From: Isurus oxyrinchus
Lineage: Eukaryota
NCBI GenBank assembly: GCA_026770705.1
Contig: JANJGN010000012.1
Location: 128,712,001-128,776,000, forward strand
DNA length: 64,000 nucleotides
Direction of reading: 5' to 3'
In this document: one piece after another, positions 1 to 64,000 of the stretch
Numbering within the stretch: the stretch's first letter is position 1
How the letters are laid out: every line of letters starts with the position of its first letter
The notes under the pieces: model-generated
What the model saw: the letters and a program-made list of their open reading frames with translations, nothing else
Databases searched by the model: none
Told to the model about the DNA's origin: nothing
Program-made: the position numbers and the translations under genes

Positions 1-735
1 ATTTTGCAGCGAGTAACTCACCTCCTGACTCCCCAAAACCTTTCTATAATCTACAAAATACAAGTCAGGAGTGTGATTCAATACTCTCCATTTCCCATGG
101 ATGAGTGCAGCTCCAACAACGCTCAAGAAGCTTGACACCATCTAGAACAAAGCCACTGCTTGATTGGTATCCCATCCACTACCTTAAACTTTTACTCCCT
201 CCACTACTGACGCACAGTGGCAACAGTGTGTACCACCTACATGATGCACTGCAGCAACTCACCAAGGCTCCTTCGAAGTATTTGGATGTGCACTTGCGAT
301 GCCATGGCATACAAGGCCTAGTGCAGGGAAATGGGATTAGAATAGTTAGGTACTTGTTCGACCGGCACAGACTCGATGGGCTGAAGAGCCTTTTTCTGTG
401 CTGTTGACCTCTATGACTCTATGACAGCACCTTCCAAACCCGTGACCTCTACCACCTAGAAGGACAAGGGCAGCAGATACATGGGAACACTATCACCTGT
501 AAATTCCCCTCCAACCCACACACCATCCTAACTTGGAACAATAGCACCATTTCTTCACTGTTGCTAGGTCAAAATCCTGAAAGTCCCTTCCTAACAGCAC
601 TGTGAGTGTACCTACACCACATGGACTGCAGTGGTTCAAGAAGACAGCTCACCACCACCTTATCAAGGGCAATTAGGGATGGGCACCAAATGCTGGCCTA
701 GCCAGCAACATTCACATCTCAGTTAAGGATTAAAA
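1..735 (+). mobile_element. 3' part of CR1/L2-group LINE ('family B'), interrupted by a nested CR1 tail
   Basis: Collinear with 43165-43735 (ctcacctcctgactccccaaaacct ... aagggcaattagggatgggc ... aaatgctggcctagccagc); decayed C-terminal ORF2 remnant. Confidence 0.85.
275..424 (+). mobile_element. HER1-type CR1 LINE 3' tail nested in family-B LINE
   Basis: Contains gactcgatgggctgaagagcctttttctgtgctg and ends ctctatgactctatga; splits the host motif aaggctccttcga|cagcaccttccaaacc (uninterrupted at about 43410). Confidence 0.8.
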
Positions 736-764
736 GAAATCTGCTGTTCCAATATCTCTATTGC

Positions 765-1015
765 TAAATGTACTGCATGATATGAAACTAAATCAGAAAG
801 CCCCAGGTTCTATCACTGATCCCTGTGATCACTGGTACAACTTGGGCAGATTCCTGTACACTGCTAGAACTGGATTCACTCCTTTTGAATTAGGGATAAC
901 GAAAAAACGAAGACAGGATTGCCGATCCTGACTGTGGTCCAGTGATTCCTGCTGGAAAGCGCACAAGTGTAGGATTTGCTTGAAGATAAGATCATGCTCA
1001 ACTGTGATGACCCCT
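765..1015 (+). mobile_element. Ancient tRNA-derived SINE, AmnSINE2-like
   Basis: ccaggttctatcactg ... ccagtgattcctgctggaaagcgcac ... ctgtgatgacccc resembles my recollection of AmnSINE2; related fragments near 13075-13200 (+) and 14058-14095 (-). Confidence 0.45.
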
Positions 1016-1189
1016 TACATGCGCGGACACGTACACACACATGCATACCATTCCGCTAGGGGAGGTTCCAGAGAGGAGGCCAGTCCTTCAGGAGAGGGTG
1101 GAAGAAAACTGCAAAGGATAGGGAGAGAGAAACAGTTTTGGGATCTGTATTCACGGACAAATATGGCTTTCAACCTGGTCTAGAAAATA

Positions 1190-1705
1190 AACAGACCTGC
1201 CGCAGATACAAACATCTTACATATAACAATCACGAGAATCAAAGCCCACAAGAATAGAAAACCAATTGACTCCACAACCAAAGGGTAGTGATTACAACTA
1301 TGGAATTACAGAAAACCCATTGAATGTCATCAGCCTCCCAGCATTTTCTAGAGCACAAGTCCCAACCATTCATCTCCAAAGCTACTCCGGAGAATGGGAG
1401 TATCAAGGTTATAAAGTCTGCAATACAGCAGCAAGACTGGACATTTAGCCCTATAGGTCAGTGCTGCATTAAGATCATTAGCCTCTCCCAGGCACCAATA
1501 TCATGGGCTGATTAAAATAAATCCACAGAATGAGGTTAAGATAAATGAACTTGAATTCCCGGTAGAAGCCGCTGCCAGACAAAGCAAGTCACTCCTAATG
1601 AAACCACATCCTTCCTTGTAAATCCATAAACCAAAGATGGGTGAGGTAAAGAAAAAGAAAATCCCCTTAGCTCCCTCACGTGGTATAGTCCGAGTTCCAG
1701 TAACA
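1190..1705 (-). mobile_element. Possible solo LTR
   Basis: Minus strand starts TGTTAC at 1705 and has a GT-rich distal part; other end not defined. Confidence 0.25.
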
Positions 1706-2199
1706 CATCTAGTCATGGACCATTGTTACAGAAAATTGGGTTAAATTTGTCAGTTAGATACTTCTATCAGAGATTTAATCATATTAACCACTATTATAAC
1801 AAGAGAAGCAAAGTTTAGTATCCAGGCTCACTCGCCCCTTGTTCTTCCAAGTCTTATTGTGTTCCATCCCCAATTTCTCTTAGTAGCCTGGAATAAATAC
1901 CATCCATCCATGGACATTTGTTCATTTTCAAATGTTTAGACCTGTTTAAAACCTCCATGTTGTTGATGTAGAAGTCCTCAAGTTTGTAAGGATTAATATG
2001 GTCATAGGCTCAATATGCTAATTATTTCCTACTCATCTTCAGTTTCATCTCCATTAGCATTCTTTCACTTCTTTCTTTACCTTTCTCTTGTTGTTATGCT
2101 ATTGAAAGCATTTCCAGCCCTTGCACTTTCTATATCTATCCTCATTTCCAATCCTCTCTTTGCACCTCCATCACCCATTACAGGTGCAAAGGGAACAAT

Positions 2200-2879
2200 T
2201 TGAATTTTTAAATAAAACAGACTAGCTTGAATTCAAAAGAGAGGGTGAAATATTACACCTAGCCAGGAGAAGTTAAGAAACAGTGTATTTATTTTTCCCA
2301 AAGATTGCTGGTAAAATTGGTACAATGATAGATTTTATTATTAGAGAGGTAAAAGTCCCAAGACATAGTGAAACAATGGGAATTTGCATTCAAAGGGGAA
2401 AATATGTAGAGAGGAGAAAAGGCTGTGTGTAAGAGCAGGCATTCTAAGATCTAATAAGTGTGAAAAGTCTCCAGCATCTAAGCCTCAAGCTGCTGTCTAC
2501 AAAGAACTGAAGTTAAGAAAACTCACTTTGAATTCAGCTGTTTTGGGTATTGCGTGTTACTTTGCTTGGGTCTTTTGAAATCTATGTGTCTCACTGTTGC
2601 CTTAATGGAGGTGTAACTGGGGTTTAGATTAATTAGGGAATTTAGAAGTTATCATAGTAGTAATTTGTAGATCTATGTAAATGATTAAAATCATTTCTTC
2701 TATTAATAAAGGTTTAATTAATTTTGTAAGAAACCTATTAGACTTGGTGGCCTTCTTTTACTGAATTCAAAGCCCGCATATTGAAATAAGTACAAATTGC
2801 AAATATAGTTGTGGCGGCTGCTTCAAGTTTCCCTCTGGGATTTGGGCAGCTTGGCATTTACCATCCACCTGCCATAACA
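2200..2879 (+). mobile_element. Solo-LTR-like sequence
   Basis: AATAAA near 2705, ends ...CCATAACA; 5' boundary uncertain. Confidence 0.4.
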
Positions 2880-2999
2880 CATATCTAAACCTTTATAACT
2901 TATGTATTACCTGTCTCAATTTTAAAATAAGCTTTAACCATTGAGGTAAAATTTCCCCATTGGTTCACTCCATTAACCAGTGTAACGTTGGCTGAAGTA

Positions 3000-3700
3000 G
3001 TAGCTGTGGCTCAGTTGATAACACTCTTGCCTTAGAGTCAAATGGTTATGAGTGCCACTCCATAGACTTGAGCATAATATCTAGGCTGACATTTCAGTGC
3101 AGCACTGAGGGAGTACTGCTCCTTCAGAGGTGCTGCCTTTCAGGTGGCATACTAAACTGAGACCCTGTATGTCTTAGGATCCTAGGGTGGTATTTGAAGT
3201 GCAGGGCAGTTCTGCCCTAACGTCCTAGCTTTCTTATTCTTAGGCAGTCCCGTGGATTTGAGAATGACTTGCTTACACTTCAGTTTGATGGGTTCTGAGA
3301 TGGCTGATAGGGCCAATGCATGGTCTGCAGATTCTGCCGCATGCGGGGCAGATGGTGCTTGAAGGGTTGGGTGGGGGGGTGGGGGTGTTGTTTGGAGGTT
3401 TGTAAGCGCCCTTTGCTGCCTCGACTTCACCTCTGCACATACTCGACAAATTCCCTCAATGTGTTTGGTGCCTTCCTGAATGAGCCTTCTTCATTTCGGT
3501 CAGTCACAAGCCACGAGTCGGTGCGTATGGCAAACGGTTTATTGGGTCATTATCTTATTGCTGTTCGTCAGATCTTGTGTGCCAATTGGTTGTGTGTTTC
3601 ATGCATTATAACAGTGACTACCCTGCAAAAATATTTCATAGGTTATAAATAATTTTGTGAGGTCATGAAAGGTGCTATTCTTCATTTAAGGCTGTTTGTG
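3000..3700 (+). mobile_element. Deu-domain SINE (SacSINE1-like) split by an RTE fragment
   Basis: tRNA-like head gctgtggctcagttgata, Deu-type core cagtgcagcactgagggagt; tail resumes at about 3540 (ttattgctgtt...gaggtcatgaaaggtgctat). Confidence 0.7.
3228..3525 (-). mobile_element. RTE-clade LINE 3' end
   Basis: Minus-strand translation ...RRLIQEGTKHIE...CPACGRICRPCIGPISHLRTHQ, the C-terminal C2H2-like motif of RTE ORFs, followed by a short taagaa-repeat tail. Confidence 0.75.
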
Positions 3701-4139
3701 TCATTTTTCCAGTTTTTCCACCAATCTTCCACTGAAGTTACGGTTACTGGAAATTGGAAGAACCCCAATAAAAATTTGACCCAGTTATACTTTCCTCTCT
3801 TTTTCTTGGCTCCCACCCTCCATTTTCAAGCTAAAACTTCAATCATCTTTGTGAGCCAATACAAGTTCTGAAAAAATGATGACTTTTGCATCTATTGGAC
3901 CAACTTATTCCATGCTTACACACATCTAAACAGAAAGATATTGCTGAGCAACTAGAAAATGTGGCACTCGCCCATTAAGTAGGACCCTCTTTTGTATAGG
4001 TCAATAATTAAAATGGTCATTAAAAGTGAAAACATTGCGATATATAAAATTGCTTTCATGCAGGCTTACAATAACGCATATAACCCCAATTAAATTCTTA
4101 CACATGAATGTTCAGTTGGAAACCTTTGCCCCTTGACCC

Positions 4140-4445
4140 CTGGCACAGCTGAACCAACACCCTACCCCTGTCACCCCAGCTCTGCTCAACCACCTGGCAT
4201 CTCCGACTCTGCTCACCTGCACCTACTTGTGACATCCCCAAGCTCTGCTCACCTGCATGCACCCCTGCCCCCGAGCCTACACCCCAGGGTCTGCTTAGCA
4301 CTCCCTCATACCTTCTCCACCAGCATCACAGGCTCTGCTCACACCCCAGCTTCAGTTCTACTCATGCCCCCACCACCTCCTTGCCCGCGGCTCTGCTCCC
4401 TTGCCTCCTCCCCATCAACCCTCCTCCCCTAAGCTCCCAGGTTCC
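4140..4445. repeat. Degenerate C-rich minisatellite (core ctctgctcacc)
   Basis: Five or more recurrences of (g/a)ctctgctc(a/c) at about 30-90 bp spacing. Confidence 0.6.
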
Positions 4446-6249
4446 TCAGTCCCACTGATGTTGGAGAAGAGCTGGATGTGCGGGGTTGGACAATTGGAGG
4501 TTGAAGGTGCTGGGGGTTGGCAGGCGAGCTGGGTGGGGGGTGGTCGGAGGTGGCGGGTTGGAACCGGAAGTGAAGAGAAGCGAAGTTGGAATTAAGAGTT
4601 GATTAAAGAAGACATTTAAAATGATTTTTAAAAATGTAGCTGTCATTGAGCTGAAGTAGGCCTCAGAGGCTGTGTCTTCAGCTGGTGATGTCAAAGGAGG
4701 CATTGGCTTTGCTGGAATTGCTCCTCGCCAATAAGCCTCACTACTTACCTCACCAATAGATCTACAGTACAGCCAGGAGAGCAAATTCCCACTGCAGTCT
4801 CTGAAAAAGGTAAATGCAGTCAGCGGCATACATCTCTGCTTCAGCACTGACCTCAAGGTCTGGGTCACTAAGTCAAATATTAGGATGAATTGGATTCACT
4901 TTTGTGGGATATCTAGGATTGCTTTGGTAACTGGATAGTTACTGATGTCATTTCCTCAGCCTGATACTAACAAGGACTTCCCTATCCCATTTAATACTCA
5001 CGTAATTAACAGTCAGTTGAAACTGAAAACAGGCAGGTGCACTAACCAACCCAAAGGGTCAGTTGGATAAATTGAGTCTTTCAATGGTACAAGTGAGTCA
5101 GATTCCATAGCTTTTGTGAGTCAGACTTCTTGCAATAATGAGGTCTGATCTGTGAAACTCTCTCACCCAGGGCAATCTGAACTGTGCTTGCAAAGATGGA
5201 AGAGCTAAAAACACAAGGCCTTGAAAAACACTGTAAAGTTTTCAAGCCCTTTGAGAATACCCCTGTGCAGAGCAGATACATATGGCAGCCCAATAGTGTT
5301 TAATGGCGTATTAACTGAGAGAAGCCTACAATTCTGTTGTAGCTGCACAATGATTTCCTTCACTTCCACCAGCCCTCACCATAACCCCAAACTAATAAAG
5401 ACTGATTTCCCTTTGTCCTGCCGGTTCTTTGTTTTGTTGAGTCACTGATGTGCTTTCATTCTGGCATCTCCCTCGGGTTAAATCTGATAGCCTCTCGTTC
5501 ATGTACAAGTACAACATGACTCAAACAACAGTATGTGTAAATGAACAACACAGACACTTGCACAGCTATCTGTATTGTACATTATGAGATCTGACAGATG
5601 ACTAAATGCCTTCTCAGTGGAACTCATTTGGGAAGAGCTGTCAGCTGAGTAAAAGCAATTATGATATTGTGTTTGTTTGAAAAGCCTGCATGTATACATG
5701 CAATGGTGAACTAGTGGCAGAAAAGCATTCCTGACTGCCTCCTGTGTACAGTTGGAGAGAGTGAGCCCGTTTACATTACTGAACTGAAATGAGTTCAAAA
5801 TGTACAGGCTGCAGCCAAAAAAATCCCTCAAAAGAAAGTTTCAGGTAGAACAATCGGGATTAAGTTATTAAAAGGTCATGAATGTATTTTCTGCATCAAG
5901 CTTTCTATGCAAATCCAATGCCTCTGCCCTGGCCTGAAATGTCAAATAATCAGGTAATTGAAACCACTTCCATTTGTTTGAGGCTACTAGTGTTACGTAA
6001 GCTGGCACCGGCTCAAGGGAGTTTGAATCACAGCCTGATATTTTGACAGAAGGGATGCCAACCAAACCTTGGCCCTACCCAGTGTTCTCCACCATGACCT
6101 AAATCCACCTCCTCTTCAAGTATGTGGAGAGACAATTTGGTCTACGTTGGTGGTTTCCCTTTCAAAGAATACACAACTTTATTAACCCCCTGTGTCTGGG
6201 TAGTATAAGGGTGTCAAATATATCCCTGACAGTCACATATAAGTAATTT

Positions 6250-6578
6250 GGTTTCTTATCCCATTAAAAAATAAACATTTAAGAGGCAGCAATAGAGCTG
6301 GAAAATGTTTCAAAAATGTGTTGAAATTTAGCATTCCTTCCTTGAAGTGTTTGAATAGGAAAAGATCATAGAGAGTTATTGGAATTATGACTGTTTCACC
6401 ATGGAGAAATACCGAGGCTGTGGCTTTTGCGCCCTTTACAGGCAAATCAGATAAATATTTTAAGTCGTGAAAGATACAGGACTAATGGAAGATGGCAGGT
6501 CAGTGGAATTAGTTTTGGATCCCTGAAGTGATTATGATGATCTCCGTGGACCCTTCTGTGCTAGAAAATTCTATGGTT
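6250..6578 (+). mobile_element. Highly decayed CR1 3' fragment
   Basis: gataaatattttaag...gatacagg and terminal cttctgtgctagaaaattctatg match CR1 tails elsewhere in the window. Confidence 0.45.
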
Positions 6579-7494
6579 TTAAATGTTCAGCTCATCAGTA
6601 AGTAGGATCTCAATCCCTCCGTAAACACTGCCTCTCACCACCTGGATTTAGGCTGTGCTCAACCTAATTCCAAGGCCTAATTCCAATCTGATTGGCCGAC
6701 AGCTTTTTAGTCCCTGGCAGTGACAGGGACCGCAGTGGACTGACGGGGAACTTCATGAAGTTCATGGAGCCTAAGTCCCGGGAGCAGATGGAAAGGTTAG
6801 TTTTTGGGGTCTCAGGGCAGGGAGTGTAGGTAAAGCTGGTGGGGGTGGGGTGGGGGGCAGGGTTAGTGGGTGGATAATAGTGGGATACTCGGGTGTTGGG
6901 TGAGAAGCCGAGTATGGGGGGAAGATCCAGCAGATACCAGACCTTAAGGGGGATGGGGTGGGGGTGCCTGAAGTTAGGAGGGGGCTTCAGTCTTCTGATG
7001 AAAGTGCCTCCACCCCTCCCTTCTCGCCCGAGGCCTAAACCCGATCATTTTCTGGCTTCCCTTACATTAGAAATGCTCCGGCAGGCCTAAAAATTGAGGC
7101 TGGGAGGGAAACGGCCTTTGAGTGGTCAATAATTGACCACTTAAGGTCTTCAACTGGGGCAATTGTGTAAAATCATTGAGAGTCAGGGAAGGCAGGAACC
7201 CAGCAGGAAGCCCCTTCATGCTAATTCACACTCCTCCCACCACCTACAAACCCACCAAAAGGGGAGGGTGAAATTCAGACCCAAGACTATGGTAACAATA
7301 AAGCTATGACATGGGTCCAGGAACATCTCTCTTTCTAATCTTTCTTTTCGTACATTATGTGGTAAACTTTGGGCTCAGTGATGCTGCTGAGTTTTCGTAT
7401 TCACAGGCGTAAGGATTCAAACCTATGCACCTCATGCTGTGGTATCATAGAGCTCTGGCATCACTTTCTTAAACAGTAACTCATCTAAGTTGAA

Positions 7495-7905
7495 AGAAGG
7501 AGATGACTTACATTGCTATATTGGCTTTCAATGACCTCAGCACATCGCAAAGTATTTTAGAGCCAATTAAACACTTTTACAGTGTAGTCACCATTGTAAT
7601 GAAGCAGCCAGTTTGTACACAGCAAGATCTCACAAGCAGCATTGAAATAAAGCTCAGGTGTTGGTTAACAGATGAATATGGCCAGGACATTGGGAGAACA
7701 CTCCATTGAATAGTGGCATGGAAATTTTTACCTCCACTGCAGAGAGTGCAAGAGGCCTTCATTTAACATTTCATCCAAAAGCCAACACCTCTGGCAGTGC
7801 AGCACTCCCTCAATACTACATAGAACTTCTAGTGTAAATTATGTGCTCAAGTCTTGGGATTGGAGCTTGAACCTGATGAGGCAACAGTGTTACCACTGAG
7901 TCAAG
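7495..7905 (-). mobile_element. SacSINE1-like Deu-SINE
   Basis: Reverse complement of 9145-9560 (cagtgcagcactccctca; cacagcaagatctcacaagcagca). Confidence 0.75.
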
Positions 7906-9144
7906 GGTGCAACATAAATTAACTTCCAGTGCAGCAAAAAATATAATGAAATTTTAACAGCAATCAAATCTAGAAAAGGTTTTATTTCAGTGAATCAGAG
8001 AATGGAAAAAATCTTTGCAAAAGATTACAAAAACAAGCCCAGCATGGGGCAAGATAATGAAGGTGTGCAGGCAAGGGACAGATGTACTGATGTTAACCAC
8101 AAGCAGAGGAGTCACCTTGTTTCTCATCTCATAGGCCAGTGGAATGTTTCAGATATGCAGAACAGCATTAGGCAGTGGCCAGATTGGACCTACAGAATTT
8201 CTACAGATCCTATGTGTAATTCATGATGTTTCCCCTAAATGATCACAGGACATCACCACAGTACAATTCAGTTAATGGGCATGCTGATAAAGAAAGTGCA
8301 CGTAACAGGAAGCCCCGATTAATTTCCCTTATAACTTAAGTAACAATGCTATAAGGACAGCTTAGTGGTGGCTGCTCACTGAGGAACTCACCAACCAGTG
8401 CTCAAAATGATCATTACAGGGCAGCAGATGAGAATATTTTCAGCAAAAGTAATAGTCAAGAGTTTCCTTCGCATGTAGTTACCAATGCTGTGCCTGTTTG
8501 CGATGAGGCTGGTTTATCACAGGCAAGTGCTCAACTACAGCCAATGATTCTTTGAATAGATTTGGCAAAACCTTAGTGCTATTTTTGCACAATGATTCAC
8601 TCTCTAGGAAATCAGTCTGTCTGTGTTACACTATCTTGCTTCTGCAGTTCTAAACCCATGCAAAGGAGGTGAAGAAGACATTTTGCTTAGCTTGCAATAA
8701 GGGTCAACTCTGCTGGGAAGCCTGTGTTCGCCTAGTTCAGTGAAATGGGCAAGTTGGCTGATACAGAGGGGCTTTCCTAGTAAACTGTTGATTTTTTATT
8801 TGTATTATCATCAGGACTCCTTTCTCTTAGCAAGTGCTGCTATTTTGATCAGCCACTCTCCAACAATGTCACTTAAAACTTAAAAGCAAGAAAGGAATCC
8901 TAAAAGTGGCAAGGATACCCGTTTTGGGTATGGATGAGGATGGTTCTGTGAAACTGCTCGATTAAACTCATCAGGGGTGATCCTGCACAAAGGTATGTGC
9001 TATTAAGCTCCCTATAGATCTGTAAGTAGATGGGAACTCCTTAGGGCCAAGTTTGTAAGTGAGCATACGACTATGATTGTCAGTTATGGCACAGTTGGTA
9101 GCACCTCCATGGCAAGCGTCAGCCTCACTTCGAGGGACTGCTCG

Positions 9145-9560
9145 AGAGAGAGAGTTGGTAGCACTCTCACCTGCCAGGTCAGGAGGCTGCATATTCGTGT
9201 TCCACTCCAGAGACTTGAGCACAGTAGATTGACACTCCAGTGCAGTACTGAGGGAGTGTTGCACTGATAAATGAAATGTTAAATCAAAGCCTGTCTGCCC
9301 TTTCAGTTGGCCATAAAAGATACCATGATGTAATTTGGAAAAAAAAGGGCAAATTTTCCAGGTCAATATTTATCCCACAATCAACAGTAAAGAAATAATA
9401 TATTATTTGGTCCTTATCACATTGCTGTTTGTGGGAGCTTGCTGTGCACAAATTGACTATATTACAACAGGGTGATGACAGTTTCTTTGTTGGCTGTAAA
9501 ACACCTTGTGACATTCTGAGGTCATAAAAGATGCTTTGGAAATATAAATCTTTCTTTTTA
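9145..9560 (+). mobile_element. SacSINE1-like Deu-SINE, near full length
   Basis: Head gttggtagcactctcacct, core gactccagtgcagtactgagggagt, tail attgctgtttgtgggagcttgctgtgcacaaattg. Confidence 0.8.
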
Positions 9561-10175
9561 TCCTATTGAGCTTCTCAACACTTGATCCATAAGTGGGCAA
9601 AAAACACACCGGCCCATTAGGCTTCTTGGGTCTGGCCTGCTGGAGGGTGGGAAATATCATATAATGAGCTCCACAGAATTGTCTGGAAACCATGTGCAGA
9701 TCTGCAAACCCAATTCAGAAACTTACTGTTCATATGTTGTCTGGTCAGAAGTTATAGAGACCTTGGTTCCGTTAGCTCTAAGTATTTACTACAGAAGCAG
9801 AGGGCAAGGGGATCCATATTCTATCATCTGTGGAATAGGATCCTAATGCATCAATGCTCCAGAGTTTCTGCATTGCCTACAAATAGGGGACACCAATAAC
9901 TCCTTACCTTTACACTAAATTCTTCTACAACTCAATATAATGTCACAGGCATAGAGGTTATGTCGAAGCAGAAGTCAACGATTGTGAGTGACGTATCTCA
10001 TCGATCCATTATAGCTCATTCTGTATGCTATTATTGTTGCCTGCCTGCTAAAGAAATCTTAAAATGTTTAAGTAATTTTTATGGCCACTCACCTCTCAGA
10101 ATTCCAGGTGTTTCTTCCCCTGATCCCCTCCGCTCAACTAGTAAGCCTCCACCCTCTTTTCTATTATGACTGTAT

Positions 10176-10333
10176 GGGTAGATTTTGAACTTGCTGCCTG
10201 GTGTTGCAGCTCAGTGCAGTTTTTCAGTAACTACCCAATAGCAACACTGAAAATGAAAAACCAGGCGGTTTCCATAACGGACATCTGTTCAACAATGCCA
10301 ACTGGCAAGGTGGCAAGTTAAAAATTTGTCCCC
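10176..10333. mobile_element. Short MITE-like element
   Basis: Imperfect terminal inverted repeats gggtagattttgaacttgc ... gcaagttaaaaatttgtcccc. Confidence 0.55.
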
Positions 10334-11609
10334 ATTGCTCATAGGAGGCACAAGTCACCAGTCAGAAAGCCCTATTATAAATGCCTTATATGCAGTGCTG
10401 CTGATGAACAGACATTGACTGTGCGTTGATTTAGTGTGAACGTAATTAAAGAAAGTCTTTATTTGTACTGTCTTCTCGAATTGCTTCATGTACAATAAAT
10501 TACCTCTGAAGTACAGTGACATTTGTTAGATTCTAGGTTTTCTCTTCCAATACTGGTAGCATTTTATGTAGGAATACATTAAATCTAATATGTATATCGA
10601 ATGTTGTTTTACTTGTTTAAAATGAGAGCAGAAAAAAATTGCTCTGGTGTCTCCTGGGCCTAAATTACTGAGCACTAAAATCATATCCATATCAAATGAC
10701 TCAAGTGGAGAGCAATAGAGAGTCATTAAGTCCTAAATGTAAAAGCTTTCCTCAGCTGTTAATATAATATTTGACCTGAGTGATAAAATACTGTTTAGCT
10801 TTTTATAGAAGAGATAACAAAAGGGATTGATTGGGAAAGTGACTGATTAGAAATGAGAGTGTCAGTCGTAAAGTGAACTCACTGGGTGTGATCCAAGGAT
10901 TCCTGGTGCTGAGAAATGGTTCAGAAGACTCTTGTTTGGATAGAGCCATTTACATTGGGTTAATTCCACATCAAAGCCACGTTTGAATTAAGATGTGTAA
11001 TGTAGGGACACTTTAAAACTGTCTTTCTAACCAACTTATGAGAAAGAGCAGCTTTTTTGAAAAATAGATTGTTACAAGGTCCCTGTCTTTTCTTTTAAAA
11101 TGACTTTATGTTGATCCCCACAGCAAATAAAGAATGATAAGCTGCCAACTTTATTCATAGCATCAGAAGAAATGATTGGAGTGCTTGAAGTTGTGTAGGG
11201 CATAACTAAGGTGAAAACTGAGAAGCTCCTTGTGTACAACCAGGAACACATAAGCAGGGGCACAGTTATTAAACAAGGAAAACCTCGAGCTAAACATAAC
11301 TTAAGGCATGATGCCAACTGTTCAGGCAGGTCTGCATTGCACGGAATGATCCCTAATATAATCCTAGCAGCTGCTTACAGTAAGCCAGCACTGCATGGGA
11401 CAGAGCCTTGGTGTCACCCTGTCAGGGGAGATATGTTGGTTCCCTACCATCAATCTAGTGACTGTCTTCATTACCAATCGGAATGGTCCAGGCTGGCATC
11501 CCAGCAGATTTGCCACCTGACTTTCCATGTCCAAGAGTTCAGCGTTTGAACTGGCAATGAGACGCAGCACCATAGAGACTAGAAATGCCAAAGGCTCAGT
11601 TATTAAGAA

Positions 11610-11996
11610 AAAGTAGACTTGCATTTGTACAGCAGTTTTCGTGACCACCAGATGTCTCAAAATGCTTCACAGCCAGTGAAGTACTTCTGAACCGTAGCCA
11701 CTATTGTTTTGTGGAAAACGTGGCAGCCAATTTGGGCACAGCAAGCTCCCACAAACAGCAAAGTGATAATGACCAGATAATCTGTTTTTGTAATGTTGTT
11801 TAAGAGATAATCATTGGCCAGGACACCAGGGATCACTTGCCTGCTCTTTTTCAAAATAGTACCACAGGATCTTTTACATTCACCTGAGAGGGCAGACGGG
11901 TCCTCAGTTTAACATCTCATCTGAAAAATGAAACTTCCAATAATGTTGCACTCTGGAACCCATAACATTCTGACTCAGTGTCACCAACTCAGCCAC
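11610..11996 (-). mobile_element. SacSINE1-like Deu-SINE
   Basis: gcacagcaagctcccacaaacagcaa and cttttacattcacctgagagggcagac, antisense to the 9145 copy. Confidence 0.8.
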
Positions 11997-12008
11997 AGCT
12001 GAATCTTT

Positions 12009-13038
12009 GGCCCAGATTTTCGCTCCCAGATCAGTTTGCAAAGAGATGGGAGAATTCCTGGCTCCATGAACCCAAACTTTCAAAATGGTCACCATTGAGT
12101 TCTGGGGGCTGGATTAGAAATCAGGCCCGTACCCCCCAACCACCCCCCAAACCCACCCCCGAAATGAGTACGGAAGCTGCTGGGCACGGAGAGGGGCTGG
12201 ATGGAAGGCCTGCCTCTGTGCTCTGGTACTTTGTTCAATTAACTTAAAAAAGTATTGAAACAACCAACGGCCCTCCATTCCTCACCCCCTTCCCCCACCC
12301 CCCACCCCCCCCAACAGATCCCCATGCTCAATTCATGCCAAACTACACCAATCCTTACCTGTCTACCCACCCCCATAGCCTCTCATATCCCCTATGCCAA
12401 CCCATGCCCCCTTCTCACACCCATGCCTCCTCATACCCCCATGCCAACCAATGCCCCTCTACCCAACTCTATTGCCCCTCATGCCCCAAATGTCCCCCAC
12501 ATCCCCATGGCCCTTTATAGCTCCTATGCTAACTTAGCGCCAATTCATGCCAACCCAAGCCCTCCACCCACCACCCCCCTGCCAACACACCTATTCTTCT
12601 TTGACAGGTTTGACAGTTCTTTGACAACTTTGACAGTTCCAATGAGTTTACACACTTATTATGCACAATCATGCTTATTTTTAACAATCCCAAAGGGTGC
12701 CTTAATTCTCTTAAAGGGTGCCTTAGCTATTTCATAGGTGTCCCAGGACTATTTCCAAAGGGGTAACTTACCTCTCCAAAGGGGTACCATGGGTATCCAA
12801 ACAAATTCATCAAGTTCAGACCAGCTCTTACCTAGTCTAATCTGCACACTCTGGGTTTCATACTCCTGGCCTACCAAAATCCCACTTCAGCGGTGAATTA
12901 AATGGCCAGCTACCTCCATAAACTGTGCATATGCGAACCCCAGCCTGACTTCAGTCCCACCCCTGCAAAAATAGGAAGTGCTGTGTTCAGGATAGGACTT
13001 AGGGCTCCCAGGCTCTCTGTTCTGGCAAAATCCGGGCC
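12009..13038. mobile_element. Non-autonomous TIR element (PIF/Harbinger-like MITE) with C-rich interior
   Basis: TIRs ggcccagatttt (12009) and aaaatccgggcc (13038), 11/12 match. Confidence 0.6.
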
Positions 13039-14099
13039 TGAGTCCTTGTAGTTCACCAATTTCAAATGGCCTCAATGTTCCTGACCCAGGAAGAAGAAAA
13101 ATGAACACAGCTTTCCTAGTCCTGAGTATTGCCTAGTCATTAATGTTATTTGTATGTGTGGATGCATACATTAGGTGAGGGCATGGTCAGATCCAACTTA
13201 TCCAAATAGTTGAATACACCACCAGTACTTAAAGCCCAGGCTCTCGTGTGGATGGCCATTTAAGCTAGGTGTCGAGACCTGCAGTTATTCAGTAGCCTAC
13301 ACACAGCAGCAATTGCTATCTTCTGAGGTTAAGGGGAAAAAATTGAAAGAAAATTTTAAATTTGTGTTGCAACACCATCAACTTTATAACTAGTTTCTCG
13401 CTTACAAACAAGAGGTTAGACAATCTTTTAAGAAAATTATTTTTTTTTTGGAACTGTACTGTTTTGTAGGATAACAATTAGTTCTAAATTCCCTGAAACA
13501 AATTCTGTGGACACAAATCTTATTCATGTGGAATTTCATGCTTGTTTTTCCATCTTTCCAGTTCATTGTGTATGACAGAGCAGACTGACCCAGCAGTCGC
13601 ACATTGCAGACATAACTTGAGAAAGGTCTATATTTTAAATAGTGTGCAGTTAAATGTCTGCACGTAATCCCAAGTGAAAACTTGTAGAGTGATATCTTAT
13701 AAGGCAAACAAAAGTACGGATTTGCTTTAGAGCACTACAGGTTCCGTGAAGTTTCTTGGTACGGCACAGTTCCTTAGGATTGCGGTGTTGATCAAACTCT
13801 CCATGTAAATACACCAGTAGGCACAGTGAACAAGAAGTTTCTTGAAGCTGCTTCCACTTAATTGCCATCAGCTCATTTACATGCTTAAAGTCAGATTCTG
13901 AGGAAATTCGCATGTCATCAGATATCACTTCCCGTTTCCGAAGTTATTATTTTTCTGACAATGTCATCTCCTCAGCATGCTGAATCATGCTTGGTGCTGG
14001 ATACCCTTTCATGCCTCTCAAGTAGCCTTTGTTTCAGTGAGTATCAGCGGGTTTGAGGGGCATCACAGCCAAGCCTGATTTTGTCCTTGCTCAATAACC

Positions 14100-14420
14100 G
14101 AGCAACAGCTTGTATTTATATATCACCTTTAACATACAGTAAGATGTCCCAAGTGCATAACCAGACAAAATTAGTTTGATAAGTAGATATTAGGGCAGGT
14201 GACCAAATGCTTTACTATAGAGCTGGGTTTTAAAGAACGTCTAAAATATGGAGAGGTAGAGAGGCGGAGAGGTTTCAGGAGGGAATTCCCAATCTTAGGG
14301 CCTAGGCAGCTGAAGTCACAGACAGCAATGAAGGTGCGATTAAAGAGGCTAGAATTAGAGAACTGCAGAGACATAATTGGGGTGGGGTTAGGGTTGTTGG
14401 ATTGGAGGAGATTACTGCCA
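14100..14420 (-). mobile_element. L2-type LINE 3' fragment
   Basis: caacagcttgtatttata ... gagaggtagagaggcggagaggttt...ttagggcctaggcagctgaa; same family as 53325-53700 and 54895-55605. Confidence 0.7.
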
Positions 14421-16554
14421 TGGACTTGATTTTCCAGACAGGTTTCTCATTTGAAACATTGAACTTTATTTACAGGCCGCAGCAGCAGTTACATGCCTCC
14501 AACAAGCTCCACAACTATAAGAACACTCACTCTAAAGTTTCTTGCGCTTAGAGCTGATTTGTTCACACTGTCATGTGAAACTATGCAACACAATAAGTCT
14601 TAAAGCTACAGTCACAATTGCTTAAAGCTACAATTACTACAATTACATAAATAGGAAGGGGCCTGTGCATGGAGAGATTCAAACACACTCACACTTTCCT
14701 GCAGAAGTCATTGTGAAAATTGGGAAGCATGGTTGAATTGTTTTTTCTTTGCCTCAAAAGCAGCAAGGCAAATTGCAGCTATTGTTCCAGCTTATAACCA
14801 CGCAGCCCAACATAGAGATCACTCCCAAACTGGGCGCTGTAGAGAGCCATGTGATAAGGAAACTCAAAACCATCTTTTCAAACAAAATATTTGGAATCTA
14901 TAAATTATTTATAAATACATTACTGTTGCCTCCTGCATGAGGATTTGTCCCTTAGTAATGCATTGTATATATTATAGTGTCATACGTTTTTGACTCTAGT
15001 AAAAGATAGTTGGATCAGTCCGGTTATACACTAGTTGAAAGCAACATGAAAACTTGTGGAGCTTCCTGGGTATCTTGTCCCCTCCACACCAATACATTGT
15101 CTGTCCAGGGGAAAATGCCTGTCTTGCTGTGAGTTGTTTAAATGAAGCTAACAATGTTCCTATCATTGCACTGCCTTGTGTCTCAGAGGGAGGTAACATT
15201 TGGATACAATGAATATCCAGATTGGCCCAGGTCTTAACATAGTCATTGAAGTACCCAGTCTTTAAAACGGGATGCATAACTGGACTCTGTGCTCTTTGAC
15301 CTACAATCTCACATTTACACTGAAAGCTGCTCGAGCACAAACTTCACATTAAAAGTAATCTCTTGTCTCTCCGTTTACATTGCCGAGGGTTTCACCTATC
15401 TTTCTGTTCAAAGCCACTAGTTTGGAAATCATGCTCCTAATAGGCAAAGAAACTTAGTAAAGTAAAATTGAAATGGTGTTCAGAGGTTAACTGGGCTCTT
15501 CCTTTGAAATGGCTCTTTTACAGCTGTGGCAGAACAAGAAGTCTCTTTAGACAAAAGTAGCTGACAACCTATCCCTCTATCTTATGTTATCGTCTCTAAC
15601 TAAATATCTGTAAGCTAGTTCAATTCAACAGGGATGTTCACCTAAATGTCCCCATACAGGAGAGGCCACAACCTGCAGGGTTTGTGACTCTCAGATACAG
15701 AGGAGTTTCTTTTTTGTAAGTCTGGATTGATTGCTTTTGTCTACCATATCTTATTTCTATCTCTGTTGCTTTTCTTTCTTCAGAAGTGCTAAGTTGGATA
15801 GCAGACAGAATTTTTGTGGTTCAGTCTTTCTCTTTCTCATGTGAGTTATTCCATCTGTGTAAACTGCAAGCTGCCTGCCTTTGCACCCATGCTAAGGTAT
15901 ACTTTGGCAAAATAGTCAACCCTTTCATTGCCAAAGCCGTGCCCGTAGGCGACTTGATACGCCTGGTGTTTTTTTCAGTGGCAGACTTTGGAACAGGTCC
16001 AAACAACTGGGTGATCCAGTTTAAGGCTTCTATTGCACGCAGATCCAGACAGCAGTTCAAATTTCAAGCACATATCTCTTGTCCTGCCCTCTTCACCTAG
16101 CTATGAGTGGCTCTTCAGATTCCTGACAAAATGTCTCCAAAATTAAATCTATTTTTTTTAATCAGTCTTGGTGCCAGCCCCTGTCGTGCCTTATGGCAGA
16201 AACAGCTTTATGTCTCCCTGGCACTATAGGGTAAGGGGCAAATGGGGGTAAGAGGTGGTAAAATTGACACTTCGTTAGCCTCCTGCCTCTACAATGTACC
16301 TTCTATTGGCTTAACTTAGAACTGTGATTTGGAAAATCTGGAAGAGTCCATGACCGATTCAACAACCAATGAAAACTTACATGAATCAGGGTCAGCAAAT
16401 GCAGGTAATTCCTAGTTCTCATTATTTATTTTTTTTCTCCAATTAATATGAACAGTTCCCTGCATACAAAGAGATAGGAAACTGGAAAAAATTCACCACC
16501 TATTTCCTTCGTCCTATAAGGAGCAAGCTTGGATGCAATTCAGCACGATTAAAT

Positions 16555-17122
16555 ACAAACATGTGTATTAGGAGCAGGAGTAGGCCATTCAGCCGCTTGA
16601 GTCTGCATTACTTTTTGATAAGATCATAGCTGCTCTGAATGTGGCCTCTAATTGTCTACCCCCATAGCCTTGGACCCCTGTGTTAGTCAAGACTCTATCT
16701 AATTCAGCCTTAAAAATATTCAATGACCCAGCCTCCACTGCTCTCTGGGGAAGTGAATTCCACAGACCAACAATCTTCTGAGAGGAAAAAAAATCCTCAT
16801 CTCCATCTTGAATGGGTGACCCCTTACTTTTAAACTGTGTTCCCTAGTTCTAGTCTCTTCCATAAGGAGAAACACCCTTTCAGCATCCACCCTGTCAAAC
16901 CCTCTCAGGATCTTATAATGTTTCAATAAGAGCACCTCTCATTCTTTTAAACTCCAAAGTATACAGGCCCAACCTGTACAACCATTCCTCATAAGACAAT
17001 CCCTTCACCCCAGGAATCAGTCGAGTGAATGATCTTTGTATTGCTTCCGATGCAATTATATCCTTTCTTAATAGGAAGATCAAAACTGTACACAGAACTC
17101 CAGACGTGATCTCACCAACACT
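16555..17122 (-). mobile_element. HER1-type CR1 LINE 3' fragment
   Basis: ORF remnants RLIPGVKGLSYEE.LYRLGLYTLEFKRMRG and YKILRGFDRVDAERVF. Confidence 0.9.
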
Positions 17123-17236
17123 CAAGAGGCAAAATGATTGGCAAGTAATAAACTTTACCCATGTAATAATGGTCCTTTTACATGAAGGATGCTTTCATTT
17201 GTAATGAGGTGGAACCCTATCTGGAATATCCTAATG

Positions 17237-17818
17237 TTCCAGTGAAGCTCAATGCAAACTGGAGGAACAGCACCCCATCTTCCGACTAGGCACTTTACAG
17301 CCTTCCGGACTGAATATTGAGTTCAACAACTTTAGATCATGAACTCTCTCCTCCTTCCCCACCCCCTTTCCGATCCTCCTTTTTCCAAGAATTTGTATAG
17401 ATTTTTCTTTTCCCACATATTTCCATTATTTTTAAATGTATTTCCATCCATTGTTTTAACTCTACCTTTTAGCTTATTTCGATTCCCCCCCACCTCACCC
17501 GCTCTAGGGCTATTTGTACCTCGCTCGTCTTGCTTTCCATCCTAAATGTCCCATTAGCATATTTCTTAGCTAATATCACCACCATCAACACCTCTTTGTC
17601 CTTTTGTCTGTGACATCTTTTGGCAATCTCCACCTATCACTGGCCCTCTGTCCAGCTCTACCTGTCCCATCCCCCCCTTAAACCAGCTTATATTTCACCT
17701 CTTTTCTATTTTTCCTTAGTTCTGATTAAGAGTCATTCGGACTCGAAACATTAATTATATTCCTCTCCGCGGATGCTGTCAGACCTGCTGAGTTTTTCCA
17801 GGTATTTTTGTTTTTGTT
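17237..17818 (+). mobile_element. Penelope-like element 3' end (GIY-YIG C-terminus plus pLTR)
   Basis: Translates KLEEQHPIFRLGTLQPSGLNIEFNNFRS*; flanked by 15/16 direct repeat ctggaata(t/a)cctaatg (17221-17236, 17819-17834); decayed hammerhead motif at about 17718-17756. Confidence 0.85.
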
Positions 17819-20479
17819 CTGGAATAACCTAATGCCTCAGGTAAGAAATGTAAAACAGGACACTGATTGGCTATCACCAATTATTATCTTCTATGAGTCT
17901 GCTTAGCATTCTCCCAGTATTATGGCTGGGACTGGAAACTCAATGGTGCAGAACACTGAACTTCTCTGCCGATGTCTCCCTGGCACAGCTTGTTGTCCCA
18001 GTATGATGCGCCTCCTTTTCCTTTTTTGATTTTTTTTTGCTTTAAATCAGAAGGTGAGGGCTTTATTAGGGATGCTCACTCCCAGGGTTACCAAGTCCAA
18101 CATTCTATTTGGGCTGAACTACAATCAACAGAAATACAGTGATTATCTTAAAGATGCTTCATCTTCAGCTGAGTGCGTTCATTCAATTCCCGACATTCTC
18201 GATGACTCTTCAAATCTAGCATGCCATGATCATTTTACTCATAGCCAATGATTCAATAACAAAAAGGATGCTGCCCTGAGTAATGATTGTCGCTTCAAAA
18301 ATTCACCAAAATCTTAAGTTAGTTATACCAATAAATAAAAACAACCAATCAGAAGCTTGTAGCCATGATTGGCAGGAATCGATACCATTGAGCAGTAACT
18401 GCAAATATTTCTTAAAGATTTTAACGTTCGGAACTCGGATTGTTGGTCCAGTTGTTTAAACATTGAGTAATAATGTCCTGATCATAATATTTGGAAGATT
18501 TAGCAAGTTGGGGGGATGCATGGGGAGCGGTTCGTTTCATAAGAACACAACTGGAGATGAAGCAGCAGTGGCTGAACAAGTTGTTTATTTTGATATTAGT
18601 CTAACTTCTTCCTTGATTATAAGCTCTTTATGAGTTAGAATATTTACTAATGGACGGAAATACGTATGATATTATTCACTGCTGGAAGTGATATTAAAAT
18701 GGGATCTCTTAAGTTGACAAGAATGGCTGCACTTCCCCCAGTGTGAATTTTTTATTCTAGACAATCATCAAGCTATTTTCCTGGGAACCAACACATCACC
18801 GCCAATTGCAAAGGGAAGGGAAAGCACACACCAGCTTAAAAACAGTTAACCAATTCCAAATGATATAAGATGCTCAGGAAAGGCACAATTGCAAAAACAA
18901 AATGGGGTATGCTATTCAAGCAGCTGAGGGACACTGTTGTGGTGCTATTCTACTGAAGGAAAGTCTAACTTGGCCTGAGGAACAGATTAAAATCTTCCAA
19001 GCTGTGCCTGGAGTCAAAACGTCTACCCCAGAGTCCCAGGTGTCTGGTAAGTTGATATTACAGTCTCTTCTTTCATTCAATTTTCCAGTACAATAAAAGT
19101 AGTTGGAAAAAACACTCCACATAAATATAATATATGCAGATTGCCAAAACTGATCTTTAAAGCCTCAACTAAATGTGCTTAATAATCGTGTACACAAAGG
19201 TCCATATTTGCAATGTGCTTACTTCTGCACATTTCTTTCAACATGGCATCTGTGACTGTCTGCCTCCAGTTGTACAGTGCATAGGTAATGTGCACATTGT
19301 TGATTCCATCTCCCAAGCCAAGTCACCTTTCCACTCGGTTCCATCAATTTCAGAGGCCAGTACTATTCTGGAATTAAAGTCAACTTGGCAGGAGTCATTG
19401 GCTGAGCCAGAGATCTCTACTAAGTGTAATTTCCCTAAGGGAAGAAGGTGGAGAGTGTTAAGCACGAGGGCGGATTCAAGGTCAGAAGTGATGATCCACT
19501 AACAGCCTATCTTAAGTGTTTCTTGCCATGCGCATCAGAGAAACACTAAGTACTCAGCACACCATTCCTGGCTTTTCTTTGTTCTTTCATGCAATGTGGG
19601 AGTATTGCCCATCCTTAATTGCCCTTGGGAAAGGGGTTTGGGCCACCTTCTTGAAGCACTGTAATCGATGTAGTGTAGGTACACCCGCAGGTTTTCAATG
19701 GTTGCTATGGGTTATGAGGGTAGAGGGAGGGGCAATTTTTAAAATTCAGCTAGTACTACTGGCCATAAAATGGTACTGCAGGGACTGCATCCATTTGTCC
19801 CTCCAATATCTGAGGGGATGACCCAAAGGCATCAGAACACCATTACATCCTGCCAAAGTTGTTTAGATTATTAAATGACACTGGCTCTGGGAAATTAAGC
19901 AAGATCAGGAGTGTGGGCATGAGATGGAATGAAGTCCAGCTACATCAACATTACAACCGACTAGAAGTTCTGCCCCTGTCCCATTATCTGGCAAGAATGC
20001 TGTCCTTTTAATGTTGGTAGCAGGGTTTAAGTTCAACACTTGCTAGCAGATTGAAAATCTTGCCTTTCAAAGAGCTCTTAGGTCCTAACTGAAGTGAACT
20101 TAAGTAGTCAAATCCTACTTGCTAATGATCTTGACTACACGTTATATTGGCACTAAAGAGTATCAAATAACATCTTACCCGAGAGTTAAAGGATGCCTTT
20201 TGTAAGAAGAAAGACGTGTCTTTCACATCCTCAGGATGTTTGAAAGTATGTTGTAATGAAGGGTATAAGAGCAGCTATTTGCACATACTAGGGACCCACA
20301 AATACTAATCAGATAAATGACCAGATCATCTGTCTTAGTGATAGCCAGGTAAATATCAGCCCAAAACTTCAGAAGAACTCCCTTGGTCTACTTTGGATAG
20401 TGCCATGTGATCATTTATGCTCATTCGAGAGGACAGACAGAGAAAGAAAGAAATAGGTGCAGCTATCGATCGGAACCTC

Positions 20480-21180
20480 AGGGCATTCCAAAGCAGTTTA
20501 CAGCTAATGATGCACTTTTGAAGTAAGTTTAATGTAATATAGAAAACAGGGCAGCCAATTTGTGCATATAGCAAAATCTCACCAACCACAATGAGATAAT
20601 GATCAGATTGTCCTTTTAATAGATGTTTGTTAAGGGATAAATAATGTCCAGGACATGGGGGGAGAACTCCCCTCCTCTTCTTTGTATAGCACCATGGAAT
20701 CTTCTATGTACACCTCTTGAGGACAGATGGGACTTTTCTTAACATCTTATCCAAAAGATTACCCGCTCTGTGTAAGGATTGTCTGACATGTTGCTACTCA
20801 CCCAGCAAATCAGCCAAAAAACTGCTATAACAATTTGTTTTTTATCAATGGAATCTACACTTTTTTTTAAATTCACTCATGGGATGTGGATGTCACTGGT
20901 TAGGCCAACATTTATTGCCCATCCCTAATTGAGAAGGTGGTGGTGAGCTGTCTTTGTGAACCGCTGCAGTCCATGTGATGGGAGTACATTCACAGTGTTG
21001 TTAAGGAGGGAGTTCCAGGACTTTAACCCAAAATAAGTATGCTATCCAAGTTAGCACCTCCAACAGTGCAGCATTCCTTCAGAGCTACGCCGAAATATCA
21101 GCTTATATTTTGTGCTCAAATTCTGGTCTTGAATCCACAACCTCTGATTCAAAGGCATGAGTGCTACCCACTAAGCCAAA
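20480..21180 (-). mobile_element. SacSINE1-like SINE interrupted by a family-B LINE tail (about 20865-21030)
   Basis: SINE tail 20480-20760 and head 21050-21180 flank ttcactcatgggatgtgg...ggagttccagga. Confidence 0.65.
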
Positions 21181-22479
21181 GGTGATAGGCAATGATAGAA
21201 AATAGAAATGCCATAGATGGCCCTCCACCACTTCCACTTAAGGAAATTGTTGGGATGGGGTAGAAGATGCTACTTTTCATCTAAACTATGCTGTGCCTGA
21301 TGGGTTTATGGATAGAACATATTGAAAGGGTGAAACATTGTCCATTCCTGGCTAAAATAATGTCACCAACTGAATTATAGAAAAGAAAATAAATGGTAGA
21401 AAATTATGATCTTAGAATCTTATGTGAGATAAAATTAATTATGCAGTATTGCCTTGAATGATTCAATAGAAACACCCAGAGTTGTGAGACATTTGTAACT
21501 CCATTTGCTCATGGGTATGGAACACTTCGAAGTTAAAGAAACAGATACGTATTTTTCAATCAACAGAGAGAGAAAATTACGAGGACATTTGTTACAATCT
21601 GAAAATCTAATTAAGATGTAGTGTGTATTTGAAATACTTCGACAGCACCTAGCCTATGTCAGCACATGCAGAGATAGTACAATTTGAGAAGGCAGACACA
21701 GATGGATATTTGGCGTAATTGCTCCTAAATGCTGTTGTTTGATAAAGTCAGGTTGCTGAAAGTTGTCACAGTTAATGGCACTGTTGAAACAACATGAGTA
21801 ACAGCAGTGTTGCTACAATCCAACTCAATGGTCCAAAAGGTTAATTGACAGGGATAAACTCATCTGTACCCAAACATCAACTCCACAATGTGTTCATAAG
21901 CTAACCCTCATCACTCACATGCCTTCCGTGTGTCTCAAAAAGATATGCATGCAATGTGTTACTGTGGTTTGTGGCCCTGACCTAATAATGCAATCAGTCT
22001 ATGTCATCTCCCATCTGATCCTTACTGGCTCTCTATTTCTCTACAAGATCATGATTAACATGCCTTGATGAATGGCCTGTACACACATTGTAAGCTTTTG
22101 ACTGCTCAGGGCAAGTTCCCAATGAAATATATCTGAATCTGCTATTGTTTCAAAGCTAAATCTGTCTAATGCAACATTTATTTTGTGTTTTATTTATTTA
22201 TTTCTTACTTCAACATGGCAATTAGGTCAGAGTTACAGCCTTTTTTGAGGTAGAGAGTTTATCTATTGTGATTTTTATAAGAGCCTTACCCAAAGACATA
22301 TGTTGAGAAAAAGATCTAACCTTATAAAATGATCTTGTATTCACTTTTGGTTTCTAGCATTGTAAATCAGACACTGGAACATTTTCACAGCTTTACAAAA
22401 GAAATATTCTTCTTTCCCCTCTGCCCCTTCCTTAGAAGATATGAATATTAGATTTTGAGCAATCAATCACTACTTGAAT

Positions 22480-23025
22480 TCACAACTTTCCTCCATCAAT
22501 TGATGGGAGGTCCAGGGTGGAGGGAGCAGGTAATGGCCACCCTCCCACAAGACACAAGTGGCCCATTATGCCAACTAAAGGGCCTATTATGGTCACTCTG
22601 CAGATATTGGGGAAGTGGGGGGTGGGTCGTTCTCCATCCAGCCACCGAACCCTCCCATCCTCTAAATATTGCACCTGGCATAGCCATCGGGCCATGGCTG
22701 CAGCAGCTGGCCACCCAGGGTTGCCCCTACATGGTCATAGTCTGGCAGCTGTGGCCTTTTTAACGTTCGATGTTTTTAAAATCTCTTTGGAGAGGGCATC
22801 TCCATCTTGAGTTACCTTCTCTCTCTCTCCGTCCGACATCGGCAGAGCCCACTTCTGACAGTGGGGCTAGCGATCTGTCAGTGCTGGAGGGCCTCCTATT
22901 GGTGACAGACAATGATAGAAATGAAGATGGCCTGGAAGCAGACCTATGGCAGGAGACCAGCATGCTAGCCAGTGACAGGCAATAGTGGGCCTGTCAGCCT
23001 TCATAGCCAATTGAAAATTTAGCCC
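22480..23025. mobile_element. Decayed GC-rich MITE-like element
   Basis: Ends gaaaattttagccc, like the TIR of 31031-31712; left TIR not seen. Confidence 0.4.
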
Positions 23026-23489
23026 AAAGTCCGCTTTCTCTTGTGTTGTGATGTGGAATAAAAGGGAAGACTTGCCTTTATACAGTGTCTTTCATAACCT
23101 AAGGATGTCCCAAAGTACATTATAGCAAATGAAGTATTTTTGAGGTGTAGTCACTGTGCTAATGTAGGAAATGTGGCAGCCAATTTGTGCAGAACAAGAT
23201 CCAACAAACAGCAATGCTGTGTTGGTTGAGAGATGAAAATTGGGTAAAAATTATAGCACGGAAATATTTCTTTCACCAATGTAGCTGGTGGAAGGTGTTA
23301 AGTCTTTATTCAGTTTCAGAACAAATATCGCTATTGAGCACAGACAAGTGATGTGTGGCTTTCCACACCATTGTAATCAATATTTCCTGAAGCATTTACT
23401 AGAAGTCCCAATTCTGTCATTTTTTGGGGTAACTTGACCAACCGATATAAAAAATATTTATTTCCTAGAAACAATGAGCAGGGATATGG

Positions 23490-23710
23490 GCTTTTTTTAA
23501 TGCAACGTGATATGCCTGAGCTGCCAAGGGTGGGGGAAGTAGATTCAGTAATAACTTCAAAAAGGGAATTGGTTAAATACTCGAATAATAAGATTTTGCA
23601 AGGCTTTGGAGAAAGGGCAGAACAACGGGACTAAATGGACAGCTCTCTCAAAGAGCCGGAACAAGCACAATGGGTCGAACAGCCTCCTTCTGTACTGCAT
23701 GATTCTTCGA
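23490..23710 (+). mobile_element. CR1 3' tail
   Basis: ttcaaaagggaattgg...gagccggaacaagcacaatgggtcgaacagcctccttctgtactg. Confidence 0.7.
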
Positions 23711-24624
23711 TAATTAATTTCAACACATACATTTTCAATCCTTCAGAAATACATATCTTCCTGAGACACCAAAAGTCTTTTTTTCAACTCATATAAAGTA
23801 TGCTAAAAATGTTGCTCTTACCAATCCAACCATAGTACAGCAAAAGGCCTGTTATCCATCACAACCCATTCACAGTATGAGGATATACATATACAGCCCT
23901 TATCATTCTACCTGCACAGTGTAACAAAGTATGCTGATGGTATTGGGTTTTCCAGTTACACAGGGCAGGTCCCGATGTTATTGAACAACAGACAAGACAA
24001 TATCAATTTTGTGGCACTGCATAAATACAGAACTTCACTGATGTTGAGCTACTTAATAAACCACGATCACAGCTGTGATTGATTTAAATGTCCACTAAGC
24101 AACATTGCTTAAGTTAATTCTTTCCCAGCCCTACCTGAAGTAATGTAATAGCAACTAAACTGTCATTTTCCAAGATTTCTGCACCTACCCTTTTTTAAAG
24201 TTATGTCAAAAAAGACAGGAAGATCCTCTGACAAGCATTTATTGGAATGGATGGCATGTTCAATTCGCAAATTGTTCTTCCACATCTGGCACTTGGACTG
24301 GCAGTCAACCCAAACTGATGAGCTGAAAATCTCACTCTGATGTAAAGAGGTTATGCAGTCTCAATCCTCAGACAGATCTATCACTCCATCACCAAGCTGC
24401 TTTCTCAAAGATGGATGGTGTGGGAAATGACGAAAGTACTTGTATGATTGGGGTTAAGGACCATTGTTGGTCAGGCATATAGATCCATCTAACTGCCATC
24501 TAAATCCCTGTATCTAGGTATGAAAGGACTTCAAGGTTGTCAAGATTAATAGACAGGTGATTAAAGGGCCCATTGTCCTGGTTTATCGTGTGTTGAATGT
24601 CACTTGTGTTAATAATAATAATAC

Positions 24625-24860
24625 CGCAGAGGGCTGTAGAGGCTGGGTCGTTAAGTATATTCAAGGCTGAGATAGACAGATTTTCAATCAGTAAGGGAAC
24701 CAAGGCTGAGATAGACAGATTTTCAATCAGTAAGGGAATCAAGGGTTATGGGGAAAAGGCAGGAAAGTGGAGTTGAGGATTATCAGATCAGCCATGATCT
24801 CATTGAATGGCGGAGCAGACTCGATGGGCTGAATGGCCTACTTCTGCTCCTATGTCTTAT
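24625..24860 (+). mobile_element. CR1 3' tail with internal 39-bp tandem duplication
   Basis: caaggctgagatagacagattttcaatcagtaagggaa(c/t) twice at 24662-24739; tail gactcgatgggctgaatggcctacttctgctcct. Confidence 0.85.
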
Positions 24861-27086
24861 ATCAGATTTTAATGCTAATGTTTAATGTTAAAATGGTACA
24901 GGAGAATTTTTGGTTTATTATCTTCAGGGGCTGAGCACAAAACATCAGCTCACCAGGAACAGATAATTCACTACTTAAAGAACATGCATTCCAAAAAATT
25001 TACATCAGGATAGAACAGAAGACCCCAACCATCTTTGACTAACATAGGAGCATTACTGAGCAATAACCTTTGTGAAAAGCCCCAAACCCTACATCCCCTC
25101 CTCCTATTTAAACAGAACTGCTGTTTTTGGTAGTTATTATACCACAGACAGATGCATTTCTCTCACTTTCCATACTTTGTGCTTGCAAAATTAAAGCACC
25201 CAGCTTGGGGCTGCAAAACAATCTTAGTATTTAAAAGTTATGTCAAGCAGATAGTTGTTTAGTCTGAATTGTAGCATATAGCGCCAAATGTATCAGGTCT
25301 CCTTAGTAATTTGTTGATATGTATTGACAATAATTCAGAGCGAATTTTCTCCATAACACATATTAATGGAGAAGAAGTTACATCTTAATTGCCATTAGTG
25401 AGGAAGCCATCAACAAGGAATACTGTATTATATTGCAATGTTATAGGGAGGGAAAGCAATTTAGGGATTGCGTTATATAGAATGGGTTCACTATTCATAA
25501 AGGTTATATTATATAAAGTAGGTTCAATTAGAAAGACAAATGTGGTGGAGAGTATGTACACTGGAAGCCATAATTACTGTCTAAACTTCAAGGGAAATCC
25601 ACTTAAATACTGTCCTATACAGTAGTCGCATTTTGCTTACCAGTGCAAAGAAGCTATTACACACTAGCTCTGTGGTGCAGTATAATGTGATTATTATAGA
25701 TTTGAATAAGAAACCATTAATTCCTACTGGGAAGAACTGTTACCCTTTGTACTGCATTAATGCATTAAAGTGGAGGGTCAATGCTTCCTGTGAAAATAAA
25801 CATTAATCTCAATCTATAATCAACTTTCATATTAAACACTGATTGCAGCCACAGATAACAGTGATAATATTATGTTAATATGGTTCTAATTCATAGCTTT
25901 CAGTTCCTGAACAAATATTTTTCTTAGGCAATCAATACTAATTTTAGTTAAGTGACTGAAAGTCACATTGTAATGGTAATATTTCGTCCACGCTTCCATG
26001 TGGAAACTGTCTCCCATGGAAACAAAGATTTCCGGATGTTTGCTTTGATAAACTGCGATATCAATTATAGAATGATACAGAAGGAGGCCATTCGGTCCAT
26101 CACACTTGTGCCAGCTGTTTGAATAACCTATCTAATTAGATCTACTCTCCTGCATTTTCTCCATAACCCTGCAATTTTTTTCTTTTTCAAGTATTTATCC
26201 AATTTCCCATGGAAAGTTTCTATTGAATCTGCTTCCAGCAGGCAGCGCATTCCACAAGTCATAGAGTGTAGTGCTACAGAAAGACTTGCAGTTCTCATGT
26301 CCATTTAGTTCTATAATGATGAAATTCGCGTAAGCACAATATGCAGTGTCGACGTCAGCCAAATAGTTTACACAAAACCATTTAAGGGGCAGAGGTGCAA
26401 TGGACTAATGCTTGATTAAATAACTTAATGAAGCACAGCTGTTTTCTGTTCAATAATCTTTTTACTTGTATGGTAAATGTGCGGTGTTTGCCAAAATTTA
26501 CGGTTGGCTCCTACATGTCAGGGAATCTTCCTTTTCTTCCTCCTGGCTCAAAGGGAAAGGGGTAAATCATTATATGTTTCTGAAAGTCAAACATTCAGCC
26601 AGGACATATGTCATTATGGTAGTTCAGGGCAGAAGAAGCAATAAATCTCATCCAGAGTTGTCTAACTGGCTTCCCCGTACAAGTGATTACGTGCATTTGT
26701 GTTGCTACATAGACCTTCTTGCCAAAAAATGTGGGTACTCCTAAATGTTGGCTGTTTCACTGGATGTTCGCACACCACTTTCTAATTCTTTATCCTATCT
26801 TCCCACCAATGTCTGAAGAAGCTTAAATTAGACGTGCTGCAGTTGAATAATTGCTTTCAAATAATTTTTTAATTGCTTTTAAGTTTGAGTGCATTGGCAA
26901 CTGCGAAAATGGAATGAAGGTTCTTAGTATTATCAAATGTTATAGGTTGGTATTATTATATGCCTTTGGTTAATAATATCTCTTTGATCGGTATTTCTTT
27001 GATTGGTGTTACGCCCTCATTACCTGGTATAATCACATCCTTTTTCATTGGTATCATATCCTCAAGACTTGGGTACTTGCAACATC

Positions 27087-27092
27087 TTTATT
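27087..27092 (-). promoter_or_regulatory. Candidate poly(A) signal of the minus-strand gene
   Basis: AATAAA on minus strand about 100-160 nt downstream of the candidate stop codons of the terminal exon. Confidence 0.35.
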
Positions 27093-27250
27093 GTAAAAGC
27101 CAGACTCTACAGCTGGATGTGACTCCACTTGGAGGGATCAGAGTCAATGAATGCAATCTAACTTGCCCATCGAAGCTTATGCATCGACTGGTTAAAGAAT
27201 AATAGCATTGACGCTGGAGTAGTGGAAATACCCAGAGCAACGCTTGTTGT

Positions 27251-27276
27251 TCACGTTGTTGAGCTGAAGTTCATAG
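27251..27276 (-). CDS. Putative terminal coding exon of an unidentified gene
   Basis: Strong acceptor cttctttatgtttttgcag|CTATGAAC. In phase 1 it reads (A)MNFSSTT*; in phase 2 it reads YELQLNNVNNKRCSGYFHYSSVNAIIL* (stop at 27194-27192); in phase 0 it reads L*. Confidence 0.55.
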
Positions 27277-27548
27277 CTGCAAAAACATAAAGAAGCTGGA
27301 AATAGGAGAGAACAAGGACTCAGTAATCTGCTCTACTCATTGTCCAGTGAGTCCAGATGGTAAAAGGTCTCTTTTGGACTCTTGAGTGTATGAATTATAG
27401 GAGTGATATCAACAATATATTCTTTGCCTCAACTGCTACTGGATGCAGAAGTCTTCAATATTCAATCATCTTTATTTTTGCTCAATTTATGCTAATTGAA
27501 CTATTGACCAGATTTAATCCAGGAAATGGGATGTACTGCCATAGTTAC

Positions 27549-27603
27549 CTGTTTCATTTTCACTCAATATTGACACAGAAAAATCCATTGGGCTGCTGAA
27601 ATC
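27549..27603 (-). CDS. Putative 55-nt internal exon (DFSSPMDFSVSILSENET, phase 0 to 1)
   Basis: Acceptor cccctttgtcatctccctaag|, donor CAG|gtaact; only one open frame, compatible with both neighbouring exons. Confidence 0.55.
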
Positions 27604-28199
27604 CTTAGGGAGATGACAAAGGGGATAGATACAGAAAGATAGCCAAAATTAAAAGTAAGTTAGAATTATATCAGTGTCATACTTTGCAGGAGAGTGCACC
27701 AAATTTAACAAATCTGACATCAGCATTGTTGTGTAGAATAAAGTGAAAGATAGGAGACAGTTGTTTCAGCAGTAGAGGAAATATTAGAAAGCACAAAGGC
27801 TTCAGGTCATGAGGCCACTGTAGGATGCAGATGATGGATTTGTTTGCTCAGAAAAAGTGAAGGAGACTTCCCATTTAAACAGAAGTCACATGAATGTTTG
27901 GAGGAAGTGTATGTTAATTGGGAATCCAACTCTCGTTAACCTTTTAAGAATGTTACAGATTATTCTATGCCATACCAAAGTATTCAAATTGTTAAATCTG
28001 GTCAATAGTTAAATTAGAAGATAAGGCTAATTGAAGGGGGTAGAAATAGGCTTAAGTGGGGTATAACTACCGACACAGATCAGTTGGACCAAATGGCCTT
28101 TTTTGTTATGAATTCTATGAATAAGAGAAAGTATTAAATGCACAAGTTTTACATTGTGTTTTGTTATTCACAACACACTTATTTTCTTGCAGGAATTGA

Positions 28200-29975
28200 A
28201 AATCCCAAGATATTCAATAAGTATATCAATGGGAAAAGGATAACCAGGGAAAGAGTAGAACCCATTAGGGATCAAGGGGGCAATCTATGGGTGGAGCCAG
28301 AGGACATCGGTAGAGTGTTGAACGAATACTTCACATCCATCTTCATCCAAAAGAATGAGGATGAAGATATTGAACTTGGGAGAGAGACTGTGAGGTTCTT
28401 GAGCAAATTGATATAGGGAGTGACAAGGTATTGGAGGTGTTGGCAGGCTTAAAAGTGGACAAATCTCCAGGTCCAGATAATTTATGTCCCAGACTGCTGT
28501 GGGATGCAAGGGAGGATGTCGCAGGGGCTCTGACCCAAATTTTTAATTCCTCTCTGGCCACGGGGAAGGTGCCAGAGGACTGGAGAACAGTTAATGTGGT
28601 TCTGCTATTTAAGAAGGGTTGTAGAGAGAAGCCAGGGAACTACAGGCCAGAGAGTCTCATGTCAGTGGTAGGGAAACTATTGGAGAAAATTCTGAAGGAG
28701 AGAATCTGTCTCCACTTGGAGAGGCGAGGTTTGATCAGGGATAGTCAGCATAGCTTTGTCATGGGGAGGTCATGCCTAACAAATTTGACTGAATTTTTTG
28801 AGAAGGTGACCAAGTGTGTAGATAAGGGTAGTGCAGTTGATGTAGTTTATATGGACTTCAGCAAAGCCTTTGACAAGGACCCACATGGGAGACTTATGAA
28901 GAAGGCAAATGTACAATTGTATACAGGTCATTTGATGAGATGGATTCAAATTTGGCTTAGTTGCAGGAGACAGAAGGTGATGACAAAAGGATTGCTTTAA
29001 TGACTGGAAGTCAGTGTCCACTGGCATACCACAGGGATCTGTGCTGGGTCCCCTATTATTCATCATTCATATAAATGACATAGATGACTATCTGGGGGGT
29101 AGGATTGGTAAGTTTGCGGATGGTAGCTAACAGTGAGGTTGAGTGTCTTGGGCTACAGAAAGATATAGACGGGATGGTCAAATGGACAGATAAGTGGGAG
29201 ATGGAATTTAACCCTGAAAAGTGTGGGGTGATACACTTTGGAAGGAGTCATTTGACAAGGAAGTATTCAATGAATGGCATGGCACTAGGAAGTTCTGAGG
29301 AAAAAAGGGACCTTGGCATGTGTGTCCATAGATCTCTGAAGGCGGAGGGGCATGTTAGTGGGTTGGTGAAAAAGGCATATGGGACACTTGCCTTTATCAA
29401 TCGAGGCATAGATTACAAAAGTAGGGAGGTCATGTTGGAGTTGTTTCGAACCTTGGTGAGGCCACAGCTGGAGTACTACGTGCAGTTCTGGTCACCACAT
29501 TATAGGATGGATGTGATTGCACTGGAGGGGGTGCAGGGGAGATTCACCAGGATGTTGCCAGGGATGAAACCTTAAAGTTCTGAAGAGAGGTTGGATAGAC
29601 TTGGGTTGTTTTCGTTGGAGCAGAGAAGACTGAGGGGCAACCTGATCAAGGTGTACAAGATTATGAGGGGCATGGTGGATAGGGAGCAGCTATTTCCCTT
29701 AGTTGAAGGGTCAGTCATGAGGGTACATAAGTTTAAGGTGAGGGGCAGGAGGTTTGGGGGGATGTAAGGGTGGTGACAGTCTGGAATGCGCTGCCTGGGA
29801 GGGTGGTGGAGGCGGGTTGCCTCACATCCTTTAAAACATACCTGGATGAGCACTTGGCACGTCATAACATTCAAGGCTATGGGCCAAGTGCTGGTAAATG
29901 GGTCAGATGTTTCTCACATGTCGGTGCAGACTCGATGGGCCGAAGGGTCTCTTCTGCACTCTGTGATTCTGTGAT
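28200..29975 (+). mobile_element. 5'-truncated HER1-type CR1 LINE, ORF2/RT pseudogene
   Basis: KSPGPD, PGNYRP, VDVVYMDFSKAFDK, GIPQGSVLGP, RPQLEYYVQFWSPHY motifs with frameshifts; tail ctgtgattctgtgatt. Confidence 0.95.
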
Positions 29976-30159
29976 TTGGCTGAACTCGGGTATTAATATG
30001 TTGCAAATCACTAATATGCACAGTTTCTTAATAATAAAAACAGCACACATTTTGTCATTTTGAAGAGGAAAAAGCTGAGCCTTGTTTTAATTATGATGGT
30101 GCAGCATTCAATTACTGCAAGGTCTCTGCAACTCTAAACACGAGTGATGGCTTTATAAT

Positions 30160-30540
30160 GTGGATTGAGAGGGTTTAGTTATGAGGAGAGAGGGAATCTT
30201 TTACGCTGAAGGTTAATTGGAGATCTAATAATACGTTCAAGGTTATGAAAAGTTTTGATTATGATAAATTGGGAAAAAAAGGTATTTCCACTGGTTGGTA
30301 AGAGAGTATAAATTTAAGGTCATTATCATTAGAATGAAGAGAGAGGTTAGGAAAGTATATTTTAAAAACATAAGAGAATTATTACAACCCTACCGGAAAG
30401 AGTGAATGACATAGAATCCCTAATAGCTTTCAAAAGAAAAGTGATTAAATACTTGAACATTTAAAAGGTACAGGAAAAGAACCAGGACAGGTGCTTAGGG
30501 CTGAATGGCATCTTCAATGCTGTAAAGGTCGATGATTCAG
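30160..30540 (+). mobile_element. Old CR1 3' fragment
   Basis: gggtttagttatgaggagag...ggagatctaata...gggctgaatggc. Confidence 0.6.
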
Positions 30541-31030
30541 TGTAAATGATACTAACATGTCACATGATTGAAAACAGAAGGAAAAATCTTTTGCAACAAT
30601 TTTACAAGAGTAGGGATTTATCTTTAATTAACCTGTCTTATGAAAAGGAGACACAGAGTTCCTTCTTCCTCTCCAGGACCGTCATTTTGGGTCTCCTGTG
30701 CCCATCATCCTGGAGCTTCACCTTACTTCCTATAAACCTGGATCTCAATCTTTCCCTCATAATCTGGCCCTTGTGCCTTTACGAAGATTTTTATGTATTA
30801 TTGGAACCTAGGTGAACAGTAGTTAGATAATGCCTAAAATGGGCTTCACAAGCTTGTAGCTTGTAGGAAGAAGGGAAGATTAGTGTGAATGGTCATGCGG
30901 TCTCAACTTTGGATTATTACTGTGATGCAAAAATGGCAGATCTCAAATGAAGATGCAGGGCCAAGAGGAGACCAGGACAGTGAGAATGGTGTGGATTGCA
31001 CTAGCAAACTGCTATGCTGTAAACTTGTAA

Positions 31031-31712
31031 GGGAGGATTTTCCCCTCGTCAGATAGGCAAGCCCAGGAGGGGCCACGCAAAGGTCTGTCACCCGTGATTG
31101 GACCCCGACTGCGATTTCACACAGGTTGGCCAATTAATGGCCAGCCAACGTGAAAAGTGCGCTGATATCCTCAGCGTTGCTGGGGTGGGGGTGGGAGGAG
31201 GGCAAGCCCTGAAGTGTGCGCATGTGCGAGGGTGCACTCAGTGAAAGCTCCCTGAAGGCACAGAGCTGCCTCAGAAAGCTGAAGATTTTTAACATGAGAA
31301 ATAAAGATTTTAAAAGTAGGGAAACCATGTCCCCACACGTGACTCCGTCACATGAACAAGGACATCTGAAATATGAGTTTTAAAATTTATTTTTTTTTAG
31401 TCACTGTTCGAAATCTTGTCCCACCTGTGGATGAGGTTTCGCAAAAAATGTAAAGGCCGTCTGGCCTATTCGCCTAGCTGCCAACCGTAAGGCTGGAAGG
31501 GCAGCGAAAAATTCAATTTAATTAATTGATTAAGGTGCTTAACAGCCCTCTTAATTGTCGGCGAGCACGCTGCTGAGTCTTACACGCGGCCGCCGACCGA
31601 AATATCGCGCGAGTGCGCGATGATGTCGTGACACTCATCTGACATCATCGCGCACTATTTCACACTCATGCGCGCCAGGCGCAGGCCTGCATGCAGAGCT
31701 GAAAATCTGCCC
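31031..31712. mobile_element. CpG-rich non-autonomous TIR element (Harbinger-like MITE)
   Basis: TIRs gggaggattttc / gaaaatctgccc, preceded by TAA; sharp GC/CpG contrast with the flanks. Confidence 0.65.
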
Positions 31713-32056
31713 GTATTGTTCTTGAATTTCCAGTTGAATTGTGCAAGTGCAAATTTGTACAAAGAAGCACCTTAGGTACAGTGAAATAAATAAAGATCAT
31801 TTTAAATTAATGTTACTTCTTCAGCATCAAACGTCCATGGGTTTTCTAATGTCATTAGGTTCAAGGTTTTGGTACCGCTGCTACTCACTTAGAGAAAATC
31901 TCTTTTAAAAATTGCCTAGCCTGAATGTTAATGTCTATTTTGCTTTCATTTTTTAAAAACATGCTGATAATATCTTTGCTTGAATAGCTTATTCTCTATT
32001 CCTTATTATACATTAGTAGAAAGAGGCAGCAACATTAACAGGAATATATATTTCGT

Positions 32057-32294
32057 AACAAAAACAGAATTACCTGGAAAAACTCAGCAGGTCTGGCAGC
32101 ATCGATGGAGAAGAAAAGAGTTGACGTTTCGAGTCCTCATGACCTTTCGACAGAACTCCGTTCTGTCGAAAGGTCATGAGGACTCGAAACGTCAACTCTT
32201 TTCTTCTCCATCGATGCTGCCAGACCTGCTGAGTTTTTCTAGGTAATTCTGTTTTTGTTTTGGATTTCCAGCATCCGCAGTTTTTTGTTTTTAT
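32057..32294. mobile_element. Fold-back Penelope pLTR mini-element
   Basis: Inverted arms 32057-32156 and 32160-32259 (99/100 match, 3-nt loop), 35-nt T-rich tail, 14-bp TSD atatatatttcgta (32044-32057, 32295-32308). Confidence 0.9.
32160..32196 (+). ncRNA. Minimal type-I hammerhead ribozyme motif (variant core), mirrored on minus strand at 32120-32156
   Basis: gtt-CTGTCGA-a-aggtc-atgag-gactc-GAAAC-GTC-aac: stem I gtt/aac, stem II, GAAA, GUC site; the core has U at position 6. Confidence 0.6.
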
Positions 32295-32699
32295 ATATAT
32301 ATTTCGTACTCTGCACTGATACACAATCCAAATGTATAAGCAATGATAGGGCATTACACACCTTACTTTACACTGAAATTCAATCCCAGAATTAGCTGGA
32401 GAGAGACACTCCTTATTCTGTATTGGTACAAGTCCCAGATTTATGACGTGCGTAATATGCTACTTATTATAATCCGATTTTTCAGGAGTGCAACTCCTTT
32501 TTATTCCAGATCAGTATCCTCAGGGTTATCAGGAATGTAACATACTCCCTACTCTGTACGGAGTATGGAAAAATTATTTCTCATGTTCACTCTTGATATA
32601 GCCGAGAATATTTTTACAAGCCAAGTAATCCTTGTGCAGAAGCAAGGAAATTCTGCTAAACAGTCATAAATCATTGGTTAGGCCTCAGCCTAGTGAAGG

Positions 32700-33030
32700 T
32701 TTAAGGAAGGATTAAATAGAGGTTTTCAGAATTATGAGAGTTTTGATGGTGTAACTAAGGAGGAACTGGTTCCACTAACAGGACAGTCAATAGCCAGTGA
32801 AATAAGATACAAAATAATTGGTAGAAGGATCAAAGGCTAGCAGGTTATTGTGATCTTGAATGTGCTGTCTGAAAGGGCGGTGGAAGCTGATTCAGTCATA
32901 ATTTTCAAAAGAGAGTTGGATAAATACTTAAAGGAGAAAGGATTTTAGGACTATGGAGAAAGAATAGGATTAATTGGATAGTTCTTTTAAGAAGCTAGCA
33001 TGACAATGGTGGACTGAATGGCCTCCTATG
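32700..33030 (+). mobile_element. Old CR1 3' fragment
   Basis: gaggttttcagaattatgagag...ttcaaaagagagttggataaatactt...gactgaatggcctcct. Confidence 0.7.
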
Positions 33031-33232
33031 AAATCAGTTGGCATTATTCTGCTTCACAATGTTAGTCTCAAAGTCAGCTGTTTCATTTGTCACAGAACAA
33101 TATTTTTACTAATTTTGATAAATTCCTATGCACAGCACATACACTTCTGAAAAGGACTCATTCATTTTTATATAGAAGGAAACATCAAAGACTGCATAGC
33201 AAAACATGTGTCCGAATCTAAAAGTAATTTAC

Positions 33233-33271
33233 CTGTTTTGTTGAACTTCTTTTTAACTTGTCTTCAATTAG
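33233..33271 (-). CDS. Putative 39-nt internal exon (LIEDKLKRSSTKQ, phase 0 to 0)
   Basis: Strong acceptor ttctcccctctcatttctcttcag| and donor CAG|gtaaat; only one open frame. Confidence 0.6.
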
Positions 33272-33574
33272 CTGAAGAGAAATGAGAGGGGAGAATTATT
33301 AGAGGATCAGGTAGTGAGCAGCGCTGAAGTGGATGTGATGGGACATATGTAAGTAATATCTTTAAACACACAGCAAGAAAACAGATGACAAGATATCAAT
33401 TAATATGACATATGAACATGAAAGCTGTAATTCCCTCTGAGCTGCCTCTCAACAGACTTAGTAATTTTTATCCACATGAACATGCCAGTAGCAGACCTGA
33501 AGGTTAGCAGCAAAGCTACACCAAGACCTACTGCAAAATTGATGGTATCAACCATGATCATCTCTGTGTCAGGA

Positions 33575-33865
33575 GATTGTGGGTTCGTGTTCCACTCCAG
33601 AGATTTGGGGGCAAAAAATCTAAACAATCACTCCGGTGCAATATTGTACGAGTGCCATACTGTCAGAGGTGTTCTCTGTCAGATGAGTCGTTTAAAAAAA
33701 AAAGGCATTGTCCACTCTCTCAGATGAAAGTAAAGGATCCAATGGCACTATTTCAGAGACCAGGAGAGTTATCCTTAGTGCACATGTCAACATTAACCCC
33801 TTAACCAACATACAAAACAGATCACTTGGTTATTATTGCATTGTTGTTTGTAGGACCTTGCAGTC
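33575..33865 (+). mobile_element. SacSINE1-like SINE
   Basis: gggttcgtgttccactccagagattt...gtaaaggatccaatggcactattt...ttgtttgtaggaccttgc. Confidence 0.65.
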
Positions 33866-34411
33866 CCAGAGAATTCAATCATAGGTTATGGTCTACAGTT
33901 GAAGGCAAGGTAGAGCTCAGCAAGGTGACACCATCAGATTACAACACAGTTTACAACAGCTGACCGGAAGAACCCTCATGGAAATTCAACCTCTATAATT
34001 TAATACTGACTGGCACCATCAGTACCAGTATGGCAGATAAAGTTTGTTGCCAGGAACTTGAGTGAAAAGAAAAATATCCCGCATCTAACTGCACAGGAAC
34101 TGCAAAAAAAAAACATTTTGCCTTGTAATGTTATGCTAAAGGCTAGTGGAAGTTAAGTCTGCTATTAACAGAGGTACAGGCAATGAGTATAAACTCGAGA
34201 TTGCCAAATCAGCAATTCTACCTCCAGAAGAGAAGCACAAGCAGATTTCAGATGCTATGAATATAAACAGAAGACCACTTAATCAATATAACATCAACCA
34301 TACAATTGCAAGGCTTCAACAAAAGATGCAATAAACCAGGTTCTAGTAATAAAGCCTTATCCGTGCCTTTTGGGATATGCTATAACTGTCTCTATTCTGG
34401 GTTATAATAAG

Positions 34412-35253
34412 GGTTACGAATGTAGAGTTTTGGTTTCAGTTTAAGGTGAATTGGGGGTTATTAACTTTTGGTTTGGTTTAGTATGCCTTTGTGTGTTTAG
34501 AAACCATGCTTGAACATTTGACCCAGCTAGAGGCATTTAGAAGCAAGACAGCTCTGAGGTTGCTATGGGGAAAAATTCTGAGGGTAGAGCTGTGCTCTAA
34601 ATGGAAAACTGGTGGGTTTGGGTATCTTTTTAGGAAAACGTACATCTAACAGGCTGCAGACGTCCAGATTGTTATGTTTAACCAGAGTTCTGTTTGTTTA
34701 GAGAGGAATAGAGGGATTTTTAGAGAATTGGGTGGGACCAAGTAGCAATGCAAAAAAACGAGGTCTAGCTACAGAATAGATGTCAAGGGAGCATCTATGT
34801 GTGTCTGGTGGGTTGCGGCGTGTACCTGTCAGTGACGCCTATAGTTAGACTGGGAGGTCACATCGGCAGGAAGATACCATAGACCTGAGATGTGACCTGT
34901 GCAGTCAGACCCAGAGAAAAAGGAACTGCCTTCCAGAGTGTGTGTATTTTTAAAAGCCTATCTGAGTGAAAACAATTAAGTTGGGCTAAATCTGTTGGAT
35001 TGAGTTTAATGTGAAAGCCCATACTGTTTAGAATCATTATCTTATTTGTTCAGTGTACCTATTTAGTCATTATTGTTTGTGGGGTTTTTTTAAGTTTGTA
35101 TGGTAAAGATTATTTTGCTATTTCAATTTAACCTTGGCATCCTGCCGCTTATTTCCTTACCCTTGGTTCTTCCACACATTATATTCTTTAAATGATTATG
35201 GTCTATCAAGCCAGATCCTAACAAGTACCCGGCCTGGCCAGTGTTCTTGTAAC
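34412..35253 (+). mobile_element. Solo-LTR-like sequence
   Basis: Begins GTTAC, ends GTAAC (short inverted termini); T-rich U5-like 3' part. Confidence 0.4.
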
Positions 35254-35899
35254 TGGAATCCTAACAGATGCCACAAGGGTAATTTAGCAAACAGGAAGAA
35301 TGATTTAAAAAAACACACACATGGTTATAGTAGGCAATAACTACATGACTCTGTCTGGAGACAAAGTTGTGCCATAAATGGAACTAATTGAGGTCCAATG
35401 GTAACTCATCCTGGCCTAAAGCAGAAGGTGAGGTGCAGCACAAAAAGATGACACAAAGGATGATGTAATGCAGCAGCACCAGTGCATCAATCACCTAATT
35501 ACAGCCAAGAACAAAACCACAATCCTACATCAACTTGCCAAGGATGTTCAAATATCTTTTTTTCAAGGAGCAGGTTGTCTCAAGAAAAAATAACATTTGA
35601 GTCTGAATTTTGAGGCGATAAAGGTGATTCTCCTGCCTGTGAAAGTACTTACACATTAAAAAGCTCATCAAGGAGGAACCTGAGAGGCTAACTAAGTTGA
35701 AGATGAAATTTCATAACTGGGGTGATACTTTGGTAATAAAGTTGTACTCACTAATCAGCCTGGGGAAATGAGACTCTGTGCAGACCCTAGAGTTATGAAC
35801 AGAGTTAAAGAGAAAGCACTATCCACATTATTGGTGCCTCAATGCTTTGTCCATCAGCCCCTAAGTAGACTCTAATTCATCCAAAACACTGTAGTCGGT

Positions 35900-36310
35900 G
35901 AAAAATCCTACCCCCATGTCACCTGGTTTCACTGTCTCCCTGCCCTGAAGCATGTTGAATTCAAAATCCTCATCCTCATTGTCAAATCCACCTGTGATTT
36001 AACCCAACCGTATAATCACCTTCATCCCTATATCCAAGCTTGGAGCCCTGTGCCCACTTCATTATCACTGGCAAATCCTTCATCCATCAAACTCCTGTAT
36101 GGTTCGTAAACTGACTTTGACAACTGACTTTGTAAATATTTATGTGTTTCTACATTCTGCTTTCAAATATATACCTCCTCAATATTTATGTCTCTGACCA
36201 TACCTTTCTTAATCGTTCTCTTCCACTGTCTGTTTGGTGTCCATTGTTCCTCCTCTAAGGCAATTTGGAATTTTTTCGCAGGATGGAAGGAGCTATACAA
36301 ATGGGAGTTA
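35900..36310 (+). mobile_element. Old L2-type 3' fragment
   Basis: ttcaaaatcctcatcctc...ggagctatacaaatg, resembles 54895-55605. Confidence 0.5.
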
Positions 36311-38221
36311 CTTTCATAGTCATTGTGTACTATTCACAAAGCGTCACTAGATTGAAGCTGAAGGAAAGTATTCAGAGCCTTGGATATAGGAAAATTGCAG
36401 GTAGCTCTGGATGAATGGAATGTCTTTCTTAGAAGTTTTAATATTCAATTTGGCCAATATAAATGGCAGCATATGTCAGGAAACCTTCAGCAAAAGCTTA
36501 ATGAAACAATAGAACTGCTTCAAATGGCAGTTGCTGCAGATCACACTGGTGTATGGTGAAGGTGATGCAGTTAAACATCCACAAGCAACTATAGTGACTA
36601 TATTACTAAGGTTGGATCCTTCGTGGAAGTATTGTAATCTAAAACGCAACAAAGATAAGGCTACACTAAGGATGTAAAAAATTCCATTCATAGACACCTC
36701 ATTACCTGAGCCAAATAAAGTTTGTTCAGTTTGGGAGATGCAATGTTCATGATTTATTTGGGTTTGTCCCTTATCTCATTGAATTTTTTTTACTGAAGCT
36801 CAGTAATCTATATTAGCCACTGAGAAACATAACACTTGAAGACATATTGGTTACACATTCACTACCCCGACCAAGCAATTGAACTAGTCAAGTTGCAAAG
36901 GATGTTAACACAATTTCAGATATATAAGGCATCAGCCAGAAAAGCAGCTGTAGCTGACTGATGCCTTAAACAGGGCTTATTTACTCTATTGTTGCAAGAA
37001 TGAGCTATAGGAATGGTCAAAGACAATTTATTTGACAGAAGACCTATATGTATGCAAGGTCTTAGTCTATGAGCCAATGAATCAAAGCATAAAAACGTCC
37101 AGATTTTAAACAGCCTGATCTTGAATGAGAGCGAGAAAGAGGCTCAAAATCCAGTTCTATCATCCTTTATTTGCCAACTTGAACTCAGTTCCCACAATAA
37201 TATCCTATTTAAAGGAGAACAAGCAATCATCCCAAAGGTACTGGGGAAAGACATGATGCCATGTTCCTATCCATTCTCTGTTGGAGTAGAAAGTACCTTG
37301 AGAAGGGAACGCAAACGTCTCTCTACAGGCCACAGGTAGATACAGAACTGCAATATTATATTGAGTATTGTAACATTTACAAACAGTAGGAGATTCAAAA
37401 AGTGATGCTGATATATCACAAAGTATTTGATCACCCCTGGGCAAAAGATGGCATTGATTTTTTTCTTTTGGTTTGTTTATGCTGTATGGTAATGACTGAT
37501 CACTATCAGTCACCATTCATAGAACCATGGGGCTGAATTTGCCCACTCGCCAACGCACAAAATGACACGGGATGATGTCAGGTGGGGCGTTGGGGGTGGG
37601 GGGGGGGTAAGTATCAGATCACTCGATCTTGGATGAAAGTGACTGCTGGTTATGCAGGGAGCCCACATGAAATAATTATTCAGCATCTTCTTTATGAAAA
37701 TCAGGATATTAACGTTGAGTATAGGAGCCTGGTGCAAAGATTAGTTATTGAATGGTGGAGTTTGTGCTGAGCATGGTGCACCATTTTGTTCCAGCTATTC
37801 AGTAACCTAACCAGTGATCCTTAAAGCAACCATTGAAGTCCGTCCCCAAGAAAGGTAATAAAGTTTTATTTTAATCATTTCATTTCTGCACTCATTCTGG
37901 AGTGTACTGCACCACACTGCTTGTCCAAGCTTGACAAGCCCTCCACTCCACTTTGTCTAGCAATGCATCCACTCAACACCCAAGACACACCAACAGGAAG
38001 GCCCAATGTCAGAGCTGGCTGAAATTCTTAAGTCCCTGATTAGAAAGCTGGCCAAGTGGCACCCACAGCTTGCTGGTTTGGTTCAAGTGAGGCCCCAATG
38101 TCATATTTGGCTCTGGCCTCTGACTAACATCTTTGGAGATGAATTTGAATTTTGCTGCCTATTTTATGCCACATGTTGAATTTCTCCCCAAGTTTGTTTT
38201 TAACCTTCCTTTTTCTGATTA

Positions 38222-39149
38222 ATGATGAAAAGAGGAACATTCTTTTGTCAAAGCTTTTTGTCTTGTACTCATCAGGACAATTCACAAGAATACTAAATGT
38301 AAAGGGAACAATTTGTACTGTATCAGAAGAGAGTGCTGATTGGGTGGCAAGTGGACTCCAGTTGGTAGAGGTATTGCCATGGAGAATGTGCCTATTGATG
38401 GTGTCTGACAGTTAACTGTCAAGCATTGTTTGATATTTAAACCAGACAGCGTGACTCTGATTGGCCAAGGCATTACCCTGAGGCACTTATTTTGTTTCGC
38501 TGAAACAGGCACAGTGTACATGTTCTTACTGTCTGCAGAGAATGGGGCCCTATGTATTACTACATGTAGCTTTCAGTACACACAAATGCCCAACACTGCA
38601 AGCCCAACTGACAATCTTAAATATGTTTTCAGCATAATTCTTAGCACATTGAGGGTTATTTAGTAAATGTTGTCCAATTGCAGAATCACACCTAATGTTG
38701 GACGCTGTGTTTTGAGTTTTGCAAGCATGGGCTGATTGGCTATGGTCTGTTCCTTTCCTGTTATGAACAGTGGAAGGGACACAATAACAAAAAGAACATG
38801 TAGACACTTTATGCCTGTTTCAGCTAAACAAAATAAGTGACTGCCTCACTTCACTGCTTCATTCCTCAGGGCAGTGCCTTACCAATCAGAGTCAAGCAGC
38901 CTGGTTTAAATTTCAAATCATGCTAGGCAGTTAACTGACATTCACCACCAATAGATGCATTCTCCATGACAACGCCTCTACCAATCAGAGTCCACTTGCC
39001 AACCAATCAGCACTCGCTTCTGATATAGTATAAATTGTTGCTTATATTGGTATTCTTGCAGTGTCTTGATGAATGCAAGATGAAATGCTTTGACAAAAAA
39101 GCTTCCTTTCTTCAGCAATACACAAGTTCTGTACTACCAAATGACTATG
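38222..39149. mobile_element. Penelope-like element, second family: inverted pLTRs around a GIY-YIG C-terminal remnant
   Basis: Arms about 38225-38530 and 38790-39115 are reverse complements; minus ORF CDSAIGQHLLNNPQCAKNY..FKIVS; hammerhead motifs at 38245-38280 (-) and 39062-39096 (+); possible TSD ttctgatta. Confidence 0.8.
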
Positions 39150-39351
39150 TTCTGATTATCTTAAATTTGTGGTACCTTGTTCCCAACCAGTAGAAACAAT
39201 CCAACACCGTCTTATCATAAGCCATCATAATCTTAAAGACCTTTATCAGGTCACCCTTGAACCTTCTAATGCCAGTGGAAAAAATAAGAAAACTCAAACT
39301 TCTTCATAACAATAATTTGGTGAAGTCAAACTGAATTCCTGAAGGACAATA

Positions 39352-39672
39352 ACTCACTCACTTTTCCAGAACCACTTTATCCAATTCAGGGTCAGGGGAA
39401 GTTGGAGCCTACCCCAACAGGCAATGGGCACAGTACACCCAGGACTGGATGCCAGTCCTCACAGGACACAGACAAAGGGTAAATTATTACTCATAGCCAA
39501 TCCATGTAATCGGCACATCTTTGGACAGTGGGAGGAAACCAGGGCATCCAGTGGAAACCAACGCAGACACAGGGGGAACATGCAAATGCCACACAGACAG
39601 ACACCTGAAGTCAGAATCGAACCCAGGTCCCTGGAGTTGTGAGGCAGCGGCACTAACCACTGTGCTTCCATA
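39352..39672 (-). mobile_element. V-SINE (tRNA head plus V domain) with teleost-like tail
   Basis: A box gcacagtggttag, B box ggttcgattct, V domain tgtgtggcatttgcatgttccccctgtgtctgcgttggtttcc...ccaaagatgtg; tail ...gaccctgaattggataagtggtt...gagtgag. Confidence 0.85.
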
Positions 39673-40054
39673 GGACAACAGCTAATTTAATTAAAAGATG
39701 TGAAAGAAATGACGCAGCATATTAAATTTCAATGTTAAAGTAGTGACCAGCCATCTTAGATATAGATCACTGGAAAATCACCATATACAGACCAATAAAT
39801 TATAAGTACCTTTAAATATCTTTCTAGCAAAAGATGTTGTAATGAAGTGCCATTGTTTGAAAATGTAGTGTTTAATTCCCATTTATGTTAAAATAATGAT
39901 GGGGGTGGGGGTGGGGGGTGTAGGAATACAAGTGGCAGTATCAGGCTTTAAAGCTGCAGTAAGGTGAGGACAGATCCATGAGCCAAGACAGACCTTAGGG
40001 ATAGCAAACACACGGAATATTTTAGCACCAGACATAAACCAGGCCAAATATGAT

Positions 40055-40195
40055 GCAAAAGCAAAATACTAGACATGTTGGTAATCTGAACTAAAACATA
40101 AAATGCTGGAATTACTCAACAGATCTGACAGGATCTGTGGAGATGGAAACAGAGATATCTTTTCAGATCAATGGCCATCAGAGCTGGAAAAAAGT
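40055..40195 (-). mobile_element. Decayed Penelope pLTR fragment
   Basis: aaaatgctggaattactcaacagatctgacaggatctgtggag matches the pLTR end seen at 51285-51325. Confidence 0.6.
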
Positions 40196-40747
40196 GCTAA
40201 ACTATAAAGTTTCACTTTGAGATTTCAGGTTCAGATTCAAGCCGAATATAACACCAGTCTTTCCACTAAACTTCTCCTTTAGATCATCCGTGACAAAACA
40301 CATCTTCTTCCTTGGCCACAAAACTAATTTCTTTGAGGGTCTTACTTCACGAGGCGAATGTGCCTTCTATAGAATATTTGCCAACCTGTGACATTTCTGC
40401 ACTATCATACACTCAACAGCCATGGAAATAACATGTGCACAGATCAAAGTTGAAAACATATAGATCACAAGAAAAATTCAAAATAAAATCAATATTATTT
40501 AATAAGACTTGATACTTCTCATTGAATCACAAGACCATATTGCAGTTTTTGGGATCAGATGATGAATACAAAGCAGTCAAGCTTTGCCATTATGATTCTG
40601 GTGAAGCCCAAAATTGGATCACTGTCTTGTAAATTACCTATAACCATCCACTGCCTTACTGATAACTTCCTAGCCGTATCCATTGCATAACTCACCAAGA
40701 AGTGTGATAGTCTCTATAAAGCAAACTGCATCATATGAACCATACTC

Positions 40748-43737
40748 TAGTGGACTAGTAATTCAGAGTCCCAGGGTAATGCTCTGGGGACAGGGGTTCA
40801 AATCCTGTCATGGCAAATGGTGAAATTGGAATTCAATAAAAATCTGGAATTAAAAGTCTAATGATGACCATGAAACCATTGTCGATTGTTCTATATAAAA
40901 ACCTGTCTGGTTCACTAATGCCCTTCAGGAAAGAAAATCTGTTGTCCTTACCTACCTGGTCTGACTTACATGTGCTCCCCACAGCAATGTGGTTGACTCT
41001 TAAATGCCCTCTGAAATCATCTAGCAAGCAACTCAGTTGTACCAAACTGCTTCAAAGTCTCAAAAAAGGAATGAAACTGGACAGATGACCCAGCACCGGA
41101 AACGACAACAGCAAACTCAGCTCTGTTGATCCTGCAAAGTCCTCCTTACTAACATCTGGGGGCTGGTGCTAAAACTGGGAGAGCTGTCTCACAGACTCGT
41201 CAAGCAAAGCCTGACATAGTCATCCTCACGGAATCATACCTTACAGATAATGTCCCAGACACCACCATCACCGTCCCTGTCCCACCAGCAGGACAGACCC
41301 AGCAGAGGTGGAGGCACAGTGGTACACAGTCAGGAGGGAGTTGTCCTGAGAGTCCACCACATTGACTCTGGACCCCATGATGTCTCATGGCATCAGGTCA
41401 AACATGGGCAAGGAAACCTCCGGCTTATTACCATGTACTGCTCTCCCACAGCTGATGAATCCGTGCTCCTCCATGTTGAACACCGCTTGGAGGAAGTACT
41501 GAGGGCGGCAAGGACGCAGAATGTACTCTGGTGGGGGACTTCCATGTATATCACCAAGAGTGGCTCGGTAGCACCACTACTTGCTGAGTCCAAAAGGACA
41601 TAGCTGCTAGACTGGGTCTGCGGCAGGTGGTGAGGGAACCAACAAGTGGGAAAAACAACTCAAGACTGGGCACCCATGAGGCTTTGTGGGCCATTAGCGG
41701 CAGCAGAATTGTGCTCGAAAACAATCTCGCCTGGCATATCTCTCCCATCACCATCAAGCCAGAGAATCAACCCTGGTTCAATGAAGAGTGCAGGAGGGTA
41801 TGGAAGGCGCAACACCAGGCATGACTAAAAATGAGGCGTAAACCTGTTGAAGCTACAAAATAGGACCACTTGCATGCCAAACAGCATAAGCAGCAAGTGA
41901 CAGAGCTAAGCAATCCCACAACCAATGGATCAGATCTAAACTCTGCAGTCCTGCCACATCCAGTCGTGAATGGTGATGGACAATTAAACAACTCACTGCA
42001 GGAGGAGGCTCTACAAATATCCCCATCCTCAATGATGGGGAACTCAGCACATCAGTGCAAGAGATAAGGCTGAAGCATTTGCCACAATCTTCAGTCAGAA
42101 GTACCTCATGGATGGTCCATCTCAGCCTCCATCAGAGGTCCCCAGCATCATAGGTGCCAGTCTCCAGCCAATTCCAGCCATGTGATATCAAGAAATGGCT
42201 GAAGGCACTGGATACTGCAAAGGCTATGGGCCCTGACAATATTCTGGCAATGGACTGAAGACTTCTGCTCCAGAACTTGCTGGACCCCTAGCCAAGCTGT
42301 TCCAGTACAGCTGTAACATTGGCATCTACCCGGTAATATGGAAAGTTATGTCCTGTACACAAAAAGCAGGGCAAATCCAACCCGGCCAGTTACCACCCCA
42401 TCAGTCTACTCTCCATCATCAGTAAATAATGGAAGGGGTCATCAACAGAGCTATCAAGCAGGACTTGCTTAGCAATAACCTGCTCACTGACACTACATTC
42501 GGGTGCCGCCAGGGCCACTCAGCTCCTGACCTCATAGCAGCCTTGGTTCAAACATGGATGAAAGAGCTGAACTCCCGAGCTGAGGTGAGATTGACTGCCC
42601 TTGACATCAAGGCCGAGTGTGGCATCAAGGAGCCCTAGCAAAACTGGAGTCAATGGGAATCAGGGGGAAATTTCTCCACTGATTGAGTCATACCTAGCAC
42701 AAAGGAATATGGTTGTGGTTGTTGGAGGTCAATCATCTCAGCTCCAGGACATCACTGCAGGAGTTCCTCAGGGTAGTGAGCTCAGCCCAGCCAACTTCAG
42801 TTGCTTCAATGACCTTCCTTCCATCATAAGGTCAAAAAGGGGAATGTTCGTTGATGATTGCACAATGGTCAGCACCATTCGTGACTCCTCAGATACTGAA
42901 GCAGTCCATGTCCAAATGCAGCAAGACCTGGACAGTATCCAGGCTTGGGCTGACAAGTAGCAAGTAGCATTCACACCACACAAGTGCCAGATAATGACCA
43001 TCTCCAAAAGGGGTAATCTAACTATTGCCCCTTGACATTCATTTGCATTACCATAACTGAATCCCCCACTATCAACATCCAGGGGGCTACCATTGACCAG
43101 AACGTGAACTGGACTAACCATATAAATACAAGACCAGGTCAAGAGGCTATGGATCCTGTGATGGGTAACTCACCTCCTGACTCCCCAAAACCTGTCCACG
43201 ATCTACAAGGAACAAATTAGGAGTGTGATGGAATACTCCCCACTTGTCTGGAAGAGTGCAGCTCCCACAACTCTCAAGGAGCTTGACACCATCCAGGTCA
43301 AAGCAGCCCACTTGATTGGCACCCCAAGCACAAACATTCACTCCCTCCACCACCGATGCACAGTAGCAGCAGTGTGTACCATCTACAAGATGCACTGCAG
43401 GAATTCTCTAAGGCTCCTTCGACAATACGTTCCAAACCCACAACCACTACCATCTAGAAGGACAAGAGCAGCAGACAGATGGAACACCACCACCTGCAAG
43501 TTCCTCACCAAGTCACTCACCATCCTGACTTGGAAATATATCGCCGTTCCTTCAGTGTCGCTGGGGCAAAATCCTGGAACCCCCTTCTTGACAGCACTGT
43601 GGGTGTCCCTACACCACATGGACTGCAGCAGTTCACAAAGGCAGCTCATCACCATCTTCTCAAGGGCAACTAGGGATGGGCAATAAATGCTGGTCCAGCC
43701 AGCAAAGCCCACATCCCGTGAATGAATAAAAAATAAA
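40748..43737 (+). mobile_element. Near-full-length CR1/L2-group LINE (family B): tRNA-like head, APE endonuclease and RT pseudogene
   Basis: B box ggttcaaatcc at 40795-40805; NIWGL, PDIVILTESYL, GGGTVV (APE); KAMGPD, ALDIKA, GVPQGS, FVDD (RT); tail cacatcccgtgaatgaataaaa. Many stops, frameshifts and internal deletions. Confidence 0.9.
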
Positions 43738-43759
43738 CTTATTGAGCCTTCTTGATTCT

Positions 43760-44290
43760 TGTACATTCCATATAACTTCCTTGAGATATATCACTGTCCC
43801 TGTATCCTCTTTATAAATCAGTAAAAAGTATCCAATATCTTCTGCATAATTAACTGAAGTATCCCATTCACACATATATTTGATAGTTCACTGAGAGATA
43901 GGTGGATTTGGCTAATCTATGTAAAACTCATTGGGAGATGATCTGATTCTCAAATTTGCTTTATATCTCACATAACCCAGTTCTCTGTGCTCTTTATAAC
44001 TCAGAAATGTATCTCAATACCCCTATTCCCTTTATAATTCACTGAGATATCCCAAATTCTATATTCTCTGCATGGTTCAAAGAGGGATATCCAAATTTGA
44101 GTACTCTCTGTAACTCACAATAAGATATCCTGATTTCATTATTCCCTGAAGAACTCCTGATTTCTGTATAAATCTTTATAGCTCATTGTGAGATACCCCT
44201 TTTCCCGTATCTTCTGTGTGACTGACAGAGATATTTCTATTCTATGTAATTCACTGAGGCGTATTCTCTGAATCACAATGACACTAACAT
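43760..44290. repeat. Degenerate tandem repeat, about 30-40 bp unit
   Basis: Recurring ctctgtataattcactgagatatcc-like units (for example 44030, 44066, 44105, 44174, 44240). Confidence 0.65.
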
Positions 44291-45559
44291 AGCTAAGAAA
44301 AGAAATCTGAGACAGCTGACAGTTCATTTTACATCCAGACTAAATGGTCAACGAATAGTAAAAATGCAGCAGTTAAACTTTGGCATTGGGTAAAAATGTT
44401 TTTAAAATGAGAGAGATCAACAAGATATATATAGAAGTAAATACTTGAAGTCAAATTCACTTTTTGCAATTGTACGTGGGATTCAAATCAACCCTGGGTG
44501 TCCAATGGAAAGAGTTAAGAAATGAAAGTACTGAGAAAAGTATTGTACCCAAGAATTTCATTTGCTTTACAATGAGGAACAGTTTTGGATGTCTTCTTCA
44601 ACATTGAAGTACCTCAAATACGTATGTTTCAAATTAATTGCCCTCTTCATCGTAATGTTATTTGAATGTGGCATTTGACACCTCAGTTGACCCATGTACA
44701 GATCAGAAATAAAGAAACTGGTCTTCTTTCACACCTCCTTGTTGCCACCATCCATTATGAATGTATTTTTGCAGCAGAAACCAGTTCCTGGAAGATGCAT
44801 TCCTAAAGTCCACCATTCCTCACCCATGCATTGGTATTGTAAGACCACAGAGATAGGAGGGAGCGATGGGGGGGTGGGTGCAAAGAAGGGCGGAGGTCAG
44901 CAACTTGAGTACATGCACCCATGGCTTTCTCGAGCTGACCTCTCTCTATTTCATAAAAACTGTGAAAAACTGAAGCTCAGGCCTTTCGGTTCAGTCTCGC
45001 ATGTTGCGATCAAATGGTTCTGCAACATCTGTGGTACAATTGAGAATTGATGGGTTTCGGAGAAAGAGAATTCTGAAGCTTTCAGATTGACAAACACCCC
45101 CGTTCTCATCCTGGGTACAAACCATAAACATTTCCAAGAATTAATCTCACATTGTTTTTGGCTTTGTACCAGCTGCAGTATAACTGCACTCAATCTGAAA
45201 CCAACTTTAAAACTCTCTCAGTGATGTGAGGGAACTGGCTGCTGTGCAATTTCTGCAACTTCAGTTTCAATGTTGGCAAAGAACCAACTGTCTTGATGAA
45301 TCTTTCTTTAACACTAAGAATTAATCGTATTCCGACTCTGGTAAGCTGAGTTACTACGTATGGAGTGTTCATGTACAAAACCACATTTTAAGATCAGACA
45401 GTGATGCAGAGTTCGCAGTATAGCTTCTAGCTGCAACATATTCATAGCAGGCATTGTTCTGAAACTGGCATTTGTGCCATTTAAATTATTTCCGTTTATC
45501 CATAACTTTGCTGCTTGTGTACTAAACCACACAAAACCCATTCACCCATCAACCCACTC

Positions 45560-45935
45560 TTTCCTCTACATTGGTTCTTGGTCCTTTGACTCCTTAACTT
45601 ACCAAGTTTTACCCTTGTATTTACCCTCCCCTATCTCTGTATCTGTCTTTAGCCTCTAGCTCATGCCTCTGCCGTCTCTGACTTACCATCTCTTTCTCTG
45701 ATCCCAGCTTCTTATTCATTCCACACCCCACCATGGCGATCCCTTCTTCAGCCACCTTAGCAATTCCACCCCTAGATCCCCCTTCAATCAACCCAACTTT
45801 CTCTCTTCCTTTAAAACCCTCCTAAGCTTTCTTTCTTTGACCACATCCAATTTTCTTCACACCTCTGTGAAGTGGCCTCAGGACATTTTTTATCTATGTT
45901 AAAGTTATCATATAAACGTAAACTATCATTGTTAT
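45560..45935 (+). mobile_element. Old L2-type 3' fragment
   Basis: ctttaaaaccctcctaag...tgtgaagtggcctcaggacatt...gttaaag...ttgtt. Confidence 0.55.
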
Positions 45936-46774
45936 TTGATGCAGTTTGTATGGAGATGGTTGCCAGAGACACAGGCTCCAGAAAACCTTCTGCATGAGAT
46001 GTTTTGGAGACAGTTGGAAAAAAGATGCTAAGGTTCACATATGATCCATTGGTCGCTTCAGCATAACAAAGGCATAGAAACTCTCAGTTATCAAAAGAGT
46101 TCCTATTGTAGGAGCTGATTATCATAACATCAGGTGAGAGTTCTTGACAATGGTAGTTATATTAACAAAAACCAAATTATTTGAGTCTTGTGCTGAGAAT
46201 GTGCATCAGAGAGCTCTTGAGTAACTATAAATCTCTTGGTCATTAATAATGCATAATGAAAAAAACCCTGTATTCTCACTAAACCCGCAATACATCATAA
46301 AAGGACAAAAAAAAGAAGCATTTCAGTAAACACAGCTGGACTATTTTTTAAGTCTCCTGTCACAACGAGCAACATTGTTCTGTTCTCAAGCAGCAAAGGC
46401 ATTCTCTCTCACTCAACAGCAAATAGGTGATTAATGACTTTCTCTGGCACTTACGAATTTCAGTTGAAAATATTCACAATGGCCTCTGGCTTTAGCACGT
46501 TTTAGTCTCCACATACAGATCTATCACATGCACACAGGAAGGGCTCCTCATAAGAAGTGTAGATTCGTCGGTGCCAAGCGACATTTATTCTGCACGCTAC
46601 CAACCTAGTACTGTTTGCATTAAGACTTGAGTTACAATTCTGAGTTTTGTAAGATTGCTACGTTTTGGGACTTTGTCTTTCATTTAGGGTAAAATGAAAG
46701 CGATCATGCAACCTGTTCTGAAGTCTGCCTGATAGCAAGTCTGGGTAGTTTGATTGTTAGAGATTAAAGGATTG

Positions 46775-47540
46775 TTTTGGTAGCAAAAACAGGAAGGCAG
46801 ATCATTATCTGAATGGCTATAAATTGAGACAGGAGAATGTGCAACTAGACCTGGGTGTCCTTGTACACCAGTCACTGAAGGTAAGCATGCAGGTACAGCA
46901 GGCGGTAAAGAAGGCAAATGGTATGTTGGCCTTCATAGCTAGAGGATTCGTGTACAGGAACAGGGATGTCTTGCTGCAATTGTACAGGGCCTTGGTGAGA
47001 CCACACCTGGAATATTGTGTGCCGTTTTGGTCTCCTTATTTGGGGAAGGATGTTCTTGCTGTAGAGGGAGTGCAGCGAAGGTTTACCCAACTGATTCCTG
47101 GGATAGCGGGACTGACATATGAGGAGAGATTGTGTTGATAAGGATTATATTCGCTGGAGTTCAGAAGAATGAGGGGGGATCTCATAGAAACCTATAAAAT
47201 TCTAACAGGACTAGAAAGGGTAGATGCAGGAAGGATATTCCCGATGGTGGGGGAGTCCAGAACCAGGGGTCACAGTCTGAGGATATGGGGTGGACCATTT
47301 AGGACTGAGATGAGGAGAAATTTCTTCACCCAGAGAGTGGTGAGCCTGTGGAATTCATTACACAGAAAGTAGTTGAGACCAAAACATTGTAGCTCTTGGG
47401 TGAAAGGGATCAAAGGATATGGAGAGAAAGTGGGAGCAGTCTATTGAATTGGATGATCAGCCATGTTCATAATGAACGGTGGAGCAGGCTTGAAGGGCTG
47501 AATGGCCTACTCCTGCTCCCAATTTTTATGTTTCTATATT
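46775..47540 (+). mobile_element. HER1-type CR1 LINE 3' fragment
   Basis: QQAVKKANGMLAFIARG..LYRALVRPHLEYCV.FWSPYL; MRGDLIETYKIL. Confidence 0.95.
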
Positions 47541-47656
47541 TACTGGGAAGAAGGTGCAAGGTGTTTACCCCTGCAGACAATGGCAGCAGCCTGTGTGCTA
47601 ATAGTGAATAGCCTGTGAGCCTTCAAAGTCCCAGAAGAGTGATGACAATATTGGGT

Positions 47657-48423
47657 TGTAAAGAGTTGTGCTTTAACTGTCCATTTATATCTAAAATGGA
47701 AGAGAGTTGGGGTCTCAAAGATAATCTCAAGCTAATCAGCACCTCTATCTGGATACAAGGTCCATGTGATTCATGTTGCCATGGTGATAGGCTTTGAGAT
47801 AAGAAAAGTACAGAAGAAGTTATTGTAATATTGAGTTACAGGCTTTCCTAAATTAGCACTGAATATCACAGACAGGTGAATTAGTCTGTCAGAAGAGAGT
47901 GAGCAACTCAAAGCCAAAAGTCTCTATGGTTTACCATGCTGAAATGTGGGTGGAAGCTCATGTTCAGGTTGAAAAAGACAAATTCATGAGGAGTTAAAAC
48001 AAAGCTGGAAGGCTCTCCTAGCTTATGATAGAAGGAGGATCTCCAATAATACTCTCACTATAAAGGACAATTCTGCATTGGGAAGTTACTAGGCTGAGAA
48101 AGGAAAAGAACAGAAGTAAACCCTCAGGAACTAAGAATTACTTTGGGCTGATCTCAGGGAATTGAATGTCTACTTGAAGGTCAGTGTAACATCTATCTGT
48201 GAACTGTGATTTTTTTGGTTGTGCTGAAAATAAGAGAGGTATTCTGTTCCGTGGCTTAAAGTATAAGTTGCCTATGAAGATGGTGTTTAGTCAATATATC
48301 TTTTAGTCTTATGTTACAGTAAACATCTTAAAATGTGAAACTTTGTTGTGTCACTCTTTCAGCTATTAACTGGAAGTTCAAATTTCTTTTTAATAGTTAT
48401 CTGTCTCTACGGAGATGGTAACA
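47657..48423 (+). mobile_element. Solo-LTR-like sequence
   Basis: TGTA... start candidate, AGTAAA signal near 48319, ends GGTAACA. Confidence 0.35.
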
Positions 48424-50312
48424 CTTCAATAAATGAAAATTTGAAAATTTACTGACAAGCTATGACTGCATGCTGTTAAAATATGTGACTCTTAATAACA
48501 TCTACCACTGACTTCGTTAAACTTTTCACAAACTAAGTAGAATGAACGTAAGCAAGGACAAGCTCTCAAATAACTAGCTTCTATTTGAAACAGCTCCACA
48601 ACATAAAAATAAATGTATAATTGTCTTTGATGTCTGTACTTATATATGCTTGTATGTATATGCATATATATATACTTGTGTGTGTATGCCTGTCCATGTA
48701 CTTGTAGGAACATAGGAATTGTATAACAAAGAAAGAATGAGGTTCACCTAGTTTGCCTTCTACCATTTGGATATAGCAATAATAGAGATTGATTGCCATG
48801 ATTAGTCAATAATTCTAACAATTAGTCTGCAACAAATCCAGACATGTGTTGAGGAAAAACCCCAGTGGCAGAACACTTTGGGAACCTTGGGTCAAAGTCA
48901 TCTGCTGCTCCCAAACATGCTACACTTACCAAATGCTGATGCTCAAATGACTGTATCACTATATATTTGTATGTGTGTGCATATATGTTTATTCATGCAT
49001 GCATCAATGTCAGAAGCACCAGGCAAAATGCATTTAAGCTTAAATATTTGTCACCTGCCTTGTTTTTGAACTGGGGCAATCACATGATGAACAGACTATC
49101 AGAAATAGGTTCACATCCACACATTGGATATGGACACTGTCCATGGAATCTTTGATGGTTGGATAGAGGATAGGGCTGTAGGTTTTTATGGTCGGAAAGG
49201 CCATTTCTACCAGTTCAAAAACAAGATGTAGGATAAGACTAGGTATCGCTTGTGCAAGATGGGGTACTGTCTGCACTCAGACATGGCAGTGTTAGTAGTG
49301 CCACCTGTTATTGGATGCTTCATCACTCAGCCTGTTATCCATTAGGCTACCCATTAAACTGCAGAACACATAGTGAACCAAGCAATGTTGCCAACAAGCC
49401 CTGGATCATTGGGATAATTACTTCTCAGCTGGTGCACTGACATTATTAAACAAAAGATTTGAAATAGATTGAAGTGTTTATTTTGTTAATCACAAGAGAT
49501 GCCAACAACAGGCTGTGGAACAAGATTGAAATAACTTTATCAGATCTGTACCGAGAGCTGTACCAATTCTGTACTGGCTTGCACACCTGCACAGAGATAA
49601 GATTGTATTTTGACTTGCAGTTAATTAACATTTTTAATTGATCAGTTAGGTTATGCCTGGTGAATTGATGTCATCCTAAACAGAAGTTCCTCCTCAGAAA
49701 ACAAATTCTTGGCTTTTCACCCTTACTTGCCACCTAATCTCAGTTTGTCAAGGATATCCTGATCATTGTTCAATAGAAGTTAGTCTAAACATTTAATTAA
49801 TCAGAGAACTATTATCTATTAAACAAGTTGCTGCCTATGCATCTAGTAGCAGCTAATGTGGTATCTAGTTCTGCTGTCAATAAGTTCTACAAGGGAAGCA
49901 GCAATGGGACCTCAGTAATCTGTGATAGCCCAGAGATACTTGGTCAGTGCTGCTAATGCTGATGTAAATGCAATGCATTTTTCATTAGGAAATGTAATTA
50001 ATTTAACTCACAATAAACAGGAAGGTGCGCATTAATATGTGATTAATGTCCTTGGTTATTAGATCGGCACCTCACACCCTAACTAATCCCAGCATGCATT
50101 CATTATCAATTTAGTATACACCATTGACAGTATTGCCCAGGGATCGCTTTCCATTGGCTTGCTTTAGAAGTATCTCTGCCATTTCCAGGAGTCTGGCAAT
50201 GCTTCTTTTTTAACTCCTACTGCCAGCAGGGAAACACCTTTTATATTTTGTTATCAATAAAAGCTTCTTAGCAGGATCATCAAACTGATGAGCCAAACTA
50301 TTTCATTGCCTT

Positions 50313-51327
50313 AAGATAAAAGCGAAATACTGTGGATGCTGGAAAGCTAGTCCACTGGACCAGAGTGGACCCTGGTCCACTCCTCCATCACCCCCAATGC
50401 CTCAACCCTCTCCCACGGCACCTTCCCATGCAATTGCAGAAGGTGCAACACCTGCCCCTTTACTTCCCCCCTCCTCACTGTCCAAGGGCCCAAACACACC
50501 TTTCAAGTGAAGCAGCGCATCACTTGCGCTTCCCTCAATTTAGTCTACTGCTGCTCCCAATGCGGTTTCCTCTACATTAGAGAGACCAAACGCAGACTGG
50601 GTGGCCACTTTGCGGAACACCTTCGATCTGTCCGCAAGCATGACGCATGCCTTCCTTGCCATTTCAACACACCACCCTGCTCTCATGCCCACAACGCAGG
50701 CCTGCCGCATTGTTCCAGTGAAGATCAACGCAAACTGGAGGAACAGCACCTCATCTTCCGATTAGGCATTTTACAGCCTTCCGGACTTAACATTGAGTTC
50801 AACAGTTTCAGATCATGAACTCTCTCCTCCATCCTCATCCCTTATTGATCCCTTTTTTTCAAATATTTATTTTTAAATTTTTATATATATTTTTTCCCAC
50901 CTATTTCTATTATTATTATTTTTAAAATTTATTTCCATTCATTGTTTTATCCCCACCTTTTAGCCTATTTTGATCCTTTCGCCCACACCGTCCCCTGCCC
51001 CCACCCCACCCCCAGTAGGGCCATCTGTCATTTGTTCATCCTGCTTTCTACTCTTAATGTCACCATTAGCACCTCCTTTAGCCAGTATCACCACCATCAA
51101 CACCACTTCGACCTTTTGTTTATGACATTTTTTGTAATCTCCCCTTTGCCTCCACCTATCACTGGCCCTCTATCCAGCTCCACCTGTTCCACCCCCCTTA
51201 AACAGTATATATTTCACCACATTTTTACTGCTCTTTAGTTCTGAAGAAGACTCATACGGATTCGAAACGTTAAGTCTTTTTATCTCCACAGATGCTGCAA
51301 GACCTGCTGAGTTTTTCCAGCAATTTT
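50313..51327 (+). mobile_element. 5'-truncated Penelope-like element with GIY-YIG endonuclease remnant
   Basis: ORF 50507-50818 NLVYC..CSQCGFLYIRETKRRL..HFAEH...RKLEEQHLIFRLG; inverted pLTR tip at the 5' end; 14-bp TSD tatttcattgcctt (50299-50312, 51328-51341). Confidence 0.9.
51237..51276 (+). ncRNA. Minimal hammerhead ribozyme motif in PLE pLTR (canonical core)
   Basis: agtt-CTGAAGA-agactcatacggattc-GAAAC-GTT-aagt, palindromic AACGTT stem III; stems partly mutated. Confidence 0.55.
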
Positions 51328-51949
51328 TATTTCATTGCCTTGATCATTCTCTTAGACAAAGATTATCTCGAGATTAGAAAATGAAACAGTGCCTAACCAC
51401 AGATCTTATCTAAATCATTACTGCTGCTCACTGCACATTTTTTAACTAGTGCGTACTGCAATTAATATTCCTTCGTGCTTTTTTGAGTCATCTCTGAGTC
51501 AACAAGTAATCTAGTTTGGATTCCCTTGTCAAGACTAATCAAGAATGTTTGCATGTCAGTTCACAGGCAAATATTAGAAAGGGTGATCTATATTTGATGT
51601 AATGTCTTGAATCAGGATGGTTTATTTTCCAGAATGGAATCATTCGTATAATATAATCATGAAAAAATTCAAATTGGTTAAAGTAAAACATTTCGACTGC
51701 AACATTGCTTATTGGGCTAAGCTATCCACGTAACACAAGGGACCAAGCTGATCCCTAAACTTAGCTGTACAAACTATAGAATAATATGGATAAATCAGAC
51801 CCCAACAGGAACAAATAAGGCAGAAATGATAATAATAAGAAATTCTGTTGCAATTTCAGGCATTTACGTTAATTTTAACATTCCTTTCTATTTTTAAAAA
51901 TTATATATTTTCCCTACATATTGAGATGTTGAGCCAATCAGCTTCTGCC

Positions 51950-52500
51950 AGCTGCTTGACGTGGATCTTTTACACTTGCAATGTTGGCGTGGTCACATTT
52001 ATTGTCCACCACCAGTTACTGGTGGGGAGCCTTCTTTTTGAACAGGTCCATGTGCTGAATACACTCACATGACAGTGTTATTGAGGGAATGCCAGGCTCT
52101 TAGCCCTGCAATGATGAAGGAACGGCAACACATGTCCAAATCAGGATGATATTTGACTTGGAGGGGAGCTTGGAGTCAGTGTTGCCATCTCATTGTTGCT
52201 CTTGTCCTGACCAATGGTAGAGGTTGCAGGGTGGGATTGAAGTGAGCTTAGTGAGTTGTTGCAGTGCATCATCAGTATGTTATGCTAGTGACAGAGGAGG
52301 TGCACATTGCATTCAGTGGCAGAGGTGCTCATCAACTAAACTCCTCTTCCCTAACTGGCTACACGTTCTTGAGTGTTGTTGCTGTCTAACCTCAATTTGC
52401 CAAAGATTTTACTTACGATTGAGGAAGAGATCATTGATGAAGATGTTGAAGGTGAATGGGCTGGCGAGACCTCTCTGAACTCTTAAAAATATCCTTAGGG
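51950..52500 (-). mobile_element. Old family-B-like LINE fragment
   Basis: tttattgtccacc...gatgaaggaacggc...tcaggatg...gagatcattgatgaagatgttgaag. Confidence 0.55.
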
Positions 52501-53324
52501 CTGCAACAATTTAGCTTTCGCCATGATATAATTATAATTTTAAACTGGCTGGAGGTTGGTATTACAGAGTGTGCTAGTGTTTTGGGGTTGATGGAGTGTT
52601 TTGTTAGTATGTGTTAGAAAATGTTACACTGTGCTTTGCACTTTTTCTAGGAACTGAAATAAAACTTGTTGACTAATCAGAAAGCCATTTGTGACATCAT
52701 TGTTACTGAACTGCAAGATGGGTTGGGATAAAGATATTCTATCTTTAGTAAGTGGAAAGAGTCCAAAGATAGTGTGTGGAAAAGAAGAGATAATAAAGGA
52801 GAAAGAATTAGGCCACTTGGCCTAATACCTTGGAGAGTTGTTCAGTTTGAAAGTACAGAACCAAGAAAACAAGATAGAGTAACCAAAACACTAGATAGTT
52901 GGTATGTTTAGTATAGAACACAGACTATTCAGGACAATTTGGAAAGTAAAGTAATTGTTGATGCTACAGTCTGTTATTTAATTGTTCTATAAATTGCTTG
53001 TTTAATGAAAGCATTGCATTCATAAATGGGACGATTTTATTAAAATTTTGGGTATGTTATTTGTTTAATTAGAAAAGTCCATTTGTAGATAGATATAGAT
53101 TATTATCATTTAGCTTTTTCCTATTTCTCCCTTCTTAACTTCATACAACATACCCTCCCTTGGCCGCTAGGTCAGAATAACAGGGAGCATATGGATCACA
53201 ATCATCTGTCTGGAGACCATGAAAGCAACCAGGTATAATTAATAATTTTTCCACTTCCTTGCCCTTTATCAACAAAGATAGGGCATGCCATTTCCACACA
53301 GTTCACTATTAGCATGGACAGATC

Positions 53325-53700
53325 AAGATGCAACAACAACTTATATTTATCATCCCTTTAATTTAGTAAAATGCACCAAGGCACTTTCACCAGAATGTTA
53401 TCAAACTAAGTTTGACATTGAGCCACACAAGATAAGCTTGGTCAAACAGGTAAGTGTAAAGGAGCGTCTTAAAGGAGGAGAGAGAGATAGAGAGGCGGAG
53501 AGACTTAGAGTGGGAATTCCGGAGTTTAGGGCTTAGGCAGCTGAAAGCACAGCCTTCGGGTTGCTGAAGAGGCCAGAACTGGATGAGCATGGAAACCTCA
53601 GAGAGTAATAGGGCTAAAAGAAACTACATAGATAACGAGGGACAAGGTCGCAGAGAGATTTGAAAACAAAGATGAGAACTTTAAAATTGAGACAACTGGC
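53325..53700 (-). mobile_element. L2-type LINE 3' fragment
   Basis: (caa)n tail and ggagcgtcttaaaggaggagagagagatagagaggcggagag. Confidence 0.75.
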
Positions 53701-53917
53701 AGTCATTGACGGTCTATCTCAGTTAACTAAACTAGGGGTTGAAACTTTGGTCACGGCTCAGAACGTGGATGGAGCCAACCAATCCAACAGTGCATTAACG
53801 TTATAAATATATAATGTTCGTTGAGGTTAGATGATTTAATTCCAACGCCCCTTTCTGTGATAGTTTGCGCTTTAATATGATCAACAGATGTCGGCAACTC
53901 TCTAACTGCAAACTTAC

Positions 53918-53977
53918 CCTCCCTTGCACATTCACACCCCCACATTCCCAGTGAACACAGAATGAACCTTCAGATTC
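53918..53977 (-). CDS. Candidate 60-nt exon (ESEGSFCVHWECGGVNVQGR if phase 0), may be non-coding
   Basis: Acceptor gtttgttttccag| and perfect donor AGG|gtaagt; length divisible by 3; no recognisable protein. Confidence 0.35.
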
Positions 53978-54894
53978 CTGGAAAACAAACTGTTCAACTT
54001 GGAATAAAAGCCCTGATACTGAGAAGCCCATTGCAAACCACTGATAAGATCATTTCATTTTCAAGGCTAACTGTTCTAAACAACTCAGTTAGTCACCATG
54101 AATTTCCACTTTGCTTGGAATTAGATTCTAATTCAGAATTAGATAAACAAAATACAACAGCAAAAAAGAAAAATCCAATTATCTCCACTGCGTGTACGAA
54201 GATGCTGATTCATAAATGCGTAATATTCCATGGGCACTTCAGACTTTTTTCTATTTGTTCATTAAATGTGAACATCCCTGGTAAGACCAGCATTTATTGC
54301 CCATATCTAATTGGTACCTCAACAAAATAGCTATTCTCCAAGAGTGAATTTGGACAGTGAAGCTATCGTAACATAGTGCACCCCAACCCTGTCCTTCTTC
54401 CAAGCTCATCTTTCTTCAGGAATGGCTAGAGAGTGATGAGCAATTGGCTTGATTTTGAAGTCAATTGTAGGACCACTCTTGTGCCAACAACTTGATGGAT
54501 GAAATCTGGAATCTTCGTGATCTGGAGGTATCAATACTACACCAGGCTGCAGCTGCTAACCAGTTTCATTTTTACCACTACTGATATGAAGTTTTACACA
54601 CCATTTACTGACATATGCAAAGGTGGCCACAAAGATCCACAGGCCCTGAATGCTTATCACCTGAATGGTGGAAACTCCTCCACACCACAGTTAAGCTACT
54701 CCCCCATAATGGAGTGGGAGGAGCAGGAAAATCTGTGGCCAATGACAGGAAATGAAAATCATCAAAATATCTGCCACTTCCAAAGGCAACCTGGCAGACT
54801 CTGAGAGGTCATGGCTACTCATGATACATCGCTAGGCAGAGACAACTAATACACACATATGCTTCTTGTCTGGATAATTCTGGCAACAATCTGA

Positions 54895-55605
54895 GATTAA
54901 TCCAGTCTGTTCACAACCTTGGTGTTACATTTGATCCTGAGATGAACTTCCAAACTCATATTCATGCCATCACTAAGACAACGTATTTCCATCTCCATAA
55001 CAGCGCTCAACTTTACTCCCTACCTCAGCTCACCTGTGGCTGAAACCTTCCTCCATGCTTTAGTTACCTCCAAACTCGATTATTCTAGTGCACTCCTGGC
55101 TGGTCTCCCACATCCTATCCTCCATAAGTAAATTAATCCAAAATTCTGCTGCCCTTGTCTTAACCCACAACAAGTCCCTTTCCCCTATCAGCCCTGTGCT
55201 TGCTACCTCTCACTCTTGTTTTCAAATTCCTCCATGAATTTTCCATTCCCAATCTCTGTAATCTCCTCCAAACCCATAACCCTTCAAGATGTCTGTTTTC
55301 CTCTAATGCTGGCCTCATGTACATTCCCAATTGTATTTGTTTCACCACTGGTGGCTGTGCCTTCAGTTGACTAGGCCCTAAGCTCTGGAATTTTCTCCCA
55401 GCCCCTCCATCCTTGCTTTCCTCTTTTAAGACACTTCTGAAAATCTGTAACTTTGACCAAGCTTTTGCTCATCTGACTTATTATCTCCTTACCTAGCTTG
55501 GTGTCATACTTTGTTTAATAATGCTCGTGTGAAGCACCTTGGAATCTTTCATTACAGTAAAGGTGGTGTATAAATAGTTGTTTTCATTGTCATTGTTGTT
55601 GTTGT
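54895..55605 (+). mobile_element. L2-type LINE 3' fragment
   Basis: NLGVTFD...LHALVTSKLDYSSALLAGLP remnant; (tgt)n tail. Confidence 0.85.
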
Positions 55606-57399
55606 ATAATTCTGTTCCATGACTTTTTTTTAATTTCTTGGTTCACGGGATGTGAGCATCACTGGCTAGGTCAGCATTTATTGTTCATCCCAAATTGCCC
55701 TTAAGAAGGTGGTGGTGCGCTGCCTTCTTGAACTGCTGCAGTCCATGTGGTATAGGTGCTGCTAGGGAGGGAGTTCCAGGATTTTGACCAGGTGACAGTG
55801 AAGGAACGGTGATATATTTCCAACTCAGGATGATGTGTGACCTGGAGAGGAACTTACAGGTGCAGTTGTTCCCACAGCATCTTCGGCCCTTGTCTTTTCA
55901 GGTGGTAGATGCTGTGGGTTTGGAAGGTGCTGTTGGAGATGTCTTGCTGCAGAGCATATTGTAGATGATACACAATGCTGCCACTTTGCATCAGTGATGG
56001 AGCGAGTGAACGCTTAAGGTGCTGGGTGTAGTTCCAATCCAGCGAATTGCTTTCTTGAGGCTCTTGAGTGTTGTTGGAGCTGCATTCATCCAGGCAAGTG
56101 AAGAGTTTTCCATCACACTCCTGACCTGTGCATGACAAATGGTGGGCAGGCTTTGGCAAGTCAGAAGGTGAGTTACTCACTGCAGAATTTCCAGCCTCTG
56201 ACCCACTCTTATAGCCACAGTATTTAAATGGTTAGTCCAGTTTAGTTTCCAGTCAATGGTAACCCCCAGGATGTTGATAGTATGGGTTTCAGCAATGGTA
56301 ATGCCATTGAATGTCAAGGGGAGATGGTTTGATTCTGTTTTGTTGGAGATGGTCATTGCTTGACACTTGTGTGGCATGAATGTTACTTGCCACTTATCAG
56401 CCGTTCAGGTCTTCTTGCATTGGATGTAGACTGCTTCAGTATCTGAGATGTTGTGAATGGTGCTGAACATTGTGTAATCAGCAAGTATCTCCATATCTGA
56501 TATTGTGATGGAGGGAAGGTCATTGATGAAGCAGCTGAAGATGATTTGGCCTAGGGTACTACCCTGAACAACTGTAACAATGTCCTGGGACTGAGATGAT
56601 TGACCTCCAGTAACCACAACCATCTTCTTTTGTGCTAGGTATAATTCCAACCAGTGGAGAGTTTTCCCCCGATTCCCATTAACTTCAGTTTTGCTAAGGC
56701 TGCTTGATGCCACACTCGGTCAAAGGCTGCCTTCATGTCAAGGGCAGTCAATCTCACCTCACCTCTTGAGTTCCATGTTTGAACCAAGTGAGGTCAGGGG
56801 CTGAGTGGCCTTGGCGGAACCTAAAGCATAAGTGAGTAGGTTATTGCTGAGTAAGTGCCACTATATAGCACTGTCAACGACCCCTTCCATCACGTGGCCG
56901 AGTTGACTTTGTCCTGCTTTTTGAGGATAGGACAAACCTTGGCAATTTTCCACATTGTCAGATAGATGCCAATGTTGTATCTGTACTGGAACAGCTTGGC
57001 TAGAGATATAGCTAGTTCTGGAGAACAAGTCTTCAGTACTATTCCTGGAATATTGTCACAGCCTATAGCCTTTGCAGTATCCAGTGCCTTCAGCCCTTTC
57101 TTGATATCACATGGAGTGAATCGAATTGGCTGAAGACTGGAATCTGTGATGCTGAGGACCTCAGGAGGGGGCCATGATGAATCGTCCACTCAGCACTTCT
57201 GGCTGCAGGTGGTTGCAAATCTTTCAGCCTTATCTTTTGCACTGATGTACTGGGCTCCCGCATCATTAAGGTTGGGAATATTTGTGGAGCCTTCTTCTCC
57301 AGTGAGTTGTTTAATTGTCCGCCAATATTCACAACTGGATGTGGCAGGACTGCAGAGCTTAGATCTGATCTGTTGGTTGTGGGATCACTTAGCTCTGAC

Positions 57400-57752
57400 T
57401 AGTCATTTGAAAGTACAGAACTTGAATAGAGCTAAACATTTTGTCGAAGATTTTTGTCTTGCACTCATCAGGGCAATCGCAAGAATACCAATGTCAGTGG
57501 AAGCAACAACATTATACGGTATGAGAAGAGAGTACTGATTGGTTGGCAAGCGGACTCTGATTGGTAGAGGCATTGCCATACAGATGTCTCCAGGTCAACA
57601 CCTCCACCAATCAGCGTCCATCTGTCAACCATTCAGCACTCTCTTCTCATATCGTATAAAGTTGTTGCTTCCACTAACATCGGTATTCTAGCGATTGTCC
57701 TGATGAATGCAAGGTGAAAAGCTTTGACAAAATGTATTTTTTCAGCATTATG
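57400..57752. mobile_element. Fold-back PLE pLTR mini-element, second family
   Basis: About 142-bp inverted arms 57436-57577 and 57593-57735; hammerhead motif in each arm; tctgact repeated at both junctions. Confidence 0.85.
57695..57730 (+). ncRNA. Minimal hammerhead ribozyme motif (mirror copy on minus strand at 57441-57476)
   Basis: ttgtc-CTGATGA-atgcaaggt-GAAA-agct-tt-gacaa; consensus of four arms ttgtc CTGATGA gtgcaagac GAAA agct TC gacaa. Confidence 0.6.
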
Positions 57753-57998
57753 TCTGACTGTCGTATGCAGCTTCTGCTGTTTGGCATGCAAGTAGTCCTT
57801 GTATTGTCAGTTCACCAGTTTGACACCTCATTTTTAGGTATGCCTGGTGCTGCTCCTAGCATACCTTCCTGTGTTCTTCATTGAACCAAGGTTTATCCCT
57901 GACTTGATGGTAATGCTAGAGTAGGGCATATGCTGAGCCATGAGATTACAGATTGTGGTTGACTACAGTTCTGCTGCTGCTGATAACCCAAAGTGTCA

Positions 57999-58264
57999 TG
58001 TTATTATAATGATATAATCCTTGGGCTTATTTGCTCTACAAGAAACGAGGCACCAATGGCTCATAAGGGATTGAGTAAACACATTGTGGGTTCATTTATT
58101 AGGACTTGGCGCATGAGAACAGTTATACACAGGTATAAAGCTTGAAGACACCACAGCTATGTGTGTGCTCTGCTCAAAGCAAAGATGAAACTAAGACTAG
58201 GTCACATGATACATTTCCCTTCTAGCAATGTCATGCTGATATCCCCTAAAGGCATATTACAACG
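57999..58264 (-). mobile_element. Solo LTR (Gypsy-like) nested in LINE
   Basis: Minus strand (C/T)GTTGTAAT...AATAAA...ATAACA, about 266 bp; host LINE sequence on both sides. Confidence 0.65.
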
Positions 58265-58294
58265 CAAAGCACCTCATGGAAATCTGTCCAATTT

Positions 58295-59342
58295 TTAAAA
58301 AAAATTCATTTATGGGATATAGGCTTCTCTGGCCAGGCCAGCATTTATTGCCCATCACATAAACAGAATTACTTGGAAAAACTCAGCAGGTCTGGCAGCA
58401 TCAACTAGTTCTGTTGAAGGGTCATGAGGACTCAAAACGTCAACTCTTTTCTTCTCCGCCGATGCAGCCAGACCTGCTAAGTTTTTCCAGGTAATTCTGT
58501 TTTTGTTTTGGATTTCCAGCATCCGCAGTTTTTTTGTTTTTATCTTTATTGCCCATCCCGAGTTGTCCTTGAGAAGGTGGTGGTGAGCTGCCTTCTTGAA
58601 CAGCTGCAGTCCATGTGGTGTAGGTACACCCATAGTGCTGTTAGGAAGTGAGTTCCAGGATTTTCACCCAGCGACAGTGAAGGAAAGGCATTATATTTCA
58701 AAGTCAGGATGGTGAGTGACTTGGAGGGGACCTTTCAGGTGGTGATGTTCCCATCTATCTGCTGCCCTTCTAAATGGTAGTGGTCTGTCCTGCTGGTGGA
58801 ACAGGATACACAGGGATGATGATGGTGGTGTGTAAAGTATTATTCGTTGAGTATGACTATGTCAGACCATTGTTTGACCAGTCTGTGAAACAGCTCTCCC
58901 GGCCTTGTCACAAGGAGGATTTTGCAGAGTTGATAGGGTGGAAAGTGCAATTATCATTTCCGTACCAAGGTTAAAACCAGGTGGTCTGTCCAATTTCATT
59001 CCTTTTTGGCAGTTTGATACAAGTGAGTGGCTTCCAGGTCATTTCAGAGGTTCTGGAGTAACGTGTAGACCAGATGAAGTAAGGACAGCAGATTTCCTTC
59101 CCGAAAGTGAATTAATGAACCACAGATGGGTTTTTACAACAATGGTTTCATGGTCACTATTACCAAGACTGGCTGGCTTTGTGATTCAGATTTTTTAAAA
59201 AATATATTAATTGCATTTAAATTCTATCAGCTGCTGTGGTAGGATTTGAACTTATGCCCCCCCCAGAACATTAGTTCTAGCCCTAGCCCAAGCCTCTGGG
59301 TTACTAGTCCAGTGACATTATCACTACACCAACACTTCCCCC
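58295..59342 (-). mobile_element. Family-B element: tRNA-like head, partial APE and 3' tail (internally deleted or composite)
   Basis: A box tggtgtagtgat (59331-59320), B box gttcaaatcct (59251-59241); APE remnant near 58780-58900 abuts the LINE tail at about 58775. Confidence 0.75.
58357..58544. mobile_element. Fold-back PLE mini-element (32057 family), left arm shortened
   Basis: Same sequence as 32057-32294; 13-bp TSD tttattgcccatc (58344-58356, 58545-58557). Confidence 0.9.
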
Positions 59343-60029
59343 CTCATGTGGTTGCAATGTAACAGACCATCTGATTAAAGAAAATGGGAAACTATTAACT
59401 AAAAGCCATTTATTCAGGACGATCATTTTGGAATTATACATCAACATGTTTTGCAAAGTACTAAGTAATAAAATGGCTGTCATATAAAGTCTGAAAAATA
59501 AATCATAAAGTAGTTAAATCTCTGTTAAATTGACCAGGAGAGAATTCTGAAATAAGCTGTCCTGACTACTTCCTAAAAAACGGTTTCTTTTCCCTTATTG
59601 TTTTCCTGACCCATCCAGTGTATCCGGGATCCAAATAATAATTCAGTTTGAAGCTTTTTTTTTTGGCAACCAGAGATAAATACTCGAAGATATATTCCAG
59701 GAATCTTTTTTTTTAAGTTGTTTAATTCCCTTACGTAATGGAGTTCTGGGAATTGATAGTGAGTTTTTTTATGAAGAGTCTTAAATATTCTGTCCTAAAT
59801 TAGAGGACACACTCCTGAATGTGGTTGTCGCAAATAATTACACAAGACCATTCATCAAGCGGGTTTCTCAGTTTAGGCTCCAACTTGGAGAAGTTGAACT
59901 GTCGTCAAGCTGAGATTGCTATCCCGATGTGTCTTACTGCCTTAGATATCTGACCTATCAAGAGGATCCTCAATCTGCATGTAGGCTTATGTACTGCATT
60001 CTATTCTAGCACATCCCATGAGTACGAGG

Positions 60030-60588
60030 ACTAGTTAGACCACACCTAGAATACTATGAACAGTTTTGGTCCCCTTATCTAAGGAAAGATATACTGGCAT
60101 TGGAGGTAGTCCAGAGAAGATTCATTAGGTTGATCCCGGGTGGGGAGGGATTATTTTATAGGGAGAAGTTGAGTAGGTTGGACCTGTACTCATTGGAGTT
60201 TAGAAGAATGAGAGGCGATCTTAATGAAGCATATAAGATTTTTAAGGGGCTTTACAGGGCAGATGCTGAGAGGTCGCTTCCCCTTGTGGGAGAGTCTAGG
60301 ACTAGAGGGCATAATGTCAGAGTAAGGAATCACCCATTTAAAACAGAGATAAGGAGGAATTTCTTCTCTCAGAGGGTAGTGAGTCTGTGAAATTCTTTGC
60401 TGCAGAGGATTGTAGAGGCTGGGTCATTAAGCATTAATCAGTAAGGGAATCAAGGGTTATGGGGAAAAGGACGGAAAGTGGAGTTGAGGATTATCAGATC
60501 AGCCATGATCTCATTGAATGGTGGAGAAGACTCGATGGGCCGTATTCCCTACTTCTGCTCCTACGTCTTGTTGTCTTATGGTCTTATA
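60030..60588 (+). mobile_element. HER1-type CR1 3' fragment
   Basis: VQRRFIRLIPG..LYSLEFRRMRGDL; tail gtcttatggtcttat. Confidence 0.9.
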
Positions 60589-60679
60589 GTTGATATGCCA
60601 ATCAAGTGGCAATATTGTACCTCATAATCTCCCTATTCTTCTTGTTTATCTTTACTTCCTATTTTGTAAGTTATTTCAT

Positions 60680-61075
60680 AGAAAAGTAAATCGTAGAAAG
60701 ATGCCATTTTGCCCTTCATGTCTGTACCGAGAAAGAGCTATCCAATTAGTCTCACTCCATTGTTCTTTCCTCATAGTCCAACACTTTGTTTTCCTTTTCG
60801 AGCGTATATCCAATTACTTTGGAAAGTTATTATTCCACCACCCTTTCAGGTAACGTTGCAGATCATAAAAACATGCTGTAAAATCTTCTCTCTGGTTCCT
60901 TTTACCAATTATTTTAAAGTTGCAGCCTCTGGTCACCAACCCTCCTGCATGAGAAAACAGTTTCTCCCTAAGTATTCTAACCCCTCCTTATTTTGGACAT
61001 TTCTGTTAAATCTCCCCTTACATTGTCTGCTCTATTCAAGAGTAATCCCAGTTTTTCAAGTCACCCCACATAACT
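60680..61075 (-). mobile_element. Old CR1 3' fragment
   Basis: agagctatccaattagtctcactcc...tatccaattactttggaaagtt. Confidence 0.65.
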
Positions 61076-61371
61076 TGTAAAGGGTTAATATCAGAAGCAC
61101 CTGATGCTGATGTAACTTGATACAATGTCACATGACAAAGTAACAGAGGTCTGGAGGGAAGGAGAAATCTAACTTCGTGTAGAATTATTCAAATGTACAT
61201 GGTTAAATAAATAACTAGATAAATTAATAATACTGATATTGTGAACTACAGCCTTAAGCAGTTTTCTTAGAGAAACAGTCAAGCCCCAAAGATCCCCATG
61301 TAGACACCAAACACAAGACGAAACATTGTTAGCAGTGGACAAGCGAGTAAAAGACCCAAGAAAAAATATTT

Positions 61372-61741
61372 TGTTTATTATTCATTCATGGAATGTGGAC
61401 ATCGGTGCCTAGGCCAGCATTTATTTCCCATCCCTAATTGCCCTTACTTGGGGGGTATTTAAAAGTCAACCACATTGCTGTGGGTCTGGAGTCACATGTA
61501 AGCCAGACCAGACAAGGGTATCAGATTTCCTTCTCTAAAGGGACTTTAGTGAACCATCTGGGTTTTTATGACAATCAGCAATGGTTTCATGGTCATCATC
61601 AAACTTTTAATTCCAGATTTGTTTTATTGGTTCAAATTTCACCATCTGCTGTGGTGGGATTCAAATCGGGGTCCCCAGAGCATTGACCTGGGTCTCTGGG
61701 ATACTAGTCCAGTGACAATACCATGCACCACGGCCACCCCT
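61372..61741 (-). mobile_element. Bipartite SINE-like derivative of family-B LINE (5' head joined to 3' tail)
   Basis: 61741-61450 matches 40750-41010; 61447-61375 matches the last about 70 nt of the LINE (aagggcaattagggatggg...ccatgaatgaat). Confidence 0.85.
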
Positions 61742-62941
61742 AGACCTGACAGATCCACAGATCCTTGGAAGAAGGATAAAAAAGAAAATTGATTGAAGAC
61801 TGACCTGAAAACTCAGAGCATCATGGATGCAGCAGATGCAAGCTGAGACACAGACCCAGAGTTCAGATAGCAGTGGCATAGATCAGAATCTACAATCCAA
61901 ACTATTGAAACAGTAACAGATCTAAAGATTAGGACAATCATGGTGTCTACACTGGCACTCCCAGAACCATTCCAAAGAACTGAAGTCTCACAATAGGCTC
62001 AACTCTGGGACAATGGGGGAAAGAGGTTTTCCAAGAGGATCAGGTCAGTACTTTACTATATGCTGTTGGAGCAATTGCTGATTATGTAATAGCAAGACTC
62101 AGAGTCAATGAGGCTTCCAGCCCTTATGATAAGTCCTCCAGGCATTCAATTCATACTTCAGCATTTGAAAAAAATGTAATAATTGAACAAGCAAAATTTA
62201 ATAAGTTTAAATGAAAACTTGGCGAATGCATGGATTCATTCATTAGTGACCTATGTAGGCTAGCAGAAAATTGTAACTACAGGATCCTGAGGGATGAATT
62301 AATATGCAATCACATAGTAGATAGGATCCTGGATTAAACTCTTTCAGATCTAACTCTTACTAAGGCAATACAAATCGCGCGACAGACCAAGCTCACAAAG
62401 CAAAATAGAAAGGTTATTCATGGAGAAAGCGATATCCATTAAAAACGAGTGAGGCTGAAAAGAAAAAGTGCATTAATTCAGAAGCCTGTGAAATTGGAGA
62501 AAGCATACCCACTGCCATCTTGGAATGCTCCCGGTGTGGCAGGAAAACACTGCACAAGTGGAAAGAATGCCCAGCAGGGGGAGCCACAACTGTGTAAATT
62601 TAGGACACTATAAAATTATCTGCTGATCTAAAACACAAGTAGCCCACAAGAAAAAAGAGGCAATAACAAGGCCAAACCAAACACAAGAAGTGGAAGAGCT
62701 ACAAAAAAAAACCTAAATAACCTTCCAAAGGGGAACTAATGAAACAGAAAATAATGACTGCAGCATTAAACTAAAAGTGGACAGACACGCTACAGGGTTT
62801 AAATTAGATACAGGCACAGCTGTTTCAGTCTTATCTGATGAAGCAAAGTGGCTTAAATATATCATCTATCTAGTTACAACGTCCAGGAGGGACTTCACCC
62901 AAAGTCATCGATCAACAATTGGCAAGATTAAGATATAACTA

Positions 62942-63445
62942 TAGAACCAAAGAAAAGTTACAGCGCAGAAAGAGGCCATTCAGCCATCCTGTCTGTGCCC
63001 ACCAAAAAAGAGTAAAAAAAGGAATTAGGTGCTCATTTTAACCCCACTTTCCAGCACCTGGTCTGTCGCCTTGCAGTTTACAGCATTTCAGGTGCAGATC
63101 CAGGTGCCTTTTAAATCAGTTGAGTGTTTCAGCCTCAACCACCAATTCAGGCAGTCAATTCCAGATGCCCACCACCCTCTGGGTGAAAAGTTTTTCTTCA
63201 CGCCCCCTCTAATCCTTCTACCAATCACCTTAAATCAATGCCCCCTGGTAATTGGCCCCTTAGCTAGGAGAAACAGGTCTTTCTTGTTTCCCCTATCTAG
63301 GCTTCTCATAATTTTGTACACCTTAATTAAGTCACCCTTCAGCTCCTCTGTTCTAAGGAAAGCAACTCCAGCCTATCCAATCTATCCTCATGGTTGCAAT
63401 TTTCAAGCCTTGGCAATATTTTTTATAAATTTCCTCTGTACTTTC
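62942..63445 (-). mobile_element. CR1 3' fragment nested in Gypsy pol
   Basis: gaggccattcagcc...ccagatgcccaccaccctctgggtgaaaa...ataattttgtacaccttaattaagtcaccc. Confidence 0.85.
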
Positions 63446-64000
63446 TTATCTTTGCATCCATTAAGATCATTGAACTTAATTGGATGTCATACAGAAGCAA
63501 AAGTCATCATTATTAAGCAGGAAAGCATGCTTACAATTGAGGCTGATCTATAAGGTTGATGAAACTGCTGATAAGCAGTCCAATAACATATTAAGGAATG
63601 AATTCCCAACATTATTTTCAGGCTTAGGAAAGCTGAGGACAGAATATCATGTAACCCCACAAGTTGATGCTTATCCAATTTGCCTCTTTACACAGAGGAA
63701 AGCCCCTCACCCACTCTTAGACAAAGTCAAGAGCAAGGCTGAACACATGTTATTGCAGGGCGTTATCTCTCCAGTAAACATACCAACAGAGTGGTGTTTT
63801 GTAATTGTCACAGTACCAAAGCCTAATGGTTCAATTCAATTGAATTGACTTGGCACAACTAAATAAATCAGTGGAACGTGAGATCCACCCAGAGACATCA
63901 GTGGATGGAGGTCTTGCCAAATTAGCAACAGGTACCCCATTCACCAAAGTAGAATCAAACAATGGGCTTTGGCAGTTGCTGCTTGACAAAGAATCCAGAT

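Follow-up and report, generated by a model that had tools for sequence, protein, structure and literature searches.

The window, a stretch of 64,000 nucleotides from contig JANJGN010000012.1 of the Isurus oxyrinchus assembly GCA_026770705.1, carries at 32044..32308 a small fold-back insertion (Table 1). Inverted- and direct-repeat analysis confirms the layout first proposed for it, namely two 100-bp arms that are complementary at 99 of 100 positions, a 3-nt loop between them with the sequence TCC, a T-rich tail on one side and an exact 14-bp target site duplication (TSD). The single mismatch lies at arm position 81. The insert measures 237 nt between the TSDs and not 238 nt as originally predicted, since base 32057 is counted both in the TSD and in the arm. 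As had also been claimed, the fold point lies immediately 5' of stem I of a hammerhead motif. All element coordinates given below take window base 32160 as +1. An RNA of the hairpin is predicted to fold with -196.5 kcal/mol (z -28.5), a value that was equalled by none of 200 shuffled sequences. Going by this predicted fold, a transcript of the hairpin could be a Dicer or ADAR substrate, as originally proposed; a look-up of RNA data sets for the locus listed none.

Table 1. Features of the fold-back insertion at 32044..32308
Feature	Position	Strand	Basis or remark
Left TSD, 14 bp, last base common with the arm	32044..32057	+	the commonest TSD length, seen in 16 of 46 fold-backs
Tail-less inverted arm, element positions 1-100	32057..32156	-	putative cDNA from the top-strand nick, begun at the inner of two start sites
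Hammerhead-like motif of minimal type I (stem I of 5 bp, core with U6, 10.1 is A)	32118..32158	-	read from sequence against the minimal hammerhead description in the excerpted text of PMC4209133
TCC junction, made of one templated T (A at -1 of the element) and two C without a template	32157..32159	+	loop parse
Forward arm, element positions 1-100	32160..32259	+	inverted-repeat and family matches
Hammerhead-like motif of minimal type I with a stem I of 3 bp (core 32163-32169 with U6 being base 32166; 10.1 is A, base 32171; GAAA 32186-32189; predicted cut after 32193)	32160..32196	+	read from sequence
PLE 'tail', 35 nt, one side only; its end would be the outer RT start site	32260..32294	+	excerpts of PMC11167929; 43 of 46 tailed arms end at 129-133
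Right TSD, 14 bp	32295..32308	+	exact direct repeat

Both junctions of the insertion recur in a related organism (organism B), in which single-copy contigs from three runs of three different studies lead from the unique flank into the left arm, up to 32081, and, starting within the tail at 32275, out into the flank on the right. Organism B is about 1.2% divergent from the window (12 of 1,004 letters, run X5), and the presence of both junctions there establishes that they are real and older than the split of the two species. The original prediction had named an assembly artefact as a way in which it could fail; this concern is removed for the junctions, while the centre of the palindrome is crossed by no organism B contig in the three runs compared. 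An artefact or a chance palindrome could appeal to this gap in the centre, yet in view of the exact TSD, the junctions in organism B, the one mismatch between the arms and thousands of like loci with TSDs of their own, such an explanation is scarcely credible. The organism B runs also contain, in three out of three, about 122 extra letters at 32559-32561 of the window.

The arms correspond to the 3' end, or pLTR, of a Penelope-like element (PLE) of about 3.3 kb whose ORF encodes a reverse transcriptase (RT) and a GIY-YIG endonuclease, and the predicted PLE origin of the insertion is thereby borne out. Its mobilisation by the PLE RT/GIY-YIG protein and the presence of an inverted pLTR, both part of the same prediction, are likewise supported. 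The forward arm with its tail finds many matches across the 5.0-Gb genome, and exact matches to a 34-mer that spans the border between arm end and tail number 52,270 in the genome as compared to none for the control, so that the family comprises at least 52,270 copies. At the 30 best loci the unit forms the 3' end of a longer repeat with varied 5' cut points, often with a tail-less inverted copy upstream. One long copy (locus L123) contains a tandem pLTR followed by an open frame of 925 codons, which matches RVT_1 at E 1.3e-5 and GIY-YIG at E 8.8e-4, neither of them reaching the Pfam cut-offs, and whose translation includes DKG and CCHH-type motifs. The tandem is partial, in that the upstream copy comprises -705..135; from its end to the downstream unit the distance is 3,188 nt. 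The parent thus combines a single ORF for RT and C-terminal GIY-YIG with a partial-tandem pLTR ahead of it, which is the arrangement of endonuclease-bearing (EN+) PLEs, and the insertion at 32044..32308 has the inverted 5'-truncated copy, the one-sided tail and the TSD of EN+ PLE insertions. Most aligned copies carry a CX4CxxC linker (CPRKRCNTC or close) ahead of the nuclease, with P in place of one C at L123. According to excerpts of PMC8557442, a CX2-5CxxC linker between RT and endonuclease marks the Neptune/Nematis type and is absent from Penelope/Poseidon; on account of this linker we assign the parent to the Neptune/Nematis type, and a 'Poseidon-type' label was dropped because of the linker zinc finger. 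Two further features of the long copy at L123 are an ATG in hammerhead loop II, which starts a frame of 18 codons ahead of the main ORF (3860-3803, minus strand), and a donor-like CAG/GTAAT at element positions 81-88.

That two ribozymes lie back to back at the fold point, as the original prediction held, is true of the motifs, which occupy opposite strands and would both be buried by the hairpin; it does not hold for a canonical ribozyme core. Read from the sequence, the motifs display the topology of a minimal type I hammerhead, with helix I, the core, an extra base, helix II, GAAA, the palindromic 15.2/16.2 and NUH. What they lack is a CUGANGA core with A6, which is missing family-wide, and, in the window copy, the G10.1-C11.1 pair. 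Both window motifs have the core CUG-U-CGA, in which U replaces the conserved A6, and at 10.1 both have A instead of G, so that helix II loses its first pair, whereas the majority of the family has G at this position. U6 is found in all of 41 long copies, and genome-wide the matches to the U6 form number 90,569 against 158 for A6. A search of the whole window against Rfam at E<=1 returned three weak matches and no hammerhead, and a single hammerhead folds no better than its shuffles (z about 0.6-0.7), the free fold alone not adopting the motif. In one hammerhead, A6C lowered the rate in Mg2+ from 0.3 to 3.55e-6 per minute while activity in Mn2+ was spared; the variant covered in the excerpts of that work is A6C and not A6U (PMC7151607). 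The literature searched yielded no report of an A6U hammerhead. Judged by these substitutions, the ribozymes are likely to be crippled by U6 throughout the family and additionally by G10.1>A in the window copy, in which ribozyme activity is improbable.

Genome-wide, 5,199 loci contain fold-backs that turn at +1, at the 5' edge of the hammerhead, as compared to control fold points with 69 loci at about -35, 178 at the predicted ribozyme cut and 298 at +54; these ratios are approximate, as the four search patterns, though of like design, differ in length and degeneracy. The turning points cluster between -5 and +1, with an edge that is sharp upstream and trails downstream. A sample drawn blind to the 5' end, which consisted of the first 100 matches to the 34-mer on contig 1 (the first 5.8 Mb) and required the exact tail 34-mer, gave a similar picture. 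Forward arms ended in -7..+5 in 27 copies, in +6..+85 in 24, in -16..-8 in four and in -40..-17 in one, and the 44 remaining ones ended further upstream, seven of them censored. An adjacent inverted arm was present in 54 of the 93 uncensored copies and ended at 96-108 in 44 of these 54; short fold-backs made up 34 of the 100 sampled copies, and fold points in the sample also scatter as far as -2 kb. Moreover, loose ends in short-read contigs of organisms A and B peak at -1, at 100-103 and at the tail end. Upstream of the hot spot, 40 of 41 long copies have a TATATTT box 30, 31 or 33 nt before +1, the spacer differing among subfamilies. This box is shared by a sister family with A6, in which 130 fold-backs turn at the identical position. 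The window itself holds two older PLE ends of this sister family, at 17235-17823 and 50711-51320, with the A6 cores CUGAUUA (decayed) and CUGAAGA, respectively, the latter with the same TATA-like box upstream.

Two sources of the hot spot other than an RNA start were rejected. A splice acceptor at +1 is incompatible with junctions that are colinear to -4..-6 and adjoin no constant foreign exon. The ribozyme cut was rejected for the U6 family, as ends are in no excess there (178 loci, and both ends at the cut in four of the 50 listed). In the A6 sister family, 27 loci lie near the predicted cut against 130 at +1, eight of the 27 having both ends at the cut, so that the near-cut share is higher than in the U6 family (178 against 5,199), a comparison confounded by a GTTAAC palindrome at the site in the sister family and by differing coverage of the patterns. 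This larger share is possibly a trace of cleavage in vivo.

Does the hairpin, then, replicate as a unit? The original prediction took it for a self-contained, non-autonomous element that is transcribed and retrotransposed as such, and suggested a histogram of fold points, in which a fixed fold point with common loops would speak for this. We find a strongly preferred fold point without common loops, a combination that speaks for a template RNA with a fixed end. The comparison took in the window copy together with 45 further loci from the 5,199 of the +1 hot spot. These 46 fold-backs have 26 different loops, and their outer ends vary, tail-less arms ending at 95-109 in 29 and tailed arms at 129-133 in 43 of the 46. 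The TSD is 12-15 bp long in 32 fold-backs and lacking in eight. Some loops do recur (TA seven times, A seven times and TTCAA five times among the 46), as would be expected of a replicating unit, and short fold-backs account for about a third of the sampled copies; the recurring loops, however, are all fully templated by upstream sequence. A haplotype marked by G21A occurs with five loops and differing arm ends. The TCC junction of the window copy is found at two loci only, the other one differing in haplotype and carrying the tail on the opposite side, which leaves the window junction without a sister copy. Thus, the common junction, common ends and private variants of a non-autonomous unit of the MITE, SINE or retrozyme kind are lacking, fold points scatter widely, and propagation of the hairpin as a unit is very improbable. 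As these comparisons cover 46 of 5,199 loci, they are compatible with a rare replicating sub-lineage. The stub in the window has neither the TATA box nor the sequence past the tail and is therefore likely a dead end. That it is a by-product of a single insertion event, of a class already known, is by contrast highly probable when the three routes by which this could come about are taken together.

Among these routes, we favour as the probable one that the insertion arose once, at this site, from a single RNA which was primed at two internal positions by both nicks, the two cDNAs running off what is likely the 5' end of the RNA and being joined head to head. The endonuclease would nick both target strands 14 nt apart, and two RT protomers would begin synthesis, one at each end of the tail, within the first, 5'-proximal pLTR of the transcript. 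The TATA-like box 30-33 nt upstream would set the start of this transcript at the 5' edge of the hammerhead. On run-off the RT may add an occasional C or CC, and end joining would then link the two cDNA ends. TCC at the window locus would be the trace of this step, the 3' ends of both cDNAs having met where the RNA has its 5' end. Starts in the downstream pLTR would instead give rise to long, randomly truncated copies. Run-off at a capped start is likely. For a Poseidon PLE, in vitro work has shown extension of both strands, begun at two internal sites on either side of the tail, and normal insertion by ribozyme mutants (excerpts of PMC11167929). This biochemistry comes from a Poseidon element, while the present parent has the Neptune/Nematis linker. 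Against a start set by a TATA box, the mapped Penelope promoter of Drosophila virilis has no TATA box, and its start lies 46 nt ahead of an intron, as given in part of PMC2377424.

Of the two arms, one has its outer end near position 100 and the other near 133; they derive from one source and turn within a common zone. When 46 pairs with a standard outer end are classed by length, 31 are short/short, 12 long/long and only three mixed, where 19 mixed pairs would be expected (p 3e-8). This makes the end a property of the template and not a random stall. It bears on a variant of twin priming in which the hot spot reflects an arrest of the RT where the hammerhead is folded or bound by protein, or else an RNA end left by processing, in place of the transcription start. 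The hot spot does coincide with the 5' strand of stem I, and in D. virilis an intron ends at helix I (excerpted text of PMC4209133). Independent stalling, however, predicts the 19 mixed pairs and not three, the pile-up is sharp upstream and trails downstream, splicing is at odds with the colinear junctions and missing foreign exon, and processing by the ribozyme with the missing peak at the predicted cut. We consider a stop or processed end of this sort quite improbable.

Further support for twin priming on one template comes from variants and tails. Non-CpG variants common to both arms number 17 as compared to 1.2 in 5,000 shuffles, a test that used 39 of the 46 pairs after seven had been dropped for gaps or short arms. 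Against a single source for both arms stand 46 non-CpG variants confined to one arm, which we read as later mutations, and the recurrent marker G21A, which is discordant between the arms at one of five loci. No signature of strand-biased deamination or A-to-I editing was found in the arms (12 G>A and nine C>T among non-CpG one-arm changes; four shared A>G). Moreover, 43 of the 46 hot-spot loci combine an arm with a tail and one without, three have no tail and none has two.

All of this would also follow if, at each site, one cDNA begun at the tail end folded back at the RNA end and copied itself to about 100, the endonuclease resolving the product and central deletions making the arms unequal, as such self-priming predicts common variants, matched length classes and no tail/tail pairs alike. 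Many loops lie on short palindromes, in 22 of the 46 pairs the arms end within 10 nt of each other, and self-priming and endonuclease resolution have been proposed for the junction palindromes and for the tail in parts of PMC3846280 and PMC8557442, respectively. However, in 16 of the 46 it is the tail-less arm that extends further 5', by more than 10 nt and up to 1.3 kb, as against eight in which the tailed arm does. This inequality could in turn reflect later central deletions of a self-primed palindrome. The loops at L153 and L158 have C beside the left arm and G beside the right arm, which indicates two cDNA 3' ends, and the two tail-bounding start sites of the in vitro system (PMC11167929, in part) likewise argue against a self-primed origin, which we regard as unlikely.

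Untemplated bases are present in 16 of 46 loops. In six loops, that of the window copy included, CC or GG can be placed as a C tail of the cDNA, and two of them show this at both arms. At the sister loci, a hand count finds CC directly after an arm ending at +1 in seven of the 50 listed, and GG in one. Then again, C-tailing concerns a minority, as TCC accounts for nine of the 100 listed T-C junctions and most junctions are blunt or have microhomology. At L036, L160 and other loci of both families the loops repeat element positions 5-11, as if the cDNA, having run off the RNA end, had been primed anew on that template a few bases downstream. In contigs that may stem from RNA runs (X22 and X24, from one organism B sample), pLTR positions of about -5..135 of L123 are covered far more deeply than the sequence upstream; the RNA status of these contigs is guessed, many enter flanks and the start cannot be read from them, and their coverage is not counted as evidence.

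Twin priming as such is familiar from L1, where another cDNA is started on the same RNA from the second nick and an inversion results, the two cDNAs covering different parts of the RNA. In the present family, by contrast, the cDNAs would overlap almost fully, with two fixed starts and one preferred end. As far as excerpts of PMC3846280 and PMC8557442 go, the inverted copy, one-sided tail, TSD and junction palindromes were already described for EN+ PLEs. Adineta vaga Pen2a and others likewise have an inverted 5'-truncated copy beside a direct copy; a one-sided tail of 30-40 bp (35 nt here), the TSD and the palindromic junction are shared as well, as are TATA- and Inr-like motifs in the pLTR (PMC3846280, in part). 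Different from these, the window insertion consists of only 100 + 135 nt without an ORF, the turning-point hot spot is quantified here, and the TSD mode is 14 bp instead of 8-10 (excerpts of PMC3846280 and PMC8557442). With PAc, a Poseidon of Anolis carolinensis, the present family has in common an AT-rich target and, on the favoured reading, two tail-bounding RT start sites and cutting and extension of both target strands, and for PAc insertion hammerhead catalysis is dispensable (excerpted text of PMC11167929). According to the same excerpts, however, PAc belongs to the Penelope/Poseidon clade, whereas our parent has the CX2-5CxxC linker of Neptune/Nematis; the PAc ORF begins in stem II, whereas the first ATG of the long frame here lies beyond the tail; and the PAc ribozyme cleaves with the help of protein, whereas the present family has U6.

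The motifs resemble the minimal hammerheads of metazoan PLEs in their short helix I, the extra base between 9 and 10.1, the location in the pLTR and the lack of a helix III beyond the palindromic ACGU, and opposite-strand pairs of minimal hammerheads 100-700 bp apart have been described (PMC4209133, in part). U6 is not among the variants in the excerpts of that paper, though, and the G10.1-C11.1 pair is lost in the window copy; moreover, the window motifs lie on opposite strands and hence form no tandem dimer within one RNA, unlike the motifs of PMC4209133 in the same excerpts. Non-LTR retrozymes are similarly non-coding, hammerhead-bearing and derived from a PLE pLTR, but are head-to-tail tandems with intact motifs, while the window pair is head-to-head with a U6 core (10.64898/2026.07.22.740005, in part). 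An identity with these retrozymes was ruled out on this ground and as there is no sign of unit replication. Within the literature covered, with subscription papers, Repbase and supplements outside it, we found no description of the fold-point hot spot or of a U6 PLE family. Taken together, the layout is known, and the readout of the start site and the U6 core are modest news.

The locus itself is ordinary, being one of more than 5,000 like stubs. What the family as a whole may mean we put forward tentatively, doubting it slightly more than we trust it: about half of the insertions would copy just the first 100-135 nt of one capped RNA, a dimeric RT priming at both nicks from two fixed sites and running off, and a family of about 10^5 arms would have spread with a U6 hammerhead either because catalysis is dispensable or because the A6U core works with protein or Mn2+, seeding thousands of dsRNA hairpins on the way. 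If so, the hairpins, thousands of them across the genome, hold a record both of where a Neptune-type PLE starts transcription and of its insertion geometry in vivo, U6 at about 10^5 arms amounts to a natural test of the need for a ribozyme in PLE spread, and thousands of near-perfect 100-bp dsRNA hairpins across the genome are a side effect. This bears on the origin of inverted copies and tails of PLEs and on the role of the hammerhead, subjects treated in the excerpts of PMC3846280, PMC8557442 and PMC11167929. Counts in the thousands make twin priming, the start site and the dispensability of the ribozyme testable, with the A6 sister family as a control in the same genome.

As to its surroundings, the insertion had been placed in an intron of a candidate minus-strand gene. 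A Pfam search of 150 of the 182 stop-to-stop frames of at least 70 aa in the window found no host gene, the only matches being two RT fragments and two zinc-ribbon matches under threshold. The RT fragments belong to other retroelements and lie at 28374-28997 (RVT_1, E 1.7e-11) and 42595-42957 (E 1.1e-5). A second fold-back of the same family sits inside another repeat at 58344-58558 and has a different turning point; it is made up of an inverted arm of positions 54-99 (58357-58402) and a forward arm with tail (58408-58543), flanked by repeats of about 13 bp. Close to it, a 300-bp self-complementary stretch (57436-57735, 82%) is MITE-like and has related pieces at 38220-39147. Finally, a perfect 16-bp inverted repeat with a 13-nt loop is located at 31612-31656, in a GC-rich multi-copy segment.

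Follow-up and report, generated by a model that had tools for sequence, protein, structure and literature searches.

A protein-coding Zenon LINE with a tRNA-like head at its 5′ end in Isurus oxyrinchus and other elasmobranchs

By the textbook division, LINEs are protein-coding elements transcribed by RNA polymerase II (Pol II) and SINEs are non-coding elements transcribed by RNA polymerase III (Pol III). Small non-coding repeats are normally the only carriers of a tRNA-like head, and Pol III is not the usual polymerase of a protein-coding RNA. The closest described relatives of the element reported here are the Zenon LINEs, which are present in elasmobranchs, coelacanth and hagfish, lack ORF1 everywhere and carry a poly-A tail (PMC13343379). 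In particular, the elasmobranch Zenons in the main text and supplement of that paper (CarCar, ScyCan, RhiTyp, HypSab and SquAca; Stuart et al. 2026, PMC13343379) belong to the same family as our element, are about 3.2–3.3 kb long and have an A-rich end. The head that we analyze is visible in those published sequences; the main text contains no occurrence of the words tRNA, promoter or polymerase, and leaves undescribed the head, the depletion of TTT, the AUG that is out of frame and the existence of short forms. The openly available literature, that is, outside Repbase, Dfam and the subscription journals, yielded no description of a tRNA-headed shark LINE. Both the family and the absence of ORF1 from it have already been published, and the anatomy given below is, as judged from the sequence, firm.

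Several other systems share single traits with this element. RTE-1_DAn and related elements (Kojima 2018, PMC5786205) are LINEs with tRNA-like sequence and provide a precedent in a coding LINE, but they belong to the RTE clade, and the passage describing them, on which our comparison is based, is silent on the position and function of the tRNA-like part. Bipartite non-autonomous LINEs and SINEs (RIME, NARTc, the Vingi derivatives and Bov-A/Bov-tA; PMC5786205) likewise include short forms in which the 5′ and 3′ ends of a LINE are joined. In these the tRNA head has been added to the short form, and LINE 5′ parts that serve as SINE bodies are reported in that source only for RTE and Vingi; in Zenon, by contrast, the coding parent itself bears the head, and it belongs to the CR1 group. 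Finally, the TRIMp3 elements Cassandra, Helenus and Ajax (Kojima 2024, PMC10886601) are non-SINE retroelements with a Pol III promoter derived from a small RNA, but all of them are non-coding LTR elements of 311–1263 bp.

The window analyzed here is a stretch of 64,000 nucleotides of I. oxyrinchus DNA, to which all positions refer. It contains a decayed, near full-length LINE copy on the forward strand that has an APE-RT coding region and no ORF1 (40751–43737, below called the 40.7 kb copy), and comparison of the window with itself gives 12 more pieces of this family, mostly 3′ fragments. The relevant features are the following.

40751..40815, + strand: tRNA-like head, truncated at its 5′ end and without an A box, with a remnant like an anticodon arm, an extra hairpin and a B box at 40795–40805.
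40816..41038, + strand: body, common to the full-length and short forms; the short forms exit at about 41015 or at 41038.
41071..41073, + strand: AUG, kept in six of the seven elasmobranch Zenon consensuses and here out of the APE-RT frame.
41151..41650, + strand: APE endonuclease region, frameshifted, with NIWGL at its start.
42337..43145, + strand: reverse transcriptase (RT) region with stops and frameshifts, located by a PF00078 profile match and by tblastn of RT homologues.
43662..43737, + strand: 3′ tail with the last codons, a stop at 43671–43673, a stem-loop, AATAAA motifs and a short A-rich end; the short forms have the same tail.
55634..57921, − strand: second long copy, 5′-truncated, 74.5% identical over 1877 columns and interrupted by another repeat.
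58304..59340, − strand: older copy (59.3 kb) with an A box at 59321–59331, a B box at 59242–59252, the APE start, a deletion of about 2.1 kb and a split tail.
61366..61740, − strand: SINE-sized form (61.7 kb) made of head, body and LINE 3′ tail.

The 40.7 kb copy is assigned to Zenon (CR1 group) by the identity of its 5′ end to published consensuses; against CarCar_Zenon-1, aligned there by eye, it has about 34 differences in 345 aligned bases and five gaps, or about 90% identity. As in other Zenons, the APE and RT belong to one ORF, the frames of which are broken in this copy, and the A-rich 3′ end (43726–43737) corresponds to the poly-A tail of the family. The RT region is matched by PF00078 at 42595–42957 (E = 1.1e-05), the only meaningful profile match among 11 stretches, and contains the motifs PQGS at 42766 and VDD at 42850. 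The APE label comes through two close homologous proteins, P0001 and P0013, which match PF03372 weakly (E = 0.0014 and 0.091); the match of P0013 starts with its NIW motif, which falls on profile position 4. At the end of the endonuclease region, neither an LDL nor an SDH motif was found. A word-indexed protein search with the APE stretch gave no match, full-length protein relatives were looked for in vain, nothing meaningful came from sequence searches of the PDB, and a 20-base APE pattern occurs at no viral, one metagenome and two prokaryote loci, none of them similar to the window by blastn. The stem-loop of the 3′ tail folds with z = −1.96, 6 of 200 shuffles being as good. There are at least 30 stops in each of the three frames between 41100 and 43700, so this copy is dead; relative to the published elasmobranch Zenons it is also about 300 bases shorter and lacks the A box. 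Near 41655–41700, about 270 bases of the end of the endonuclease region are apparently missing relative to the published consensus.

From its first aligned base (40751) to the NIWGL codons at 41151 the 40.7 kb copy measures 400 bases, within the 330–400 bp estimated in the preliminary description of this DNA, which had held that this leaves no room for ORF1. We agree: the longest stop-free stretch in 40751–41151 is 82 codons, no Pfam match was obtained in the 400 bases before NIWGL, and the flank is at single-copy depth. The lack of ORF1 is, however, no special feature of this element, as it is stated for all Zenon elements (PMC13343379).

The first 260–290 bases, comprising head and body, are present three times in the window, at 40.7, 59.3 and 61.7 kb, and in the first two copies they are followed, as had been reported, by APE-coding DNA; P0013 and P0001 match both. 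The 59.3 kb copy is an internal-deletion derivative of about 1 kb and not a full element; beyond the APE start it skips about 2.1 kb and resumes in the 3′ part, with a microhomology of 3 bases. The 61.7 kb copy passes directly from the body to the LINE 3′ tail and is thus a SINE-sized form. Splicing was considered as the origin of the short form, given the GT with which the LINE goes on at 41039, and was set aside, there being no AG in front of the tail joint. None of the three heads was found to have a target-site duplication. Elsewhere in the window, a Zenon-type 3′ tail lies at 54252–54313 (−), upstream of which blastn finds no head or body matching the family. The tail of the 59.3 kb copy contains a palindromic repeat (58352–58511) with 51-base arms that are 88% complementary; it has relatives at 17235–17827, 32049–32300 and 50711–51332, with a head-to-head form at 32.05–32.3 kb, and its structure presumably resembles Penelope-type inverted ends.

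Is the head the true 5′ end of the family? The preliminary description argued from three occurrences that it is not a chance SINE insertion, and material from outside the window is in accord with this. We compared the first 400 bases of the Zenon consensuses that Supplementary Table 2 of PMC13343379 gives: all seven elasmobranch consensuses (five species, one of them a ray) start with the head, carry the body and cross the same junction, as against none of the three from hagfish and coelacanth. The published consensuses were built outwards from RT-domain seeds (PMC13343379), so the head came with RT-bearing copies. Contigs were compared from 6 of 24 listed runs. Those from two DNA runs of two organisms, at 80% likeness, give depths of 0–31 in the five bins of flanking DNA, and each of the 25 bins of the element exceeds 130,000, these being summed depths and not copy numbers. 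An A-box-bearing stretch extends the element upstream of 40751 in 758 contigs, and at the other end an A-rich loose-end consensus stands behind 43733 in 1233 and 1422 contigs. Among the best-supported 24 of 932 upstream-pointing loose ends there is no foreign sequence, and small deletions in the window copy account for them.

The short forms are visible in the same material. Their joints, from about 41015 to 43661–43671, are present in all four contig runs, and a junction-only comparison of the two DNA runs finds exits from the body at 41015 and about 41038, with 458–665 contigs per loose end. Full-length continuation is found as well: just past the branch point, positions 41042 and 41052 are covered by more than 120 contigs per DNA run, and the branch at 41038 is bridged by 3 of the 32 pieces listed, with at least 31 bases on each side. 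The whale-shark predicted protein P0013 also runs from the peptide of the body into NIW. The contigs, including those of runs guessed to be RNA (X15 and X17), contain the element and are uninformative on start, strand, cap and level; run X20, recorded as a coral metatranscriptome, has 5% of the stretch's words and carries no evidential weight. Among the copies, consensuses and loose ends compared, we found none that extends upstream into an ORF1 or a Pol II UTR, and no head-to-APE junction that differs between copies. Together, the consensuses and the contigs of two organisms support the tRNA-like head as the 5′ end of a family of single-ORF LINEs.

The tRNA likeness of this 5′ end, with an A box at 59.3 kb that is decayed at 61.7 kb, was also part of the preliminary description, and the boxes are as it gave them. 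The B box at 40795–40805 is the sole zero-mismatch case among 13 matches to a generic B-box pattern (at most one mismatch) in the window, and an A-box-like 11-mer lies at 59321–59331 (−), with a decayed counterpart in the 61.7 kb copy. The 40.7 kb head itself, however, is short by about 27 bases at its 5′ end, where the other copies carry the A box, and strict ARAGORN and Rfam scans called none of the three window heads, which are decayed and have an extra hairpin, a tRNA. Relaxed ARAGORN is uninformative, as the threshold that brings up two of the three heads yields 186 calls across the window, and folding of the single decayed heads is mixed (z = 0.5, −2.68 and −1.43). Within the window, the likeness to tRNA is one of box motifs and stem-loops.

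The elasmobranch consensuses, inspected by eye in the supplement of PMC13343379, give a more complete picture of the head. The A box follows TRGCNTAGTGG in all seven; the B box begins with GGTTC in three and AGTTC in three, and is one base short in the remaining one. Between the boxes lie a five-pair stem with a 7-base loop and a second hairpin, which explains why tRNA finders fail on the head. In the dogfish consensuses the second hairpin nearly copies the first (a 21-base duplication), and relative to dogfish the galeomorph consensuses have two of its pairs changed on both sides. These two-sided changes suggest selection on RNA structure and do not identify the polymerase.

Sharks have SINEs of similar design, SacSINE1 (a Deu-SINE) and HE1 (a V-SINE), which likewise combine a tRNA-type head, a body and a LINE-derived tail in the same host group. 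The Zenon body differs in lacking the published Deu and V core motifs, which other repeats of the window do have (at 11.9 and 39.6 kb). Thus, an identification of the body as the V domain of HE1 was rejected, as it is unlike the V consensus in the supplement of PMC6887750, and the V motif matches the window only at 39573–39590 and none of the three heads. A Deu domain as in SacSINE1 was rejected likewise: the body is unlike the AmnSINE1/EbuSINE Deu core in the supplement of PMC7245038, and two Deu core motifs have no match in the three heads and one match in another repeat (11906–11922). The short form is therefore probably neither HE1 nor SacSINE1, as compared through the published V and Deu cores and not through the consensuses of those SINEs. 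As the body matches neither known shark SINE core domain, the "SINE-LINE chimera" of the preliminary description, correct in placing a tRNA-like head on a coding LINE, is only one of two possible histories: a LINE may have captured a SINE, or a tRNA may have fused to the LINE's own leader. We also note two further kinds of SINE in the window. A separate old family with a body like the Deu core lies at 11620–12000 (−), 9150–9500 (+), 20500–20800 (−) and 23070–23215 (−) and is likely of SacSINE1 type, and a V-domain SINE at 39360–39670 (−), with a B box at 39613–39623, is likely of HE1 type.

A depletion of sense-strand T runs, proposed in the preliminary description as a check, is found for TTT, but the absence of TTTT (T4) is not significant against dinucleotide shuffles. 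Sense-strand T4 is absent from 2983 bases of the 40.7 kb copy and from 1928 bases of the second long copy, and among 490 stretches compared on either strand only two are free of T4, both on this element. The corresponding probabilities are 0.007 and 0.017 against mononucleotide shuffles and 0.15 and 0.07 against dinucleotide shuffles, and six small family fragments, pooled, show no depletion (3 T4 versus 3.2 expected). TTT, on the other hand, occurs four times on the sense strand of the 40.7 kb copy versus 14.3 expected (0 of 1000 dinucleotide shuffles) and seven times in the second long copy versus 15.8 expected (1 of 1000); the two copies are related, so these tests are not independent. It is the most depleted of the 64 trinucleotides in both; AAA is not depleted, and CCC is slightly low in the second long copy (46 of 1000). 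The control elements, short at 1.6–1.7 kb and consisting of CR1 tails and a gypsy-like fragment, with no head-less Zenon ORF among them, show no depletion of TTT (35 versus 37.8 and 35 versus 38.9, respectively). The bias in Phe codons is not significant (5 TTT, 15 TTC; Fisher P = 0.33), and the same is true of codon-level tests. In the 400-base starts of the published consensuses, read by eye, T4 is found in none of the seven headed elasmobranch Zenons versus all three head-less ones (PMC13343379).

Two further retroelements of the window served in these comparisons or have normal T-run content. The composition control at 62300–64000 (+) is a decayed stretch, presumably, from its motifs, the start of a gypsy-type gag-protease-RT region. 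The 3′ fragments of another LINE family, presumably CR1-like by its motifs, lie at 60034–60561 (+), 46995–47519 (+), 16553–17118 (−) and 24624–24858, and their T-run content is normal.

How the enzyme would be translated is less straightforward. Its frame has a stop at 41022–41024 and then an open, basic stretch up to NIWGL, a stop at 41127 being private to the 40.7 kb copy. Between body and NIWGL this frame contains no AUG except one created by a substitution private to the same copy. The AUG at 41071 is out of frame with NIWGL both in the 40.7 kb copy and in the ray consensus, and the A-rich linker that precedes it varies in length among the consensuses. The two frames are joined in P0013 and in one gapped dogfish consensus, so some published consensuses may contain a frame error. 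The enzyme would presumably be reached through a −1 shift or begin at a codon other than AUG. Few of the published Zenon copies have an intact ORF (3 of 612, 0 of 2313 and 1 of 294; PMC13343379).

The best explanation of the whole, in our view, is that active Zenon is transcribed from its head by Pol III, for which we would give somewhat better than even odds. As in type 2 Pol III genes, A and B boxes are present at the 5′ end of all seven consensuses (the B box strict in three), and both long copies are free of internal runs of four or more T, an absence that is not significant by itself. TFIIIC would bind the two boxes, and Pol III would encounter no T4 terminator in the roughly 3.3 kb that it transcribes. 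The resulting RNA would lack both a normal cap and an AUG in frame ahead of the endonuclease; its translation would begin at a codon other than AUG, or at the conserved AUG upstream with a −1 shift into the enzyme frame. Through target-primed reverse transcription starting at the 3′ stem-loop, the enzyme would then copy the RNA that encodes it. With the promoter inside the element, a ready-made SINE would result from any internal deletion, and the 1 kb and 370 bp forms fit this. In a human cell assay, RNAs made by Pol III need no ORF1p (PMC2666806), which fits the ORF1-less Zenon loosely, head-less Zenons being without ORF1 as well. The reported size of Pol III RNAs of mobile elements, limited to about 100–1300 bases (PMC10886601), counts against Pol III, and the AATAAA motifs and poly-A end fit Pol II also. 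Our full reading joins these parts: an autonomous coding retrotransposon that exists as an uncapped 3.3 kb Pol III RNA, with the head as promoter and structured leader, an enzyme made by −1 shift or non-AUG start, and deletions that yield SINEs in one step, all kept since the common ancestor of sharks and rays. We regard it as tentative, with a probability of roughly 0.35.

The same anatomy might instead belong to an element whose full-length RNA is a Pol II product, started at a promoter within the body or read through from host genes, the head being kept as an RNA structure or only for the short Pol III forms. We find this possible, if doubtful. It agrees with the description of LINEs as Pol II transcripts and of Pol III as weakly processive (PMC5786205, PMC10886601), with the AATAAA motifs and poly-A tail, with the departure of the B box from strict GGTTC in four of seven consensuses (by eye), and with the compensated hairpin, a sign of RNA-level selection that is silent on the polymerase. 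It agrees poorly with a TTT depletion that is specific to T and to the sense strand across the coding region and absent in two other retroelements of the window, and with the ends of all seven consensuses, which lie no more than a few bases from the tRNA-like 5′ end, as a transcription start at that place would predict.

A passenger role of the headed element, with a long Pol III RNA from which the ORF is not translated and which is copied in trans by the enzyme of another LINE, seems improbable, even though the only in-frame AUG between body and NIWGL is a private substitution, the conserved AUG is out of frame and intact ORFs are as rare as noted above. In the published families the RT is covered to 92–100% and the endonuclease to 76–99%, with more than 84% identity among five species (PMC13343379), which implies long selection on the protein, and there is no head-less elasmobranch Zenon among the seven consensuses. 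That the head is a SINE inserted before truncated copies, or arose as an artefact when the consensuses were built, and the true element is longer with an ORF1 or ordinary 5′ UTR, is very unlikely: SINE-sized forms are indeed abundant (the 41015 joints in four runs, the many contigs per loose end) and the upstream check covered the best-supported 24 of 932 loose ends, but the junction recurs in two window copies, in bridging contigs of other copies, in P0013 and in all seven RT-seeded consensuses, and ORF1 is absent from all Zenon elements (PMC13343379).

The Zenon family is very abundant in sharks and rays and has published consensuses. If transcription from the head by Pol III is correct, this abundant coding LINE would provide a natural example of a long Pol III RNA that is translated. 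The loss of ORF1 would then be linked to the polymerase used, and a route from LINE to SINE in one step would be shown.
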